IMG/VR virus record: IMGVR_UViG_3300024429_000007
Location: 1 to 64,000 of that record
Length of the DNA stretch: 64,000 nt
DNA from: an uncultured virus (IMG/VR IMGVR_UViG_3300024429_000007)
Lineage: Duplodnaviria; Heunggongvirae; Uroviricota; Caudoviricetes
Reading direction: 5' to 3' (one strand)
The notes beneath the pieces are model-generated. The model was given only the letters and a program-made list of their open reading frames with translations, made no database searches and had not been told where the DNA came from. The translations under genes and the position numbers were made by a program. Positions 1 to 64,000 of the stretch are shown here, one piece after another. How positions within the stretch are numbered: position 1 is the first letter of the stretch; every line of letters starts with the position of its first letter.

Positions 1-15
1 CGGAAGACGAGGATC

Positions 16-264
16 GTGACTGTCGAGGACGTGATGACAGCCAGCCAGGAGGAACTGTTGGAAGCCGCATGCCGGTACTACGACACGCTTTCCGGCACGG
101 ATAATCTTGTCGCAGGGATCCGACTCGGATTCAAGATCGCCGATCCCGATGAAGGATGGAAACAGGTCGCTTCGGCCTGGCTCGCAGATCTTCGAAGAGA
201 TTCCCTTGACAATCTGAGAAAAAAAGTTGCGGATTTAGTTCGCAAACCGGGGGAAGTCTCATGA
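16..264 (+). CDS. hypothetical protein (may start upstream of window)
   Basis: ORF whose stop overlaps the next start (ATGA). Confidence 0.6.
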   Translation: MTVEDVMTASQEELLEAACRYYDTLSGTDNLVAGIRLGFKIADPDEGWKQVASAWLADLRRDSLDNLRKKVADLVRKPGEVS

Positions 265-1319
265 GAGTGGCAATCATCAGCGATACGCATTTCAGCAATC
301 GGACAAGCGACATCCACCGAACAATCTTTCAGGATTTGATGTTGCATATTGCCGGCCTTCCGGTAGATTTTTTAGTCTTCCTTGGAGATTTTTTGGATTC
401 GCAGAGTTGCTCACCGGAACTGTTTCGGTTCCTGATCGAGAGTTTAGAACCTATCCGGCGAGACTCGGTCCCAATCTACTTTATCCTGGGCGACCATGAG
501 ATGTCGAATCCCTTTCGTGCGACGCCGCTGATTTATTTCTCCGAGCTTCGGGGCTGCAAGGTTATCGAATCCGTCACCGGGATAGATTTGTATCACGAGT
601 CCTGTATGTTCTTGCCTTCGACCGTGAAGGATTTGAAAGCCCTGAGCTCGGACCATAATGCAGTCTTCTATCACGGCTTCTTGCGGAACGTCAAAGTTTC
701 AAGCGATTATCGGATGTATCGACCTTCGGATTTCTCGATTGGAAATTTCCTGGAGTCCGGCGCAAAGTATTACTTCTTCGGAGGAATCCATCGTCGAGTA
801 TTTTTCGATCCTCGAAAGGGCTATCCAGAAGTCGTCTTCGCGGGGTACACCGGCGCTCTCTTCCAAAGGACGTTTGGCGATGAGGGGAATCCTGCAGGTT
901 ATCTTCTTTGGGATTCTGAAAAGGGAGTCCAGACGGTTGACATCATTGCACCAAGGTTCAAAACCGTTCGTTTCCCGGGACGACTTCTTGAAGTTGCCGA
1001 GGCCCTTAAAGAGCTTGAGCTTCCGGCCGGACAATGGAATCTGAGAATTATCCTGGATTCGCATTTCGGGTCCGAGGATACGCAGATTCTTCGGAGGATG
1101 GCAAAGGAAAAAGAGCTTCTTTCTTTGCATTTCGAGACGAAACAGAAAAAGAGATCTGTTAAAAGGGGATCTGATCAGATCACTCTCGAAGATTCTCCGA
1201 TTGCGATTTTGGGAGAGTGGCTCAAAATCAAAGGCGTTAAACCCGAAAAGCAAAAGATCGTTTTGACACGAGCCGGAGATCTTCGGAAAAATACCATCGG
1301 GAAGGGGAAAGAGAGATGA
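261..1319 (+). CDS. sbcD: SbcD/Mre11-like metallophosphoesterase nuclease
   Basis: Motifs SDTH, GDFLD, GDHE, GGIH (for GHxH), YTGAL..FGDE. Confidence 0.85.
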   Translation: MRVAIISDTHFSNRTSDIHRTIFQDLMLHIAGLPVDFLVFLGDFLDSQSCSPELFRFLIESLEPIRRDSVPIYFILGDHEMSNPFRATPLIYFSELRGCKVIESVTGIDLYHESCMFLPSTVKDLKALSSDHNAVFYHGFLRNVKVSSDYRMYRPSDFSIGNFLESGAKYYFFGGIHRRVFFDPRKGYPEVVFAGYTGALFQRTFGDEGNPAGYLLWDSEKGVQTVDIIAPRFKTVRFPGRLLEVAEALKELELPAGQWNLRIILDSHFGSEDTQILRRMAKEKELLSLHFETKQKKRSVKRGSDQITLEDSPIAILGEWLKIKGVKPEKQKIVLTRAGDLRKNTIGKGKER

Positions 1320-1891
1320 TTCAAATCGTTCTGCATAAGCTGAATCTTGTCCTGCTGACCTGGGTAAGAGGAAGGATAAAATGCCCTTCAGAAGTTAGGC
1401 TTATTGGTTCCTCGAAAGAATTCGTTTGGGTGCTTCCAGATCTCGATAGAATTTTCTATGGAAAGGTTAATAACTGCCGAGAGCATATCATCAAAATCGC
1501 CCATTATGAGATTCCGGCTATCTCTTTCGAGGATGCTAATGCTGAAGTTGCCACATCGAAAATTCAGTACGAAGTGATTCGTTTGGCACCATGGAGAAGA
1601 GATTTCTCTCTGCCTCATGGTCGTACTTCATTCAACGAATTGTCGGAGGTAGCTTGTAGAGAAATGCTTGGGCAATTTGCCGATGTTGGGGAAATCTGGA
1701 TTTCCGATCCTTTTTGCACTTATCGAGAGGTCCTTGTTCCTCAAAGATGGCGATGGTCTTATCGAAAAATCTTAAACTACATCTGGACGAAATTTCTCAG
1801 ACGGACCATCGATTGGAAAAAATTTCCGCACGAGATTCGTGACCGATGGGATTTCACAATCAGGGTTGGTAGAGAGGGATCGGGAAGGTGA
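1316..1891 (+). CDS. hypothetical protein
   Basis: 191-aa ORF translationally coupled on both sides. Confidence 0.7.
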   Translation: MIQIVLHKLNLVLLTWVRGRIKCPSEVRLIGSSKEFVWVLPDLDRIFYGKVNNCREHIIKIAHYEIPAISFEDANAEVATSKIQYEVIRLAPWRRDFSLPHGRTSFNELSEVACREMLGQFADVGEIWISDPFCTYREVLVPQRWRWSYRKILNYIWTKFLRRTIDWKKFPHEIRDRWDFTIRVGREGSGR

Positions 1892-2715
1892 ATCAATTCT
1901 TTCAAACTAATTTGGGTCGACTTTACTGCGACGATTGCTTATCGATAATGACTGAAATGGCAACCGGATTGGTTGATCTAACTGTCACATCGCCTCCGTA
2001 TGGGAAGCTCAGAGAATATCATGGTTATTCCTTCAACTTCGGGAAAATTGTAAAAGAACTCTATAGGATCACCGCTCCCGGAGGCGTCGTCGTATGGGTC
2101 GTGGGTGACGAGATTATCGATGGATCGGAATCTGGAGTAAGCTTTCGGCAGGCTCTTTACTTTATGGATCTCGGTTTCAAATTACACGACACAATGATTT
2201 ACCAGAAGAATGGGCCGACTCACCCTGAGTTTATTCGGTATCATCAGGTTTTTGAGTTTATGTTCATCTTCAGCAGGGGGAAGCCAAAGACTGTAAATCT
2301 TCTGATGGATCGGCCGAACAAATGGCCGGGATCCTGGGGGCGAACTTCCTTTCGGAACAGGGATGGGACACTCGACAAAAGAGATAACAAAGTTCCGTAC
2401 AAGAAATTCGGCATCCGATTTAACATCTGGCAGATCAATTCAGGGTACGGTTTTACGACCAAAGATGAGATTGCATACGAACACCCGGCGATTTTCCCTG
2501 AAGCCCTTGCCCGCGATCATATCCGAAGCTGGTCGAATCCGGGTGATTTGGTCTTTGATCCGATGGTAGGTTCCGGTACGACCGCTTTAGAGGCCGAGAA
2601 GTTGAAGCGGCGGTGGATTGCTTGTGATGTCAGCAAAGTGTACTGTAAGATTGCCACTCACAGGATCAAAAAAGTCTGGGGTCGGCTTGCTCTGGATTTG
2701 AAGGTAGCAATTTAA
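1888..2715 (+). CDS. DNA amino-methyltransferase, beta class (N4-C/N6-A)
   Basis: TSPPY catalytic motif, HPAIFP, DPMVGSGTT SAM motif at C-terminus. Confidence 0.92.
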   Translation: MNQFFQTNLGRLYCDDCLSIMTEMATGLVDLTVTSPPYGKLREYHGYSFNFGKIVKELYRITAPGGVVVWVVGDEIIDGSESGVSFRQALYFMDLGFKLHDTMIYQKNGPTHPEFIRYHQVFEFMFIFSRGKPKTVNLLMDRPNKWPGSWGRTSFRNRDGTLDKRDNKVPYKKFGIRFNIWQINSGYGFTTKDEIAYEHPAIFPEALARDHIRSWSNPGDLVFDPMVGSGTTALEAEKLKRRWIACDVSKVYCKIATHRIKKVWGRLALDLKVAI

Positions 2716-2729
2716 TAAAAGAGAAGACT

Positions 2730-3071
2730 ATGAGAAGGAATTTGATGGAAAACCCAACGAGGATCGTCTCAGTCTTCACCTATGAGGTGGAGTATGAAGT
2801 TGTGAACCCCAAACTTCCAACGATGGTCACGGCCACTGCTCATATCTGTGGCGGATATGAGTTCATTGTCCGATCTCATCCTTATGGGTTTGGGATGTTT
2901 ACGGCGGATGGTTGGACTTTTGGGTTTGGCGGCAAGGGTTATTGGCTCAATACCACTGTCCTGGAGGATGCGATTGCTGAAGCTGAGCGACGTCTCCTCC
3001 TCTGGGCCAAACAGGGTCAAGCGTGGTATCAGGCTGTTATTGGTGAGTATCCTGAAGAGCAGGCAGAATGA
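2730..3071 (+). CDS. hypothetical protein
   Basis: ORF in tightly packed operon. Confidence 0.65.
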   Translation: MRRNLMENPTRIVSVFTYEVEYEVVNPKLPTMVTATAHICGGYEFIVRSHPYGFGMFTADGWTFGFGGKGYWLNTTVLEDAIAEAERRLLLWAKQGQAWYQAVIGEYPEEQAE

Positions 3072-3310
3072 GAAAACATCGTTTTAGATTGATGCGGACC
3101 GAATTGTGTCCGACACGAGATGGGAATTGGAAGGATGCGGGCTTGTATAAGTGCGAACACTGTGAGACTACGCGACACCTCCATCCCTGGGAATTAAGGG
3201 AGATCGAGATTGCCCTTGCCAAATGTTCATCCTCCCCAATCAAGGCAGGTTGGTGGGAGCTTGCGAAAGGTAAAATTGATTGTGCTTACGATGCCAAAGA
3301 TCAGAAGTAA
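3068..3310 (+). CDS. small hypothetical protein with CxxC
   Basis: ATGA coupling, CEHC motif. Confidence 0.55.
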   Translation: MRKHRFRLMRTELCPTRDGNWKDAGLYKCEHCETTRHLHPWELREIEIALAKCSSSPIKAGWWELAKGKIDCAYDAKDQK

Positions 3311-3812
3311 GAGAACATCGACCACCGAATGGGAAACCCCGCAAGATTTCTTTGAGACTCTGGATCGGGAATTCCATTTCACTTTGGATGTCTGTGCCAC
3401 CCCAGAGAATACGAAATGCCAGAGGTTCTTTACCAAGAAAGAAGATGGCTTGAGACGGGATTGGTCAGAGGAAATTATTTGGCTGAATCCGCCGTATGAC
3501 AAAGATATAGTCAAATGGATGGCGAAAGCTTATCTAACGACTCGGAAGGGTGGACTCGTCGTAGCCCTGATCTCCGGTAAATCAACCGATACTGTGATGT
3601 GGCATAATTGCGTTATGAGATCCGATGAAATCAGATTTGTGAAGAACAGATTACACTTCAGTTCGAATGGAATGTCCAGACGAGCTAATTTGTCGAGCAT
3701 CGTGGTCATCTTCCGGCCGTTTTGTGAGGGCCCTCCTCGGACCTGCTCTATCTCCACTTCGGGTCAAATCCTCGATTACAAATGGGAAAGGAAAAGTTTA
3801 TGGAAAACGTAA
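3291..3812 (+). CDS. phage N6-adenine DNA methyltransferase (phage Dam family)
   Basis: EWETPQ, FTLDVCA, DGL..DW, WLNPPY, EIRFV..RL motifs; ATG at 3291 preferred. Confidence 0.9.
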   Translation: MPKIRSKRTSTTEWETPQDFFETLDREFHFTLDVCATPENTKCQRFFTKKEDGLRRDWSEEIIWLNPPYDKDIVKWMAKAYLTTRKGGLVVALISGKSTDTVMWHNCVMRSDEIRFVKNRLHFSSNGMSRRANLSSIVVIFRPFCEGPPRTCSISTSGQILDYKWERKSLWKT

Positions 3813-4171
3813 AGGAAGTCCCCATATATAAAGCGGGCTCGATCGGAAATCAGATAATTCCAGACGTTTCCATTCTGATCGCTGGTGAACTTCCCGATTT
3901 CAAGGAGTTAAAAGAACACGCGGAGTTATATGACCGTGATGCTGAGAAAATCGTAGAGGCTTTGCGATCTCTACCAGGTGGGACTTGGAATAGAGTACTC
4001 GTCAAGATGTTAGAGAGGCAACTTTCTTATCTTCGCATATCACTTTTTCCTCTGCCTCCCGAGGCGAAGACTATCCCAATCTGTTATGGTCAGGACAAAT
4101 CCGTGGTCCATACGAGTCCAGAGTACGGACATTATGCAGATGAAGGCGTTGGAGAAGAAGGTAATGAATAA
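3800..4171 (+). CDS. hypothetical protein
   Basis: ORF with purine-rich RBS, coupled to neighbours. Confidence 0.65.
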   Translation: MENVKEVPIYKAGSIGNQIIPDVSILIAGELPDFKELKEHAELYDRDAEKIVEALRSLPGGTWNRVLVKMLERQLSYLRISLFPLPPEAKTIPICYGQDKSVVHTSPEYGHYADEGVGEEGNE

Positions 4172-4436
4172 AATCATCTTTCCGTTCGGAACTGAAGACG
4201 GCCAAGTTGCATCGACTACAACAGAATCCATAGAATCAGATCCTCCCCTTCCCATCGAACAATTGAGGGAGATTTTCGCTGAATTTGCTATTGACCATAA
4301 GACAACGTACTTCATCGTAAAAGTATCGGGGGAGGGTGTAGATGTCATGCCGATTTCTCAACTCGCGGGCGATCAGCTTTGGAGATCGATGAAGTCGCTC
4401 TGGAAGATGGTTAAGTCGGTGTCATCCGATGAATAG
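4164..4436 (+). CDS. hypothetical protein
   Basis: GAAGG RBS before ATG 4164. Confidence 0.55.
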   Translation: MNKIIFPFGTEDGQVASTTTESIESDPPLPIEQLREIFAEFAIDHKTTYFIVKVSGEGVDVMPISQLAGDQLWRSMKSLWKMVKSVSSDE

Positions 4437-4445
4437 AAAGGATCT

Positions 4446-4733
4446 GTGATGAGTCATACAGAATGGTGGGCTTTAGCTTTAGCACTCATCTTAATCGTAC
4501 TCTCGATCCTCGTTTTTCTGCTCCTCGGGAAAAAGAAGTGGATCAGTACAAATAGACGATTGCCGCATCCTGGTTCGGGGGTTTTCATGTACATTGAGAA
4601 GTTTAGTGGCGTAGGTAAATTCAGAGCGGGAAAGTTTGTGAACGATGACGAATGGCTATTCGATGCTGGAATCCTGCGTAATAACGAGATTTCTCACTGG
4701 CAACTTTTGCCGGAGCGACCGAACAATAATTGA
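4446..4733 (+). CDS. DUF551-like protein with N-terminal transmembrane helix
   Basis: WISTNRRLP ... ISHWQLLPE pattern; hydrophobic N-terminus. Confidence 0.65.
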   Translation: MMSHTEWWALALALILIVLSILVFLLLGKKKWISTNRRLPHPGSGVFMYIEKFSGVGKFRAGKFVNDDEWLFDAGILRNNEISHWQLLPERPNNN

Positions 4734-4737
4734 GGAG

Positions 4738-5118
4738 ATGGGGGCGATGGAATACAACCATGCGGAAGCATTTTGTCTGATGAGGTACAAATGCGGGAGG
4801 TACGGATGCGAGGAGACTCTCTGGAACGCCCGGGATGGGGTAACACCGTTTATGATTCCCTGCTCGAAGTGCGGTGGAGATATGCAACATGTCCATTGGC
4901 ATTACGATAAGGTGACGCCCGATTATCTGCCAAAGAGGGGAATGAGAGTCTTCGTTGACAGTACTCCGCAAATCAATGATGTCTTCGCCCGGGCTAAAGT
5001 GCGCGAAGGATGGAACCGGGAACAGTATCCGATGAAAGATGCCTTCCCGACAGCGATGGACGCTGTTAGGGAGATTCAAGAATTTTGTGAAGGTCAGCCT
5101 TTCATAATGACTGTCTGA
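4738..5118 (+). CDS. hypothetical zinc-ribbon protein
   Basis: GAGGAG RBS; C..C and CSKCGG. Confidence 0.65.
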   Translation: MGAMEYNHAEAFCLMRYKCGRYGCEETLWNARDGVTPFMIPCSKCGGDMQHVHWHYDKVTPDYLPKRGMRVFVDSTPQINDVFARAKVREGWNREQYPMKDAFPTAMDAVREIQEFCEGQPFIMTV

Positions 5119-5166
5119 GCATTCGAGTTAAACATTCACCGAAGGACAACATAGTAGGAGGAAAGA

Positions 5167-6099
5167 TTGATGAAATCTACTCCAATCGATAGCGGCATTC
5201 CTGTATTGAAAATTGTCGGGTCGACACTCCCGGAGGTGTGGGAGCGGTCGGTGATCGCATGTTGGGAGGAAGGTGCGGCCATTCGGACAGAATACGATAA
5301 GGAAGGAGATCCACCGAGCCGGGACTGCACGATGATTATGGTGGTGAGGGAGCCCCGGAAGGAACCTCGAATCCATCGAGCATTCCCAGGGGGATTGGAA
5401 GATCTGGAAACCTACCGGCAGGAGGTGGTCTATGGCGTACACGACCACTGGGTCAGTCGTACTGAAGGTGGCTGGTCTCATACTTACCACGGGCGCTTGG
5501 CGAAGTATGACCTCCCACTGCACAAAGAGAGCGAGTGCGGCGTTCTCCTTCGTCCACGGACGATCAATCAACTTGACCTGGTGGTTGAGAAGCTTATAGA
5601 AGCTCCATATACCAGACGGGCTCAAGTTGTCACATGGAAAGTCTGGTGCGACCCTCAGGATGAGTTCGCCCCGTGTCTCCAGAGGATCTGGTTCAGGATC
5701 GTGGGCGATGAGCTTATTTGTAACGTACATATCCGCAGCAATGATGCGTACAAGGCGGCTTTTATGAATCTATTCGCCTTCACCGATCTTCAGCGTGTCA
5801 TAGCAGAGCGTGTGAGCGCAGGGCTTGAACGAGTGATCAGACCCGGGCAACTCGTCTGGATCGCAGACAGCTATCACATTTACGGCTCTTACTTCGGAGA
5901 CTTCGAGGGCTTCCTGAAGTCCTTGACAGAGCGGAGCTTCGATGAGCGGACGTGGACTTCCAAGTTTGCCGAACCGTTCTTTGAGGATGCACGAGAACGA
6001 TTGAGGAAGGAGAAAGAGCAAGAGCAAGAGCAAGAGCAAGAGGAAAAAAGCCGGTTGGCAGTCGGAAAAGAGTGGCCCTATCTGGAATCGGATAAATGA
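5167..6099 (+). CDS. thyA: thymidylate synthase-family protein (archaeal-like ThyA)
   Basis: TRRA, APCLQ catalytic Cys, RSND..AAFMN, DSYHIY. Confidence 0.88.
   Translation: MMKSTPIDSGIPVLKIVGSTLPEVWERSVIACWEEGAAIRTEYDKEGDPPSRDCTMIMVVREPRKEPRIHRAFPGGLEDLETYRQEVVYGVHDHWVSRTEGGWSHTYHGRLAKYDLPLHKESECGVLLRPRTINQLDLVVEKLIEAPYTRRAQVVTWKVWCDPQDEFAPCLQRIWFRIVGDELICNVHIRSNDAYKAAFMNLFAFTDLQRVIAERVSAGLERVIRPGQLVWIADSYHIYGSYFGDFEGFLKSLTERSFDERTWTSKFAEPFFEDARERLRKEKEQEQEQEQEEKSRLAVGKEWPYLESDK
6016..6039 (+). repeat. (GAGCAA)4 tandem repeat encoding EQEQEQEQ
   Basis: Read directly. Confidence 0.9.
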
Positions 6100-6109
6100 G
6101 GAGACCACG

Positions 6110-6328
6110 ATGAATCTAGAAGAGGTCAGACGGAAGTTGGTTGGAAGAATGGTTGTTCGCGTCGAGGCGAAAGAGTGGGATGAGAAACGGGAATGGCTAA
6201 GCTCGCCAGGCTCTGTAAGAATCTAGCTGGACGACGAAACCAGATTGAGTTCTTTAGGAGAACCGATGGGAGTTTGGTTTGGAGGCAGATGGGATCCGAC
6301 CGAGAGAATCAAACCCGGCAACCTTTGA
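6110..6328 (+). pseudogene. small ORF interrupted by in-frame TAG (6224-6226)
   Basis: GAGGAG RBS, ATG 6110; frame continues VRI*LDDETRL to TGA 6328 and fills the gap. Confidence 0.55.
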
Positions 6329-6352
6329 TCGGAAACTGGGAGGGAAAGTGGC

Positions 6353-6736
6353 ATGCATTGTGAAACCTGTCTCAACCATTATTTGGATTGCGCGTGCTAT
6401 AAGGGCAAGGCAAAGCTACGGCAAGGTATAGCACTCGTAGAGAAGGAAATCGAAGCCATAGAGATCCTCCTGAGCGGCTATCGAGAATTCAAGTTATGGA
6501 CGAGGAAGTCGATTGGTGGACGCCCCTACGAACTCGAATTAACGAAGGTGGGTGTGGAAATCGCGGACAATGGATTCCATATGGAGATAAAGGTGGAGTT
6601 CAGTGTCCCGAAGCGAACCGAAATCCGACAGATAGGTGTACAGATCCGGAAGAAGATGTTCTGGAAGAGGCTTTCGCCCTGGATCTCAGTGGATCCTGGG
6701 GATACCGTCACTATAACCTGGACATTAGGTTTCTAA
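6353..6736 (+). CDS. hypothetical protein
   Basis: GGAGG RBS; N-terminal CxxC..CxC. Confidence 0.65.
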   Translation: MHCETCLNHYLDCACYKGKAKLRQGIALVEKEIEAIEILLSGYREFKLWTRKSIGGRPYELELTKVGVEIADNGFHMEIKVEFSVPKRTEIRQIGVQIRKKMFWKRLSPWISVDPGDTVTITWTLGF

Positions 6737-6753
6737 GCAAAGGAAAGAATCAA

Positions 6754-6975
6754 ATGCTCTGGAATCGGAGCGCCGGTTTTCTTATACTCAGCCTCACCGA
6801 CGCGGACTTTCAGTTCAGCAATTGGAAGGGCTTCATCGCCGACTTAAAGTTTCAGATTTCATCTTCAGAGCGTGATTACGATCCCGAAGATCGGCAATGG
6901 TACATCGAGGCATCGGAGTACAACATCAGCATCGTTCGCCAATTGGCCGATAAGTATTTTCCATCAGGAGATTGA
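6754..6975 (+). CDS. hypothetical protein (YDPxxxxW motif)
   Basis: AAGGA RBS before ATG 6754. Confidence 0.55.
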   Translation: MLWNRSAGFLILSLTDADFQFSNWKGFIADLKFQISSSERDYDPEDRQWYIEASEYNISIVRQLADKYFPSGD

Positions 6976-6979
6976 AGGA

Positions 6980-7180
6980 ATGGGTATTCCAACCGAAGAA
7001 GGAAAGAAACGGTATCCGTATCCGCCAGTGGGAATCTATAAAGACTCTTTTCTCGATCCTTCTGAGAGCGAATTCTGGGAAGCTTGTACCTGTAAACCGG
7101 AATGCCCGAAACCGTGCAAGGGTGAATGTGGGTGCAGAGCATGTCATTGTAGTTGGGGAGATTTTTTAAGCGAAGAGTAG
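6980..7180 (+). CDS. small Cys-rich protein
   Basis: CTCKPECPKPCKGECGCRACHC. Confidence 0.6.
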   Translation: MGIPTEEGKKRYPYPPVGIYKDSFLDPSESEFWEACTCKPECPKPCKGECGCRACHCSWGDFLSEE

Positions 7181-7195
7181 TGAAAGGGGGCAACT

Positions 7196-7618
7196 ATGTC
7201 GGACAATCTTTTTCGAGAGGGCACTGAAGAAAGGAAAAAGCAGAAGTGGTTCGAAGAACTCCACCGCATAGCGAGTCGGAACGTTCCCCAAATGCTTCTT
7301 AGGGCATTTGAGGCTTCTCGTCAGACCGGAACAACGACTATGCTGGCGTGGCTGGCTCAACGAGAGCGCGTATCTGTGATCGTGGCGAATGAACGGCAAC
7401 TCGAAAGTTTCGAAAGGTGTATGAAACCAGGGGGGCATCCTGGGACTATAATTACAACGATCGCGCAATCGCCAATGAGACTGCGCGGTCTTCACTAACC
7501 GCTGGTTGTCGATAACGGTGCGATGATGGAGATCTTAGCGGATGCCGCGTACTGTATACGGGCAATTCCCGAGCTTCTGTCAATGATTCGGAGTCGGAGA
7601 ACGGATCATACCGAGTAG
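7196..7618 (+). pseudogene. degenerate P-loop-like protein interrupted by in-frame TAA (7496-7498)
   Basis: RQTGTTT motif, then LRGLH*PLVVDN continuing in frame to TAG 7618. Confidence 0.55.
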
Positions 7619-7821
7619 GGTTTGGAGATTGCAAACAAACCGGATGGAAGGGGAAGACACGAGAGGTCCCGTGGAAATGCCCAAATGGATTTTAAGCCCC
7701 TCAAATAGGACGGGTGGTGGGTTGACACCTAAAATGGCTTTCAAGGGCAGGATGGTGGCAATGCGGCTTGACTTGACCCCTCCAAGCTTCCTTTTTACCC
7801 CCAAAACAAGGAAAAATTGGT

Positions 7822-8025
7822 ATGCTAAAGATCAGTCTTCAAATAACCAATGAAGGAGTTGCGGTACACGGTTCAGAGCGCAACGAGAAGTTAATTTGTC
7901 AGCATCCTTCCTCTCAACGGTGGCAACATAGCGGAGGTATATGGACGTGTTGTGCTTGTGGCCAATCTTTCTGGGGCAGCAAAGAGAACACACCCGAAGT
8001 AGATATTTATGGAAGAGCCAGTTGA
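7822..8025 (+). CDS. small Cys/His zinc-finger-like protein
   Basis: CQH ... CCACG. Confidence 0.5.
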   Translation: MLKISLQITNEGVAVHGSERNEKLICQHPSSQRWQHSGGIWTCCACGQSFWGSKENTPEVDIYGRAS

Positions 8026-8058
8026 GAAAAGTTGACTTTCCACGAAAGGAAAACCAAG

Positions 8059-8853
8059 ATGTCAAGGATTTGGTTTCATTCAATTGACAAGAGCGGTGTA
8101 ACTGGCCTCCTCAAAAGAGCCGGAGTAAGAGGCTCGGAGCGAGCGTATTTTGGCAACCTTTTCTGTGCGGATGTAACTTGGGCAGTTTTCCGGCTTCTCG
8201 CAGATGAAAGCACAGGAAGACAATCTATTCTTCGCAATATCTTCCCGGAAGATCATTACGCTTTAAGAAGAGATTGCTTCGCTGAAGATGCCGCTTTGTA
8301 TTTCCGGTTGGCAGAAGGTACGGTGATGTTCGGAGAAAAGAAAGTCAATTTGTTCACTCTGCAACTGAATACCACATATTATTTGGGTTCCGATCCAGTT
8401 CGACTCGGTGTCCGGCTACACGCTCAGAGTGAAATACATGCCTACGTTGAGGGGCCTAATCGAAGATGGCTCGCTGACATCATCAGACAAGGCAGAGCAT
8501 TTGAATTCTTTCATGGCGATGCGGGTTGGGAATCGGTGATCAAATTGTTGAAGGAAGATGATTCGTCTCCGGTTGTCACCAGTTACAGCGTTTGCAATTC
8601 ATTTCCAAACGAAGAGGTCGCAGGCTTTGTTCCCGTTCTTAGCGATCCCCAGTGGGTCGATGGGGAAAAGAATTGGGATGCTTGGGACACAATGCCTGCA
8701 CAAGAACAATGGGATATGGGAATTGCCGGACTTAGGAGATCAGGCGGTGGATTAGAGATGAAGCCTGAGAACTGGGACGATTACTACTTTGGCGATGGAA
8801 TGGATGCGAATCAGTTTGTGGTTGAGTTGCGTAAACTTTATCCTGACTCATGA
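8059..8853 (+). CDS. hypothetical protein
   Basis: Long ORF, AAGGA RBS before ATG 8059. Confidence 0.75.
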   Translation: MSRIWFHSIDKSGVTGLLKRAGVRGSERAYFGNLFCADVTWAVFRLLADESTGRQSILRNIFPEDHYALRRDCFAEDAALYFRLAEGTVMFGEKKVNLFTLQLNTTYYLGSDPVRLGVRLHAQSEIHAYVEGPNRRWLADIIRQGRAFEFFHGDAGWESVIKLLKEDDSSPVVTSYSVCNSFPNEEVAGFVPVLSDPQWVDGEKNWDAWDTMPAQEQWDMGIAGLRRSGGGLEMKPENWDDYYFGDGMDANQFVVELRKLYPDS

Positions 8854-8863
8854 GAGGTTGACT

Positions 8864-9145
8864 ATGTTTGAATTCCCCATTATAGAGAATGCTACGGAAG
8901 AACAAAGGGCGGAGATAGAGGCACTATCGAAGTCGTGGAGGGCGGTCGATAAGGAAATGGAGATATATCTTTCAACGGCAAAGATGAAAAAACCTTGGGG
9001 GCGACGGAAGAGAGCGGCGAGGGAGAATGCAATCGTTTTGGCGAGAACAGCAGTAATGTTGGCGATGAAAAGAGCGGATGATATCTATCTATCGCTGGGA
9101 AATGAAGGAGACTTAAATTGCGTATCGAGAATATCAAGCTTCTAA
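8864..9145 (+). CDS. hypothetical protein
   Basis: GAGG RBS before ATG 8864. Confidence 0.55.
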   Translation: MFEFPIIENATEEQRAEIEALSKSWRAVDKEMEIYLSTAKMKKPWGRRKRAARENAIVLARTAVMLAMKRADDIYLSLGNEGDLNCVSRISSF

Positions 9146-11262
9146 AGATAGCAAATCACGCGGAGACCGAGTTCAACTTCCCGGATGTCCCGATCTTAAC
9201 TTTTGTCGGTGATTCGGGAAGTGGAAAAACCTCGTTGATCGAAGCGGTTCCTCTTGCGATCTACGGCATAAGTCCTTCCAGGGATGCGAATGTCTATCAA
9301 TCGGCATCTCGATCTTGGAGGGGAAAGTGTTCAATTGAGGCGGTGGTCGCTGAGAATGGAGAGGGTGGACGAAGACTAAAGATCGCCCGAACTTGGATGC
9401 AGGGTGAGAACGTCACCGGATCCGAACATCGAGTCTTTATCTCTGAAGATCGGGAAGGGGAATGGGTTCAGATTAGCTCCGGGAAGATTTCCGATGCGAA
9501 GAAGATTCTGGATCCGCTTTTCCCGCCTTACGAGGTCTTCCTGGTCACTAACTTTGCCGCTCAGACAGGAGCGTCTCTGCTCACGGCCAGTCAAGAAGAG
9601 CGGAGAGAGATCCTCGGAACGTTGCTTTCACCGCTGCTCTTTGCCGAATTCGACTCACTCCACGAGGCCTCGAAATCAGAGCGTCAGATGGAAGAAGATC
9701 GAAACCGAAAGGTGAAGCAAAGACTTTCTTTCGTCCAAGATCGCTTCGTAGAGATCTCGGGGAAACAGGCTGTCCCGATTCTCGATATCCGGAAGGACAT
9801 CGCACGACAAGATCTGGTTCTCGCCGAGTCGAACGCCGAACTTGCGAGAATTTCGAAGGAGGGTAGCGACCTGAAGGTGGCATTCGTCGAAGTTCAATTT
9901 CAGCTTGAGACGCTGACTCGATTGAGTAAAGAACAGGAAACCGAGCAGAAACGTCTCGATCAAGTCACGAAAGAAATCGAAGCTTACGTCGAGGAGACCT
10001 TCGATCCGCACCAATTGCAGTTGTTAAGGACCGAGAAGAGAGAGAAAGCCGATCTTCAAAAGGAGCTTCAGGAGCTTCAAAATAAACGCATCGAGGCGGA
10101 ACAGAATTTGCGAAGGATCGAGTCAAGACGTATTGAGAAGTTTGGGATATTCCAAAATCTTCGGAAGGCCATTTCGACCCTGGACGACGTTCCCTGCGAC
10201 GAGGACCTCCAGAAGATCTGTCCATTCGTGAAAGACGCTGCCGAAGCCAAACGGGCGCTGCCCGATTTGGCGAAGGCGCTGGACGGGATCGACGGAGAAA
10301 TGGATGCGGCAGGAGAAATTGTCCGGGCCCGTGAAGGAGCGGTTTCGATTACATTGGGAAAGCTTGAGCGATTCGCTGATCTCGAAGACAAAGAACGTGA
10401 ACTATTAGAATTGAAGCAGTCCATTGAGCTTCGGAAAACAACTCACGAATCGTTATTGCGAGAACAAAAACAACTGGCCGATCGCATTGTGAAATTGAAG
10501 GAAGATTCGGCAGAGATCCAGATCGATCCAAAGGCGAGAGAGTTCCCGGAGTTGTTAGATCAACTCCGAAAACGGTGGTCGGAAGCTAAAGAAACGAACT
10601 CGGTTTTGAAAGGAAAGCTTCAGAACACTCGGCGAAGCCTGACTATCGCCGAGCAAAATGTCGAAGAGATCCACCAAATTAAGGGGCAGGTCGAAGAGAT
10701 CGGAAAAGAGATTTTAATCTCTGACGCCGAGATGGAAATCTGGGGCATTCTTGAAGAAGGCTTTTCCCGAAGAGGGGCCCAGGCGCTGTTACTTAAGAAT
10801 GAGCTCGATCTTTTTGAACATATCATTCAGGAATACCTCGATATTGTTTTCGCCAATACTGGGAAAGACATCAAACTTTCGTTCGTGATGGAAAAACTGC
10901 TGAAGACAAAAAAGGACGAGATCCGAGAGAGCTTAGGAATCCAATGCGAGATCAACGGGGTGGAGCTTGATGTGAATGAGTTGAGCGGAGGTGAAACTCA
11001 GGGCGTATCGATTGCCCAACGAGCGGGTTTGCTTTACTACAATCAGATGAAAAATGAAGGCAATCTCGGGTTTTGTTTTTGGGATGAGCCAACGAGCAAG
11101 ACGGACCGCAGGATTTCATTGAACGTTTCGGGAGTCCTTGATAAGCTACGGGAAGTGTACCCACAGATCATAGTTGCGACTTACGACCCCGAGCTTCTTA
11201 GAACTTCGGAAATCTTCGAGGTCAAAGAAGAAGACGGGGTTGCCGCGATTGGAAAGCTTTAG
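9118..11262 (+). CDS. sbcC: SbcC/Rad50-like SMC ATPase
   Basis: Walker A GDSGSGKTS, long coiled coils, Cys pair hook-like (PCDEDLQKICPF), LSGGE signature, DEP Walker B. Confidence 0.92.
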   Translation: MRIENIKLLKIANHAETEFNFPDVPILTFVGDSGSGKTSLIEAVPLAIYGISPSRDANVYQSASRSWRGKCSIEAVVAENGEGGRRLKIARTWMQGENVTGSEHRVFISEDREGEWVQISSGKISDAKKILDPLFPPYEVFLVTNFAAQTGASLLTASQEERREILGTLLSPLLFAEFDSLHEASKSERQMEEDRNRKVKQRLSFVQDRFVEISGKQAVPILDIRKDIARQDLVLAESNAELARISKEGSDLKVAFVEVQFQLETLTRLSKEQETEQKRLDQVTKEIEAYVEETFDPHQLQLLRTEKREKADLQKELQELQNKRIEAEQNLRRIESRRIEKFGIFQNLRKAISTLDDVPCDEDLQKICPFVKDAAEAKRALPDLAKALDGIDGEMDAAGEIVRAREGAVSITLGKLERFADLEDKERELLELKQSIELRKTTHESLLREQKQLADRIVKLKEDSAEIQIDPKAREFPELLDQLRKRWSEAKETNSVLKGKLQNTRRSLTIAEQNVEEIHQIKGQVEEIGKEILISDAEMEIWGILEEGFSRRGAQALLLKNELDLFEHIIQEYLDIVFANTGKDIKLSFVMEKLLKTKKDEIRESLGIQCEINGVELDVNELSGGETQGVSIAQRAGLLYYNQMKNEGNLGFCFWDEPTSKTDRRISLNVSGVLDKLREVYPQIIVATYDPELLRTSEIFEVKEEDGVAAIGKL

Positions 11263-11272
11263 AGAGGAAGGA

Positions 11273-11482
11273 ATGGAACAAGATGACGTGATGGAAGTAC
11301 GGATTTCCGGGGAAAAGAAATTGAGAAAGATCGATTACTATGAACAGGTGAATGATTTACCCTTTCCCAGAAACCGTTCCGTCCCCGTTCTTCGAATCGG
11401 CGAAGAGTTGATTAGAGTGCTCGATGATATCCCCCTTATAGTCAAACTGAGGCAAGAAAAGAGCTATTTTGGAAAGTTATGA
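11273..11482 (+). CDS. hypothetical protein
   Basis: GGAAGG RBS. Confidence 0.5.
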   Translation: MEQDDVMEVRISGEKKLRKIDYYEQVNDLPFPRNRSVPVLRIGEELIRVLDDIPLIVKLRQEKSYFGKL

Positions 11483-11506
11483 TGTCTCAAGCATTGTGGG
11501 AAGGAG

Positions 11507-11734
11507 ATGCGTATGTTGATCAAGTTTAGAATGAAAGCCGATGTCTGTTTTCAGGCAAGAGCTTTGGATGATGCGTTTAGACTTCTCTCGGAACATTTTC
11601 ATATTCTGGCGCAAGATTTGCATCTTCAAGAGGATTTCGATAAGCCCTATCTCTTCTCATCGGGTGTTATCGCGATCAAACCGGTGACGGTGTTTGAGAA
11701 GGAAGAAAGTTGTCAGAAGGTGAGTCCCAAATGA
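11507..11734 (+). CDS. hypothetical protein
   Basis: AAGGAG RBS, ATGA coupling. Confidence 0.55.
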   Translation: MRMLIKFRMKADVCFQARALDDAFRLLSEHFHILAQDLHLQEDFDKPYLFSSGVIAIKPVTVFEKEESCQKVSPK

Positions 11735-12597
11735 AAGTCAATCTCCTAACAGACGCGCCGCGTCATAATCTGGCGTTGATGAAGATTTCGACTTACCATA
11801 AAAAGCAGGGCGATGAGGTAGCTCTGAATCAACCTCTCCGGCCAACGGATGTTTCCTATGGATCCTGGCTTTTTACTTCATCTCTCAAATACAACTGTGA
11901 TCTGGAAGGGGGGCCGGCCATCAGTCCGTATAATCGATCACCCTGTGAGATGGAAAGACCCGATTACGATCTGTTCCCGAATATGGATTATTCTCTGGGC
12001 TATACTTGGTCGTATTGCCCGCGCAGATGTAAGTTCTGCGTCGTACCGAAACAGCGTAATCCCCGGGTCCATCATTCGATTTGGGAATTCCACGAACCCA
12101 GATTTCGAAAGATATGTCTTCTGAACAACAACACTTTCAGCGATCCCCAATGGAGGGAGACCTTTGAAGAAATCTGGGACGCCGGTCTGACTGTTATCGA
12201 TGAAAATGGGTACGATCTCAGACTCGTAGATCACGAGCAAGCGGAAGCGCTCAAGCAAACGAATTTCTATACCGGAATTCATTTTGCTTGGGATCGGATA
12301 ACAGATGAACCAAAGATCATCAGGGGATTGAAGTTACTCAAAGAATATCACCTGCGATCCGTCAACAATCTGGTGTACGTGTTGATCGGTTTCGACACGA
12401 CTATGGAGGAAGATCTTCACCGGTGTCAGGTCATCAACGATCACGGTCTGACTCCTTATCCAATGCTCTACTCAAGAACTGAATATACCAGATCATTTAG
12501 ACGCTTCATCAATCTGCATTATTACAGGACGTACAAGACAATCACTGATGCCTGGAAGGATTACAAATACCGAAAAGAACAGGAGCCTTCCGAATGA
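11731..12597 (+). CDS. radical SAM protein
   Basis: CPRRCKFC (CxxxCxxC); N-terminal NLALMKISTYHK. Confidence 0.88.
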   Translation: MKVNLLTDAPRHNLALMKISTYHKKQGDEVALNQPLRPTDVSYGSWLFTSSLKYNCDLEGGPAISPYNRSPCEMERPDYDLFPNMDYSLGYTWSYCPRRCKFCVVPKQRNPRVHHSIWEFHEPRFRKICLLNNNTFSDPQWRETFEEIWDAGLTVIDENGYDLRLVDHEQAEALKQTNFYTGIHFAWDRITDEPKIIRGLKLLKEYHLRSVNNLVYVLIGFDTTMEEDLHRCQVINDHGLTPYPMLYSRTEYTRSFRRFINLHYYRTYKTITDAWKDYKYRKEQEPSE

Positions 12598-12902
12598 AAG
12601 TCCTCGTAAAAAGAACATCCGGGAAGAGTAAGTGGGATAAGACAAAGATTCATATTGTCAACGAAAAAACCAAGAGAGCGGGGTGTACTCCTTGGCCGAC
12701 TACTGAATCTCCGGATTGGGACGTTCAGGAAATGGAGGAAAATGTTTATCTGAAGGATGAAAATACCTGTCTGAATTGTTGGAAGAGATTTGAACGCGCG
12801 CGGGGGAAGGAAGACTTCGACGCCACCAAGTCAAAGAAGGCAATCGCAAATAGGAAGTTAGCGGAGTGGAACAAGCTGGTAGAGAAAGCGAGGAAAAAAT
12901 GA
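12594..12902 (+). CDS. hypothetical protein
   Basis: Coupled ORF, HI..GC..CLNC. Confidence 0.6.
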   Translation: MKVLVKRTSGKSKWDKTKIHIVNEKTKRAGCTPWPTTESPDWDVQEMEENVYLKDENTCLNCWKRFERARGKEDFDATKSKKAIANRKLAEWNKLVEKARKK

Positions 12903-13501
12903 GGATTGCAATGTCTATTGGTCATGGGTACGGAAACAACGAATTCGGTGAGCTTCTTTACGACCCGGGTGCGATAAACAAGAGTACCGGATTGACTGAA
13001 TTCGAGGCGGTCAAGCAGATCGGATTCACGCTTTGGTCAATGCTCGAGTACAGTTCGGTTGAGGTGGTTACGATTTCCTCCTGTTCACTGGAGGAGAAAA
13101 TTCAGATCATCAATGCGGAACATAAGCGGGAGTTCATCGAACTCGCCATCGAGATTCATTTGAATGCGCCTTCGCCATCGGTCGGTGTAGAGACGCCGGC
13201 CATCGATGCAGCGATCAATGGCACCGAGGTCTGGTATTATCCCGGATCTGCGATTGGGAATCTGGCCGCGCAACATCTTCAGGTAGCACTCGTAAAGACT
13301 CTTGGTTTTCGCAATCGACGCATTCGTTCGAATCATACGCTGGCATTTCTTCGAAATACGAAGCCTGCCGCTATTCTGACGGAAGCGGCGTTTATCACTC
13401 ACGATCCCGTGGCGATCGCCCTGAAAGAAGGGTCACTTGTTCCGAGAATCGCATGGGGACACGCTCTGGGAATCTGGAACTTTGTAGAAGCGCTGCAATG
13501 A
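12899..13501 (+). CDS. N-acetylmuramoyl-L-alanine amidase (Amidase_3), endolysin
   Basis: IGHG, DPGA, TE, EIHLNA, GTEVWY, AILTEAAFI. Confidence 0.9.
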   Translation: MRIAMSIGHGYGNNEFGELLYDPGAINKSTGLTEFEAVKQIGFTLWSMLEYSSVEVVTISSCSLEEKIQIINAEHKREFIELAIEIHLNAPSPSVGVETPAIDAAINGTEVWYYPGSAIGNLAAQHLQVALVKTLGFRNRRIRSNHTLAFLRNTKPAAILTEAAFITHDPVAIALKEGSLVPRIAWGHALGIWNFVEALQ

Positions 13502-13647
13502 TCGAGGAGAAGTCAGTGATCAGTAATTTCTCGTGGCTCGTGATCGTAGGCAATGGGATCGCCTGTTTTTTATTTGGCCTGGTTGTAGGCCGGCTGGCCA
13601 GATGGAGAGCGGATGGAAAGACTCGAACAAAGGAAGGAGAATCGTGA
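13498..13647 (+). CDS. small single-TM membrane protein, holin candidate
   Basis: Hydrophobic helix plus basic tail directly after the endolysin. Confidence 0.5.
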   Translation: MIEEKSVISNFSWLVIVGNGIACFLFGLVVGRLARWRADGKTRTKEGES

Positions 13648-13745
13648 TAAATGCATGACGGATTGTGCCTGTGGGATTGATATGCTTCTTCCTCGGCTGG
13701 TGGACAAATCATCGCTCTTGAGTCCACAGAAGGACCATAAAATTA

Positions 13746-13776
13746 GCTCGGGCAATCGCCGCCCGGGCTTTTTTTT
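13746..13776 (+). terminator. intrinsic terminator at the convergent junction
   Basis: GCTCGGGC-7nt-GCCCGGGC stem followed by T8. Confidence 0.85.
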
Positions 13777-14137
13777 ATTCCCAAAATTTTTTTACGTTAT
13801 CTTTCCTTCGAATGCGAATATGCAGATGATTGATAGTCACGTGCCACCCGATATGAGTCACTACTTCAAATTTGTCCAGTTTCATCATTACCGGGAGTTG
13901 CAAAAGCAGACTGGCAGCCATCGCCAGATTTTTCGGAGTGCATTCGATATGTTTCTTCGGAATCAAAAGGATATCATCGGACTTGATGTCCTTGATCGCC
14001 ATTGCAAATTCGGTTTCAAAATATATCGTAGCCGGGGTTCTTTTAGCTCCGATCTCACAAAAGACGCATCCTGGTTTTTCTTTGAGTCCGTAAAGCATAT
14101 CGTTTTCAGGGTCTTTACCAGTCGGCGCGGTACTCAA
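13775..14137 (-). CDS. HIT-family nucleotide hydrolase, variant triad
   Basis: CVFCEI, DI, LLIPKKH, HLHIR. Confidence 0.8.
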   Translation of the reverse strand: MSTAPTGKDPENDMLYGLKEKPGCVFCEIGAKRTPATIYFETEFAMAIKDIKSDDILLIPKKHIECTPKNLAMAASLLLQLPVMMKLDKFEVVTHIGWHVTINHLHIRIRRKDNVKKFWE

Positions 14138-15467
14138 AGTTGGGCTTCAGGCCGAGTCCGGAAAATGCCCTCTCAAAGTCGATTGCCTCGACTAAATCGG
14201 GCAGACCAAGCAGATCGGATTTCCACGAAATGATTCCTGCGCTCCGAGCAAGATTCGTAAGTACTTCATTTGGAGTCGATCCGCTTTCCAGTTTTTTAAT
14301 TGCAGGTGGGCTTCCGATGAATTTGCTCAATTTGACTTGTCTGCGATCGACCACCATCCCATGAAAGAGATTGTTCGCCACGTATCCGATAAGCTTTCCG
14401 GCTTCTCTTTCCAACATTGTGAAGGGTGCGATGTCCGATCCTCTGATCGAGTGTGTGATCCCGGCCTTCTGATCGTCTAATGCCGAAGTGAAACAAAGAT
14501 CCGGAATTCTGTTGAAATAAATCGCAACGTCAAGCGGAGCTTCGGACCGAACTCTAAGAACGGTTCGAGCGTTACGCAGATTACCTTTCTTTTGTAGATC
14601 TCTGCAATGATCGTCGTAGTAGTACTCGCGCTTGATCTCGTGGCACAGTTCATTTACCTCAAGCGTAATAAAACGAGTCTTGACCGGAGCAAACGAGAGC
14701 TGGTCGGCGACGGCGCCCTCGTAAGCGCCATTCGTTCTCGATGAGACGCAGAAGTTATTTTCTCGGGTTATAGAGACAAGTCCCCCGATACACAGTCCAT
14801 CTGGAATGCGAAGCCTGTAAGATTTCACCGGGTAAAAATTCCACAGCACTTCTACCGCTCCGACCCAAACTTCTTGACCAAGATCGATAGTTAAGTGAGT
14901 ATCACGGGGAGGGTCGCACAGCGCACCGACTTCATACGCCTTCCAGGATCTTTCCGAACCGTCTGTGACGTTTTGAGCTTCATATCCCTTTGCTTCGGTG
15001 CTGGCTTGTACCTTTTGGCCCAACGCCACGTCTCGACGGGTCTCCGCTCGGTTGGCGTCGAACACTTTTATCCGCTGAATCTCGCAAGGACCGGGATATT
15101 TTTCTTCTCGGATCAGAGCCTTCAAGTTCGATTGGTCAAATCGGGTGCGCTCAAAAATATCGCCGGCCGTGCAATCGCAGAAATATACTCTCGGATCGCT
15201 TGCGATTTCCTCGATCTGCTGTCGGTACCATCCTCTGCTATCGCACTGCCAAATGATCCTGTCCGGACATAATCCGAAAGTTTCGAGATCCCGGATGAGG
15301 TCATCGCCAATCTTTCTTCGCTGGTCGCCCACCTTCTGTCCATCCAATCTAAGATAAAATAACCCTCCCTCTCGCTTGGCAAAGGCATAATTCAGAAGAG
15401 CGTTGTAGAGCGTCCCCAAATGCAAACTCCCACTCAGAGTCGGCGCAGCTCGGGTAATAACTTCCAT
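14115..15467 (-). CDS. glutamyl-tRNA synthetase catalytic-domain paralogue with inserted F5/8 type C (discoidin) domain
   Basis: TRAAPTLSGSLHLG (HIGH), YFCDCT, YDDHCR, DD..GITHSIRGSD, KLSK; insert VALGQKVQAS..AQNVTDG..W..LTIDLG..TRFITL. Confidence 0.85.
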   Translation of the reverse strand: MEVITRAAPTLSGSLHLGTLYNALLNYAFAKREGGLFYLRLDGQKVGDQRRKIGDDLIRDLETFGLCPDRIIWQCDSRGWYRQQIEEIASDPRVYFCDCTAGDIFERTRFDQSNLKALIREEKYPGPCEIQRIKVFDANRAETRRDVALGQKVQASTEAKGYEAQNVTDGSERSWKAYEVGALCDPPRDTHLTIDLGQEVWVGAVEVLWNFYPVKSYRLRIPDGLCIGGLVSITRENNFCVSSRTNGAYEGAVADQLSFAPVKTRFITLEVNELCHEIKREYYYDDHCRDLQKKGNLRNARTVLRVRSEAPLDVAIYFNRIPDLCFTSALDDQKAGITHSIRGSDIAPFTMLEREAGKLIGYVANNLFHGMVVDRRQVKLSKFIGSPPAIKKLESGSTPNEVLTNLARSAGIISWKSDLLGLPDLVEAIDFERAFSGLGLKPNFEYRADW

Positions 15468-15478
15468 CAGATCCTCCT

Positions 15479-16381
15479 TCAGCATCCATTGTATCCGCTG
15501 ATAACAGAAACGGTTCCGTCAGCATTATTTGTCACAAAAGCTTTCTCTAAACTCTCATCGCAAATAACTCCGTAAGGGACATCCCCGACATCAATAGTCG
15601 CCGAAACTGTATTCGACGCGGTATGGATAATGGATACCGTGTCCGAACCAGAATTAGCTACGAATACTTTTCCGGCAGTCTCATCACAAGCTACGCCGTA
15701 TGGCTCAACTCCAACTCCAATAGTGGCTGAAACAGTATTCGATGCGATGTGAATCACAGAGACCGAATTCGAATCACGATTTGTTACAAAGGCCTTCCCG
15801 GCGTTTTCGTCAACAGCAACTCTGTGAGACTGGACTCCCACATTTATTGTAGCGGAAACAGTATCTGATGCGGTGTGAATCACAGATACTGTCGCATCAC
15901 GACTAACCGAAAAAACTTTACCTGCTGACTCATCACACGCAATTCCAGGGTTGCTGCTTCCCACAAGAATTGTCGCAGAAACCGTATTCGTGGGAGTATG
16001 AATAACGGTGACTGCGGCCCAACTGTGAAGTGCAATATACGTCTTCCCGGCACTCTCGTCGCAATCAACGCCATCGGGATGTTTTCCTACAATTACGGTA
16101 GCTGAAACAGTGTTCGATGGCGTATGAATCACCGATACTGTATCTGTAGTCGATCCTGATCGATTCGTTACAAACGTCTTTTCCGCCGTTTCATCACACG
16201 CCACTCCAGTAGGCGTAATCCCTACTCCGATAGTGGCTGAAACAGTGTTAGACGTAGCATGGATAACGGATATGTTATCCGAACCTGAATTTGCCACAAA
16301 TACCTTTCCAAGTATTTCGTCACAAGCGAGCAAGAGCGGAGAAGTTCCAACTCCTATTGTCGCTTCAACCACGATTGCCAT
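15479..16381 (-). CDS. YVTN beta-propeller repeat protein (7 repeats)
   Basis: Repeated ATIGVG..P.GVACDE..GK.FV.N..S..VSVI. Confidence 0.9.
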   Translation of the reverse strand: MAIVVEATIGVGTSPLLLACDEILGKVFVANSGSDNISVIHATSNTVSATIGVGITPTGVACDETAEKTFVTNRSGSTTDTVSVIHTPSNTVSATVIVGKHPDGVDCDESAGKTYIALHSWAAVTVIHTPTNTVSATILVGSSNPGIACDESAGKVFSVSRDATVSVIHTASDTVSATINVGVQSHRVAVDENAGKAFVTNRDSNSVSVIHIASNTVSATIGVGVEPYGVACDETAGKVFVANSGSDTVSIIHTASNTVSATIDVGDVPYGVICDESLEKAFVTNNADGTVSVISGYNGC

Positions 16382-18317
16382 GTTGCCTCACCTCCTCAGA
16401 ATCTGACCGTATAAGCTTCAGATTCTGATTTTGTTTTGCATCGCGGACGATAGCCAGATTTCTTCTCGCGTCCTCCAACAGCGGATTGTAATTCAAGGCC
16501 TTCTCGTAGCATTCTTCTGCCTTATCGAGTTGTCCAAGATTGAAATGACAGCTACCGAGATTCACCCACGACTTATAGTTGTACACACCCAGATCCAAAG
16601 GAATGAAAGTATCGAATTGCGGCTTCAACTGAAGCGCATTTTCAAAAGCTGCTGCCGCTTTGTGAAAGACTTTTTTGTAGAAGTACGCCAATCCAATAAC
16701 CGCAAACGGCTCAGCTCGCAGATTCGTGCATTTGATCGCCTCATACCCATAATCAATCGCCTCATCGTACTCCTTCTCATCCAGATACAACTCGGCTAAG
16801 CCCAGAGCCGCCAGGTATCTGAAGTTGCTCTTAAACTTATCCAATGTCATAACCAATTTGTACCTGGTCTCTGCATCTTGAATTCGACCCGCTCCCTTGT
16901 AAGCCCGGGCGAGGTTGAAATTCACAAAGAGATCCTCCGGTTTCTCTTCGATTTCCCTCAAGAGAATCCGGATATTGAAATCGTGCTGTCCACTTTTATC
17001 CTTGAACTTTGCAATCTCCGGTCCGCCATGAATTATAGGAAGATTGACTTTCTGAAAATCATCTCCCCTTAAATCAAGGGTCTCATGCAGACGACTGCGA
17101 AAGCGATAGCTTCTCCGGTTTTTGACCAGACGAATTCGAGTGTTGATCAGAAGTAATTCGCCAGTGTCTCCGAGGCAATGCGTCGGGAAAGCAAAGGCGG
17201 TTGTTCCATTGGAATTTAGCGTCAGATTCTTAATCGCATCAGCTTGCTCTTTTTGGACGTAATCGTCGGCATCAAGCCAGCAAATCCATCCCGATTCGGC
17301 TTTAGAAAATGCAAAGTTCCTCGCAGCGGAAAAATCGTCACCCCACTCGTAGTCGAAGATCTTATCGGTGTATTCCCTTGCAACTTCCTTCGTTCGGTCG
17401 GTCGAGCCGGTATCCACGATTACAATTTCATCCGCGACTTCTTTCAAATTTTCTAAACATCTTGGCAAGGTCTTCTCTTCATCCTTCACAATCAGGCAGA
17501 AACCCAAGCTGTTGTCTTCCTCAAAAAGATCATCGACCTCTTCATCTCCCCACTTTTCTCTCAATATCGATTGATTACCGGTCAACTGCTTATCGAAATC
17601 AAATTCCGGATCTTTCTTCAATTCCTCGAAGGTTTGATGTCCGTAATGATATATGAAAACGTCTCGGGCGACTCCGAGTCTCCAGCCAGCTTTTCGTATT
17701 CGAATGGAATAGTCAAAGTCATCGCTGCAACCGATTCCGAAGGCTTCATCCAAAAGGCCAACCTCCTCCAGAACCTCCCGCCGCATCAGAACACAAATCC
17801 CAATGAGCAGTTTGGTATCGAGAAGTTGCCCTTTACACTTTTCGTAATTCTCCTGGGCGGCATCATTGATCTCTTCCGGAGTCAGTTTTCCAGTATCACC
17901 GGCTAACTGAGCCGCCTGTTTCCACATCACGAAGTTCGAACAGGGTCCCACTGCGCCGACTTCAGGATGCGCTTCGAGATGAGCTAACATCCGCTCGAAA
18001 CAAAATTCGGTTGCGACCATATCGTTGTTCATAAAACAAGCGAATGGAGCAACCGATTCTTTCAAGCCTTGATTTACAGCCTTGACAAATCCGAGATTCT
18101 CCTTGTTGTGGATGAACCGTACTCCGGACCTTTCCATCTCAAAGAGGTCTTGATCGAAGACATCGCTGCCATTATCGATCAAGGTCAGTTTATAGGGTAC
18201 CCGGACGTAAGAGAAGATGCTGCGAATACATTGCTTCGTCAGGCCATTCTGATTCCAGTACGGGATAATAATATCGACAATCGGCTCCTGAGTCAGATCT
18301 TTCGAGTTCAATTTCAA
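16365..18317 (-). CDS. double GT2 glycosyltransferase with TPR repeats
   Basis: IIIPYWN/IDNGS/NND/DDFD; CLIVKDEE/DTGSTD/DFSAARN/LDADD; C-terminal TPRs. Confidence 0.92.
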   Translation of the reverse strand: MKLNSKDLTQEPIVDIIIPYWNQNGLTKQCIRSIFSYVRVPYKLTLIDNGSDVFDQDLFEMERSGVRFIHNKENLGFVKAVNQGLKESVAPFACFMNNDMVATEFCFERMLAHLEAHPEVGAVGPCSNFVMWKQAAQLAGDTGKLTPEEINDAAQENYEKCKGQLLDTKLLIGICVLMRREVLEEVGLLDEAFGIGCSDDFDYSIRIRKAGWRLGVARDVFIYHYGHQTFEELKKDPEFDFDKQLTGNQSILREKWGDEEVDDLFEEDNSLGFCLIVKDEEKTLPRCLENLKEVADEIVIVDTGSTDRTKEVAREYTDKIFDYEWGDDFSAARNFAFSKAESGWICWLDADDYVQKEQADAIKNLTLNSNGTTAFAFPTHCLGDTGELLLINTRIRLVKNRRSYRFRSRLHETLDLRGDDFQKVNLPIIHGGPEIAKFKDKSGQHDFNIRILLREIEEKPEDLFVNFNLARAYKGAGRIQDAETRYKLVMTLDKFKSNFRYLAALGLAELYLDEKEYDEAIDYGYEAIKCTNLRAEPFAVIGLAYFYKKVFHKAAAAFENALQLKPQFDTFIPLDLGVYNYKSWVNLGSCHFNLGQLDKAEECYEKALNYNPLLEDARRNLAIVRDAKQNQNLKLIRSDSEEVRQHGNRG

Positions 18318-18332
18318 AAGTCCTTTCTTAGT

Positions 18333-18725
18333 TTAACACCCGTTGTACCCGGTGATTACGGAGACTGTATCCGGTCCATAATTCACCACAAAGGTCTTTC
18401 CAACAGTCTCATCACAGGCAACACCAGCAGGCTGAACACCCACTCCAATCGTTGCGCTTACCGTATCGGATCCCGTGTGAATTACTGAGACACTATCATC
18501 GTTCCAATTCGTTATGAATGTTTTCCCTGCAGCCTCATCGCAAGCGACTCTGTAAGGGCCTGCCCCTACCCCGATAGTTGCGCTCACGGTATTCGATGGT
18601 GTATGAATGACGGAGATTGTATCATCACCATAATTCGCAACGAAAGTTTTTTCAGCAGTCTCATCACAACCTACTCCGTAAGGACCACCTCCTACGTCGA
18701 TTGTAGCCTCAACTATCGCTGCCAT
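18333..18725 (-). CDS. short YVTN repeat protein (3 repeats)
   Basis: Same repeat as 15479-16381. Confidence 0.85.
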   Translation of the reverse strand: MAAIVEATIDVGGGPYGVGCDETAEKTFVANYGDDTISVIHTPSNTVSATIGVGAGPYRVACDEAAGKTFITNWNDDSVSVIHTGSDTVSATIGVGVQPAGVACDETVGKTFVVNYGPDTVSVITGYNGC

Positions 18726-18741
18726 ATTCGTTCACCCCCGA

Positions 18742-19890
18742 TCAGAGAAGCAGGAAATTATACGAATGAAGCTCGCCCGGGTCCGCAATAAAATAGAGAG
18801 GCGAGTCGGTCAATCGAATCGATCCTCCCGATACATCAATCGGTTGCCCAATTACACCGAAAACAGAAACGTCCTTAAATGGAAACTCTCGATCCATCTC
18901 CAGTCTTTCCGTAGTCCAGATTACGTGGATCTCCTTGTCATCTCTTTCGAAAACGAACCAGTTGATCTTGTCGGTGCACCAACGTTCCTCGACTGTTCGA
19001 CTGGGATACGCTTTCATCTGCGTTTTGAAGATCGCTCCCTTCAAGAAATCCTTGATCGTTCGCATCGCATAATAAGACGGCCTCGGCTTCCCTCTCGTGT
19101 CTAACAGACCCCACCCCAGATGTTTCAGGGCAAACCAGATCGCGTAATCGATCCCGACCGAATTGAAAAGCACGTGTTGTTTGACGAGAGAAATCGCCTG
19201 ACGCTCTGGGGTCTGGATAATGTGAAGGAATTTTGGATCTCCGGTACAGGGAACTCCGCATTCTGCGACGACGACAGGTTTCTCAACGCGGTACCAGGCG
19301 AGAATCTCATTGACTTTCGAAATCCCCTGAAGGATATTCTTTGTTCCTCCGTATCCGTAAGTATAGAAATTCAGGCTGATAAAGTCTAGCACCTGTCCAA
19401 TCCCAAGTGCAAAACAGTTCTCGAAAAACTGACTTCGATCCTCATTCCCAAAGCTGCCATTGAACGTCGGAGTAATCCACCCGCAGCCTCCGATTACGTT
19501 TTCAGGATCGATCTTTTTGCCCATCTCGTAGAACGTCCGAACCTGACGAACGAATTCCTCCTCGTCCCCCGAGAACCGGCACCCTGGCTGATCGGGACGA
19601 GTCTCTGGCTCTCCTCCGAAATCCCAAATCCGAATGAGGCCCCGATATTTCTCCAACACTTCCTTGAAGGCCGCGTGGGGAACGTTGTTCACGCCCACCG
19701 GCAGAATGAACTTACCGATCAGCCTCGTGTCCGAATCGATGACTGCTGCACAATCTTCGGGAGAGGGACTATTCAGGTGCAATGGAAGCTGGACCAAATC
19801 TGGATCAAGGTCGAAGATATGATCCTTGAATTTCGTCAAAACGCCAGCGACTGCAACTCCAAACTGATCAACGGTCCATTTTTGAATCAT
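18742..19890 (-). CDS. clan GH-A glycoside hydrolase-like protein
   Basis: IWDFGGEPE (NEP-like), DFISLNFY, KPVVVAECG, WGLL..G.PRPSYYA. Confidence 0.65.
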   Translation of the reverse strand: MIQKWTVDQFGVAVAGVLTKFKDHIFDLDPDLVQLPLHLNSPSPEDCAAVIDSDTRLIGKFILPVGVNNVPHAAFKEVLEKYRGLIRIWDFGGEPETRPDQPGCRFSGDEEEFVRQVRTFYEMGKKIDPENVIGGCGWITPTFNGSFGNEDRSQFFENCFALGIGQVLDFISLNFYTYGYGGTKNILQGISKVNEILAWYRVEKPVVVAECGVPCTGDPKFLHIIQTPERQAISLVKQHVLFNSVGIDYAIWFALKHLGWGLLDTRGKPRPSYYAMRTIKDFLKGAIFKTQMKAYPSRTVEERWCTDKINWFVFERDDKEIHVIWTTERLEMDREFPFKDVSVFGVIGQPIDVSGGSIRLTDSPLYFIADPGELHSYNFLLL

Positions 19891-19893
19891 AGC

Positions 19894-20700
19894 CTACTCC
19901 TTTATCTTTTCGGCAATGACCAACATCTCATCCATCTGCGACGATGGGAGTTTCCGGGATGTCTTAAACCCCTCCAACTTCAGCAAAAGATTCAGCGTGG
20001 AATGATCGTAGTGGAAACAATGCTGGTACAACGACCAGAAGGGATGCAGAGGATCATCTCCGTACTTCGCAGTATCCGGCATTTGGATAATCATGAGCAT
20101 ATTTTCCGAACTGTGCGTAAAGATCTTCCGAAGCAATTTCCGAGGATGCTGCGAATGTTCCAGACTATCCCAGAGCAGCACACAATCGAAAATCTCTTCA
20201 TTGTCCAGAACGAGTTCGTCCATGTCCTGACACCGGAGTTCCAGGCCCAAATGCTCTCTGCCCCAATCCACTGCCCACTTAGAGAACTCGATTCCAACGA
20301 CTCTCCATCCCCGATCGAAATACGGTTTGCTCATGTGCCCGGTGGCGCACCCGAAATCGATCAACGAACAGGGCTTCCGGGTTTTGTCTTTCCAACGTCT
20401 ATTGAACCAAGAGAGAGTAAGCTTCCCGAAGTAAATCTTCGCTCCGAGGTGATCTTCCTCGATGTAATTCGGGTACCCGATGCACCCTTTGGGATCGGCG
20501 ATGTAGTACTCTTTTTTATGATACGCCTTTCGATCCGCCGCGGAGATGTTCGGGTTGAAAAAAAGCAGCCCGCATTCTTCGCACCGCTCGACTTTTAATG
20601 GCTGTTCCTGAGCCCAGTTGTTCGGCGGGCATTCGAACAGAAATTCGGACTTCGTTCGATGGTCGTGTAAGGGACAATGGACTTCGATCAGCTCAGGCAT
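19894..20700 (-). CDS. class I SAM-dependent methyltransferase
   Basis: CEECGLLF, LIDFGCATG, LEH. Confidence 0.88.
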   Translation of the reverse strand: MPELIEVHCPLHDHRTKSEFLFECPPNNWAQEQPLKVERCEECGLLFFNPNISAADRKAYHKKEYYIADPKGCIGYPNYIEEDHLGAKIYFGKLTLSWFNRRWKDKTRKPCSLIDFGCATGHMSKPYFDRGWRVVGIEFSKWAVDWGREHLGLELRCQDMDELVLDNEEIFDCVLLWDSLEHSQHPRKLLRKIFTHSSENMLMIIQMPDTAKYGDDPLHPFWSLYQHCFHYDHSTLNLLLKLEGFKTSRKLPSSQMDEMLVIAEKIKE

Positions 20701-20711
20701 TTTTCTCCTCC

Positions 20712-21215
20712 TCAAAAATAAGTCGCTTCGGTTAAACCAACAATTGCATCTATCTTCTCGGTTCCTTCGCTGAGCATCAGCATAGACCGGTGAAAGCCAT
20801 CAATGACTTCGAATTCTCCGTTCAACTTCTCAGAAAATTTCTGCACAACCGTAATCTTTTGTTTCTCTGGGTGAATTGAACCGGTCCCATGAGTAATCCG
20901 TTTGCTACAATCTCGAAGATTCCCATTCCACTTTCTCAAGAGCGGATTCCAAATCGGATCCACGGCGGTCACGCAGAGTTCCTTCGTAGACAGACTGATC
21001 TCGACCCATTCGACAATCTGCTCATTTCTCCTATCGGTCTTGTAGCCAAGCGTCCAGACTCCAAAGGGATTCACCTGTCTATTGTGGAAGCATTGACTAC
21101 GAACAAGTTGCTCTAATACTCGATCATCTCGGATCGTTTTCCCAGATTCCAAGAATAGAAAATAACGTAAAACGTCTGAAAAAGCAAGGCATTTTTTTGC
21201 AATATAGTTTTTCAT
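20712..21215 (-). CDS. ParB/Srx-like domain protein
   Basis: EVIDGFHR motif. Confidence 0.55.
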   Translation of the reverse strand: MKNYIAKKCLAFSDVLRYFLFLESGKTIRDDRVLEQLVRSQCFHNRQVNPFGVWTLGYKTDRRNEQIVEWVEISLSTKELCVTAVDPIWNPLLRKWNGNLRDCSKRITHGTGSIHPEKQKITVVQKFSEKLNGEFEVIDGFHRSMLMLSEGTEKIDAIVGLTEATYF

Positions 21216-22345
21216 CGTTGCTGACTTTTCCGAAATGGGATAATATCCTGCGGATTCAGATCTAATGGAACTTCATCTCCCTTGATAATATCGGCATATA
21301 GATCTGTTACGTCTTCCAGGCTGTAACGTTCCAAGCACCATGTACGCGCCCACGCAGATCTACTAATTCGCTTTTTTTGGACTTTGGGCAACCACCCATA
21401 CCCATCCACATACCTCAATGGCGGGGATTGCTTTTTCAAATAATTCACCAACTCCACATCGTCTTGAAAAATGCACTCCACTGGGTGCATCTCATCCGCA
21501 CCTGGCCAATTAAATATCACCGGCACGCACCCGCAGAGCATTCCTTCCGTAATTGCAGCGTGCCAACTTTCATCCTCAGAGAAACTGATTACAAAATCAA
21601 TATCAGCAAACCACTTTATAACCGCATCTCCACTCACATGGTCAAGAACCTGGATACGATCCGAAGATCGAACTACAGACTCAAGTTCAGCAATGTAATC
21701 TGGAAAGTGTGTTCGATCATTTTCCTCAAAACCAAGCAAGCTCAACGAAAAATTCGGTGAAAGACAATTCGCTTCCGTCCAACGATTAGATATTGGATAT
21801 TCCATTGCTAATGGCCCATCGAGCAATTTAGCAAATTCGACAACTCGTTTCCGTGGAATACACCGGCCCAACATACCTAATCTCCGACCATAGTCACGCT
21901 GATTTATGAAATCATTCAAAAACCGCCAGTGCTGTTCATCTACCAATCTGGGTACAGTTATACATCGTTCCTGCATATCATCCAGAACATTTGCAACACA
22001 ATTCTCAAGGAAAAGATTCCTGTAATGATTACTCATGAACAGAACTGCGGAGGCATTCTCCCAATAGTAGAACGGTGAATTCTCATGCCAGACATCGCCG
22101 CGATGCGTTCGTACAATAATCCGCTTCTCTGGAAAATTCTCCAGATAAAACTGCGCCCACGCCAATCCCCAATCCACAAAAATTACATCCGCCCATTTCG
22201 CCAAGCTCCTTTGGACATAATCTCGTGGATGCTCACGGTCAAGAAAATTACAGCTAAACCGTTGCGACATGATTGCCTTAAATCTCTTTGGAACAAACTG
22301 CCACAACCCGCCAGCATCGAATAATACCTTCAGTTTATGCTCCAT
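21212..22345 (-). CDS. GT4-family glycosyltransferase
   Basis: ESWHAAITEGMLCGCVPV (Ex7E). Confidence 0.85.
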   Translation of the reverse strand: MEHKLKVLFDAGGLWQFVPKRFKAIMSQRFSCNFLDREHPRDYVQRSLAKWADVIFVDWGLAWAQFYLENFPEKRIIVRTHRGDVWHENSPFYYWENASAVLFMSNHYRNLFLENCVANVLDDMQERCITVPRLVDEQHWRFLNDFINQRDYGRRLGMLGRCIPRKRVVEFAKLLDGPLAMEYPISNRWTEANCLSPNFSLSLLGFEENDRTHFPDYIAELESVVRSSDRIQVLDHVSGDAVIKWFADIDFVISFSEDESWHAAITEGMLCGCVPVIFNWPGADEMHPVECIFQDDVELVNYLKKQSPPLRYVDGYGWLPKVQKKRISRSAWARTWCLERYSLEDVTDLYADIIKGDEVPLDLNPQDIIPFRKSQQR

Positions 22346-22358
22346 CGGAATCCTTCTT

Positions 22359-22997
22359 TCATTGATATACTTCTACTCGGAATTCACCTACCCAATCGAA
22401 AACAGTCTCCCGGAATCGGTGAGGAAGATTAACACGGCTTTTTTTTGCATTTGCGAATAGAACATAATCCTTCCAGGCCTTCACGGCAGAACTATCGATT
22501 ACTTCGTTCCATAATGCAGAAGAAAGGAAAGTCGGCTTCTTTTCAAAAACCAAAGTATTCGTATAAAAAGAAACCAACCAGTAGTGGTATGGTAGAGGAT
22601 GAAGCATCTCTTTGAAAGGCGATGGCGTCTTGATCCGGCCACGTGCACCGATTCGCATCAATTCTTCGCAGGCCGCTTTTGGATCGAGAATATGTTCAAG
22701 GATATGAGAACACCAGATAAAATCAAAGCTTTCGCTCCTGAAGGGCAGCGCCTCAACTCCGGACAGCAAAAACTTCCGACCTTGATATACCGGAATCAGA
22801 TCAGGATTCATATCGACCAGTACATCCGCCCGGGGGAATGCCGATTCAGTAAGCTGAACCCGAGGAGCACCCGGACCGCATCCAATATCCAGTACGCGAT
22901 CATCTTCCCAGATTCCGTAATCTAAAGCAATTTCATCTCTCGTCCAGCGCGGACGATGCTCTTTCGCTCTCGGTCCCAGATCGGCAAGCGTTACCAT
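22359..22997 (-). CDS. SAM-dependent methyltransferase (type 11)
   Basis: VLDIGCG, LPF..FD, SHILEH. Confidence 0.88.
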   Translation of the reverse strand: MVTLADLGPRAKEHRPRWTRDEIALDYGIWEDDRVLDIGCGPGAPRVQLTESAFPRADVLVDMNPDLIPVYQGRKFLLSGVEALPFRSESFDFIWCSHILEHILDPKAACEELMRIGARGRIKTPSPFKEMLHPLPYHYWLVSFYTNTLVFEKKPTFLSSALWNEVIDSSAVKAWKDYVLFANAKKSRVNLPHRFRETVFDWVGEFRVEVYQ

Positions 22998-23962
22998 CCC
23001 AATTCCTCAGCACTCTTTCCATAGTACGGATGCTCCAACATAACCACAGGATAAGTCCCAGTAAATTTTTCGAGATGTTCTTCGACCGACTCATCGTAAA
23101 TTCCAGTCCAGATTTTATGATACGTTTGATAGTACTCCATGATTTCTCCGTCGTTCGATTCAAGGATCGGTGCACACCATCGCTTCATTCTTTCGTCGCC
23201 ACCGCCTCGTGCAACCAGGTTTCGAGTCGCATGCGCCCATCGCAGAATATGTCGTTCCATTTTCTCCGGAGTATGCACCCATCCGAAGTGTAGAATATCA
23301 AAGAGACCGGCCGGCTCGAAAAGATATAGTTTTTCGCCTTTCTTGTCAAGCGTTTTTAATTCTTGGAATCGAGTACGCCGAAGACCCAATTCCATTTTCT
23401 GGCCAAGTCGATAAGGTCGTTGTCCAAGAATCTCAATGTCGGGGAGATATTTCCAAAAAAGCCCGGAGTCGATATAGTTACACATCTGAAGATAATCTTC
23501 TCCGACTGTGAGGATATGATTCAAATCGAGGAAAAACATCAACTCTTTCGCCGCGATCATCCAGATTGAAGGATATCCGATTACCAGATTCCGGAGACAT
23601 TGGATCTCTCTTGGTCGATACACCGCGTCCGAATCCAAGATTAAACAATAATCTGTATTCGAACTGACATTCTGATGGCAATGTCTTCGCAAGTCATTTA
23701 CCGATTGCTGCCAACCGTACCGGATGTACTTGATCTTATGATCTGCGTCTTCATCGAGCATGCGTTGAATCTCCGCCTGTGTACCGTCGGTTGAGAGACC
23801 TTCTTCGGTTAAAAACCCTTGCTCGATTGCCTCTCTTCCATATCGATTTCGGGCGGCGCCCTCCACGATGACGATCTCTTCGACCACATCATAGATCGAC
23901 TTCAGCGCGAAGTAAACGTAATCCTCTTCGTTAATCACCACCATCTGAACTGTGAGCTTCAT
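22991..23962 (-). CDS. GT2-like glycosyltransferase, paralogue 1
   Basis: NEEDY..LKSIYD..VEG, STDGT, LDSD, HFGWV. Confidence 0.82.
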   Translation of the reverse strand: MKLTVQMVVINEEDYVYFALKSIYDVVEEIVIVEGAARNRYGREAIEQGFLTEEGLSTDGTQAEIQRMLDEDADHKIKYIRYGWQQSVNDLRRHCHQNVSSNTDYCLILDSDAVYRPREIQCLRNLVIGYPSIWMIAAKELMFFLDLNHILTVGEDYLQMCNYIDSGLFWKYLPDIEILGQRPYRLGQKMELGLRRTRFQELKTLDKKGEKLYLFEPAGLFDILHFGWVHTPEKMERHILRWAHATRNLVARGGGDERMKRWCAPILESNDGEIMEYYQTYHKIWTGIYDESVEEHLEKFTGTYPVVMLEHPYYGKSAEELGW

Positions 23963-24650
23963 TTGTCCCTCTTTTGAGATACCGGATGCTGTCTGTACCA
24001 CAATTAAAAAATAGATCAAGAATGGACAACCCGGGGATGAACTCATTTCCGAGTTGAGGGTACTCGAATTGTTGAAAGCTCGAATACGTCAGGCGAAATC
24101 CGGAATCCTCGAAATTCTCAGCGATTTGATAACTCCTCGCTCCGTTACCCGAGAGATATTCACTGCCTCCGACAGCTCTCAAGATTTCAATGATCCTGTT
24201 CTCTTTCGTCGCTTGAACTTTCAAATCGGAAGCAAGGATGAACTCAGATCCGATTCCGAACACTCTCGCAAGAACCTGAATCAACTCTATGTTCAGATCA
24301 CAGAGCTTTTCGTAAGGCCTTCGTAGTACGCACTCGATGACCGGAAACCAACGCTCAAAGTACTCCGCCTTGCCATAATTCTGCTGAAGCGTCCGCACCA
24401 TTTTCGGTCGCCACGGAGTATTCACTATCTCGACACTCTGAATCTTCTGCCCGGAGCGCCCCTTCGTCCGAATGGGAACGGTGAGCCATTGGGGTCCCCT
24501 CGGCGTCCAGATGCTGCAACGATTGGTGAAGCTACCCTTTGAAAATGGAACATCGTCCAGAAAGACGAAGATATCGCAGTGTGCCATCTTGTAAAAATAG
24601 CCGAGCCAGGGAGCAAAGTTGGGCTGGTGTATGGCGACGGTGCAACTCAT
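23931..24650 (-). CDS. WbqC-like protein
   Basis: AIHQPNFAPWLGYFYK, FVFLDD, NR, WLTVP, YLSG, LSILDL. Confidence 0.92.
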   Translation of the reverse strand: MSCTVAIHQPNFAPWLGYFYKMAHCDIFVFLDDVPFSKGSFTNRCSIWTPRGPQWLTVPIRTKGRSGQKIQSVEIVNTPWRPKMVRTLQQNYGKAEYFERWFPVIECVLRRPYEKLCDLNIELIQVLARVFGIGSEFILASDLKVQATKENRIIEILRAVGGSEYLSGNGARSYQIAENFEDSGFRLTYSSFQQFEYPQLGNEFIPGLSILDLFFNCGTDSIRYLKRGTNEAHSSDGGD

Positions 24651-24662
24651 CAGTACCTCCTC

Positions 24663-25322
24663 TCAGGACCTTCTTCGATTGGTTTCAAGAGCTTGGGGAT
24701 ACTTGGTGAAATCCGGCCGATAAAGAAAGATCGTGAAGTCATTTTCTTTGTAGGTGTGATCTAAAAAGGCCCCTCGCGGAGAAATCTCTTTTGTAAGAAG
24801 TGTGAATATCTCGCCTGGATCCGAATAAAAGGAATCGAGGTCCCGGCCCAGCCCGAACTTGCTCAGAAAATTTACCCCGACCCCAATCCGACAGAGGGCG
24901 TACATCTTTGTCACAATCTCAATCACCCTAGCATGCCAGTCTTTTTCATCTAAGGCAAACAATCCCGATCCAAAGACGAAATCAAATTGGTCATCGAAAT
25001 TCAGCCCGCGCACGTCGAATATCAAAAAGCTATGGCATGGGTGTTTCTTTCGGGCAATTTGAATCGCCGCTTCAACGAGATCGCAACCCAAGTACCGAGC
25101 GATCTGATACTCTTCTTCGATCAGAAATTTGAGAAAATCTCCCGTTCCACATCCAACGTCCAAAATCGATCTAGTATCGAGATCTCCGATCCGAGTCAGC
25201 GCTCGGAATCTTACCTCTTGCGACTCCTGGCTATTCCAGAAAGTCTCTGGAGAATCACCAAGTTTCCTGAACCGGTCTGTATAGTACTTCAAATTTCTAT
25301 CGGATAATCCAGTGAATTGCAT
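24663..25322 (-). CDS. class I SAM-dependent methyltransferase
   Basis: W.S..SQ..RF, ILDVGCGTG. Confidence 0.88.
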   Translation of the reverse strand: MQFTGLSDRNLKYYTDRFRKLGDSPETFWNSQESQEVRFRALTRIGDLDTRSILDVGCGTGDFLKFLIEEEYQIARYLGCDLVEAAIQIARKKHPCHSFLIFDVRGLNFDDQFDFVFGSGLFALDEKDWHARVIEIVTKMYALCRIGVGVNFLSKFGLGRDLDSFYSDPGEIFTLLTKEISPRGAFLDHTYKENDFTIFLYRPDFTKYPQALETNRRRS

Positions 25323-25926
25323 TGAAGGCCTCCGCGTATTGAGTCCCGATCTGACCACCTCGTGCGCGAACGAGACTCCGGATAAAATCTTCATTGATGT
25401 AATCCCTTCCCAACTGTGAGAAGTAGCATTTCAACGCTCGGATCTTCAACTCGATGAATTGCTCCTCCAGAAAGATGAAACATTCTGTCCTGAAGGATAA
25501 GTTGTTCCAGGGAATTTCGTATCCAAGAAGAGTTGATTTCTTGAAGGCGCGGAATCCTTCGGCTGCAATAACCTGATGATCCTGATGTGTATCATCTGCC
25601 GAGGGCAGAAAGACCAAATCCGGTTCGATTACGTCTCTCAGTTCGATCATATCTTCGAGAATACTTTGACGATGAGCAGGGAAATCCCGGACTTCGTAAT
25701 CGAAAAGAATCAGATTCTCTCTTGTAATCCCAAGCGCAGCGGTTGCCTTTTTAACTTCCTCTCGGAGAATCCCTTTTGGCAACTCGGGTGGAACAGATTT
25801 CTCGGCAGATGAGAAAGCCACATAGAAGACTTCTTTATCTTCAGCGAGAAATCGAGCCAGACTACCACCACAACCGAATTCGCAATCGTCGGTATGTGGA
25901 CTCAGCGCCAGTATTCGCTGAACCAT
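25297..25926 (-). CDS. PIG-L/LmbE-family deacetylase
   Basis: PHTDD, HQDH, YE.PW, SQ, AEAF. Confidence 0.92.
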   Translation of the reverse strand: MVQRILALSPHTDDCEFGCGGSLARFLAEDKEVFYVAFSSAEKSVPPELPKGILREEVKKATAALGITRENLILFDYEVRDFPAHRQSILEDMIELRDVIEPDLVFLPSADDTHQDHQVIAAEGFRAFKKSTLLGYEIPWNNLSFRTECFIFLEEQFIELKIRALKCYFSQLGRDYINEDFIRSLVRARGGQIGTQYAEAFNAIHWIIR

Positions 25927-25927
25927 T

Positions 25928-26431
25928 TCAGTATGTCCTTTCTCTGCTCTTAACTCCTCTGTATCCGAATTCTTCCCACGTTCCCCTTGCTTCGCCTCGC
26001 GCTACGAGATATTCGAGAGATACAAAATCTGCTCGATTCAACAAATTTCTTAGGGACCCTCGCCAGAACATACATTTGTGCGCCATAAAGGGACTGGCAT
26101 CGGGATCATATCCAAAAATCACTATGTTAAGCCACTCGTACTCACATTCTCCATGAGTCCAACGATGGAAGGCCTCAAGAGCATTGGGAACATAGACCGT
26201 AATTTTGCCTTCTGCCTTCAGTACACGATTCCACTCTTGAAGGATAACAATCGAAGACTCCTGACGAAAATGCTCCAGAATATGGGACGCCCAGAGTTCA
26301 TCGGCAACTGTATCCTGAAATGGAAGAAATTGCGCATCGGCTACGACATCGGGTCGGAGCGATCGGTCAAGATCGATTACAACCCACTCATTCCGCCGTG
26401 CGCCTCCTCCGATGTCCAGTTTAAGCCTCAT
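25928..26431 (-). CDS. SAM-dependent methyltransferase (type 11)
   Basis: LDIGGG, LPF, SHILEH, RVLK. Confidence 0.85.
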   Translation of the reverse strand: MRLKLDIGGGARRNEWVVIDLDRSLRPDVVADAQFLPFQDTVADELWASHILEHFRQESSIVILQEWNRVLKAEGKITVYVPNALEAFHRWTHGECEYEWLNIVIFGYDPDASPFMAHKCMFWRGSLRNLLNRADFVSLEYLVARGEARGTWEEFGYRGVKSRERTY

Positions 26432-26437
26432 TTAAAA

Positions 26438-26644
26438 TTATATACCCCAGAGCTTTCCTTGCAGTGACCAGAGTCTTACTTGCGCCTCTCGAAGAAATTC
26501 CTGCATTTCAGTTTCGACTTCTTGAAGCTCCTCTTCGCTTAATACTTCGACCAGTTTACTTAAACGATTCAAGTCCCGCAAGACTTTCTTTTGAATATCT
26601 AATATCGACTTCGCTCGATCACTTACTCCCAGATCTTTCGACAT
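26438..26644 (-). CDS. small coiled-coil protein
   Basis: GAGG RBS; fills the gap. Confidence 0.6.
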   Translation of the reverse strand: MSKDLGVSDRAKSILDIQKKVLRDLNRLSKLVEVLSEEELQEVETEMQEFLREAQVRLWSLQGKLWGI

Positions 26645-26664
26645 GCGGGTACCTCTTCAACAAT

Positions 26665-27660
26665 TCAGTCCCACCATTTCAAATCGTAGAAAGGAGACCT
26701 CTGATCACCCTCGGGGTCCTCGTGTCTGAACCACTCTTCCGGTTTATCGAAATAAGGATGTTTCTGAATCAGCCCATCGAGAGGATACGATCCCTTGAAC
26801 TCATCCACATGTTCAACATCGGTATCTAAGACCTTGGTATAGAATTTGTGGTACATCCTCAGCCAGTCCATCAGCGTCTCCCGTCGCCGATCAGGAAGTA
26901 CGAGACGGTTCTTCTCCATCGTCTGTGGAGCGAAAAACTTCCGCATGAGCTGAACTTCCATTCGCTCCTTCAACTGGACATTTCCAAAGTGGAATACGTC
27001 CAGCAAGTCGGGACTGTAAACAATGTATTTCTGATCTCCGTACTCATATTCACGAAGACGCAAAAAATCAATCCAGTCAATCTTGGTTCGTTCACTGGTA
27101 CTCCCGTCACCGAACCAAATTGTTCGTTCTCTTTCAAAATACATCGTCGGGTTATACCTGAAAAAACACCAACGCCAATAATCCTTTCGTTCTATTCCAG
27201 TATGTAGGACGTGCCGGAAGTCCCAGATAAATGACCAACAGTATTCCGCCACTTCATAAACTTGGGGATATGTCTTTAAGACTTTTTTTGCCTTCAGAAT
27301 ATTTCTTGGCTTAAAGAGACAATCCCCATCCTGAATGAGTTCGATGTCGGTATCCTCGGGCAACATCGAGTGCGCTTTGTTCCGAAGATCCTCCCAACTG
27401 TGCACAAAGCCAACTTGTTCATAATGCACCTTCCCTTCGGGATCGTCATTGGCAATGAACCTTTGGACTTCCTCGCCAGTATTATCCAACGATAGCCCCT
27501 CACTTGTTGCAGGAACGTGGTCGTACTTATTATGGAAAACATCGTGCGTGATCGCACCCTCAACAACGGCGATGTAATCGACTGCCGGATATGATGATTT
27601 TAAGGCCCAGTAAACATAAGGCTGGTCATTGAGAGTAAGCATGTGACAACCAATTTTCAC
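26665..27660 (-). CDS. GT2-like glycosyltransferase, paralogue 2 (homologous to the CRISPR spacer)
   Basis: GTG start at 27660 with AGGAG RBS; NDQPY..LKSSYPAVD..VEG, DGD, HFGNV. Confidence 0.82.
   Translation of the reverse strand: MKIGCHMLTLNDQPYVYWALKSSYPAVDYIAVVEGAITHDVFHNKYDHVPATSEGLSLDNTGEEVQRFIANDDPEGKVHYEQVGFVHSWEDLRNKAHSMLPEDTDIELIQDGDCLFKPRNILKAKKVLKTYPQVYEVAEYCWSFIWDFRHVLHTGIERKDYWRWCFFRYNPTMYFERERTIWFGDGSTSERTKIDWIDFLRLREYEYGDQKYIVYSPDLLDVFHFGNVQLKERMEVQLMRKFFAPQTMEKNRLVLPDRRRETLMDWLRMYHKFYTKVLDTDVEHVDEFKGSYPLDGLIQKHPYFDKPEEWFRHEDPEGDQRSPFYDLKWWD
27565..27600 (-). other. resident protospacer-homologous segment (27/36 nt identical to spacer, all differences synonymous), preceded by TTA
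   Basis: AAA TCA TCA TAT CCG GCA GTC GAT TAC ATC GCC GTT versus spacer AAG AGT TCG TAT CCC GCT GTC GAT TAC ATC GCA GTA. Confidence 0.9.
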
Positions 27661-27692
27661 TATATCATCTCCTGATGCTGCCAGTGAACGAT

Positions 27693-27802
27693 GTTTCAAT
27701 CCTTGTTTTAATGGATAGCGTTCTTAAACTACTGCGATGTAATCGACAGCGGGATACGAACTCTTATTTCAATCCTTATTTTGATGGATAGCGCTCTTAA
27801 AC
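27693..27802 (-). CRISPR. CRISPR mini-array: two 37-bp repeats, one 36-bp spacer (27730-27765)
   Basis: Repeats GTTTAAGAGCGCTATCCATCAAAATAAGGATTGAAAT and GTTTAAGAACGCTATCCATTAAAACAAGGATTGAAAC (33/37 identical), with the ATTGAAAC 3' handle. Confidence 0.9.
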
Positions 27803-27808
27803 TTTCCT

Positions 27809-28810
27809 TTATAGTCCTTCTTCCAGTCCAAACCAATGCTTACTCTTTCCAAAAAATGGATGACTGCGAAGCATCTGATCCATCGGATACTTACCTAAAT
27901 ACGGAACAACTCGCTCTCCAACTTTGTCATCGAAAATACCTGTCCAGATCTTGTGATACAATCGGTGATAATCCAAGATCTCCTCGGCACTCATATCTAT
28001 AAATGGCATCCAATAGTTTCGGTCCGTATCCGTGACTTTCTCTGGATCGTGTTTCAGAAGCCATTGCAACCTGAGCACTCTCGACCAAGTCGTCTTCAGC
28101 AGATGCGCCTCTATCGCCATTCTACGCCCAACCCATCCAAAATGCCAGAACTGAAACATCGGCGGATATACTGCGACATCATCTTTCGTTCCTTCCAACT
28201 GATCGGGGCGAACCTCGAGGATCGGATGCAACCAGCCCTCCGGTTCAAACTGGTTATCGAAAAAAGAAATCTCCCCCTTATATCTCAATCGCTCATCGTA
28301 TCGGTAGAAGAGACACGCCAAATGATGACCATACGGCCGCTTGTATTCTTCATTGATCTGGAGAACATGGTGCATATCCAGAAAGAAGATCAATTGATCG
28401 GAATAGACGACTCGAATGTTTGGATACTGTTCACAGAGACTCTTAACCTGCTGAAGTTGCGACTCATCATACAGATGATCCGCATCTGCCACTAAAATAT
28501 AATCCGTATCCTTCGGGCACTCCCGTAAAGCAAGCTCTCTCAGCGTTCCAATCGTCGGCTGGAATCCAGCCTGGATATACTTAATCTTACCTTCCGAATC
28601 GTATTCTTCGATAAACCTCTCAATCTCTCCCTCCGTATTATCAAGTGACAATCCAAACCGATCGAAAGAACCAAATTCCTTCCATTTATCTTTAGCCACA
28701 CCTTCCACTATGACGATATGATCCACTACATCGTAGATCGATCTCAGCGACCACCAGACCCAATCCTCTTCATTTATTACAATCATCAATGCTGTAAGTT
28801 TCAAAGCCAT
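27809..28810 (-). CDS. GT2-like glycosyltransferase, paralogue 3
   Basis: NEEDW..LRSIYD..VEG, DAD, HFGWV, YHKIWTG. Confidence 0.82.
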   Translation of the reverse strand: MALKLTALMIVINEEDWVWWSLRSIYDVVDHIVIVEGVAKDKWKEFGSFDRFGLSLDNTEGEIERFIEEYDSEGKIKYIQAGFQPTIGTLRELALRECPKDTDYILVADADHLYDESQLQQVKSLCEQYPNIRVVYSDQLIFFLDMHHVLQINEEYKRPYGHHLACLFYRYDERLRYKGEISFFDNQFEPEGWLHPILEVRPDQLEGTKDDVAVYPPMFQFWHFGWVGRRMAIEAHLLKTTWSRVLRLQWLLKHDPEKVTDTDRNYWMPFIDMSAEEILDYHRLYHKIWTGIFDDKVGERVVPYLGKYPMDQMLRSHPFFGKSKHWFGLEEGL

Positions 28811-29796
28811 CCGAAGTCCCTCCTCTGCATGCCGAAGAAGGGATGATCTTTCATTGGAAGCGGATGCTCTCCCACTGCCTCCCACAAGATTTGGTCGCAT
28901 CGGATCCGATTGACCTTCGATGGAGGAAATTTTTGAAGAACATCTTCATCGGGCAAGATCCCCGTCCAGATCGGATTATACGTTTCGATGAACTCGGTTA
29001 GCTCCTGATCCGAAGATTCAGCCCGAACATTCAGCCCGGAATACGCATCAGATCTGCGATACGTCTGAAGAACCCGCTCGATCATCTTTTCACGTTTCCG
29101 AACCCACCCGTAATGATACTGTGGAATTACCCGCTTTCGCAATGTAATTCCATCGAGCCCTTGTTCCTGTGCATCTTTGATTCCTGTTTCGATGTCATCT
29201 TGAGCAATCCAAGGTAGCCACCAATTTATCAGAGGTTCGCCCTCGAAGTAAGGATTGTGTTCAGCGCTTTTCTCGGGATAGTACTCTCCTGGATAGAACT
29301 TTCTGAACATCGTTCCGCCAGTCGGTTCCAATTTGCCCATTTTCTTTGAAATCCGGCGAGTCCAGAAGTCCAGATAAAAATGGATCCGATCCACAGCAAC
29401 GCCACACAATCTCGGATGATCCGAGAACATCTGCCGAACTCGCAAAATGTCCAACGCCTTGTAACATTCATCCGCATCTACGTTGAGGAAATGAGTGGTC
29501 TCTCGTGGAAAAAGATCCACTGCATGGTTTGCCAATTCCGCGTAGTTTTTCGCAAAACCGTATTTGTAATTCCAAACCTTTCCATCCGGATCGTCGTTGG
29601 CGATGAATCGTTCAATCTCCTCGGAGCTACGATCTATCGAGAGTCCGGATTTGGAATAAAAACCCTCAATCCTTCCGTACTCTCCGATACATCCTTCGAC
29701 GATCACAATTGCATCGACAGCATCGTACATCGACTTTAGAACGTACCAGATATAGTCCTCTTCGTTCAGGAACAGTACTCGAGCTGTCAGAAACAT
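28801..29796 (-). CDS. GT2-like glycosyltransferase, paralogue 4
   Basis: NEEDY..LKSMYD..VEG, DADE, HYGWV, IWTG. Confidence 0.82.
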   Translation of the reverse strand: MFLTARVLFLNEEDYIWYVLKSMYDAVDAIVIVEGCIGEYGRIEGFYSKSGLSIDRSSEEIERFIANDDPDGKVWNYKYGFAKNYAELANHAVDLFPRETTHFLNVDADECYKALDILRVRQMFSDHPRLCGVAVDRIHFYLDFWTRRISKKMGKLEPTGGTMFRKFYPGEYYPEKSAEHNPYFEGEPLINWWLPWIAQDDIETGIKDAQEQGLDGITLRKRVIPQYHYGWVRKREKMIERVLQTYRRSDAYSGLNVRAESSDQELTEFIETYNPIWTGILPDEDVLQKFPPSKVNRIRCDQILWEAVGEHPLPMKDHPFFGMQRRDFGWL

Positions 29797-30755
29797 CCAA
29801 TATCCTCCAATGTGTTAATCACCATTTCAACGGTGATCTTCTTGAGACACTGGCGATAATGAGGCCGCTTATGACAAGCATGCGTCTGCCAGTCCCAACA
29901 TGGATTGCAGTCAACTCTTAAACTGAGACCGGTAGTTTTGGGATAGTACCCGATCCGAAACTCCGGTGGGATCGGTCCGAATAAGGCGACCGAAGGAATT
30001 TGGAGAAGGCCTGCCAGGTGCATAATGCCCGAATCTGGACAAACGAGATACTCACAAAACGAGAGCAACCCCAACAGATCGATCAAGGCGGTCTTGTCAG
30101 GCACAATTACGTGATCGAATTTCCGAAATTGCTCTCGGACTGCATGACTCTCCAAAATCAAAATCTTCCATCCCTCTCGGTCCGATAACCGCTCAACCAA
30201 TTCAAGATTGCGTTCCACGGGCCAGGTTCGAATAGCGGAATATGCCATCAGGTGTAAACCGAACAACTTTTCACCTCGCCAACCTGCCCTTTGCAGAATT
30301 GTTCTTGCCTTTACAATTTCGCTCTTCAAAATCGGAAAGTCGAACCGCGGACAGTAACATTGAGGATTTAGCTCCAGTAATCTCGCAAAGAGATCTTGCC
30401 TCGGTGCTTCGCAGCAGATTGGAAGAAAATCAACTTTGTTCTGGAGATCGACTACCAGGTCGTATCGTCCTTTCACCTCGGCCTGCTTTTCATTCACCAA
30501 ACGGTCGATGAAATCGAATCGTCGAAGCAACGGAAAGAAGATTGGTGAAGTCCCGAAGACCAGTTTCGTCTTCGGTCCGTACTTTCCCTTCAATGCCTTC
30601 AAAGCAGGTAAAACCTGCAAGACATCGCCAAGACCCCGAAATCGTTTCACCAGAACTGCGGACTGCTTTCCTTTTCCGGTTCTGAAACCAGCATTGAAAA
30701 GTTGAATCTCTTCAGACATAGTTCTGGAATCCGGGACATCCCTTGTACGCGGCAT
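29787..30755 (-). CDS. GT9 (heptosyltransferase-like) glycosyltransferase
   Basis: RGLGDV, DSGIMHLA, VALFGP. Confidence 0.9.
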   Translation of the reverse strand: MPRTRDVPDSRTMSEEIQLFNAGFRTGKGKQSAVLVKRFRGLGDVLQVLPALKALKGKYGPKTKLVFGTSPIFFPLLRRFDFIDRLVNEKQAEVKGRYDLVVDLQNKVDFLPICCEAPRQDLFARLLELNPQCYCPRFDFPILKSEIVKARTILQRAGWRGEKLFGLHLMAYSAIRTWPVERNLELVERLSDREGWKILILESHAVREQFRKFDHVIVPDKTALIDLLGLLSFCEYLVCPDSGIMHLAGLLQIPSVALFGPIPPEFRIGYYPKTTGLSLRVDCNPCWDWQTHACHKRPHYRQCLKKITVEMVINTLEDIGCF

Positions 30756-30764
30756 CAGTTCCTC

Positions 30765-31223
30765 CTATCCTGAAACAAAGATAAAAACGGCCGCTGCCGG
30801 CGCAGCACCGCTCGGTAGGTAATTCGCAAGATAAATATCGTAGACTCCGAGATCACCTACTGAAAGCTCAAAGATTTTGCCCCAAGTCGTCACGTCAATT
30901 CGAATCTCGTCTTCGGTCAATCCATTGAAACGAACCTGGATATCCTGGTCCGTGATAATGAAACCTGCCTGCGCTCTGATTCGCCCATCAGCGCCGTACC
31001 TCGCCTGAAGATCTGTTCCAACGTCGATATGTACCGCATTGGCCCAGGGCACGTTCGCATCGAGGCTGATATGGTACGCCCGGTAATGCTCGTTTGCGTC
31101 GACCCGGGTAAGTCCCCCGCCGAAAATTGATCCCCGCCGCTGCCGGGGTTTTCCATCCGGGTCGAGGAGAAGTTCTACGGGGACCCGATTGTCATCTCTC
31201 TTCGCAACTTCGCCTTCCGACAT
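30765..31223 (-). CDS. hypothetical, probable virion protein
   Basis: AGGAG RBS; last gene of the tail block. Confidence 0.65.
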   Translation of the reverse strand: MSEGEVAKRDDNRVPVELLLDPDGKPRQRRGSIFGGGLTRVDANEHYRAYHISLDANVPWANAVHIDVGTDLQARYGADGRIRAQAGFIITDQDIQVRFNGLTEDEIRIDVTTWGKIFELSVGDLGVYDIYLANYLPSGAAPAAAVFIFVSG

Positions 31224-31243
31224 TGTGGTTGCTCCTTTCTTTT

Positions 31244-32098
31244 CTAAACTGGAGATTTGTTTAGAAGATGCGCTCCGATTAAGTTGATACTTCCCGTATG
31301 CCCCACATAAATATCACCGAAATAGGTTCTCGCAAAATCTCCGTTCCACCTGGAAACCACCATGAACTCGTTGTCGTCGTGCGGCTGGAAGACCATTAGG
31401 TCACTGTCCGAGATCCTCGTGCGCTTCTCTTCTTCTACTTTTGTCAAATACTCGTAAGCCATACTCGCTTGGAAGCGCCATCCTCGGAGATATTCCTGAG
31501 TTCGACCCGATAAAAGTTCAAATCGTGCTTCCAACTCCTTCCCAAAAACAGACTCAAAAACCTCCGGAACTCGAAGATTTATTTTCTCCGTGACCTCATA
31601 GAGATTTACGTTATCAAAATACGAAAGCCCGAGCATAGTATCGGTTCCGTAGAGTCGAACTTCAATTTCAGTTGGCCCAATCACAGGACTGCCCAACGGC
31701 AGAAAGACGAAGTAATAGAAATAATGTGTGAACTTCCCGCTCTCGGCAGTAAATGTTTGATTGAACGTTTGGTAATCATCAACGTCCTTGATCAAGATTT
31801 TAATATCCCGGTCGACATCGGTGCGGATTGCAAACTCCAGGATAAATGACCTTCCCCAAAGCTCTGCCGAAGTCTCGACTGTCGTAAGGGCATAGGCATT
31901 CAGATCACTGCTCGCATCGACCTTCATCGAGTACTCGCCCCAGAACGTTAAAACATCTTCGATTCGGGCGATATTGCCCGCAGCGGGCTTTCCCGTCCAA
32001 TCAGTCAGGTTGACTTCGAAATTCCAATTTGTAATAAATACTTCCGTGCTCGCAAGATAAAAGACGCACGGGCCCGTTCCACCTACGACCAGATTCAT
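31244..32098 (-). CDS. putative tail protein with carbohydrate-binding-module-like insert
   Basis: ITNWNFE..W ... YFDNVNL (CBM4/9-like); position. Confidence 0.6.
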   Translation of the reverse strand: MNLVVGGTGPCVFYLASTEVFITNWNFEVNLTDWTGKPAAGNIARIEDVLTFWGEYSMKVDASSDLNAYALTTVETSAELWGRSFILEFAIRTDVDRDIKILIKDVDDYQTFNQTFTAESGKFTHYFYYFVFLPLGSPVIGPTEIEVRLYGTDTMLGLSYFDNVNLYEVTEKINLRVPEVFESVFGKELEARFELLSGRTQEYLRGWRFQASMAYEYLTKVEEEKRTRISDSDLMVFQPHDDNEFMVVSRWNGDFARTYFGDIYVGHTGSINLIGAHLLNKSPV

Positions 32099-35000
32099 TG
32101 CTCGACTAACCCCATTTCTGTTTGCCCGTTTGAGTTACGTAATCGAAAGGAGACGATACTTCGACTCTTACTTGGATCAACTCCTTTCGAAATAATTTTC
32201 AGAAGATCTTCTCGCTCGAAATGCGGAAGATATTTCGCGGTGATCGGAAGCAGAGTCCGCTCCTTGAAGAAGTATTTCCCGTAAATCTCCGCCAACTTCT
32301 CTGCAAAATGCCGATCCTGAACAAGTGGATTAGAGATCTTCAGAACTCTCTGATTACGTCCTGTCAAACCCCAAGACTCGGTACCCTTTAATTCCTGAAA
32401 AGACCAACTCACCGCGCAACCATCGTAAATAAACTTCCATGTTTTTTCGGGCTTCACCTCGACCAACTCATCTTCTAGCGTTGAAGAACTACCAGGAACA
32501 GTCTCCCGCTTTTCAACAATCGCAACTCGATCAGGATCTACTCTAAGAATCGCATTTGCAGCTTGACTGAGCTTCGTTGCAGCCTGCCGACAATTATCAT
32601 CCCCAAAATCAGCGAGTTGCACCCTCGGAACCCAACTCGTTCCGTAAGACCACATCGTCCCAGAGGGCTTCGAGAGCCCATAGAGAATGTCTCCAACCCA
32701 GACCAAAGATTCGGCTGAGTAATCACCGGAGCGGAGCACACCAATTTTTCGGATCGTAATGTCGGGGCTACTCCACGTAATTTCGATCAGGAAGGCATCT
32801 TCAATCTGAAATCGATCATCGGTACAGACGGCATACATCTTCCCGTCGTGGAAGGTAAAACATTTGATTGGACGATACCAGTCAAAACTGAAATTGGATC
32901 CAGTTTGAATCGAATACTTTGCGCCGGCCGGAGTATCCTCGAAGACCGCATAGTGATAGCGAAGAGTGTCCCGATCAAAAAAGGTCAGATGAATCACATC
33001 CTGATCGGGGTCATATCCCAGACCAATCGGAGTACAAGTTTCTTCCTGACCCGACATCGTACCACTTACTGAGGAGGACGCGGAATGAAAGATGGTTGCC
33101 CCCGCGCCGGTTCTCAGATTATGGCGGGTCACATAAGCATCGGACTTCTGAGGTACGAAGGAGACATTTGTATCATTCCACACCATCGACCCATAGATTA
33201 TTTCTGGGGCAGTGGGAGTTCCGGAATTCTCTTTCAATGCGCCGCAGCAGATCTGTCGATCTTGGGTGTCCAGATCAAAGTACCGATCAAGACTCCATGC
33301 GGAAGCCGAGTAGTCCGCCTCCGCAATGTAATTCTGCTCACCCAGAGTTTGACTGGAATCAAAATCGTGATAGATATAGCTACGATAATACGGACTCCAA
33401 ACTACGACGCCCGGTTGTCCAAAAGTGAAACGGAGGTGCACATCGTCAATCGTAGACGTTTCAAGTGCTCCAGTCCAAACTACCCGATAATAAAACCCCG
33501 GAGAAGTAAGAGCAAACCGACCATGAGCAAATTCATCTTCGCCCGCCACTAAGTCACCGTACTGAAAACGCTCGATGTCATACTGATCGCCCCAGTATAA
33601 AACGTGCGTTTCAATCAACTTTGTCGCTCGGCGCAAGGAGACGTGACGATTGATTTGTCCGACAAAAATTGGATACATGATCGAAGAATAGTGCCCCGGT
33701 TCAGGGACAGCGATCATTTCTCCTCCCGTCGTCTCGTGCTGAGGAGTGCCACCAATCTCCCACCAGGGCCACCCATTCTGATTTCCTGTTCCATTACGAT
33801 GAAAAACCTCGCCGGAGAGGAAACGAGACTCCGCGGTCTCCCATTCTGCGATGGGCTCTCCAATCACCTGTTGTTCCAAAACACCGGTATCAAAGTCGTA
33901 GCGAAAGAGAATCGCCGGGGTACATCTCCCCTTTTTCGCATCAGCCTGGACATCGGTAACTGGCCGATATTCGGTGTTGTTATATCGCTTCCATGCCACT
34001 CCGAAGACGGCATTGTAAGCGTCATCGTAATCCATTCTCCGAATTTCAACGTCAAATGGCTTACTCAAGCTCGTAGAATAATAATCCCGGAGTTTGAAGA
34101 CAAATTCAAATCCCGTGTGTTCGGTAACTTTCCAGACCTCTTTCCCGATTCCAATCAAAATCACACGTCCGGCGCTACCGAGATCCTCGCCTTCACAAAG
34201 ACAACGAGCTTCACCCGGGTACGCTGGATAAGGAGGAATTCCCCAGATGGAGAATTGTGGTTTCGAAGTCGTATAGCTCAGTTGTTCGACCTCTCGACAA
34301 CTTGCAGAGAAGCCCGAGGCGGCCAATAGCGAAGATGAAGGATCTGACCCGGATCCACTTCCAAGAAGGAGTTCAACCGGGAGATTTTTTTTCCAAGTCG
34401 CCGGTACAAAAACCGAGGAATCCGAATCACTCGGTCGAATGATTACGTCTTCAGTTACCCTCTCGTCATCCGTCTCCTCGATTTGCTCGAAATTGACTCC
34501 GATCTCAATCGCATCTCCGTCTTGACCAACTGCTAAATACCGTCTCGTCAAATATCTGATTTTTGCGGTTCCGCTTCCCCAAGCTGAGACTGTGATCTTC
34601 AGCCAAAATCTCTCGACAACGATGTCATCTCCGCCGTCCTCACCGACCTTTTGTCCGGCCTTGGTCCAGTTAAACGGTGGAGTGATCGTTATGGTCCCGT
34701 CCTGACTAAAATCGCTCGTTCCGTCCGTCATATAGCTACTGAGGTCGCCCCAAGCCGCGAAGGATCCCTGAGAGTACTCGAAGGTCAGAGTTGCTCCGGT
34801 TAGAAATTCATCGAACTCGAAGGTGATCCCCCGAAACTTCTCAACAGCACTGATATAAAGAGTATCCGTTGAGGCTCCAAGCGCTGTTTCGGATTCTTGC
34901 TGCTGAACCATACAACTCTGCGAGATGTCGTAGAGCGTTCCTCCCACATCCTCCCGGATGATGAAGGTGAACGGAGCACCCAGATAGACAGGATTCCCAC

Positions 35001-35577
35001 TGTCGAAGATGATCTCAATTCCACCACGCTTGATAACTGACTGACCGATAATCAGAAAAACTTCGATATTATCGTCTTGCGTAAACCCTGCAAAAGAACA
35101 TTCGATGGTCGAGTCATCCCAGGCTGCAATCGTAGATTGATCTCCCAAATCCTTCCGGACCCAGGGGCCCTGATCCCACTGAAACCAACCCCACGATCTG
35201 TATTTCAGGACTTTGATTCCATCCGTAGTATCTGCACTTATGTTCACCACTGATACTTCAGGCAACCCACGCGATCCAGCTTCCCCTTCTTCCGCTTTGG
35301 ATCCTCGGCGGGATTTGAGCTTCGTTTTTGTAGAGGGGAATTTGAAGCTGAATTCCCGGACGCTCGTAGCAGGCCTATTCGGTCCTTCGACGTAAGCCTT
35401 CAGATCGACACCGGGGATTCTGAAAAAAGCACCGAACTCCTCAGAGACCAGTGCGGCGGGAAACTGTTCCATCCGCTTCAAGAAGTCGTAACTCTCGATC
35501 TGGATCGTTCTCTCACGGAGAGCATCTTGAATCGCAATGGGTTGAATGATTCCTGAGTATCGCAAGAATTTGCTCAT
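32095..35577 (-). CDS. large tail tip/baseplate-hub-like protein
   Basis: 1160 aa, beta-rich; ATG 35577 overlaps the upstream stop. Confidence 0.7.
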   Translation of the reverse strand: MSKFLRYSGIIQPIAIQDALRERTIQIESYDFLKRMEQFPAALVSEEFGAFFRIPGVDLKAYVEGPNRPATSVREFSFKFPSTKTKLKSRRGSKAEEGEAGSRGLPEVSVVNISADTTDGIKVLKYRSWGWFQWDQGPWVRKDLGDQSTIAAWDDSTIECSFAGFTQDDNIEVFLIIGQSVIKRGGIEIIFDSGNPVYLGAPFTFIIREDVGGTLYDISQSCMVQQQESETALGASTDTLYISAVEKFRGITFEFDEFLTGATLTFEYSQGSFAAWGDLSSYMTDGTSDFSQDGTITITPPFNWTKAGQKVGEDGGDDIVVERFWLKITVSAWGSGTAKIRYLTRRYLAVGQDGDAIEIGVNFEQIEETDDERVTEDVIIRPSDSDSSVFVPATWKKNLPVELLLGSGSGSDPSSSLLAASGFSASCREVEQLSYTTSKPQFSIWGIPPYPAYPGEARCLCEGEDLGSAGRVILIGIGKEVWKVTEHTGFEFVFKLRDYYSTSLSKPFDVEIRRMDYDDAYNAVFGVAWKRYNNTEYRPVTDVQADAKKGRCTPAILFRYDFDTGVLEQQVIGEPIAEWETAESRFLSGEVFHRNGTGNQNGWPWWEIGGTPQHETTGGEMIAVPEPGHYSSIMYPIFVGQINRHVSLRRATKLIETHVLYWGDQYDIERFQYGDLVAGEDEFAHGRFALTSPGFYYRVVWTGALETSTIDDVHLRFTFGQPGVVVWSPYYRSYIYHDFDSSQTLGEQNYIAEADYSASAWSLDRYFDLDTQDRQICCGALKENSGTPTAPEIIYGSMVWNDTNVSFVPQKSDAYVTRHNLRTGAGATIFHSASSSVSGTMSGQEETCTPIGLGYDPDQDVIHLTFFDRDTLRYHYAVFEDTPAGAKYSIQTGSNFSFDWYRPIKCFTFHDGKMYAVCTDDRFQIEDAFLIEITWSSPDITIRKIGVLRSGDYSAESLVWVGDILYGLSKPSGTMWSYGTSWVPRVQLADFGDDNCRQAATKLSQAANAILRVDPDRVAIVEKRETVPGSSSTLEDELVEVKPEKTWKFIYDGCAVSWSFQELKGTESWGLTGRNQRVLKISNPLVQDRHFAEKLAEIYGKYFFKERTLLPITAKYLPHFEREDLLKIISKGVDPSKSRSIVSFRLRNSNGQTEMGLVEQ

Positions 35578-36329
35578 GCCGCCGCCCTCAAACCTGCATA
35601 GAATTTCAAATTGAACCAGACTCCCAAACTTACGAGAAAAGCATCGCCAACCGATGCTCCATCGGTAAGTAGGGTTCCAACGACCACAACCGCTCCGGAG
35701 GTATTCGAAAGAATGGGATATTCCCGATTTTTCCCATCTCCCGACAGAACGGTCAACACACCACCTTTGAAGACATTCACTATCAAAGTACAATTAGTGA
35801 AAGTGACCTGTGTTTCGGCTATCGCAGTCGATTCCAAAAGTTCAGCGCCATTCCACAGGATCCCGGTATTTAATTCTGCGTCTAGAAAATACTTGTCCGC
35901 ATTATCCAACTTACAATTGAAAGTCGAAGACTGGAACAAATTTAGAGTTGAGCCCTCGATAGACTCCGAAACATCTCCCATCGACTCTTTCAAGATACGA
36001 TCTGAGACCAGAAAAATTCTTGAAACGCGGGCCCCGAGATCGGAAGCCGAAACCGATCCGCTCGACAAAACGAAAATTGTTTCCGAAGTCGAAAAGGTAA
36101 CTGATAAGATGACTTCTGTCTCGGAAAATTTCTTCGTAGACAACTGAATTGAATTTCCCGATACAAATAGCGCGGTTGCATCGCCCGCGACTCGAAATTG
36201 AGTCGAGCTATCGACCTGCGTAATCGGCCAGTAGCCTTCCCTCAAAATCTCGACATCTGAAATAATCTCGACACCGGATTCTTTTCGCATAAGACTGAGA
36301 TAGCTCGCATCTGTTCCGCCTGGTCGCAA
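35574..36329 (-). CDS. putative tail protein
   Basis: Position; beta-rich; STQFRVAGD domain. Confidence 0.65.
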   Translation of the reverse strand: MRPGGTDASYLSLMRKESGVEIISDVEILREGYWPITQVDSSTQFRVAGDATALFVSGNSIQLSTKKFSETEVILSVTFSTSETIFVLSSGSVSASDLGARVSRIFLVSDRILKESMGDVSESIEGSTLNLFQSSTFNCKLDNADKYFLDAELNTGILWNGAELLESTAIAETQVTFTNCTLIVNVFKGGVLTVLSGDGKNREYPILSNTSGAVVVVGTLLTDGASVGDAFLVSLGVWFNLKFYAGLRAAA

Positions 36330-38240
36330 TTATTTCACCCTATATCGTGACACATTGTCGGTGATTCTCATTCGAACGGTTCTCGTTTTCATTCTCTCGA
36401 CTTGTACCTTCGGTGGCGGCGGGGCCTCCATGAAAACTTCCGGAGCAACTGCTGGCGGTACTCGTCTTGGAAGAGGTGCCGGTTTCGCACTTGGGTACAC
36501 TCGTTTAACAACTGGCTGTGGTACTGCGACTGCTGGTGGTACCCGCTTTGCAAGGGGTACCGGTTCCGCACTCGGGTACGCTCGTTTAACAACTGGTGGT
36601 ACTTTCGCAACAGGATAAGATACAGCTTTAACTGGTGGTACTTCCTCAACAGGATAAGATACGGCTTCAACTGGTGGCTCCGGTGCTGCAACTGCTTTTC
36701 TTGCGAAGGGCGAAGGCCCGGGAACCCCCTCCTTGAAAATTGATTCAACTTCTTCGGTAAAAAGAACCTGCTCGGATATCGCTTCGGTTTTAGAGAAAGA
36801 TGTTACTTCGGAGAAAACCAGATCCTCGAAAAGATCAACTTGGGTTTTATGAGGACCGATCCAAATATGAATTTCTCTTAGGAGAACTTCAGAAAAGACA
36901 ATCTCTTCATCAATCAATCGGAGATTGTTCCAGAGTTCTTCCGTAAAGACAATCGCTTCGCTGATTTCAACCTGCCGAACAACCTCTTCTTCAAAGTAAA
37001 TTGATTCTGAAAGATTTACAGGAATACCGCGCTGAACCTGTTCAGTAAGATTGAATGTTTCATCAAGGCTGAGTCGACTTTGATAAATCTCTTCGGAAAA
37101 GAAGATTGACTCTTGGATACCATACGCTGATTCAACGCTTTCTGAGAAAAAAATTTGCTCATTGCAAATTCTCAGAATCTGAAGCTTTACTTCCTCATGA
37201 AGATAAAATTGATCAGAGGTTGACTGGACAATATCTAATGTTATAGATTCTTGTAAATATACCGATTCGGGGATCGGTCCGACTTGACTCGGGTAAACTC
37301 CCTCAGAGAAAACAATTGTCTCTGAGATTGTTTGTCTTAGCTCAAGCTCTTCTGAAAAGAGAACCTGTTCTTCGATCGGGGAAGGTATAATTTGACGAAC
37401 TAAAAGTTCTTCAAATTCAATGGTTTCTCGAAGAAGTGATGGAATATGAACAACGTCTTCAGTAAAAGAAACCGATTCCTCGATAATTTTAACAATCTCG
37501 GGAGGAAAAATGTCTTCGGAAAAAACAAATTCTTCTTCAATGGTCAGTCCTACGACCTGAACCTCAAGACTTTCGCTCAAAAGAACTTCTTCGAAAATTT
37601 CCCTCGGCAGCTCGCGTTCAACCGCTTCTCCGAATACGATTGATTCGGAAATCAGGAGAACTCCATCAGTCCAGATTTCTAAATCTTCAGGGAAGTAGAT
37701 CGTTTCAATCTGAAGAGCTTCAGTTCCAAAGAACCAAAACGATAACAGTCTCGGTGTCTTTGTACATATTGCTTCGACTTCCTCAGAAAACAGGACAGTC
37801 TCATCAATACGGGGAATTTTGTTGGCAATGATCTCTTCGGAAAAGAAAACCGATTCAGAAACAGCCGCGAGGAGTGGATTTACTTCCTCAGAAAACCATA
37901 CGGATTCCTCAATTGCTATCTCAAACTTCGCTTGAAAATAAAAAGTAAGCAGGCGCGGAGTAAAACCAGTTGTCAGCGAAACTTCCTCAGAAAACAGGAT
38001 GGTCTCATCAATATCACGACTATTATCTGCGGTAAGATCGATCTCCTCCGAGAATATAATTGACTCTTCAATCCCTGCATACAGTACATTTATTTCCTCG
38101 GAAAGCAGTACAGATTCTTCGATTTCTTCAAAGTACTGAGGTCGATACACCTCCTCGGAAAACTGCACAGACTCCTCAATCTCTACAACAAGCTGAGCCT
38201 GAAAATAGAATGATCGTAACTCTGGAGTCTGTGCAGCCAC
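36330..38240 (-). CDS. acidic repeat protein (IxExxxFSEE repeats) with Pro/Val-rich C-terminal repeats, putative fibre
   Basis: More than 20 copies of a ~20-aa repeat read directly. Confidence 0.75.
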   Translation of the reverse strand: MAAQTPELRSFYFQAQLVVEIEESVQFSEEVYRPQYFEEIEESVLLSEEINVLYAGIEESIIFSEEIDLTADNSRDIDETILFSEEVSLTTGFTPRLLTFYFQAKFEIAIEESVWFSEEVNPLLAAVSESVFFSEEIIANKIPRIDETVLFSEEVEAICTKTPRLLSFWFFGTEALQIETIYFPEDLEIWTDGVLLISESIVFGEAVERELPREIFEEVLLSESLEVQVVGLTIEEEFVFSEDIFPPEIVKIIEESVSFTEDVVHIPSLLRETIEFEELLVRQIIPSPIEEQVLFSEELELRQTISETIVFSEGVYPSQVGPIPESVYLQESITLDIVQSTSDQFYLHEEVKLQILRICNEQIFFSESVESAYGIQESIFFSEEIYQSRLSLDETFNLTEQVQRGIPVNLSESIYFEEEVVRQVEISEAIVFTEELWNNLRLIDEEIVFSEVLLREIHIWIGPHKTQVDLFEDLVFSEVTSFSKTEAISEQVLFTEEVESIFKEGVPGPSPFARKAVAAPEPPVEAVSYPVEEVPPVKAVSYPVAKVPPVVKRAYPSAEPVPLAKRVPPAVAVPQPVVKRVYPSAKPAPLPRRVPPAVAPEVFMEAPPPPKVQVERMKTRTVRMRITDNVSRYRVK

Positions 38241-38277
38241 ATCCTCGATCTCCTCAGACTACAATACCGTGGCCGGA

Positions 38278-38766
38278 CTACGATACTGCGGCGGTAATCG
38301 TCCATTTCACGATAAGCGAATCTCCTGACGTGAGCGCTACAGCCGTGATCGCAACCTCGCTGTAGGTGGTCGTCCATGATCCATTGAGAACTCCCAAACG
38401 AACCGGCGTCACTGAAATGCTTCCCGTCGCCGTCAATGTGGCCTTCCAACGTATCCAAGCCTCGGTACCGGCTCCTCCTCCATCGATGGAAGTTGCTTGC
38501 GCGTGACCCCACGCTCCGTCGTAATAGAAATCCATCGCATCCACAGCGGCCATCGATCCGCCGCCCAGTGCATTTGCGACAGCGTTCAGGAACGCTGCTT
38601 GAATGGTATTTGAGAATACCATCTTCTCAACCCGACCATCCTGTCGCCGAATCTCAAGCTCGACCTTTCCCCGAAACGCACAGCACTCTTCAACGTGTTG
38701 TCCATCATCTCTCGACCTAAGAACTGTGGTTGCGACTTCTTCGCTAAACCCCGTTCGGTCTCTCAT
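38278..38766 (-). CDS. tail fibre-associated protein
   Basis: GKVELEI..DG..N; C-terminal SGDSLIVKWTIT. Confidence 0.65.
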   Translation of the reverse strand: MRDRTGFSEEVATTVLRSRDDGQHVEECCAFRGKVELEIRRQDGRVEKMVFSNTIQAAFLNAVANALGGGSMAAVDAMDFYYDGAWGHAQATSIDGGGAGTEAWIRWKATLTATGSISVTPVRLGVLNGSWTTTYSEVAITAVALTSGDSLIVKWTITAAVS

Positions 38767-38810
38767 CTGATCCTCCCTTTCTTGAGAATTTGAAAACTCA
38801 ATCCTCAAAA

Positions 38811-41123
38811 TCAAGTCGTATCGCCCCAAAAAGTTGCACGAAATTGAACGTAGCGCTTGCGTTCACTATCTTCTGCGTAGCCTCCGGATTCGTATTCCGC
38901 GAAGGGAAGAGTATAATTGATTTCCTCAACATCTGAAATAACTGAAACTGAATCGTCTCCGTTGTTTGCTGCAAATATCTTTCCGGCCGATTCATCGCAA
39001 TCAATACCATAAGGACCGTCGCCGATACTGATCGTTCCAACAACAAGATTACTCGAACTATCAACTACTGAAACACAATCATTCCCACTATTGGTTACGA
39101 AAGTTTTTCCGACCCCCTCATCACAAACTACATCGCGAGGATTAGATCCTACATTGACCGTAGCGCTGACTGTATTTGACGGTGTGTGAATCACCGACAC
39201 AGTATTGTCATCATAATTCGCCACAAAAGTTTTCTCTACGGTCTCGTCGCAAGCGACACCGCGGGGATTAGATCCCACACTGATCGTAGCGCTGATTGAG
39301 TTTGACGGTGTGTGGATCACCGACACAGAATCATCTCCAGAATTCGATACGAATGTCTTTCCCGCTGTCTCGTCACATGCAACTCCCGAAGCAGTAGTTC
39401 CAACGAAAATTGTTGCACTGATCGTGTTCGAAGCGGTATGGATCACAGAGACTTTAGGCAAATACATAAGAACTAGCTCTGGTGGATTCCCTGCGTTGCG
39501 AGCATCAAACTCGGCCCATCGGTCGTACTGGAGAGGAGGACCTGTTGAGAGTCTAATACCATAATTCAGATACGTCCCTTCACTCCATCCCTGTGCCAAA
39601 GAAGTTAAATTTATCTCGTACCATCCTGCCGTATTGACCCAAAACGATGTGTACCCAGCAACCGCAGGCTGATTATTCCAAGTTATAGTATATTCCTCCC
39701 AATCTGCCAGAACCCGGCCAATGGAAATCAGATGCGATCCAATTCCAACTCCGTTAGCATATATACGAAGAACGGCAGATGTTATTCCCTCACCAACCGG
39801 AAAGCGGATAAATGCGTTTTTCTGCCTCGACAGATGAGTATTATTCGCAACATCTAATTCCGGATCTCCACCATAATTGCCCCCTGGATTGAGAGTATCA
39901 GTCCAAGAATCCCCAGTTGGATAAACTGTGAGTGGTGCAACTCCACTGGCGGCCACAAAGGTCTTCCCTGCGGTCTCATCGCAGGCAACAGCTTGAGGAT
40001 TAGATCCTACGCTGATCGTGGCACTAATAGTATTCGAAGCCGCATGGATAACAGATACAGAACTCGATCCCGAATTCACCACAAACGCCTTTACTGCAGT
40101 TTCATCGCAGGCAACTCCTTCGGGATTAGTTCCTACTCCGATAGTTGCAACCACGGAATTTGAAGCGGTGCTGATTACAGAAACTGTATCAGAAGTCCGA
40201 TTTACAACGAAGGTCTTTCCCACGGCTTCATCGCATGCAACTCCGCGTGGAGCATCGCCAACCGAAATCGTCGCAAGCAAATCATAGGTCGCAGTTCCTC
40301 CCCACTCGGGATCTGCTATATCCGGCACATCCTTATCCGCCCAAGCCCCGCCTCCTTTTTTAATGGTCGGGACGACATTGGAAGCTCGAACAGAAATTGT
40401 CTTAGGTGGAGGTGGAACGGTATCAATCGCTGTCGGACTTGGTTCCTGAGAAGTCCATTTCACAGAACTCAACTGAACCTCGTCTCCTAAATCGACCGCT
40501 CCGCTGGTAAATTTTCCAGTTTCAACATAATCACCGGGCGTTCCGGCAAGTTCGATTTGAAGTTGGGTCGGAGGATCGGTTTGAACTTTGTAGGCTAGTT
40601 CACTACCAGAATAGAATGACCACGATCCTCCATAGATCGCCTGCCAAGTACCCGTTCCTCCAGATCCTTTCATATAGATCTTCGCCGTGTTACCCCCTGT
40701 GTTACTTCGGTATAAAGCCCCAACCCAAATCGGACCCGTAGTTACAGCGAAATCTAAATCCCAAGTGTACCAAGCTTTCGGAAAGGGGCCATAGAGTGGA
40801 GGACCGGGTGACGTCCAAGCTGGATCTACAGTATCTGCTGGTACCCCACTCTCATCCAGCCAAAGTTTTGCGAAAATCAAATCAGGGTCATCAACTAATG
40901 AAATCAAAAGACTTATTTTCTTAATCACTGAATCGAGGGGTACGATAATTTTCGAGCAAACACAACGAGAGACGTGGTACCCTGCACTTACATAAGTACC
41001 CCCATCAGTTTGCTCAAGATACCAACCCCCTTCGATCTCCGTATCATCCAGACTGTCCGCCGAATTCGGACTTGGTCCAAAGTCTACCCAAGCTATCTCA
41101 GCATCCGCTCCACCGATCTTCAT
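38811..41123 (-). CDS. receptor-binding/tail protein with YVTN propeller interrupted by a DNRLRE (CBM96-like) domain
   Basis: 3+4 YVTN repeats around DSW..PGGNYG..AFIRF..ITSAVL..WEEYTITWNNQP..NYGI..PEL. Confidence 0.8.
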   Translation of the reverse strand: MKIGGADAEIAWVDFGPSPNSADSLDDTEIEGGWYLEQTDGGTYVSAGYHVSRCVCSKIIVPLDSVIKKISLLISLVDDPDLIFAKLWLDESGVPADTVDPAWTSPGPPLYGPFPKAWYTWDLDFAVTTGPIWVGALYRSNTGGNTAKIYMKGSGGTGTWQAIYGGSWSFYSGSELAYKVQTDPPTQLQIELAGTPGDYVETGKFTSGAVDLGDEVQLSSVKWTSQEPSPTAIDTVPPPPKTISVRASNVVPTIKKGGGAWADKDVPDIADPEWGGTATYDLLATISVGDAPRGVACDEAVGKTFVVNRTSDTVSVISTASNSVVATIGVGTNPEGVACDETAVKAFVVNSGSSSVSVIHAASNTISATISVGSNPQAVACDETAGKTFVAASGVAPLTVYPTGDSWTDTLNPGGNYGGDPELDVANNTHLSRQKNAFIRFPVGEGITSAVLRIYANGVGIGSHLISIGRVLADWEEYTITWNNQPAVAGYTSFWVNTAGWYEINLTSLAQGWSEGTYLNYGIRLSTGPPLQYDRWAEFDARNAGNPPELVLMYLPKVSVIHTASNTISATIFVGTTASGVACDETAGKTFVSNSGDDSVSVIHTPSNSISATISVGSNPRGVACDETVEKTFVANYDDNTVSVIHTPSNTVSATVNVGSNPRDVVCDEGVGKTFVTNSGNDCVSVVDSSSNLVVGTISIGDGPYGIDCDESAGKIFAANNGDDSVSVISDVEEINYTLPFAEYESGGYAEDSERKRYVQFRATFWGDTT

Positions 41124-44100
41124 TCGATTACCTCCGCAATCGTCTCCTTCAAACGCTCGATCCTGCGCCGCTTCGCAGGCAACCAAATATCTTCATAAAC
41201 TTTGTCAATCGTGGTTATGTCGTTGATCATCGGAACGCTACCAGTAAAGTCAATCGTATCGCCTTCAAAAGTCACGCTAATATCTACCTTCTGTTCCGTT
41301 TTCATAGAAGCCGGTCTTGATCTTGCACCAAGAGCAGCAGTCGCCTCGGGACTTAATCGAATCAAACCTTCAGTTTGAGCAGCGGACCGAAGCAGCGATG
41401 GAATCGTCTCTTCAAGACCGAGAAGCGGCTGAAGAATCTCTCGCCCTCGTTCCGAAATTCCCAGTCTCCCCGCTTTCCGCGTCAATGGAATTACAGCTTC
41501 TGGGCCTTCCTCGCCAATGAGAGCAGCCGTTTTTTTCTTGATGATCCCGCCTTTGGCAAAAAGACCGAGAAGCGGCTGAAGAATCTCTCGCCCGCGCTCC
41601 GAAACTCCGAGCTTCCCTTTTCTCCTCTCTAAAGGGATCACGGCTTCCGGGCCTTCCTCACCAATGAGAGCAGCGGTTCGCTTTTTGACAACCCCACCTT
41701 TAGCAAACTTAACCAACCCGGTCATTTTTGCAATGAAACCGGCGACGACACCCGCACCGATAACCATTCCAATCGGGCCGAGCCCTGTGAACCAATTCCA
41801 GAGCTTAGAGACTCCTTGTGCCGTCTGTTCAGAAACTACCGCTTTAGTGATCCCCTTCTCGACCGCCAGTTTCTTCATGCTCTCTGCAATGATTCCAACT
41901 ATCAGTTTAGAAAATTCCGCCAACGCAGTTCTTTGTAGGCTCTTCCACAGTTCACCCATATTTTTTGTGAAGCCCCTGCGCCGATTTTCGACTTCCTCAG
42001 TAAACTTCCGATCCATTTCATCGAGTTCGAGGTAATATCGTTCACGATTGATTTTTCCCTCTTCAAGATCATCTCTGAGTCTCTGTTTCCGCTCTTCGTT
42101 TCTTTCCGCAATCAATTCCAGAGATTCTCGACTGTATTCATCTTCTAACCCGATCATCTTCTGAAGTGAGGAGGAAATCACATTTTCCAAATCCTGATAG
42201 AGCCTACTGAATATCCTTTTTACCATGTCTGAAAATGTTCCAATTCGTTTCAAGTAATCTTCCGAAGCACCGGTCATACCAGCCATGATACTTATCCAGG
42301 CACGACTGCTCGAATCGGCCATCTCCTGGTCATCTTCCGTAAGTGCCTTGACTACGTGCTGCTTGACTCTAAGCAGATACTTGAAATAGGCCTCAGCTTC
42401 CTTAAACCTTGCCTTATAGAGCGCCACATCGCGCCAGATCGTGCTTACAACCTCATCCTCGTCTAACTTCTCAAGAACTTTTTTCCTTTCGTCCGCATCG
42501 GTAATCTCTTTTTCAGTACTCACCGCGCGCTGTTTTTCGATATTATCCAGATGCTTCCGATGAATGTCACCGATTCTTTTCGCAATGTTTTGCCACGCTG
42601 TGACAGTCTGACGGTAATTTTCGACGGTATTTTTCGCTCGGAGATCTGCTCTTTTCTTCGCCCAATGTGCTTCAATTTCAGAACGTTCAATTTCGTTTTG
42701 TACGGTAAGCTTGGTCAATGCCTTTTGATGCGCTTTGGTTGCAGCCGTCTGTGCACTTTGACTCGCTTCTCTAGATTCAGTAATTTCTGCAACCTCTTCT
42801 GCGGCCGCCGTCTTCCGTTTTTCGTAATTCTGTTTCAAGGCTACCAGGTCTTTTTTGCCGCCCGCGATCAATTTCCCGTGGCGAAAGTTTGTCTGCTCCT
42901 TCAAAAGACCTGTCAACTCTTTAAGCGCCTTCTTTTCAATCTGGAGCAGGGCGATCCCTTTATTGACCTGAAGTAATTTTTCTTTGTCCGCCGACTCCTG
43001 AAGCAATTCATACAGGTCATCCAAACCGTAGTGCCTTGCTTGTATCCGAGCCATTTCTATCGCGTTCATTCCTTCAAGCGTTTCATTTTCCAGCGCTTTC
43101 ATCGCATCGGAAATTATATCCGCTTCTGCAGTTCCTGCTTCGTACTGCATTCGAGCCCGGATTAACAGATTCAGAGCGTATATTTTTTCAAGCTCGGATC
43201 CTGCCGCCCGAGAATCCTCAAGCTGTCTGTCTAACGAGGTTTTCTGAGTCTGTCGCATTGCATCCCAAGCTTTACGATACTTTTCACTGAGTCCCTTCAA
43301 AGCCTTTGAAAAGATTGCCTCTCTTTTTGTAGTAAAATAAGTTTCGATCAGACTGGCATCAGCTTCCTTTGCCTTCATGACCATGATGCGCTGATCTAAA
43401 GCGTAAAGCTGATTTTCTAAACCGGACTGTTGTAGTTTTCGGAGTTCCTGTAGAGTTTCACCTTCGATACGAACTCGCTCGCCCATCAGTTCTTCGTCGG
43501 CCTCCGTAATCAGACCCATTCTCTTCCTCAGTTGCGTTTCTTCGACTCCAAGCCAAATTGACCAAGTACGGATCATGTATTCCTGCATCCTTTGCGCGTG
43601 CTCGGTCTCAGTCAATTCTTCCTTATCCAACTCCTTTGCATAGGCATCCCTTCTCTTCTCCCACATTTTCATCAACTTGTAATTTGCAATCCGATAGGAA
43701 AGATTTCGAAGACTAAGAAAGGAGGCAATCTTCGAAAGCAAACCCTTCTGAATCGCTACCTCTTCGAAAGCAAACTGCATAGACTTCTTCGTAAATTTTC
43801 CAGTTATCGCATCCCAGGCCACACCGAAAGCACCCATCGCACCAATTGCTATTCCGAACCAACCCGCGAATTTTCCAAGCCTTCCTAATACTCGGCCAAT
43901 CGCCGGGACAAACTTTGTAAAGTTCCCAACAATGCCTTTCATTGCCGCTCCAAGACCGATCACTCTCTGATTTACCTTAGTCCGAGTGAACGCTCTCCCT
44001 ACCAAGAGCAAACTTAATCCAAGCCTATCAACCCATTTTCCGAGCGCCGATGTCGGAGCGATTGCTTTTCCAGAGGACAGGCGCCAAGCAATCAGCGCCA

Positions 44101-45652
44101 CGGGAATTTTCTCTATAGAACCTAGCAGCATTCCCACCGCACGACCGAGATCTTCGGACAAATCGATGGCTCTTAAAAGAACCTTGTTAAGAGAAGCAAG
44201 TTGCCCCGAGAACGTTTGGGTCTGAATCGCACCCCGAACCATCGCTGTAATGTTCATCGAAACGGCATTGCCGAGTATTTTTAATTGTGCGGAGGGGTCG
44301 GATTCGACCAGCGCAACCATCGATTCGACCAGATCATAAGTTGCTTCTCTGTTTATCCGAATCTGTTCGGCCAGCTTCTCAAAGTTCTCAGCCAGTGTAA
44401 TCACTCGAATCCCACGTAAACCCAAGAGATCAATCATCTCAGCAGCTTTCTGAGTACTGACCGCAAATTCATCAGTATCTGAAGACGACTTGCGAAGCTC
44501 CTGGCCAATCAACCTCACCGCTTGTTCAAATTGCAGAGGCCTAGACGGATCAAAAGCAAAGCCAGTGACTTTTGCAAGGCGCTCCGGATACCTCAGCAGT
44601 CGAGCGAAAGTACGAGCTAAAGCAGTCCCACCCTTCGAGCTTTTAACAAAGTGCGTTCCTAAGACTCCAAGCGAAGCAACTAAAACCTCTAACGAAACTC
44701 CGGCAGTCTTACTTAAAGCGCCGACGTAAGTCATTGCCTTGTTGTAATCCGCCATTTCAATGTCTTGTTGCCTAAAAGTGGCGGTTAGGATCGCCGAAAT
44801 CTTCTGCATCTTCGCAACTGGCGTCCGAGCAGTGGTCAGCGTCTTTCCGAAGACATTATACAACGAAGTCAGCGTTCGAGTTGTTTGAATGGCATCTTCA
44901 TCGAGCGCGATGGCAGTCTCCATCGTGGTATCAATCGTCTCTTGTGCAACGTTCCAAGCTAGGCCGGCGGTCGTCAGATAGTAGAATGACTTGATATAAT
45001 CCCGGAGACTTTTTGTATGCTGCGCGGTGAACCGGATCGCTTCCCGGGTTAGAGCATTCCGTTTAACCAGCAGTTCGACCTCGTTACTCAAGGCATCCGC
45101 ACCAGTTCGAAGAGCCAATGAGGTTTCATGCATCAGCACATTGATATTCTCTAAGGCATCTTGCAATTTCGACCACAAAAACCAGAAACTTCGCCAAACC
45201 ACAAACCATCTCACGTTCAATTTAATAAACTTTGCGACCCCCTCCTGAAATGAGATGATCGCGCCCAGTTGTTGTTTGCCCCGGGATATCATCTGCTTTC
45301 CAGCCTTATCCATCGTACTGGCTGTTTGTTGAACCGAGGTGCGAGTCTTCCTGCCAGAAGCTTGCGCCTGATCCGAGGAAGTTTTGTACTGCTTGCTAAC
45401 CGCAGACATTGCGCTCTGAGTTTGCTTCGTTCCGGCAGTGACCGCACTCGTTGTCTCTCGTACCGATGCACTAACGGCTTTCGCCATTCCAGCGAAAGCC
45501 GCTTTCTGTTTCGAAGCTTCGGCGTTGAACTTCTTCAGCGCATTTAACGCTTTAGCCATCTGATCCCGAAAAGCTTTCGTTCGGGCCAGTAAAGTGATAG
45601 CAAGCGTTCCAAGCGCTATTCCTGTCGCTTCGAGACCCTGCGGATCGGGCAT
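41120..45652 (-). CDS. tail tape measure protein
   Basis: 1510 aa, helical Ala/Lys-rich, TP901-like core (GGTALA), FAKGG..GEEGPEAVIPL; follows the chaperone pair. Confidence 0.9.
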   Translation of the reverse strand: MPDPQGLEATGIALGTLAITLLARTKAFRDQMAKALNALKKFNAEASKQKAAFAGMAKAVSASVRETTSAVTAGTKQTQSAMSAVSKQYKTSSDQAQASGRKTRTSVQQTASTMDKAGKQMISRGKQQLGAIISFQEGVAKFIKLNVRWFVVWRSFWFLWSKLQDALENINVLMHETSLALRTGADALSNEVELLVKRNALTREAIRFTAQHTKSLRDYIKSFYYLTTAGLAWNVAQETIDTTMETAIALDEDAIQTTRTLTSLYNVFGKTLTTARTPVAKMQKISAILTATFRQQDIEMADYNKAMTYVGALSKTAGVSLEVLVASLGVLGTHFVKSSKGGTALARTFARLLRYPERLAKVTGFAFDPSRPLQFEQAVRLIGQELRKSSSDTDEFAVSTQKAAEMIDLLGLRGIRVITLAENFEKLAEQIRINREATYDLVESMVALVESDPSAQLKILGNAVSMNITAMVRGAIQTQTFSGQLASLNKVLLRAIDLSEDLGRAVGMLLGSIEKIPVALIAWRLSSGKAIAPTSALGKWVDRLGLSLLLVGRAFTRTKVNQRVIGLGAAMKGIVGNFTKFVPAIGRVLGRLGKFAGWFGIAIGAMGAFGVAWDAITGKFTKKSMQFAFEEVAIQKGLLSKIASFLSLRNLSYRIANYKLMKMWEKRRDAYAKELDKEELTETEHAQRMQEYMIRTWSIWLGVEETQLRKRMGLITEADEELMGERVRIEGETLQELRKLQQSGLENQLYALDQRIMVMKAKEADASLIETYFTTKREAIFSKALKGLSEKYRKAWDAMRQTQKTSLDRQLEDSRAAGSELEKIYALNLLIRARMQYEAGTAEADIISDAMKALENETLEGMNAIEMARIQARHYGLDDLYELLQESADKEKLLQVNKGIALLQIEKKALKELTGLLKEQTNFRHGKLIAGGKKDLVALKQNYEKRKTAAAEEVAEITESREASQSAQTAATKAHQKALTKLTVQNEIERSEIEAHWAKKRADLRAKNTVENYRQTVTAWQNIAKRIGDIHRKHLDNIEKQRAVSTEKEITDADERKKVLEKLDEDEVVSTIWRDVALYKARFKEAEAYFKYLLRVKQHVVKALTEDDQEMADSSSRAWISIMAGMTGASEDYLKRIGTFSDMVKRIFSRLYQDLENVISSSLQKMIGLEDEYSRESLELIAERNEERKQRLRDDLEEGKINRERYYLELDEMDRKFTEEVENRRRGFTKNMGELWKSLQRTALAEFSKLIVGIIAESMKKLAVEKGITKAVVSEQTAQGVSKLWNWFTGLGPIGMVIGAGVVAGFIAKMTGLVKFAKGGVVKKRTAALIGEEGPEAVIPLERRKGKLGVSERGREILQPLLGLFAKGGIIKKKTAALIGEEGPEAVIPLTRKAGRLGISERGREILQPLLGLEETIPSLLRSAAQTEGLIRLSPEATAALGARSRPASMKTEQKVDISVTFEGDTIDFTGSVPMINDITTIDKVYEDIWLPAKRRRIERLKETIAEVIE
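41414..41707 (-). repeat. tandem 147-bp (49-aa) duplication inside the tape measure gene
   Basis: FAKGG..AALIGEEGPEAVIPL..SERGREILQPLLGL twice. Confidence 0.85.
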
Positions 45653-45653
45653 T

Positions 45654-45941
45654 TCATCCCTCCTGATGAATCTGAATTCCGACCTGACTCACAAATGCTG
45701 CTAATTGACCCGGATCTGAGGCTTGGAAAGTCGGTTTCCGGGGCTGTTGTCCAGATTCACTGTGAACGACCTCGAGTCCTGCTTCGAGCAACAATTCGAG
45801 CTCATCAATTGTCCGCTTCAGAGTCTCGTCAACCGTCCATCCAAATTCCGAAGAAAAATACCAGAGCACTTTCGATATCCCTAACTTAGACCGAACTGTA
45901 GAAATGTCTCCAGAGTTTTCCGGTCTAAGATGCCGAGCCAA
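45654..45941 (-). CDS. tail assembly chaperone, -1 frameshift extension (gpT-like)
   Basis: Reached from the upstream ORF by -1 slip at T TTT TTT. Confidence 0.75.
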   Translation of the reverse strand: MARHLRPENSGDISTVRSKLGISKVLWYFSSEFGWTVDETLKRTIDELELLLEAGLEVVHSESGQQPRKPTFQASDPGQLAAFVSQVGIQIHQEG

Positions 45942-46321
45942 CTCATAAAAAAAGGCTTCACCACCTTTGCGATAGAAGCGAAAGACAGGTTTTCTTCAAC
46001 CCAGGTCTTTTCTCTTTCCATCAGGAGTGCAGCCACTTGAATCGATAGCTCCGGGATGTACGCCAACGCCAAATTGATCATCTCTACGGTGTTCAGGTCC
46101 TCATTCACCAGCTTCTCAACTTCCGATCCTGCTTTCTTAGTTTCCTTGCGAATCGCGGCGATAACTTGAAGCTCTTTCTTCGCAGGAAATCTCAAAACTA
46201 CCTCAATCTCTTCTCCACCGATCGTTGTGAGTTTGACTTTCTCCGGAATCTCACCCCAGATTTGAGCTTCGTCCTTCTCGTCGGTACCTTTCTCGTCGGC
46301 CACTACTGTGGGACCCGACAT
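45881..46321 (-). CDS. tail assembly chaperone (gpG-like)
   Basis: Between tail tube and tape measure; GGAGG RBS. Confidence 0.8.
   Translation of the reverse strand: MSGPTVVADEKGTDEKDEAQIWGEIPEKVKLTTIGGEEIEVVLRFPAKKELQVIAAIRKETKKAGSEVEKLVNEDLNTVEMINLALAYIPELSIQVAALLMEREKTWVEENLSFASIAKVVKPFFMSWLGILDRKTLETFLQFGLS
45947..45953 (-). other. programmed -1 frameshift slippery heptamer TTTTTTT
   Basis: CCT TTT TTT ATG; the -1 frame is open to 45654. Confidence 0.75.
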
Positions 46322-46410
46322 GCTGACCTCCTTTCGGTTCTTTCCGGCCTCTCTGACCTGAACCAAATTTAGAGTTGCCTGTCGTTTGCTATTTGTGTGA
46401 CTACCACGCT

Positions 46411-46995
46411 TTATGTAGGTGCAACAACTCGATTCATCCGGTAGTACCGCTCGTCACCAGTTATCGCCGGACACGTATCGTTCCCCCACTCGTAACCTGC
46501 ATCAAGCGCCTGGAAACTGACTGGGAAAGTGTGTAAATCCTCGGAGAAAGCGATCGGCATATCGCCAATTGAGCGTGCTTTCCAGATCCGGATCTCAATG
46601 GTATCCCCAACCGTTTTTCCGACATTCGGCGGCATCTGATGTCGCAATATCATCGATACTTCGGTAAAGCGCAACGAACCGCCGAAGCCAAAGGTTTCAT
46701 CCGATGCTGCTGCAGTGTACTCTCCGCCACCGACGTACATCTTCATATTGGCGAGATTCCATTGAAGCCCGGTGAAAGCGAACGTAACTCCTTCGGCTTG
46801 CCGGAAACTCGCAACGATCCTTCTTGGCGATCCCTGCAAAGCATCCAGCGCATCGACCGAATGAGTCAAAACCATTCCAACATCAACAGCACCCACGTCA
46901 CCTGTCGGCGTTACACCAGCCAAAGCCATTGAGACTACTCCTGGTCCGAAGGATAGCTGTTTGTCATCGACGGTCGGCATATTAAAGACACCCAT
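46411..46995 (-). CDS. major tail tube protein
   Basis: LSFGPG, beta-rich, position. Confidence 0.8.
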   Translation of the reverse strand: MGVFNMPTVDDKQLSFGPGVVSMALAGVTPTGDVGAVDVGMVLTHSVDALDALQGSPRRIVASFRQAEGVTFAFTGLQWNLANMKMYVGGGEYTAAASDETFGFGGSLRFTEVSMILRHQMPPNVGKTVGDTIEIRIWKARSIGDMPIAFSEDLHTFPVSFQALDAGYEWGNDTCPAITGDERYYRMNRVVAPT

Positions 46996-46998
46996 CTC

Positions 46999-47229
46999 TT
47001 ATCCCTCCTTTGACTCCTCTGAAACTCTTTGTTCTGACTCTTGCTCCAGCGTATTGATGGATCCGCAATTCCGGCAAGTCATCGAGACATCCCCGTTCCT
47101 GACCCAGATGTAAGCATCTTTGACTTTGATCGTCAGAACACTCCGACCGACATCAAGCATCCCAAGTTTTGCTTTGCAATTCTCACATTTCCACGGCAGC
47201 GTACCTACTTTCAACTCATTTTCAGCCAT
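46999..47229 (-). CDS. small zinc-ribbon protein (Mu Com-like)
   Basis: CENCKAKL ... CRNCGSIN. Confidence 0.7.
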   Translation of the reverse strand: MAENELKVGTLPWKCENCKAKLGMLDVGRSVLTIKVKDAYIWVRNGDVSMTCRNCGSINTLEQESEQRVSEESKEG

Positions 47230-47614
47230 GAATTGCTCTCCCAAAATAGTTGACTGTTTCACAAAACAAATCAGACTCGGAAATTTCAACTGGTCTTGAC
47301 GCTGGATCCAAAACAGCCGACATTTCCTCGCCAACGATGATAGAGTTTCTCAAGACTGCATCTCCAAGCGCATATAATTTATGCGCGGCCCCCATTGATT
47401 CTTCGGTGTAAAACCAAAAGCGAATTGAAAAAGTTGAGTACGGAGCACCTCGATAGGGAAAAGCGCCCCCTTCAGTTTCAAAGTTAATACATGGAAACTT
47501 CGGATCCTGAACGCTCGCGAGTCGAGCGGGGTAAACTCTCCATCCGACTTGATCCCGGATTGAGGTTGTCTGAACCAGCATTTGAATGAGATTCTTTTTC
47601 CATGTCCCTTCCAC
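47222..47614 (-). CDS. tail terminator protein
   Basis: VGWRVYP..FPCI; position. Confidence 0.7.
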   Translation of the reverse strand: MEGTWKKNLIQMLVQTTSIRDQVGWRVYPARLASVQDPKFPCINFETEGGAFPYRGAPYSTFSIRFWFYTEESMGAAHKLYALGDAVLRNSIIVGEEMSAVLDPASRPVEISESDLFCETVNYFGRAIHG

Positions 47615-47629
47615 GGGAGAACCTCCATC

Positions 47630-48151
47630 TTAATCACGCCACGGGGCCCCTGTCTTTATTTTCCACGCGGCTCCCTTCCTTATTCTGGTTCGGAGCATCA
47701 GCTTGCGGATAATCTGAAGATTGCCCATCACTGACTCCATCATAAAATTTCTTCCGACCATTTTTGATGTACCGAGAATGACCATCGGCCCGTATTTTTC
47801 GGTCTTCGAACCTCTCTTTACTCCGATCTGAATCCAAATTGATTCGGCAGTTACGTTAATCGGGAAAACGGCCAAGTCTCGGTTAAGCTGCCCGGTTTGC
47901 CGGTTGATTAGCCACTCAGGAGCATGAGGAATCGGTGATCGGGGTTTTACTGTTGGTAAAATTCCGTAAGGATACCCCATCGCTTTAAGCTGGGCTAAAC
48001 TATAATTTGGACTCGGCGAAGTGGCATCCTGGAACTTCTCCAGAATAAAGTCAGCGGCTGTCGAAAGGTTCCTGATGACTCGGTTCATCTCTTGCCCATA
48101 AACTTGCTTCAGATAGGGCGTTGCACGATCTTTAATCCTGAGTGAAATCAT
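47630..48151 (-). CDS. neck/tail-completion protein (HK97 gp10-like)
   Basis: TGQL, Y..MVILGTSKMVGRNFM. Confidence 0.75.
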   Translation of the reverse strand: MISLRIKDRATPYLKQVYGQEMNRVIRNLSTAADFILEKFQDATSPSPNYSLAQLKAMGYPYGILPTVKPRSPIPHAPEWLINRQTGQLNRDLAVFPINVTAESIWIQIGVKRGSKTEKYGPMVILGTSKMVGRNFMMESVMGNLQIIRKLMLRTRIRKGAAWKIKTGAPWRD

Positions 48152-50396
48152 TGACGCTCCCAAGTAAGGTCTGGTAGCTTTGTTTCAGAGGATAAGAATC
48201 CGGCATAATGTCCACCGCTGAAGAAATGTGATCCCGGGACTCTCGAAGAAGAATCAAACCCAATTCTGTTCTTGCCTGAACAAATTTCGGATCAAGCCGA
48301 ATTGCTTTTCTCAACAACTCGACTACTCCGTCTTCTCCCTTCTCTCGGAGATGAAGAGCCAATGAAAAAAGCAGGATCGGATCATTCGGAGTTTTTTCTA
48401 ATTCGGAACGAATCTTTGCCTCGTAGTCTCGCAGTTTTTCTTGAAGAAATTCTTCCTCTTTGAGAAAGCCCAGATGCACAATTCCCACGGGCGAAACTGA
48501 GACCGCTCCCGATACTTCGATATGCTCATGAATCGCTCCCGACCAACGAACCCGATTATCTAAATGAAACAGCCGCACACGCTCGGTAATCGTATGCCGC
48601 CCGTCCTTTCTAAGATTCTGGACCCAAAACATCCAGGCATCCGTAGGAAAGTCGAGCAACTTTCGAAGGATCGGCCAGCCCTCAAATCGTTCATCCGTAT
48701 CGAGAGAAAAAACCCAATCTTCTTGCGACTGCGAAAGAAGAAGATTTCGCTTAGCCGAAAAGTCTTTGCATTTCCCGAAGATTACTTCGACCTGGAAAAG
48801 CTTTTTAAGTTGATCGATGTCGGGAAGAATTGGGCTCCGATGATCGGGTTCGACAAAAAACTCTGGATCCCGATCGAGATAAATCAATCGTTGTTGAAAC
48901 GCTCCCCAAGATTCGAGTAGCACTTCGGAGAGATCGGCTAAATCCTCCAGTCTAGCTAAGATGTTCAGAGAGGCGTGTACTCCCGGTACATATTTTACGA
49001 GAAGCATCCGACTCTCATCGCGGAGATGCGAGTAGTCAGGAGCACCGATCCAATTGACATTCTTCTCTTGGTCTCCATCCTGGTAAAATTCAAACTTCCT
49101 TTCCCGCTGTTCTTCCGAATTGTATCCGTAATGCAAAACTCGAAGAGTAGTACCTCTTCGGCAATCCTCCGGGTACAAGGGGAACGATGAACAGTGTAGC
49201 CCTGGCAAGGACTGTCTGTTTCCGTGTCGGCTCAAACTCATTTCTGGCCCGATACGGAAAAGTTTTCCTCTCGTCATATCGGCCCAGAGACCGTCATTCC
49301 GATAATGGGTACGATTCCAGAAGGTGATCTCAGGAAAAATAATCTGCCGAATTGAGGGATCTGGAACTCGAACGAGGTCGTGGAGCTTTTGAAAGGTAAC
49401 ATATCCTTCAAGCTGCTCGTCGGAGTCCAAAGCCAATGCCCAATCGCAACCACATCCTTCCAACCACCCCAACAGGACCATCCGATCTGCGTATTCATCG
49501 AATCCCTGGTCCGGCTCCTTGTAGTAGTACCTCTTGATTTTTGGAAAATGTTGAATAATCTCACGTAACGGAGGGTCGGACCGATCATCGAAAACGTAAA
49601 TCACATCAACTTGCTTCGAAGTCTGTTCTAAGGAATCAATGAAATTATCTCTGTCATTATGCACCCGGTAAATTGCAACGATCTTCGGCTCCGGCCGGTA
49701 ATGCTTTTCGTAGTACCGAAATCGGTTATCAAAGACCCGTTCTTGACCTCCAAATTCCCGCTGAAAGGTCTGCCCTCCGCGGTGAAAAATGAAGACCTCT
49801 TTGTTCAGTAACGTTTTCCAGCCTTTTTCCCACGCCCGAATTTGATAGTCATCGTCCTCGAAACCACCCGGCCCCCACTCTTCAAGCTCTCCGACCTCAT
49901 TGATCATCTCAGAATCAAGCAGGGTGCAGAAAAATCCGAGAGTTCCGATTTCTGTAATCATGCCAGCATGTTCCGACCGGTGCTTTCTCGAAAAGTCTTC
50001 GAGCGCCCCCCTCTCAGGTACCACGACCTTCTGATGATTCTTGGCGTAATTGCTTACCGGACCCACAAAACCAACGCTCTTCCCGGCTCGTTCTTTCGTA
50101 TCGAGCAAGCCTTCGAGCCACCCTTCGGTAAGAACTATATCATTGTTCAAAAGAACAAAAACATTGCTTTCAACTATTTCCAGACCCGTGTTTATGGCGT
50201 GCCCGAAACCTCGGTCACGAACTCTCAGAACCCGGATACTCTGGCTTTCAAAGAACTCTGGAGTTCCGTCTGAACTCTCCGAATCAATTATGGTTAAACG
50301 GTACCGGCTGGTTGTCCTCTGTAAAGAATCGAACATCTGCACAGAATCGCTCAGACCATTTCTCGTTGGAACCAAAATATCAATTTTCAATTTCAC
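48132..50396 (-). CDS. multi-domain GT2 glycosyltransferase with TPR
   Basis: Three GT2-like units (NND/EDDD; DSDE; DFSAKRN/DTDE) and C-terminal TPR. Confidence 0.88.
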   Translation of the reverse strand: MKLKIDILVPTRNGLSDSVQMFDSLQRTTSRYRLTIIDSESSDGTPEFFESQSIRVLRVRDRGFGHAINTGLEIVESNVFVLLNNDIVLTEGWLEGLLDTKERAGKSVGFVGPVSNYAKNHQKVVVPERGALEDFSRKHRSEHAGMITEIGTLGFFCTLLDSEMINEVGELEEWGPGGFEDDDYQIRAWEKGWKTLLNKEVFIFHRGGQTFQREFGGQERVFDNRFRYYEKHYRPEPKIVAIYRVHNDRDNFIDSLEQTSKQVDVIYVFDDRSDPPLREIIQHFPKIKRYYYKEPDQGFDEYADRMVLLGWLEGCGCDWALALDSDEQLEGYVTFQKLHDLVRVPDPSIRQIIFPEITFWNRTHYRNDGLWADMTRGKLFRIGPEMSLSRHGNRQSLPGLHCSSFPLYPEDCRRGTTLRVLHYGYNSEEQRERKFEFYQDGDQEKNVNWIGAPDYSHLRDESRMLLVKYVPGVHASLNILARLEDLADLSEVLLESWGAFQQRLIYLDRDPEFFVEPDHRSPILPDIDQLKKLFQVEVIFGKCKDFSAKRNLLLSQSQEDWVFSLDTDERFEGWPILRKLLDFPTDAWMFWVQNLRKDGRHTITERVRLFHLDNRVRWSGAIHEHIEVSGAVSVSPVGIVHLGFLKEEEFLQEKLRDYEAKIRSELEKTPNDPILLFSLALHLREKGEDGVVELLRKAIRLDPKFVQARTELGLILLRESRDHISSAVDIMPDSYPLKQSYQTLLGSVNDFTQD

Positions 50397-50399
50397 ACC

Positions 50400-50987
50400 T
50401 CAGAGTTCGTAAGGTTCCCGGCTGACCACCACTTTCAAATGCGAAACGAAATTCGGAAAGCCCCTGATCGGAACAACCGATTCAACTTTATATTTCACTC
50501 CACTATCTAAAAATTCAAGTCCCTCTACAATATCATCCCTATTTGGAAAAAAATACTTAAACCGTTGACGTAGCGCGCGGGCTTCGCCCGGGACCTCGAC
50601 GGAAATTGTATAAGGATCGGCAGACTTATCCACCAAAATATCTTCTCCGGTTTCGGATCCGGTGGCCGGAGAACCATCTCCCCGCAAAGGATATACTTTA
50701 ACGTTTCCACCCAAATCGCCAGTCGCTGCAATCGAATCTAAGGTATCGAATAGCTGGAAGCCCCGGTTCTCAACTTCTGCTGTGAGGGCAACCGATTCGG
50801 AAACAGGTGTCGAATTCTTTTTTCCGGTTATATCGAATGTCAAGGTCTTCGCTTCTGACAACGTGAAGGCAAGACAAGAACCGGCTGGTATCGCTGAAAA
50901 TGGGAGGGTGCTTTGGACTGGGCCGTCGTAAATTTCGAAGCGGCGATGGAGAAGCGTGATCTTTGTCTTAAAAAAGGGCTTCAGCAT
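50400..50987 (-). CDS. head-closure-like protein
   Basis: Position; C-terminal DI..G..YKVESV. Confidence 0.6.
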   Translation of the reverse strand: MLKPFFKTKITLLHRRFEIYDGPVQSTLPFSAIPAGSCLAFTLSEAKTLTFDITGKKNSTPVSESVALTAEVENRGFQLFDTLDSIAATGDLGGNVKVYPLRGDGSPATGSETGEDILVDKSADPYTISVEVPGEARALRQRFKYFFPNRDDIVEGLEFLDSGVKYKVESVVPIRGFPNFVSHLKVVVSREPYEL

Positions 50988-50988
50988 T

Positions 50989-51522
50989 TCAAATCACCAT
51001 GCCGTACCGTACCAAAATCTCTATGGCGAGCGGAGGCAATGCACGCTTACGCTCGAAGGAACGATCGTCCAATTTCTGTTTCGTGATGCTGGTATCGCCG
51101 ATCTCCATCCGATCTTCGATAATGGCAAAGGCAGCGATCTTCAACATCTTTGGGATAGTAGTATACCCCGCAGGATATGTTATGTCGAAAATATCTGTCG
51201 GAATAGTCGCATCGGAACTAATACCATCCCAGTAGTCCGTTTGCAACATCACCAGTCCCGCCGCAAGATCTTCATCGAGTGGTGTGACAGTAGTTCCGGC
51301 CTTATTCGTCAAAGATGTTATGGAAACAACCGGATAGTTACTGAGACGTAGAACGAGATTCGGAAAGCGCAAGAAGATTTTCTCGGTGTAAGTAGCTAAA
51401 TCGAAAACTCTTCCGCAAAGATCTGGGATCAGTTCATTGATCGCTTCAGTAACCATCGTCAATTTGAAGCTCTCTGTCATATTTAGGAATTGAATGACCT
51501 CTTCAAGAGATACAATCGCCAT
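50989..51522 (-). CDS. head-tail adaptor protein
   Basis: IVSLEEV..FL, CGRVF, YPVVSITS, ITYPAGY..IP. Confidence 0.8.
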   Translation of the reverse strand: MAIVSLEEVIQFLNMTESFKLTMVTEAINELIPDLCGRVFDLATYTEKIFLRFPNLVLRLSNYPVVSITSLTNKAGTTVTPLDEDLAAGLVMLQTDYWDGISSDATIPTDIFDITYPAGYTTIPKMLKIAAFAIIEDRMEIGDTSITKQKLDDRSFERKRALPPLAIEILVRYGMVI

Positions 51523-51534
51523 TACCGCCTCCGC

Positions 51535-52008
51535 TTACCTCTTCCTTTTCTTTCGCCCGGGGCGTCCCGACCTCGTTACCAGTACCTCGACATCCTCTAC
51601 GGTCAAGGCGGTCTCCTCGGTCGGAGGTTCGGCTTGACTCTGATCATCACTTTTCTCTTCGGGCGACTCATCCAACTCAAATGTCATGGGACTTGGCGTC
51701 TCCCCTTCAGCCGTCTCGACTTCAATCGTCTCGACTTCAATCGTCTCGACTTCAGCCGTCTCGGTCTCAGCCGTCTCGACTTCAATCGTCTCGGTCTCAG
51801 CCGTCTCAACTTCGGTGTTTTCAGCGTCCGGCAGGACTTCCGGTACTTCCGGCACTTCCACGAAACTCCCCTTCCGAGGCGTTTTCAGAGCGATGATCGA
51901 ATTCGGATGAGTAACCTTGGCATAACCTTTCTCGACAGTTACGACTTCATCGTAAGTCCAAATCTGAAACCAGGCGATCTTTGAAAACTTCTCAGAATAC
52001 ATTCTCAT
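51535..52008 (-). CDS. acidic Thr/Glu-rich protein after the capsid gene
   Basis: ETAE/ETIEV repeats, basic tail. Confidence 0.7.
   Translation of the reverse strand: MRMYSEKFSKIAWFQIWTYDEVVTVEKGYAKVTHPNSIIALKTPRKGSFVEVPEVPEVLPDAENTEVETAETETIEVETAETETAEVETIEVETIEVETAEGETPSPMTFELDESPEEKSDDQSQAEPPTEETALTVEDVEVLVTRSGRPGRKKRKR
51706..51810. repeat. 15-bp tandem repeat, 7 units
   Basis: ttcaatcgtctcgac / (t/c)tcagccgtctcg variants. Confidence 0.85.
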
Positions 52009-52025
52009 CTCAAATCCTCCACAAA

Positions 52026-52066
52026 GAAGAGACTCGTAGAAGTTTCGTCTTCCAAAACGTCTCTTC
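52026..52066 (-). terminator. hairpin downstream of the capsid gene (terminator or stabiliser)
   Basis: GAAGAGAC..GTCTCTTC inverted repeat followed by TTT on the minus strand. Confidence 0.55.
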
Positions 52067-52087
52067 AGTAAAATTCAGGACCTGCGC

Positions 52088-53233
52088 TTAGCCGATCTTA
52101 ACTCCGGTCAGCTTGGCTTGAGGCAGAGGATTCGACAACACGACGGTAACGTCCTCGAAGATGTCGAAACTCGTGTACTGACTCGAAAGCTTGATCTCTT
52201 CATACGTCAGCTTCTGGCGCTCACCGACCCACAGAAAATCCCAGTTAAGCGCGAAGAGAGTCGTCGTAGATCCGGTGATGATCGTGGTCAACAGATTGGT
52301 CGTTGCGAGTGACGCGCTGATAGTCACCGTCGTATTCGGCGATGAATAAGAGACAACCGAGATGGTAGCGGCGATGATGCCGTCTGCCCCGCAATCCATG
52401 TTGACCGTGGCCCCAACCTTATAGTCCAGACTCACATCACCGACAATGGTGAACTGAGTCCCGGAGACGTAGGTTGACACCAACCGTTGCGCGGCGTACC
52501 CATCAGCATTGAGACCGATCGTATCCGGGACATTCGAAGAGGTAAAGATCGGAATTTCGAGGTACGAGGGTACCCGGAATCCGCCCTTCACGTCCATCAT
52601 GTCCAGGAACATCTGCTGCGGCTGAAGTGCGCTCGACAACTGACGCCGAGCAGCCAACGACATAATCAGCATCTTCGGCTTAAACGGTGCGCACTTGTCG
52701 ATGAACTCATCCATCTTGGCGAGAGTGAGTGCCGCCCCGACCGCGGTATTCGCTATCCGAAGAGTCCGAGCGTCGGTGATCAACGTGTCGATCCCGTCGT
52801 ACTCGTAATTCTCGTTCGGAGCCGCGAAATGCTTCGCCCAGATCATGCACCACTCTTCCTTGTTCTTGAACTCCAGAATCCTCTGTTCAATCTCCTCGGT
52901 CTTCAGATCAAGCTGATCCTTGGTGGCGAGAACTGCGGTACGCATGATCTCACCGTTGACGCCAATGGTCCGATACGTGAATTCCTGATCGGCGTAGGTG
53001 CCCTTTCCGCCGGTGGTAAATGTCTTCGTATCGGGGCTGTAGAAGGCAATCTTATTGTCAGTAGCAGGAGTCCTCTGCACGAGAATCCAGGATTTGCCCG
53101 AACCTGTCCGTCTGGGCATGTTCGCGCGAATCGGATTGTCGAATGTTGCCAGGTGTTGGATCACCCTGTCGATCTCTTTTGGAACCAAGACATCGACATC
53201 GCTTAACTTCAACGCTTTCTCGATCTGATCCAT
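52088..53233 (-). CDS. major capsid protein (HK97 fold)
   Basis: Follows protease/scaffold; LVPKEID, EE..IW, YDGI, LTLAKMD, Y..IPIF. Confidence 0.85.
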   Translation of the reverse strand: MDQIEKALKLSDVDVLVPKEIDRVIQHLATFDNPIRANMPRRTGSGKSWILVQRTPATDNKIAFYSPDTKTFTTGGKGTYADQEFTYRTIGVNGEIMRTAVLATKDQLDLKTEEIEQRILEFKNKEEWCMIWAKHFAAPNENYEYDGIDTLITDARTLRIANTAVGAALTLAKMDEFIDKCAPFKPKMLIMSLAARRQLSSALQPQQMFLDMMDVKGGFRVPSYLEIPIFTSSNVPDTIGLNADGYAAQRLVSTYVSGTQFTIVGDVSLDYKVGATVNMDCGADGIIAATISVVSYSSPNTTVTISASLATTNLLTTIITGSTTTLFALNWDFLWVGERQKLTYEEIKLSSQYTSFDIFEDVTVVLSNPLPQAKLTGVKIG

Positions 53234-53308
53234 CTCACCAGACTCCTATCGATTGTTGTGAGTTACTTCTGAAAATAACTGACTGACGGGGAGAAACGCA
53301 TATCCGCG

Positions 53309-54730
53309 CTACTTCCCCTCCAACTTCCCAAACAGGAACCCGAGCTTATCCCGAGGCTCCAAGTCCTGATACGCCTTATCCTCGGTGAAAGGCTTCTTCT
53401 CCTGATCTCGCCGCTCCCCTTCTCTCGTCAAACCCTTTCGAATGGGAAGCTTTGACATTACTTGCGAAAGTTTTTCCACTTCCGTCTTCATTGTGACCAC
53501 CTGCTCGGCCATCTCAACGAGCCGATCGCTCTCGATCTGGGAGGCGGCGTCCTTAACGCTCTTTTGAACCTCCTGCAGAGTCTCCTCGATGGCATTGACG
53601 ACCTCGTCGGTGGACTTTTTCTTCTCCTCCCCCCCTTTCCCCTTCTCCTTCTTCTCTCCCTCTCCCTTCTCAACCGCTTTTGAAAGCTCCTTCAGCGTAT
53701 TGAGAACAGCAGTGAGAGGGCCACGATCTGCTTCGGGAAGATCGGCGATTTGCTTCTCCAGGCCTTCTGTCATCCCCGCAGCGATCTCCCTGGACTTCTG
53801 AAGTGCGGCGTCCTTTGCATCCTTTATGGCCTTCTCCGCGGCTATCCTCACAGCGTCCTCTTCCTCTTTCGACTTCTGCTGTGGGGCAGGATATTTTGTT
53901 TCCACAGCTTCGACCAAGGCGATCACGTCGTCAACGAGCTTCTGGGTACCCCCTTCCACTTGGCCACGCAGATTCTTCAGGGCAGTCAGAACCTTCCCGA
54001 TCTGACTCTTCAGGTCGTTCTCAACCTCCTCCTCGCCACCGCCCTCGTCTTTCTTGACCTCGACCTCGATCAGATCCATGATCTTCTCGATATTGCCCCA
54101 TTGCTCATCCTCTGCCGTGAGCCCAAGCAGATCCCGGATCGCCTCTTTCGCAGGACCTAAGCCGATCTTCTCCAGATCCTTGATTTCCATTGGAAGTCCT
54201 CCTCCGTTCCTCTTCATTTTCTCGACATAGTAAGACAGGATTTCAGCAGTCTTCAGCGTCGGGACTGAAACTATCGAGACCTCGGCACCTTCGTAAGCAA
54301 TTGCCTCCTCGATAATCCCTCGGCGTTTGTCCTGCGTCGAGCGCGACTCAGCTATCCCCTTGATCGAAAGCTTATTCAGAACCTTCTCTTTGATCTTCTG
54401 CCAGATATCAGGAACAGTCTTCGAAATCAGAATTTTAAGCCATGCACCCCAAATCTCCGGTTCTTTTTGAACCAAGACGACCTTTGCCTCCTCGATTGCT
54501 CCGATCTCTTCATCTTTCAGATGATTATGGAGAACAGTGGTTAAGACGCGAGCATCCCTAACCAAGTCCTCCAAAGCAGGCTTAGTCATCCTAAAGTTTT
54601 CACTGTCGATTTCATCGGTCGAAGCAAGGGCTTCGACGTACCACTTTCCTTCTTTTTCGTACTCCTTGTAGTGGTCCTTCTGAATCGGGTCCTTAAACGA
54701 TAAGTTTTTCTGAATCAGCTTCTTGTCCAC
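53309..54730 (-). CDS. prohead protease-scaffold fusion
   Basis: ASTDEID, LHNH, LSIKG, EVSIVSVP, then a long charged coiled coil; GTG start with GAGGAGG. Confidence 0.85.
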   Translation of the reverse strand: MDKKLIQKNLSFKDPIQKDHYKEYEKEGKWYVEALASTDEIDSENFRMTKPALEDLVRDARVLTTVLHNHLKDEEIGAIEEAKVVLVQKEPEIWGAWLKILISKTVPDIWQKIKEKVLNKLSIKGIAESRSTQDKRRGIIEEAIAYEGAEVSIVSVPTLKTAEILSYYVEKMKRNGGGLPMEIKDLEKIGLGPAKEAIRDLLGLTAEDEQWGNIEKIMDLIEVEVKKDEGGGEEEVENDLKSQIGKVLTALKNLRGQVEGGTQKLVDDVIALVEAVETKYPAPQQKSKEEEDAVRIAAEKAIKDAKDAALQKSREIAAGMTEGLEKQIADLPEADRGPLTAVLNTLKELSKAVEKGEGEKKEKGKGGEEKKKSTDEVVNAIEETLQEVQKSVKDAASQIESDRLVEMAEQVVTMKTEVEKLSQVMSKLPIRKGLTREGERRDQEKKPFTEDKAYQDLEPRDKLGFLFGKLEGK

Positions 54731-54743
54731 TCTCAAAACCTCC

Positions 54744-57700
54744 TCAAGTCTCACCGCCAGGCTCTGCTGGCGTTCTCTCGACGTACCAATGATCCTCCGC
54801 ACGCTTAAAGAGAAACACTCCTTTCAGTTTCTTGCCCTTAAACTGAATCTTTTTCAACTCAGGCTTGTCGATCAGCATAATCGCTTTCCCAGAACCCAAA
54901 AGTCGAATGAACGATGGAGTATCCGTCGTCGGATTCAGGGGAGTCCCGGGCTTGACATAGCCAGTCTTCCGGTACTCTTCATTGCCCCAATTATCTTCCC
55001 GAATCATTCCGCCAGTCTCGTCAGCCTCTAATATATTATCATTCAGCTTAAAAATCAAGTACTTTTCTCCGGTTTTGATCCAGAGCAAGAATCTTTCACG
55101 TGTCGGACCCTCCCGGACAACCTTCGGACCCTTCCAAAACTGATACGTGAATCGAAATTCGGTCACGGCAGCTTTCGAAACTCCGACAGACTCGGGTTTG
55201 GAATCCTTCTCGGATTTAAGTCGTTCAAGAAAAACTTCAAACTCTTTAGCAGCACCTTTGATCTCTTCACTCGCAAAATACTCCGCCAGTTGCTCTTTAA
55301 TGTTCGGATTCCGATTGTCGGCAAATTTTTTCGCTGCCTCGCCGTCTTTGACGAGCTTCACATAATCAACGTCATCGCCTTTTCCGGACCACGGATTGGT
55401 CTCCTTCCCAAGCCACTTCACAAAGCAAGGCCAGCAGAACCAAGCGTGCCCGTGACCATTTGCCCAGATAATCTCGAGTACCGGCTTATGAGAGCATTCC
55501 ATACACGTGTCATGGCGATGACGAGCTTTCTCGATTGCTTCCCATTCGTCTCTTCTCGACCCGACCCAGAGAACCTCGACCGGCGCTTCCTTCTCGACAG
55601 ATTTCCCAAAAGGATCCCGGTCCCCCTTCTGAGCTTTACTCAGGATCCCTTCCTCTTTCCATCTTTTGACCAAAACCTTTCGCATTTCGAATGCCTTCGG
55701 CTTATCCTTCACCGTCCAATACTCTTCTTCCGTCTTAACGTGTTTTCTCCAATGCTTCGGAAGCGCACTAATGGTCGGCGGTGGAAGGAAACCCTGCTCG
55801 ATGGCTCGGTTCGAAAGGACGTAAGGAATCTGATCGTCGGGATTGATACAAAGCCACCCGAGCTCTGGACCCAGACCTTCTTCCTTGCCGGGCGGAATGA
55901 CGAAAGCTTTCAGAATATCTTCTTCTTTCAGTCCCCTATTCATCGGATCATCGACTGAAACTTCCGATTCCGCGGGCAGACCCATTTCTTTCATGACCTC
56001 AATCAATTGCGGTTCGATCCATTGCCGGATCTCCTCATCGGTCATTCCCTCACCCTTCAAAACTGCAAAAGCCCGGCTGTTCAGATCCGCTATGTGATTC
56101 CACAACACTTCGCTGCCGAGAATCTCCTGTTGATCGGGCTCATCATCAGATTTTTTCGTCTTCCAGGCTCGAAGCTGACGGAAAAAGAATCGTCCCTTCT
56201 TAAGAACCTTCCCATCAAAAAAATATTCGTGGAGCCACGGCTTTTGCGAAAGGTACTCCGCCTTCCCCCGATCGACAATAACAAATACCCCGGGAAATTC
56301 CTTCGTCGCTCCGAGGACTCCTGGTTTAACGACACCTTCAAATGTCATCCAACTTTTCGGTTCCGGAGATTTGCGAGTCGCAACCAATTCGACTCGAACT
56401 GTCGTTCCTGGTTTCGTACTTTTCTTCTCTCTCTCCGCCCACTCGCCCGTCTGCAAATTGATTTTGTAGTATTTCGTAGAATCGGCATTGATCTTTCTCA
56501 AATCGCCCATCGAGAGAATCGGTTCTTTGATCGCACCTTCTCTTTGAATCATTAGGGTCCATCCGACCAAGAACTCCTTTCCCAGGCTTTGAATTCGCAA
56601 ATCCGCGTGGACCGATCGCCCTCTCGCGTGAGTGTGCATCATATAACTGTAGTCCCCGCTCTCGTCGGGGTAAACGCTAAAGGGATCGGCTTTCGCTTTT
56701 TCAATCTCTGCTTTTTCTTGTTCCTCTCCCTCCGACTTCCGAACGGAGACCCAGAGGATCTCCGACATTCTTCTTTTGTTCTGCTGTGCTGATGGTAAGC
56801 TGGCTGCGATTGCTCCGGAACCAGTCAGAGCGAAGCGTTTCTGACTGGCCTGGCGCTTCGTTCTTTCAAAAAGCGCTTTCCATTTGATCGGACAGGCGGG
56901 ACTAGTCGAAACAAAGAGATATTTGCAATGCCCGGCCAACTTTTCAGCAAGCGCCTGTACCTGATCCTGGGTAACTTCTTTCTTATCCCAATCCTTCTGA
57001 AGTAGAATCGCATTCAACTTTCCAAACTTTGTGATGTACTTGAACAGTTTTTCCGAGTACGGTGGATCGAAGTAAATCATATCGACCGAGGGAATCTCCA
57101 TCGTCAAGGCGTCTAAATTGGTAACTGTCCCCTCGATTTCGAAAGAACGTAGTTGCTTCGCGTAAAATCCGAGCTTGGATTTGAATTCTGCAAAACTCCA
57201 TTTTCGATACGGTCCGCCAAACGACCCAAACCAATTCAAGAGGCAGGCAGACAACACTCCAAGATAGTAATGTCCAAACTTCGCCTCCCTCGCCCGAAGG
57301 ATATATCCATCTATAAACTTCTGAGCATGCTTCCTACCAGCCAGGATTGGAAAGAGTTTTTTTGCATTTTGAAAATAGTACCCCTCGACTTCATTTACAG
57401 ATTTAAGAAATGCTTTGAACTCTTCTTCGTTCGGCTTATTTTTCAAAAACATCGCCCGGGCGGTATAAAAAGGCGCCGTCGAGTAATCGTTTGCAATGAT
57501 CCTCTTTCCTTGCTTCGCCATCTCCGCTAAAAACAGAGCAGTCCCACACATTGGATCGAAAATTGTTTTGACATCCTCCGGAACCAATTTCGCAAATTGA
57601 TTCTTTAGTCTCCCCTTGCTTCCCAAATAGAATATCTTCTCGATGTCAAGAAAATCGGCCTTCAGCGTTAAGGGGTCAGCTAGATCGAAACCTTCGAAGT

Positions 57701-57797
57701 CGGGAATTGTCCGTGCGAAAACTTCAGTTGGAATGGAGAAGTGAACATTGTCCCCCTCGATTTTCAGAATTTTGGCTCGATATTTGACTCTCCCCAT
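54744..57797 (-). CDS. multidomain protein: D12-class adenine methyltransferase plus LigD 3'-phosphoesterase-like domain(s)
   Basis: YLGSK, DPMCGT, ND, YFDPPY; YMMHTH..SVHADLRI..GW. Confidence 0.75.
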   Translation of the reverse strand: MGRVKYRAKILKIEGDNVHFSIPTEVFARTIPDFEGFDLADPLTLKADFLDIEKIFYLGSKGRLKNQFAKLVPEDVKTIFDPMCGTALFLAEMAKQGKRIIANDYSTAPFYTARAMFLKNKPNEEEFKAFLKSVNEVEGYYFQNAKKLFPILAGRKHAQKFIDGYILRAREAKFGHYYLGVLSACLLNWFGSFGGPYRKWSFAEFKSKLGFYAKQLRSFEIEGTVTNLDALTMEIPSVDMIYFDPPYSEKLFKYITKFGKLNAILLQKDWDKKEVTQDQVQALAEKLAGHCKYLFVSTSPACPIKWKALFERTKRQASQKRFALTGSGAIAASLPSAQQNKRRMSEILWVSVRKSEGEEQEKAEIEKAKADPFSVYPDESGDYSYMMHTHARGRSVHADLRIQSLGKEFLVGWTLMIQREGAIKEPILSMGDLRKINADSTKYYKINLQTGEWAEREKKSTKPGTTVRVELVATRKSPEPKSWMTFEGVVKPGVLGATKEFPGVFVIVDRGKAEYLSQKPWLHEYFFDGKVLKKGRFFFRQLRAWKTKKSDDEPDQQEILGSEVLWNHIADLNSRAFAVLKGEGMTDEEIRQWIEPQLIEVMKEMGLPAESEVSVDDPMNRGLKEEDILKAFVIPPGKEEGLGPELGWLCINPDDQIPYVLSNRAIEQGFLPPPTISALPKHWRKHVKTEEEYWTVKDKPKAFEMRKVLVKRWKEEGILSKAQKGDRDPFGKSVEKEAPVEVLWVGSRRDEWEAIEKARHRHDTCMECSHKPVLEIIWANGHGHAWFCWPCFVKWLGKETNPWSGKGDDVDYVKLVKDGEAAKKFADNRNPNIKEQLAEYFASEEIKGAAKEFEVFLERLKSEKDSKPESVGVSKAAVTEFRFTYQFWKGPKVVREGPTRERFLLWIKTGEKYLIFKLNDNILEADETGGMIREDNWGNEEYRKTGYVKPGTPLNPTTDTPSFIRLLGSGKAIMLIDKPELKKIQFKGKKLKGVFLFKRAEDHWYVERTPAEPGGET

Positions 57798-57806
57798 CTC
57801 TTCTCC

Positions 57807-59228
57807 TTAACCAGTGGATTCGACCTGCTGAACCACCCTATCGGGAATATCTTTCACAGAAGGATACGATTTCGATCGCGACCGATGTGTGAAAACGTAG
57901 TACCCATCCTCATCTCTGCCGACGCTAACGCCCCGTAATCTTCCACCTTTTCGCGGATACGTACCCTCGCCCTCCTCAAGATCGGAGACCTTTTTGTTGG
58001 TGAGCTTCGGAAAGGGGTGCTTCATCTTCTCAATGCTAAGTTGCTTATTCATTTTTTCAACATCTATCTCGGGCTCATCGGTGACAAACCAGACAAATCG
58101 CCCTTTGCGTAGCTCATCCGGCACAGTCTCCATTTTAAGAACACCACTATCGAATTCTGCGCTCCGGCGATAGCCGGGGACCCAGTTTTTCATTTCTTCG
58201 GGGGGCACTCTCCACAACAAATCCATCGCCTTCGTGAAAGCTTTCTCGATTAACAAATTGACAGTCTGACCGATCTTAATTGCAATCGAAAAATAATCCG
58301 GCTCCTTTTTTTCAACCCAAATTTCAACGACTATCGGCTCATATAAATGAAGGCGATTGAAACCTGATTCATCGTCGTGGTACAAATTCATAGTATGAAA
58401 CTTCATCGTCAAAACCGTTCCGATCTGAGCCTTGATGTTGGTATTGTAACTACGTCCGACGTAGACGTATTCCTTGCCTTTGATTTCCTTCACCCGTTTC
58501 GGATCAACCTTATCCGACGGCCGGAATCGCAAATACAATTCGTAATTGAAAGTGTCCGGCCCAACCTTCGTCGAATTTACCTGACCGACAAGACAGTGAA
58601 CTTCGGCGAACTTTTTCTGCTTGAAGACCCCAGAAGTCATGCCTGACATACTATATCCCGAGCTAGCGGTATCGAGAAGTTTGATCATCGCGCCTTCTGA
58701 ACCAGGGGCCTTCAGACACTTCTGGAGGGCAGACTCGGCTTCTTTCAGCGTCTCACAATACAGCGAAGGCGTCAGATTGAGAATCAAACTTTCACTTGGT
58801 ACGCCCATCGTCGATTGCGGAAACGCGAATTTCTCCAAGAATTCCCGGCGCTCTCTCTTCGTGAGCTTATGGATGTCCCGGTCGTAATATAGACAGTCAA
58901 AGACATTATAGGTAATCGTCTTCCTGGTGATGACTTCCTTTTTATGCAGGAGCGCCGCCATCTCTTCTCTGGGACGATGCTTTCCACCAACCCAGTATTC
59001 CATTTCTCCAATCAAACAGAAATTCTTAACGCGGTCCCTTATTTTTGGAACCTCGTCGACAAGATCCGGAAGACTGCTCTCAACCCACTTGCCGCTGTCC
59101 GTAAAGATCTTAACTTTGTCCCCAGAACAAAAAGTCACCAGGACGATCCCATCGTACTTCTTCTCGATCGCTACTTGCGGGATCGCTCCGGACTTGAGCA
59201 CAAAATCTTCGTCCTTTTCAAAATTCAT
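57807..59228 (-). CDS. ATP-dependent DNA ligase-like protein
   Basis: IEKKYDG, GE, VFDCL, EGAMIK, KQKK. Confidence 0.85.
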   Translation of the reverse strand: MNFEKDEDFVLKSGAIPQVAIEKKYDGIVLVTFCSGDKVKIFTDSGKWVESSLPDLVDEVPKIRDRVKNFCLIGEMEYWVGGKHRPREEMAALLHKKEVITRKTITYNVFDCLYYDRDIHKLTKRERREFLEKFAFPQSTMGVPSESLILNLTPSLYCETLKEAESALQKCLKAPGSEGAMIKLLDTASSGYSMSGMTSGVFKQKKFAEVHCLVGQVNSTKVGPDTFNYELYLRFRPSDKVDPKRVKEIKGKEYVYVGRSYNTNIKAQIGTVLTMKFHTMNLYHDDESGFNRLHLYEPIVVEIWVEKKEPDYFSIAIKIGQTVNLLIEKAFTKAMDLLWRVPPEEMKNWVPGYRRSAEFDSGVLKMETVPDELRKGRFVWFVTDEPEIDVEKMNKQLSIEKMKHPFPKLTNKKVSDLEEGEGTYPRKGGRLRGVSVGRDEDGYYVFTHRSRSKSYPSVKDIPDRVVQQVESTG

Positions 59229-60376
59229 CGAATTCCTCGTTCATATAATTTCTGCAAGTAATCCAACGTCTGTGAAACCGAATACGTCTCCTGGACTCGA
59301 TATGCCATCATCGCCGAAACTGAGGTCTTCTGCGGATAGAATCTTCTATTCATCACAACCCGGTCTTGACGCATCGATTGTTTCGCTTCACGATTCGCGG
59401 CCACGCCCTCTTTCCCGGCCAATCCAAACTCGGCTTTTTGAATTTCCAAATGAAATCGCGCCTTCTCCACAAACTCTTCTGGAAACCCTTCTTCGCCCAG
59501 ACTCTTCTCAATCTCCGAGAGAACTCCGTCTTTGTCCTCCTTCTCCTCTTCCAAATCTCTACTCATTTCGACCCGAACAAATTCCTCGTGATTATCGACT
59601 TTCAAATCCGCTAACTCGTAGTGCGTAGTGAACGGACCCTGATAGAGATCATATAAAATATGGACGCGAGGTCGATCCTCCGGTGCAAACATCCGATAGA
59701 TTCTAAACTCCAATGGGATCCTGAACGAGTCCGGTAAATCCTCTTCCGCTTTGACCAAAATATCGATGTCTCCGGTTGTTTTGCCATTGTTAGCCAGACC
59801 ACCGACCAAATAGAGAAACGGCTTCCTCAATAGGAACGATTCGAACTTTTCCAGGACTTCCTCAACGGTGACCTCTCGTCCCTTCTTATCGCCCGATGGC
59901 TTCACTTCAGCGTACTCATCGTCCTTCTCTTCTTCTTCCGTTGTCTCTTTCTGACCTTTTCCTTGTTCCTTATCGACTTTGGCATTCTCTTCGGCCTCCT
60001 TGAGTAGAATCTCGATCTCAGTCTTACTCAGTTCCTTCGCTACCCTCTCCCAGAGCTTCTTCGCCGCCGATTTCATCTCATCGGGATTCACGGTATACTT
60101 ATATTCTTCTGGATCGAGCTTCTTACACCGCGCAATCTCCTTGTAAACCTTGACGGCGACAGCGACAATCTCCACCTCACTGAACTTGATCTCTTTGTCC
60201 GGGTCCAAGAATGTGGCGTACCATCCCGCACAAATCCGGGCATCATCCTTCAATGCCGCCCAGTCTTTTGTTCCGTCTGGCTTCAATGCCGCCCAGTCTT
60301 TTGTTCCATCTGGATCGTAGTCCGAAATGTCCTTGATCTTCTCGATTTCAAGATTTAGATTCTGCATGTTCCGCAC
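59225..60376 (-). CDS. pol-beta superfamily nucleotidyltransferase-domain protein
   Basis: LVGGLANNGKTTGDIDILV. Confidence 0.75.
   Translation of the reverse strand: MRNMQNLNLEIEKIKDISDYDPDGTKDWAALKPDGTKDWAALKDDARICAGWYATFLDPDKEIKFSEVEIVAVAVKVYKEIARCKKLDPEEYKYTVNPDEMKSAAKKLWERVAKELSKTEIEILLKEAEENAKVDKEQGKGQKETTEEEEKDDEYAEVKPSGDKKGREVTVEEVLEKFESFLLRKPFLYLVGGLANNGKTTGDIDILVKAEEDLPDSFRIPLEFRIYRMFAPEDRPRVHILYDLYQGPFTTHYELADLKVDNHEEFVRVEMSRDLEEEKEDKDGVLSEIEKSLGEEGFPEEFVEKARFHLEIQKAEFGLAGKEGVAANREAKQSMRQDRVVMNRRFYPQKTSVSAMMAYRVQETYSVSQTLDYLQKLYERGIR
60248..60313. repeat. 33-bp tandem duplication (PDGTKDWAALK x2)
   Basis: 32/33 identical. Confidence 0.9.
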
Positions 60377-60695
60377 TCTTCCTCTTCGGGACCGGCTTCT
60401 TTATATCGATGTAGCCCGATCCCTCACATTTTTCGCAGGCATCCCGGACTCCGAAAAGCCTACGTCGCTCTTTCGGATCCCTTTCGGCCAACAGCTTCTC
60501 CAGACATTCACACTTTTTGATCACCTTCTGCGCTTCGAGGTTCTCCAGAAGCCGAACCAGCTCTCGATTTACGGTGTTCTTGAGCGTAGTCTTGATCTGG
60601 TCCACCTGCCGATCGTCCAGCGGACTAATTCGCAGGAGATCCAATACCTCACCCATCAAACCCAAGATTGTCGTCCTGATCTCTTTCGCAATCAT
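60348..60695 (-). CDS. hypothetical protein with Cys motifs
   Basis: CEC .. CEKCEGSG. Confidence 0.65.
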   Translation of the reverse strand: MIAKEIRTTILGLMGEVLDLLRISPLDDRQVDQIKTTLKNTVNRELVRLLENLEAQKVIKKCECLEKLLAERDPKERRRLFGVRDACEKCEGSGYIDIKKPVPKRKSAEHAESKS

Positions 60696-60952
60696 CAGTC
60701 TCCTTCCTTTCTGACAAAATCTTCAATCCTTTGCAGTGTCTTACTCTGAGTTTCCTGCTCCTTCTTGATCCATTTCAGATCGGTCTCAACTCCAGTCAGC
60801 CGATGCTGAACATCATTTGAAAGTTTTGCGATAACCTTTTCGATCTCATGAATCCGCTTTTCATTCTGCGAAATTCTCCTCGACAGAAATCCAAGCAGAA
60901 CGAGTAACAGTGTGAGAACGGCACCCGCTACGATCTGAAGAGCTAATAGCAT
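60695..60952 (-). CDS. TM plus coiled-coil protein (holin/XhlA-like)
   Basis: N-terminal hydrophobic helix, heptads. Confidence 0.6.
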   Translation of the reverse strand: MLLALQIVAGAVLTLLLVLLGFLSRRISQNEKRIHEIEKVIAKLSNDVQHRLTGVETDLKWIKKEQETQSKTLQRIEDFVRKEGD

Positions 60953-60961
60953 CGATTTCCT

Positions 60962-61744
60962 TTATCCAACTGCGACTTCAACCATTTGCTCAATTTGAAT
61001 TCTGCCTGGATTCAAGAGATCTCTGCCACCGAGATCTCGGACACCGAGAAACTTGAAACACCATTCTTCGTAATGACACATCACCGTTCGACACCCGATC
61101 TGAGCCGCCAACTGCGTGATCGATGAACAAATCCCGACCGTCGCCACCGCCTGCTTCAAGATCCAAGCGGTCTCCCACAGAGGCCGGCCATTCTCAACCT
61201 GAGCATCCCGAACTGTTCTTTCGTCTTTTCCCCCAACGTTCACAACTGGAAACGGAAACTCCGCCGCAAACAAAGCCGGAATTTCCTTTCGTTTCGAGAC
61301 CGAAGACGGATGAACCGCGATGAATTTTTCGGGGAGATCGACTTCCGGTGTATGCGCGAAGGCAATTTCAAATTCTGTCAGATCGTCGTGGAGATCCGGC
61401 AAGATCGGGTAAAAAACTCTGTCGAAAGGATATCCGGCCTTTTCCACTTCTGGGTCGACCCGGAAAAGCTCAACGTCACCGTCCCAATCACGCGATCTCT
61501 GTTTTCTTCCCGCACGATTCAGGATCTCCGCAAAAGGAAAAACCGCCGATTCTGAGATCGGGATATCCGAAGATCGTATAAAGAGATCCACGACTCCTGC
61601 ATTCCAGTCGTCGCAAAATGCTACCATCCCCTCATTCGGCGCAAGAAATTGCCGTGCGGTCTTCAAAAACTTAGCCACTCTGAGCGTGTCCCCGACCAGT
61701 AGCCCTCCCAGATTTACTGCTGCGCTTGGGCTCAGTTCCTTCAT
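60962..61744 (-). CDS. GT9-like glycosyltransferase
   Basis: LVGD, FIAVHPSS..K, VGICSSITQLA. Confidence 0.7.
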   Translation of the reverse strand: MKELSPSAAVNLGGLLVGDTLRVAKFLKTARQFLAPNEGMVAFCDDWNAGVVDLFIRSSDIPISESAVFPFAEILNRAGRKQRSRDWDGDVELFRVDPEVEKAGYPFDRVFYPILPDLHDDLTEFEIAFAHTPEVDLPEKFIAVHPSSVSKRKEIPALFAAEFPFPVVNVGGKDERTVRDAQVENGRPLWETAWILKQAVATVGICSSITQLAAQIGCRTVMCHYEEWCFKFLGVRDLGGRDLLNPGRIQIEQMVEVAVG

Positions 61745-62531
61745 CTGTTGTTACCTTCTCCTCTATCTCAACCTCGACGACTTTTTTTTTCTTAGCCTCG
61801 AACTGTGCCAGGTACTTAATCAAAGCCGGATCCGGCTCAACTTCAGCGACTCCTGGCCAAGCGTCCGGGACTATTGGGTGAAGGTTCTCCATTCCCGGGA
61901 TCCAACCCTTCCAAATTCGCTCGTACCAGAGTGGATGAAGGGGTACTCGTCGGCATTTTTCAAGTTGCGCTTCTGGCGGAAGCGCCAATCCGAAATGATG
62001 GAAATGGACTTCATGCGCAGGAATGTTTATCTCTCTCCAGCCCCGGGCAATTCGCCCCTCGTCGAAATGGACATCCCGACTCACAGCGACCACGCCCGTC
62101 GGATGCTTGATCACAAGCTGATGGTTCACGTCTTTCCAGTACCCGGTAAATGTCATCGAATAAAGCTGGTAGGGATGTACTTCGATCCAATCCATAGCTT
62201 TGTCCAGCATTGGCGGCAAGATGATCTCATCCGGGTCGAAAACCAAGATCATGTCGCTCTCCTGGAACAGACTCATCCCCAGATTTCTCACGAACGCCTC
62301 ACTCGGGTACTCTTCCTTCGTGATCTTCAACTTCGGACACTTCAGGCCTTCTAAGATCTCCTCGGTTCTGTCAGGCGTGATCTCTCTGCCGCAGAAGTAA
62401 TGCCCCTGAGAAAGCAGCACGTTGATCTCAACAATACGCTCCGATTCCAAGAACGGCGTCAGACTCTGCTCGATGTACGTCTCATCGGTCGAAGCGATCA
62501 TCATCAGCCCAAAAATCGGTTCATCGCCCAT
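61671..62531 (-). CDS. GT2-like glycosyltransferase
   Basis: DETYI, D.T, RN, DPDE, HHFG. Confidence 0.75.
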   Translation of the reverse strand: MGDEPIFGLMMIASTDETYIEQSLTPFLESERIVEINVLLSQGHYFCGREITPDRTEEILEGLKCPKLKITKEEYPSEAFVRNLGMSLFQESDMILVFDPDEIILPPMLDKAMDWIEVHPYQLYSMTFTGYWKDVNHQLVIKHPTGVVAVSRDVHFDEGRIARGWREINIPAHEVHFHHFGLALPPEAQLEKCRRVPLHPLWYERIWKGWIPGMENLHPIVPDAWPGVAEVEPDPALIKYLAQFEAKKKKVVEVEIEEKVTTDEGTEPKRSSKSGRATGRGHAQSG

Positions 62532-62567
62532 TCAGTACCTCACTTTCTAATTTATTACGCGCCTTAC

Positions 62568-63125
62568 TCACTCCCCGTTCAGCGGATCTATCGGACCGAA
62601 CACTTCATAGTCGGATAAATCAACTTCGGAGAACGGATCGGGCTTCCACGCCTTGAGAAAAACCCCCGGGACCTGAGGATCTTTTCGTAATAGCTGTATC
62701 TCGCAATCGGAGAAAATATGCTCCATATCGGATAGTTCGTATCGCCAGAAATCGAAAGGAGCAGTATGGTGGGGAAAACCAAGAGATCGCGTTGTAATTA
62801 GAATCATCCCTCGCGGTTTACAAACCCGTTTAATGTTCGAAATAACCTTCTTCCAGTCCCTTACGTGCTCAAGAACTTCGGTAGAGAGCACGACATCAAA
62901 TCGATTCTCTCCGAAATGCTCTATGACCCTCTCCGCCGAAAGAACCAGATCGACCCTCGGCCCACTCATCAAATCTATTCCGATGTATTCGCTCGGGCCA
63001 AAAGATTTAATTCGAGGACGGAAGCTGCCGTTTATGTCGTAAGAGCCGACCTCGAGGACACTTTTCCCCTCAATCTCTTCTCGACCCAAACACCTCATTC
63101 CGAATGCAAGACAAGATTCATGCAT
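62568..63125 (-). CDS. SAM-dependent methyltransferase (type 11)
   Basis: VLEVGS.DING, FDVV.STEVLEH, DFWR. Confidence 0.9.
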   Translation of the reverse strand: MHESCLAFGMRCLGREEIEGKSVLEVGSYDINGSFRPRIKSFGPSEYIGIDLMSGPRVDLVLSAERVIEHFGENRFDVVLSTEVLEHVRDWKKVISNIKRVCKPRGMILITTRSLGFPHHTAPFDFWRYELSDMEHIFSDCEIQLLRKDPQVPGVFLKAWKPDPFSEVDLSDYEVFGPIDPLNGE

Positions 63126-63157
63126 CTGCCTATGTCCTTATCGGGAAAGGAACGGGC

Positions 63158-63415
63158 TTGACACTCCCCCACGACTGAAGCCGGGGGGATTATCGGGCGG
63201 TCATCGCAAAGAACCTAGTTCCATGCAACTACCGAGGGCTGTGCCAAACAGCCACTACTCCAAGAGACACCTACCTCCGGGAGGTACTTTGTGCATATTC
63301 CTTTCACAGACCTAAACTGCCTGTATGCCCTCAAGCTCTCACTTATACTTGAGTTGATCTGTGAGAATGGCCTTCGGCCAGCACTTCTTCATCCCCACGA
63401 TTGAAATCGGGGGCT
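63158..63415 (-). mobile_element. non-autonomous IS200/IS605-family element (MITE/PATE) retaining the TnpB reRNA end
   Basis: Left end TTGAA|AGCCCCCGATTTCAATCGTGGGGATGAA; right end AATCCCCCCGGCTTCAGTCGTGGGGGAGTGTCAA; no transposase ORF. Confidence 0.8.
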
Positions 63416-63978
63416 TTCAAAGTGCAATTTCTATAACACTTCCGGATCACCCGCGCATCCCAGAGCGCATTGTGCTTGTCCGCTTTGGAAGAGAAAAGTC
63501 CGGCGAACGCTTCCCGATTCACGTCCGTATCTTCTCCAACTATCCAGAGGAGCGTACACAGATCGAAGGGGATGTAGTAAATCTCATCAGGAACCTTCAG
63601 CGCACCGCCCCAAAGCTCGCAAAAAAGGACCCAATCGTATGCCAGACAGTCCGACCAGAGTTCGATCTTTACTGCACTATGCCGATCGAGGAGAACCTTG
63701 AACCATTGGCCCAAGTTGGCTTTAATGTGCTGCGGATTGTTCCTGGTCCGCACCTCATCGGGAAAGCCGCGCACTGTAAATGTGTGATCGTAGAGCAAAT
63801 GCTCAAAGACGTTCTTCTTGAACCACTTATTTTTCAGAGCCCTCTGATCCCAACCGATAAACTCGGCGTAGAACGTCTCATCGGTCTCCGCGATCAGGCC
63901 GATACTCACCAGGGTTGTCTGCTGATGCAACCCGGTAAACTCAGAATCAAAGAACACCTTCAGCCGTTTCTCTCCCAT
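63343..63978 (-). CDS. DEDDh 3'-5' exonuclease (Rv2179c-like); C-terminus replaced by the IS insertion
   Basis: FFDSEFTGL, AYDW, HNALWDA. Confidence 0.88.
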   Translation of the reverse strand: MGEKRLKVFFDSEFTGLHQQTTLVSIGLIAETDETFYAEFIGWDQRALKNKWFKKNVFEHLLYDHTFTVRGFPDEVRTRNNPQHIKANLGQWFKVLLDRHSAVKIELWSDCLAYDWVLFCELWGGALKVPDEIYYIPFDLCTLLWIVGEDTDVNREAFAGLFSSKADKHNALWDARVIRKCYRNCTLKAPDFNRGDEEVLAEGHSHRSTQV

Positions 63979-64000
63979 GTCCAGAACCTCCCTAAATCAA

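Follow-up and report, generated by a model that had tools for sequence, protein, structure and literature searches.

The question raised by this locus is which substrate and which acceptor are served by a GluRS paralogue that is encoded beside phage glycosylation genes and split by a discoidin domain. The DNA analyzed, hereafter the window, is a stretch of 64,000 nt from an uncultured virus. Tape measure and head-tail adaptor genes within it identify tailed-phage DNA, a 117,770-bp record matching the window carries a terminase and a portal, and an amidase gene points to a bacterial host. The paralogue (P0001) is an open reading frame of 450 aa on the minus strand (14115..15467), with a Shine-Dalgarno AAGGAGG (15473..15479, minus strand) placed 5 nt ahead of the ATG at 15467. 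Promoter and terminator scans gave signals near the level of shuffled sequence.

Domain architecture and predicted structure

A preliminary description had proposed a truncated GluRS paralogue with HIGH- and KMSKS-like motifs, no anticodon-binding domain and a discoidin domain in the zinc-binding region, and this domain split was borne out by both profiles and structure prediction. Pfam tRNA-synt_1c matched residues 2-116 with an E of 1e-18, and GluRSs of the PDB aligned to P0001 as two blocks, at residues ~3-114 and ~319-432. An AlphaFold2 model built from 15 homologues (mean pLDDT 88) matched GluRS and GluQ-RS cores with Z of 22-24; the match to GluQ-RS 4a91 reached Z 23.3 over 258 residues with an rmsd of 2.5. 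The two signature motifs read HLGT (residues 16-19) and KLSK (379-382). Only 68 residues follow KLSK in P0001, compared with a family median of 64 and with 223 in long GluRS-like proteins, so there is no anticodon-binding domain; these residues form a short helical C-terminal tail (383-450; 14118..14321).

All features of the paralogue lie on the minus strand. The Rossmann-fold N-terminal half (residues 1-96; 15180..15467) contains R6, A8, P9, T10, HLGT and R40-L-D42-G43. It is followed by the first half of the zinc motif, C97-x-C99 (15171..15179), and by a family-specific RxEKYP motif (residues 120-125; 15093..15110), which stands directly ahead of the insert and whose EKY is also present in the insert-less member P0028. 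Beyond the insert lie the second half of the zinc motif, Y284-x3-C288 (14604..14618), and the C-terminal half of the catalytic core (residues 302-382; 14322..14564), in which the spacer between R305 and D313 is shortened by deletion of a hairpin and which carries L324, S328, D331-D332, R342-G-x-D345, E353, H369 and KLSK.

The insert (residues ~128-277; 14637..15086) is predicted to be a CBM32/discoidin-type beta-sandwich and has conserved W175, G181, P213, F259 and P261. Pfam F5_F8_type_C (PF00754) matched residues 153-272 with an E of 4.5e-4, which is under the gathering cut-off: the gathering score is 28.2, the window protein scored 20.8-24.8 bits, and the homologues L007 and P0018 reached 28.8. 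Matches to PF00754 at E<=0.1 were obtained for 5 of 13 inserts. The best fold and profile matches of the insert were CBM32s, with model residues ~141-278 aligning to 4zxe with a Z of 14.4 (113 residues, rmsd 2.4) and to 2v72 with a Z of 14.2 (118 residues, rmsd 2.1). When the insert was folded alone from a single sequence, the model was poor (pLDDT 51), and the same folds ranked at the top with Z of about 6. On the strength of the full-length model, a discoidin beta-sandwich is assigned to residues ~141-278, for which carbohydrate binding is only presumed.

The insert was correctly placed between the two halves of the zinc motif by the preliminary description, but its size of ~170 aa was not accurate, since the spacer from C99 to Y284 measures 184 aa and the insert accounts for ~150 of these. 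Zinc ligands C97, C99 and C288 are kept despite this 184-residue spacer, which measures 43 in insert-less P0028. In bacterial GluRS and GluQ-RS the zinc motif is described as CxCx(11-28)Yx3C, and its domain serves to place the acceptor arm of the tRNA (PMC4381286). Searches of the ESM Atlas gave no usable match for P0001, and among the 50 matches listed for BFVD, synthetases and discoidin proteins appeared separately, none of them named with both. An architecture arising by chance or artefact was ruled out, as 14 further near-full-length homologues and additional relatives carry the insert at one position.

Family, phylogeny and distribution

The first homologue search returned 17 proteins, comprising the query, 14 near-full-length relatives and two ordinary partial matches. 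A further search added relatives, and 27 members were aligned with fragments left out, giving a mean column identity of ~33%. An insert of 132-160 aa occurs at the same position in 25 of the 27 and is absent in P0028 and P0030. A quick maximum-likelihood tree was calculated from insert-free cores with 67 rows, namely the 27 family members, 18 of 47 short and 22 of 61 long GluRS-like proteins. The family formed one long-branched clade (SH-aLRT 99) that was separate from the short GluQ-RS-like clade (SH-aLRT 99). Because P0028 and P0030 nest within the family clade, loss of the insert is likelier than its ancestral absence, and a role of the insert-less members as ancestors was set aside. An archaeal origin of the clade appears doubtful: its link to the sole archaeal GluRS in the tree is through a long branch alone (support 91), and its zinc motif is of the bacterial type.

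Profile scores also place the family outside the known groups. Against the GluQ-RS models TIGR03838 (cut-off 276.7 bits) and NF004314 (cut-off 256 bits), P0001 scored 93 and 89 bits, and P0028 99.5 and 103 bits, respectively. For TIGR00464 and TIGR00463, P0001 scored 62 and 53 bits versus cut-offs of 290 and 402. P0001, P0028 and P0030 were all far under every GluQ-RS, GltX and GlnS cut-off, which the controls P0043, P0042 and P0079 passed.

Judged from the sequences retrieved, the clade is so far seen only in phages, several of which are mutually unrelated. At least four terminase families (phrog_38, 2/9, 675 and 17415, the last in L019) occur among the carriers, whose capsid proteins also differ, and no structural protein was common to all of them. 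Neither the paralogue nor its conserved glycoside hydrolase partner (GH-A, see below) was found in motif-seeded scans of 185,579 cellular genomes, a search that divergent copies can escape. GenBank phages yielded only four partial N-terminal matches to the paralogue, and no viral locus was found for insert-less P0028. A literature search covering titles and the starts of abstracts returned no description of the paralogue family among the papers listed.

Active site and acceptor side

The 27 members were compared with 108 GluRS-like matches, which were grouped by length and are mostly without individual annotation. H16, G18, C97, C99, C288, K379, S381 and K382 are present in all 27 members, followed by Y284, R6 and R342 in 26, D332 in 25 and S/T10 in 24. 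The insert is much more variable than these ATP, zinc and Arg/Arg/Asp residues. Arg5, Arg205 and Asp195 are described as the main glutamate-recognition residues of GluRS (PMC2978374), and their equivalents in the family are R6, R342 and D332.

From RLDG in place of RIED and PDL in place of PTY, the preliminary description had concluded that the substrate pocket was altered. Both motifs are present, but the conclusion was overstated, as Arg, Arg and Asp are kept. The Asp that replaces Glu in RxD occurs in 27 of 27 members and also in 29 of the 108 ordinary GluRS/GluQ-RS-like homologues, and the replacement of Tyr by Leu (L324), likewise found in all 27, has a parallel in many archaeal GluRSs, in which Tyr187 is Met or Leu (PMC2978374). 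Of the six glutamate contacts reported for GluQ-RS (PMC12736043), the family retains four (R, A, S/T, R), has Asp for Glu at a fifth and has lost the sixth, a Tyr. With the Arg/Arg/Asp triad kept, glutamate is probably the substrate. The retained acid residue argues for an alpha-amino acid over any carboxylate, and since the Tyr-to-Leu and Glu-to-Asp exchanges change the pocket, another acidic amino acid is possible.

The family-specific changes appear from the alignment to sit on the tRNA-acceptor side. G43 is found in 24 of 27 members where relatives have D in 102 of 108, D45 (103 of 108 relatives) is lost, and the DTD motif is lost in the family. The DxxxG hairpin of the CP domain is present in 2 of 27 members versus 87 of 108 relatives, with a median spacer of 8 versus 27. 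Both the DTD motif and the hairpin presumably contact the tRNA acceptor end. Further family-specific features are N22, S328, F349, E353 (Q in 94 of 108 relatives), H369 and the RxEKYP motif.

Gene neighbourhood and the conserved partner

Viral and metagenome scans recovered 21 loci in 11 groups, of which the 8 with more than 7 kb of DNA are referred to as long. The suggested tie to glycosylation genes was upheld, with glycosyltransferases, methyltransferases and sugar-modifying genes found together in 7 of the 8 long groups. In the exception (L019/L020) the paralogue lies before the terminase, and the DNA covered holds neither a glycosyltransferase nor a GH. A position at the end of a glycosylation island, as first described, is therefore right for the window but not general, as the gene lies near the start of the island in L016/L017.

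In the window, the paralogue is on the structural-gene strand, opposite to the DNA-metabolism genes. The island, all on the minus strand, continues with a beta-propeller repeat protein (YNCE-like; 15479..16381), a double GT2 + TPR glycosyltransferase (16365..18317) that stands between the paralogue and the GH-A partner (18742..19890), and a remainder (19894..30755) of methyltransferases, GT4, GT2-like paralogues, WbqC, PIG-L and GT9. A GT2-TPR gene is located among the head-tail genes. The propeller gene adjoins homologues of the paralogue only in the window's own group and in L006. MshB is the PIG-L deacetylase partner of MshC. The PIG-L deacetylase of the window (25297-25926, minus strand) has counterparts in few carriers: the family occurs in 1 of 6 viral records and in L012 and is absent from a 98%-complete record, most records being incomplete. 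There is thus apparently no fixed MshB/MshC-like pair, although a host enzyme might take the place of PIG-L, and such a pairing with the island PIG-L was dismissed as not general. The HIT gene downstream of the paralogue was also dropped as a candidate adenylate-handling partner, as it lies beside no homologue.

An all-versus-all comparison of the loci identified the GH-A partner as one non-glycosyltransferase family that is present in 6 of the 8 long groups. The reverse scan with the GH recovered six viral contigs (one of the phage in the window, two that are near-duplicates and three more), all six of which carry the paralogue. Nothing was common to all six whole viral records except the paralogue, the GH and a chained GT2/methyltransferase cluster. 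Neither the paralogue nor the GH was found in six control phage records, which were chosen by GT9 or WbqC and were 13-100% complete with four under 35%, while the positive control had both.

For protein sets, pairing was assigned by identical size of the longest contig, which is a weak proxy. By this proxy, 10 of 11 GH proteins on contigs >50 kb pair with a paralogue and 9 of 12 paralogues pair with a GH; at a threshold of 10 kb, 9 of 22 other paralogue records pair, with a GH set that is incomplete and missed L006. The pairwise identities of paralogue and GH correlate with a rho of 0.65 (12 pairs, 5 through the contig-size proxy) and, with 3 near-copies removed, of 0.46 (p 0.03, 9 pairs), a correlation that shared descent alone can produce. 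For insert-less P0028 and P0030 (contigs of 67,070 and 39,288 bp), no size-matched GH was seen in this incomplete search. Loss of the insert and of the GH may be coupled.

The partner (382 aa) matched the PslG profile with an E of 0.002 and, in the Atlas, matched clusters containing GH5/GH39/GH42 families (feature matches 0.95-0.97, TM about 0.8); it had no match among Pfam or NCBIfam families. Based on these matches and its motifs, it is assigned a clan GH-A (PslG/GH39/GH5-like) TIM-barrel fold with two catalytic-type Glu. E94 (GGEP) and E210 (ECG) are invariant in 7 of 7 homologues, and from clan GH-A motifs we take them to be the acid/base and the nucleophile. In clan GH-A an Asn normally precedes the acid/base Glu (NEP). 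NEP was found in none of 47 partner homologues, 37 of which match GEP[E/D] and most of which have GGEP or WGEP. Without the Asn, the site may have space for a sugar substituted at C2. The predicted complex of paralogue and partner scored 0.00, which is evidence neither way. The partner and the hairpin deletion go beyond what the preliminary description contained.

Comparison with known systems

Like GluQ-RS/YadB (4a91; TIGR03838), the family consists of a GluRS catalytic domain with no anticodon domain, and the two share the CxC...Yx3C ligands and the Arg/Ala/Ser(Thr)/acid/Arg glutamate contacts. Unlike GluQ-RS, the family has the ~150-aa CBM32 within the zinc motif, has lost the CP hairpin and the DTD motif, and has Leu at the position of Tyr172; it also forms a separate clade under all family cut-offs and occurs in phage glycosylation islands with no TGT. 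GltX (TIGR00464; 3pnv, 2cfo) shares the Rossmann core, the HIGH/KMSKS-type motifs, the bacterial-type zinc motif and Arg5/Arg205/Asp195, whereas the family lacks the anticodon domain and has a rebuilt acceptor-binding domain.

The closest precedent for how the family may work is MshC of the mycothiol pathway (3c8z), described as a class I synthetase paralogue that, independently of tRNA, hands an activated amino acid on to an acceptor with a sugar in it (PMC9437257). In contrast to the family, MshC is CysRS-derived, cellular and without a CBM, and it matches P0001 with a Z of 13.7 and 12% identity. By tree, profile scores, domain content and fold, the family is a member of neither GluQ-RS, MshC nor GltX; by analogy, we infer that it works like GluQ-RS in its chemistry, and it is probably like MshC in its logic.

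The CBM32/F5-8 type C modules 4zxe (chitosan-binding DD1), 2v72 (NanJ CBM32) and 4a42 resemble the insert in fold (Z about 14, rmsd 2.1-2.4), but the module of the family, unlike known CBM32s, is embedded in an aaRS zinc knuckle. The partner resembles PslG/GH39-like members of clan GH-A in its two invariant Glu and differs from them in lacking NEP, in being phage-borne and in standing outside Pfam and NCBIfam. In mycobacteriophages, phage glycosyltransferases are described to modify capsid and tail-tube proteins (Freeman et al. 2023 via PMC12619734, PMC10877033). That system, as described there, involves neither an aminoacyl ligase nor a GH-A partner, and the present islands differ from this description in their large size and in their methyltransferases and enzymes of sugar modification.

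Proposed function and alternative explanations

The best reading of the paralogue is a phage-specific ligase derived from the catalytic domain of a bacterial-type GluRS. We lean towards a tRNA-independent enzyme that would make Glu-AMP and acylate a phage-made glycan, with both its activity and its acceptor being putative. It would first bind ATP and, most likely, L-glutamate and form glutamyl-AMP, as the conserved residues suggest; tRNA-independent formation of Glu-AMP is reported for GluQ-RS (PMC12736043). With the domain for placing the tRNA acceptor arm rebuilt, the acceptor in the second step would be a carbohydrate supplied by the neighbouring glycosyltransferases. It is the loss of the DTD motif and the beta-hairpin, together with the CBM32 in the zinc knuckle, from which the acceptor is read as a carbohydrate. 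The simplest chemistry would be an ester on a sugar hydroxyl, with an MshC-like amide on an amino sugar as the alternative. The esters formed by GluRS and GluQ-RS are on ribose and on the diol of queuosine, respectively.

In a third and weakest step, the GH-A enzyme would cut, trim or transfer the same glycan, and the product would decorate virion proteins. A virion location is suggested by the island on the structural-gene strand, the GT2-TPR gene among the head-tail genes and the mycobacteriophage precedent; the glycan may instead sit on the host surface or on DNA. A wider idea, tentative and rather doubtful, is that the glycan glutamyl-transferase and a dedicated GH-A enzyme, which may be trimming or transglycosylating, form a mobile two-gene module by which tailed phages unrelated to one another decorate their particles with amino-acylated glycans. 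No precedent for virion modification by amino-acylated glycans was found in the searches made.

A different acceptor would be a protein, be it the GH partner, a carrier protein or a component of the virion, acylated in the manner of the LysRS paralogue PoxA/EpmA, which acts on EF-P (PMC3950694); the discoidin domain would then serve for protein docking and the island be a virion-modification neighbourhood. Discoidin folds do occur in non-lectins (IFT25, 2yc2, matches the P0001 model with Z 13.0), the residues through which known CBM32s bind sugars were not identified as a conserved set across the inserts, and one group carries the gene beside a terminase without glycosyltransferases. We nevertheless regard a protein acceptor as unlikely, as the sole non-glycosyltransferase family in all six whole records has a glycosidase fold and the carriers, with their differing terminases and capsids, share no structural protein. 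Acylation of a soluble precursor, such as an NDP-amino-sugar or a small glycoside, before its use by a glycosyltransferase seems improbable. It would follow the example of MshC, the class I paralogue that joins Cys to the amine of glucosamine (PMC9437257), and genes that fit it occur in several islands, with DegT aminotransferases in L016 and G006, PIG-L in the window and L012, and WbqC in the window and L006. However, no amine-generating enzyme is common to the carriers, as the distribution of PIG-L illustrates, and a CBM with a glycosidase would suit a polymer better than a nucleotide sugar.

A GluQ-RS-like enzyme that adds glutamate to a modified base of host tRNA or of (possibly glycosylated) phage DNA is quite improbable, although the top profile scores are those of GluQ-RS models (93 vs 277 bits, far under the cut-off), the domain span and the CxC..Yx3C zinc ligands are as in GluQ-RS, and phage glycosyltransferases can modify DNA (PMC12619734). 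Against it stand the separation from the short GluQ-RS-like clade and the loss of the hairpin and DTD residues, which most short GluQ-RS-like proteins keep. Base-modification genes are also scarce in the carriers: TGT was found in 0 of 6 records, tRNAs in 1 of 6, QueC over its cut-off in 0 of 5 and the thymidylate-synthase family in 1 of 5, and the paralogue lies on the strand opposite to DNA metabolism. Searches with Tet_JBP and ADDT gave no match anywhere, controls included. The two changed glutamate contacts out of six could also indicate a catalytically degraded scaffold or lectin, or else an accessory GluRS whose anticodon domain is supplied by a partner. This is very improbable, given that the ATP, zinc and Arg/Arg/Asp residues are near-invariant beside a far more variable insert, and that the anticodon domain is missing and the acceptor-arm features are lost.

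The glycan-acylating ligase would extend what is known of such paralogues, since YadB is the only GluRS-paralogue function in the account of a review (PMC9437257). The family is a second, independent GluRS-paralogue clade, so far phage-only, with a lectin-type domain where tRNA would be positioned. If the glycan-acylating reading is true, phages put amino acids on their own glycans and so add a chemical layer to virion glycosylation. The family would then clearly exemplify how inserting a domain can rewire an enzyme of translation, and it might supply an ATP-dependent catalyst for the amino-acylation of sugars.

Additional features of the locus and related records

The HIT-family ORF (13775-14137, minus strand) overlaps the end of the paralogue and matches HIT proteins of the PDB with an E of 2e-8. 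Its triad reads N-H-L-H-I-R and is apparently one histidine short. The WbqC-like gene (23931-24650, minus strand), which also occurs in L006, encodes what we take to be a putative glycine transferase and may offer a second amino-acyl-sugar route in the island. Four GT2-like paralogues with a conserved EG...G.S.D motif are located at 22991-24046, 26665-27699, 27809-28900 and 28801-29796 (all minus strand), two of them without a Pfam match, and the same family is found in L002, L006 and L016. The island of record G006 (L038-L040) is very large, with glycosyltransferase ORFs numbering well above a dozen, and also holds DegT, a pyruvyl transferase, acyltransferases of the hexapeptide type and long proteins with collagen repeats.

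Among the DNA methyltransferases, on the strand opposite to the island, lies a thymidylate-synthase-family gene (5167-6099, plus strand). Between the portal and the head genes (54744-60376, minus strand), a 1017-aa protein with an adenine-methyltransferase domain, a protein with an ATP-dependent DNA ligase domain and a 383-aa ORF were identified, and ORFs related to this set occur in L002. Genome C1 has, beyond the window, short tandem repeats close to the end of the contig (69800-71287), which show up as repeated peptides in translated ORFs. A tail-region protein (38811-41186, minus strand) combines CBM96 and beta-propeller domains, and related propeller repeats are found at 15479-16381 and 18333-18725.

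Follow-up and report, generated by a model that had tools for sequence, protein, structure and literature searches.

A cas-less CRISPR mini-array in an uncultured tailed phage carries a spacer that resembles the adjacent, putative glycosyltransferase gene

The locus described here lies on the minus strand of a 64-kb stretch of DNA from an uncultured tailed phage (the window, by which the whole of that stretch is meant), between two genes whose products share a motif family. The downstream gene (26665..27660, minus strand) encodes a protein of 331 aa. Its family comprises 12 proteins including the window's own; the 11 homologues are 57-82% identical to it and all start with MKIG, and because they begin in this way the start of the gene is placed at the GTG at 27660. 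The AlphaFold model of the product has a mean pLDDT of 65, and its Foldseek matches are the glycosyltransferases SunS, SpsA and WrtF (E 3e-8 to 1e-6, TM about 0.4); with the homologues, these models suggest a putative glycosyltransferase of the GT-A fold. The upstream gene (27809..28900, minus strand; 363 aa) is a GT2-like paralogue, with the N-terminal motif LKSxYxAVDxIxxVEG of the same motif family as the downstream gene. Its match to Pfam Glycos_transf_2 is weak; the orthologue in the related locus L019 reaches 29.9 bits, where the cut-off is 23.3. Other proteins of the phage include a tape measure protein, a head-tail adaptor and an Amidase_3 endolysin, and the tailed virion genes together with this endolysin place the host among the bacteria.

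The space between the two genes is taken up by a module of 157 nt (27661..27817, minus strand). It begins with a conserved 5' flank of 15 nt, GGACTATAAAGGAAA (27803..27817), which is also where homology to L019 begins. In the window the upstream paralogue ends within this flank, which includes its final codons and its stop (27811-27809). Two direct CRISPR repeats of 37 nt follow, 92% alike and 73 nt apart, both in one orientation and co-directional with the surrounding genes. The upstream copy (27766..27802) ends ATTGAAAT, with T instead of C at its 3' end, and matches positions 1-37 of the Rfam model CRISPR-DR7 (RF01320) with 37.8 bits; the downstream copy (27693..27729) ends ATTGAAAC and scores 50.5 bits (E 4.9e-9). 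Both are full-length minus-strand matches above the gathering score of 37, and the hairpin and the ATTGAAAC 3' end that go with membership of CRISPR-DR7 are present. The repeats enclose a spacer of 36 nt, KSSYPAVDYIAV (27730..27765), which can be read in the frame of the downstream gene, and the module closes with a conserved trailer of 32 nt (27661..27692) that contains the AGGAG ribosome-binding site of that gene. A repeat search of the window reproduced to the base the arrangement of repeats and spacer given in the original prediction, which had also placed the start of the gene 'about 30 bp' beyond the array; the GTG at 27660 comes 32 nt after it.

An assembly artefact, or a chimera with a host array, was considered as the source of the array and rejected, since the same site is occupied in the independent and diverged L019 record. 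Cas models (PADLOC, E<=1e-6) matched none of the 124 ORFs of at least 100 aa in G001, the twin genome of the phage (87% complete), and the locus is a true phage-borne mini-array without cas genes. Neither a promoter nor a leader could be recognised for the array: scans for sigma-70 promoters and terminators gave results not above shuffled expectation, and the sole promoter-like site overlaps the start codon. A further mini-array, sharing this repeat core, is present in G001. The spacer of this second array is without a DNA or peptide look-alike in G001, and a target search with its 26-nt core returned only itself.

Arrays with this repeat core adjoin type I-B cas genes in all five of the bacterial loci checked (L075, which is from Tepidibacter formicigenes DSM 15518, L079, L050, L062 and L028), where Cas8b, Cas7/Csh2, Cas5b, Cas3, Cas4 and/or Cas1 are encoded beside the array; for this typing, 30 of the 70 ORFs of at least 150 aa in the five loci were submitted, and L039 was left out. 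A link between the repeat and type I-B systems had been proposed, and these five loci bear it out. The 3' 24 nt of the repeat (ATCCATTAAAACAAGGATTGAAAC) are identical to those of arrays beside I-B cas operons, and the core is found in many phyla. A full-length match to the family model is thus common to the phage array and to type I-B CRISPR-DR7 arrays. The phage unit differs from the latter, however, in having only two repeats, the upstream copy of which ends in T, and in its 5' 13 nt, which differ from every array compared among the matches listed; the best full-length repeat match among the matches listed (80 host loci) is 33/37.

The 1008 spacers of these 80 host loci gave no real match to G001. 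The highest-ranking host-spacer 'matches' consist of a mis-parsed repeat and of chance matches of 14-16 nt. Internal arrays of two to three repeats in the fetched host loci provided five distinct spacers that could be tested, none of which had a convincing nearby self-match. A search for sequencing runs containing the stretch found no RNA run and one listed DNA run, which is probably where this DNA came from, and the contigs of that DNA run contained no variant allele, only the same phage. On a 103-nt contig of that run, an unrelated spacer of 40 nt is enclosed by two repeats similar to those of the phage, which differ by 2 letters over 33 nt and by 1 letter over 24 nt, so that a comparable array is present in the same sample. 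This 40-nt spacer matches G001 at 24/40 at most.

The spacer of the phage array bears a close relation to the gene next to it. A protospacer-like site within the downstream gene (27565..27600, minus strand) matches the spacer at 27/36 positions, with TTA at 27603-27601 in the PAM position, and the spacer and this resident site (27600-27565) encode the same 12 residues. The nine mismatches (positions 3, 4, 5, 6, 9, 15, 18, 33 and 36) are all silent, and the longest perfect run is distal (positions 19-32). On rechecking, the nine positions and their synonymy, the TTA and the mismatched seed of the resident copy (positions 3, 4 and 5) were all found as originally predicted. Elsewhere in the 64-kb window, the spacer is matched without gaps at no more than 22/36 positions on the plus strand and 21/36 on the minus strand, and the binomial expectation of a match of at least 27/36 by chance over 128,000 sites is 1.4e-4. 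In 300,000 random sets of nine substitutions the peptide was never retained, so that spacer and gene must both have evolved as coding DNA. The pattern of substitutions indicates that the spacer was taken from a true protein-coding orthologue of the gene beside it. Its derivation by self-duplication and later divergence was rejected, because a non-coding copy would not gain only silent changes.

The resident allele had been described as 'recoded' with respect to the spacer. The silent differences are real, but no special recoding is needed to account for them: nine such changes in 36 nt are ordinary orthologue divergence, since the window and L019 alleles themselves show six silent differences in the same 36-nt stretch. 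Mismatches in the seed block type I interference. The carrier's own site is mismatched to its own spacer at nine positions in the window and at ten in L019, and the mismatches at spacer positions 3, 4, 5, 6 and 9 are common to all three known alleles (window, L019 and L020).

Orthologous DNA was compared for three lineages: window/G001, L019 (9.0 kb read) and L020 (4.6 kb read). A protein-guided scan of viral contigs returned a single locus, that of G001, and the same scan of metagenome contigs returned four, namely G001, L019, L020 and L021 (23% identical); GenBank phages gave no DNA or protein homologue of the downstream gene. A codon-degenerate scan of IMG/VR for the 12-residue peptide found only G001's own array and resident site, and no target matching the spacer better than 28/36 was found in IMG/VR, L019, L020 or GenBank phages. 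All three orthologous lineages carry a mismatched allele, array-less L020 included. Near-perfect matches had been expected in relatives that lack the array; IMG/VR held none, and the window spacer matches the orthologous loci of L019 and L020 at only 25/36 and 22/36, respectively. The proposal that the spacer targets the orthologue of a sister phage is thus upheld as regards its origin from a coding orthologue, whereas a matching target allele was not found.

The comparison with relatives also shows how the module has fared as a whole. L019 has the same array at the same place as the window. The two modules are 95% identical (151/159 in the alignment), against 77% for the downstream gene (755/984 overall), whose 4-fold degenerate sites agree at only 41/92 (45%), and the module is the best-conserved block in the 9-kb comparison with L019, with 60-nt windows at 0.95-0.97 against a median of 0.75 (316 windows). 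The spacer is retained at 34/36, both differences being silent, and the trailer at 29/32. The letters at which the two repeat copies differ are common to the window and L019, which means that the unit was passed on or transferred in one piece. The block of high identity stops at the start codon, and from there through the protospacer identity (74/96) is that of the gene average. In L019 a different gene lies directly upstream of the module, and there are three extra genes upstream. The site that is occupied in window/G001 and in L019 is empty in L020, where the two genes overlap by ATGA at the very point at which the window has the 157-nt module. The sequence AGGAGAYGATA is a gene junction also found in array-less L020, and the seed of L020, AAA TCA TCN, is the same as that of the array carriers. 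Identity of 95% in the module, set against 41/92 at the 4-fold sites, argues for function or for recent spread; the module is either constrained or has spread laterally.

The explanation that we consider probable is interviral conflict, in which a cas-less, single-spacer mini-array of a tailed phage borrows the type I-B Cas proteins of the host against related phages. The array would be transcribed as part of the surrounding minus-strand operon, and the transcript would be cut by host Cas6 to give one crRNA, which would be loaded into the host type I-B Cascade. Cascade and Cas3 would then destroy co-infecting related phages with a spacer-matching glycosyltransferase allele (AAG AGT TCG TAT CC...), whilst the phage's own copy would be spared by its nine silent mismatches, which include seed positions 3, 4 and 5.

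Spacers of mini-arrays have been reported to match regions near the array in related viruses, the locus of the carrier being mutated (PMC6858448, PMC8616872, PMC11656645), and this pattern of interviral conflict is described by Medvedeva 2019 (PMC6858448), citing Faure 2019. By this comparison, the present locus appears to fit the published pattern of virus mini-arrays aimed at the adjacent gene of relatives. The mini-arrays described for the portogloboviruses SPV1/SPV2, and those of phages and prophages described in Faure 2019, likewise have one or two spacers, are without cas genes and are intergenic, and in them too the spacer is related to a nearby gene and the own locus is point-mutated; the phage mini-arrays of Faure 2019 are also described as being without a host-like leader, as here. 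In contrast to what is described for SPV1/SPV2, no reciprocal or matching target virus was found for the present array. The SPV1/SPV2 arrays are, moreover, reported to differ in the spacer that occupies a given position ('active spacer turnover'), whereas the window and L019 have kept one spacer. Rapid spacer turnover is expected in an arms race (PMC6858448, PMC8616872), and retention of 34/36 spacer positions despite near-saturated silent sites fits poorly with this expectation.

The original prediction went further and proposed a form of homing, in which the rival allele is cut by host Cas proteins and repair from the carrier transfers both the array and the gene's immune 5' end, so that the unit would spread like a homing endonuclease without a protein. 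Presence or absence of the module at one site, with L020 empty, would suit this proposal, as would the persistence of the module beside the gene it resembles even though the upstream neighbour in L019 differs; 95% identity in the module next to 77% in the flanking gene is compatible with lateral spread, and the proximity of target and array is described as unexplained in Medvedeva 2019 (PMC6858448). The module also resembles the free-standing homing endonuclease genes of phages, being an optional insert between conserved genes with a resistant resident site, and it lies beside its putative target just as those genes adjoin sequence that is cut in relatives. It differs from them in having no nuclease gene, no co-conversion tract to the putative cut site and no observed sensitive allele. 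The predicted co-conversion of guide and immune allele does not agree with the drop in identity from 95% to 77% at the start codon in the one pair compared (window/L019): at 74/96 through the protospacer, against 755/984 over the gene, this pair has undergone no joint conversion of guide and allele. The predicted co-segregation of the array with the recoded 5' end likewise fails, because array-less L020 shares the mismatched seed of the carriers, and no sensitive allele is known among the three lineages (L020 at 22/36). Cas3 degrades DNA over long distances, which predicts conversion tracts of kilobases, and none is seen. Homing in this form is thus rather improbable. No publication was found in the literature that joins phage mini-arrays with gene drive, and the 'homing' spoken of in PMC11656645 is, in the passages concerned, that of CRISPR transposons. 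Another idea is that the 157-nt module is a selfish or mobile cassette that spreads between diverged phages and settles upstream of a look-alike gene, with host I-B Cas as its sole 'enzyme'; it would then be the equivalent of a homing element, guided by RNA and without a protein. We regard this as unlikely; in its favour are the contrast between 95% identity in the module and near-saturation of silent sites in its flanks, the sharp boundaries of the module, the empty site in the third lineage and the fact that the module stays with the matched gene although its upstream neighbour has changed.

The sequence of the spacer would be irrelevant if the array acted as a decoy or anti-CRISPR RNA of the Racr kind, its repeats soaking up host Cas6/Cas7 or diluting crRNAs. 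Inhibition of Cas complexes by viral repeat units has been documented (PMC10651486, PMC11656645), the phage has two separate repeat-bearing loci, and no target was found for either spacer. Racrs, however, are solitary repeat units without a functional spacer, whereas here two repeats surround a spacer of normal length, and this spacer is conserved like the repeats (34/36), with both changes silent, which is unexpected for filler and leaves a decoy quite improbable. Conservation of the spacer over a long time would fit a fixed target, as in a regulatory crRNA-like RNA (CreA or 'crlRNA') with which Cascade would bind, without cutting, either a host gene or the gene beside the array in the phage itself. 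Regulatory mini-arrays of partial complementarity are reported to be widespread, to occur in I-B loci and to have phage copies (10.1101/2023.03.03.530964; 10.1101/2024.10.29.618823), and a partial match lies 130 nt away in cis. In the cases described, the PAM-proximal seed matches and the mismatches are distal (10.1101/2023.03.03.530964); here it is the seed that is mismatched (3, 4, 5, 6 and 9) and the perfect run that is distal (19-32). In addition, the crRNA would have the sense of the mRNA and so could not pair with it, and the seeds of both spacers occur at chance level in 819 kb of I-B-bearing host loci, with matches of at most 18/34, so that regulation appears very unlikely. CreA-type RNAs and Racr units do resemble the present array as short repeat loci that exploit host Cas proteins, with a spacer only partly complementary nearby, but the array is set apart from them by mismatches that fall in the seed, by its two full repeats and by its full-length spacer of coding origin. 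Finally, the array may be an inert passenger, a repeat-spacer-repeat piece taken once from a host array by recombination and carried along. Phage mini-arrays that lack a leader have been proposed to acquire their spacers by recombining with arrays of the host (PMC6858448, PMC7099407), and no promoter or leader was recognised here. Neutral DNA would, however, be expected to diverge like the 4-fold sites (45%), whereas the module, at 95% identity, has diverged less than any other block in the 9 kb; the differences between the repeat copies are shared by both phages, the unit having been inherited or moved whole. A mere passenger is thus hardly to be expected.

Interviral conflict is therefore the reading that we favour. 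Mini-arrays show that phages can borrow the CRISPR machinery of the host for use against each other, and published examples are few. The present locus is a natural experiment with three states: occupied, occupied with a changed upstream neighbour, and empty. That one spacer has stayed nearly unchanged while the surrounding genes fell to 77% identity is not predicted by the arms-race picture. Should the module turn out to be mobile, or to skew inheritance in its favour, it would represent a new type of RNA-guided selfish element; otherwise the locus adds a further well-documented example to a strategy already known, here in a phage from the subsurface whose host probably has a type I-B system.

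The mini-array lies on the minus strand, where it takes up the space separating two genes of the same orientation. The end of the upstream gene (27809-28900) and the first repeat are 6 nt apart, and 32 nt lie between the second repeat and the GTG start codon of the downstream gene at 27660, a start chosen because all 11 homologues begin MKIG. The array itself consists of two direct 37-nt repeats (27802-27766 and 27729-27693; 92% alike) with a spacer of 36 nt (27765-27730) between them. Both repeats match the Rfam model CRISPR-DR7 over its full length of 37 positions and on this strand alone, scoring above the gathering score of 37 (50.5 and 37.8 bits) and aligning to its AUCCA...GGAU hairpin and AUUGAAAC/U end.

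Translated in the frame of the downstream gene, the spacer reads KSSYPAVDYIAV, and the identical 12 residues are encoded in that gene at 27600-27565 (minus strand), a ‘resident site’ directly preceded by TTA. Spacer and resident site are equal at 27/36 positions, the nine differences (positions 3, 4, 5, 6, 9, 15, 18, 33 and 36) all being silent. Elsewhere in the window the best ungapped matches of the spacer reach 22/36 and 21/36, about 1.4e-4 matches of at least 27/36 are expected in 128,000 sites, and 300,000 random draws of nine substitutions never preserved the peptide. Since the match is above chance and no random draw keeps the peptide, the spacer is a piece of a coding orthologue of this gene and not a decayed copy of the resident site. 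The original prediction had described the array exactly in its repeats, shared residues, nine silent mismatches and TTA. Its ‘recoded’ spacer stands as regards the silent differences, including an AGT/TCA serine switch, but deliberate recoding is not needed, as a moderately distant orthologue would show the same. Over the same 36 nt of the gene, the window shows six silent differences from the metagenome locus L019 and 10 differing sites from another, L020.

The downstream protein has 11 homologues at 57-82% identity, and the exact 12-residue peptide is present in four of the 12 family members (P0001, the window's own, P0004, P0005 and P0009). Orthologous DNA was compared in two lineages besides the window. 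L019, where 258/328 residues of the protein and 755/984 nt of the gene are identical, carries a mini-array at the corresponding position. Compared with the window's, the spacer there is different at positions 15 and 18, both silent in the frame of the gene (the chance that two random changes are both silent is 0.05), and the L019 allele has 10 mismatches to its own spacer. A 1.27-kb insert relative to the window (L019 2592-3839), with genes for an 82-aa ORF, a SIS-domain protein and a dual-specificity-phosphatase-like protein, separates the upstream paralogue from the array, so the array keeps with the downstream gene and not the upstream one. In L020, whose protein is 69% identical, the array is absent and the two genes overlap by ATGA, their junction AGGAGACGATA being the counterpart of the end of the window's trailer. 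The resident alleles of all three begin AAA TCA TCN, and both spacers begin AAG AGT TCG. Near-perfect spacer matches had been expected in related phages; apart from the arrays themselves, IMG/VR, GenBank phages, L019 and L020 yielded none, nor a gene allele with the spacer's AAG AGT TCG.

The array sits within a 157-nt module that runs from GGACTATAA, 15 nt ahead of the first repeat, to the base preceding the start codon. Here the window and L019 are identical at 151/159 positions (95%), compared with 41/92 (45%) at the 4-fold degenerate sites of the downstream gene, and the top four 60-nt windows of their 9-kb alignment (0.95-0.97; median 0.75 over 316 windows) all lie within the module. Once the start codon is reached, identity falls immediately: successive 30-nt bins from the beginning of the gene match at 21, 23 and 25 of 30 positions, and the 96 nt through the protospacer at 74/96. 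The differences between upstream and downstream repeats are common to both phages, and the repeat unit is therefore homologous as a whole. Because non-coding DNA left to drift since the divergence of the genes should be barely alignable, the module is either strongly constrained or moved between lineages long after that divergence; under either alternative, the sequence comparison indicates that it is not junk.

Substitutions in the conserved trailer (comparing window 27661-27817 with L019 3842-4000) are confined to a run of three bases that reads GCA in the window and ATG in L019; these make up exactly one codon of an ORF with a possible TTG start at 27699, within the downstream repeat, a correspondence that may be coincidental. 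The sequences just before the array, GAAGAAGGACTATAAAGGAAAG (27803-27826), and just after it, CAGGAGATGATATAGTGAAAA (27655-27680), both resemble the L020 junction GAGGAGACGATATGAAG, like an imperfect duplication of the gene junction around an insert, although the resemblance is weak and judged by eye only.

The 3' 24 nt of the repeat are found in CRISPR arrays across many bacterial and archaeal phyla (at least 127 stretches), and the best full-length matches among the 80 loci fetched from these are 33/37. Type I-B genes (Cas8b, Cas7/Csh2, Cas5b, Cas3, Cas4 and/or Cas1) adjoin the array in all five bacterial loci examined (L075, L079, L050, L062 and L028, where flanking DNA was present; L039 was left out and 30 of 70 ORFs of at least 150 aa were submitted), which supports the type I-B part of the original prediction's ‘I-B/III’ assignment. 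The crRNA would have the same sense as the mRNA, an orientation that is consistent with targeting of DNA and rules out pairing to the transcript. As general background, Cas6 leaves an 8-nt 5' handle, type I interference is blocked by seed mismatches and Cas3 degrades DNA over long distances. None of the 1008 spacers from the 80 host loci matches the phage. A comparable array co-occurs in the sample, since a 103-nt contig of the one sequencing run found to contain the stretch (probably its source) has an unrelated 40-nt spacer between two repeats that are close to the phage's own. This contig (run X1, record 3), aligned to window 27693-27725, may come from the array of the host.

The sequence indicates a tailed phage of a bacterium. 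The 71,287-nt IMG/VR record containing the window is 99.996% identical across 71,245 nt to a longer one (G001; 117,770 nt, rated 87% complete). Phage genes include those for a tape-measure protein, a head-tail adaptor, SbcCD-like nucleases, thymidylate synthase, DNA methyltransferases and an Amidase_3 endolysin. None of the 124 ORFs of at least 100 aa in G001 matched a Cas model. A second mini-array at G001 16837-16942 (L005 1500-1605), outside the window and its record, shares the repeat core in two copies, of which the upstream one (in crRNA sense) has a degenerate 5' half; the 34-nt spacer of this array has no counterpart in the phage at DNA or peptide level, nor any IMG/VR match. A SNF2-type helicase (G001 1969-4566, L010:1969-4566, minus strand) is split by an intein with a LAGLIDADG homing endonuclease, a homing element of the conventional, protein-based type within this phage. 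The 456-aa product of window 14115-15485 (minus strand) matches the N-terminal portion of the catalytic domain of class I Glu/Gln tRNA synthetases (Pfam tRNA-synt_1c, 67.7 bits) and, weakly, an F5/8 type C domain, a combination unusual for a phage.

Genes for glycosyltransferases and methyltransferases are clustered around the mini-array, and those next to the downstream gene form with it a series of tandem paralogues that have the N-terminal motif LKSxYxAVDxIxxVEG in common. The predicted structure of the downstream protein, with a mean pLDDT of 65 and good over the first ~220 residues only, resembles GT-A glycosyltransferases, among them SunS, SpsA and WrtF (Foldseek E 3e-8 to 1e-6; TM about 0.4). 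Such GT2/GT-A-like paralogues lie at 22991-24046, 26665-27660, 27809-28900 and 28801-29796 of the window and at 588-1583 and 1574-2584 of L019; methyltransferase, WbqC-like, PIG-L deacetylase and heptosyltransferase-like genes around them make up a large phage glycan-modification cluster.

The conservation of the module contradicts an inert passenger, and a Racr-type decoy does not explain the locus, as it would leave a conserved spacer of coding origin between two repeats unaccounted for. A cis-regulatory crRNA-like RNA is unlikely, because regulatory mini-arrays are described as pairing through the seed with distal mismatches (10.1101/2023.03.03.530964), the reverse of the seed mismatches seen here. 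The original prediction went further, proposing a homing unit in which guide and immune allele spread together by repair of the cut rival. Lateral spread is among the two explanations for the module's conservation, and neither the window nor L019 is a target of the other (25/36 and 28/36). However, both predictions checked fail in this small sample: the array does not co-segregate with the ‘immune’ allele, since the array-less L020 has the carriers' seed mismatches, and the high-identity block shared by the window and L019 stops short of the protospacer, which speaks against co-conversion of guide and allele in the one pair compared. Homing of this kind is improbable, and the broader idea of the module as a self-spreading cassette nearly as improbable.

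Mini-arrays without cas genes are described in the viruses SPV1 and SPV2, with spacers matching the other virus and with point mutations or deletions in the carrier's orthologous locus that prevent self-targeting (Medvedeva et al. 2019, PMC6858448), an account repeated in later reviews (PMC11656645, PMC8616872). The cost of a nearly self-matching spacer has been modelled (Iranzo et al. 2020, PMC7099407). Save for an identified target, the locus has all the sequence features of this class of virus mini-array. Thus, a role in interviral conflict, as published for that class, is the best supported reading of the locus and is reasonably likely to be correct.
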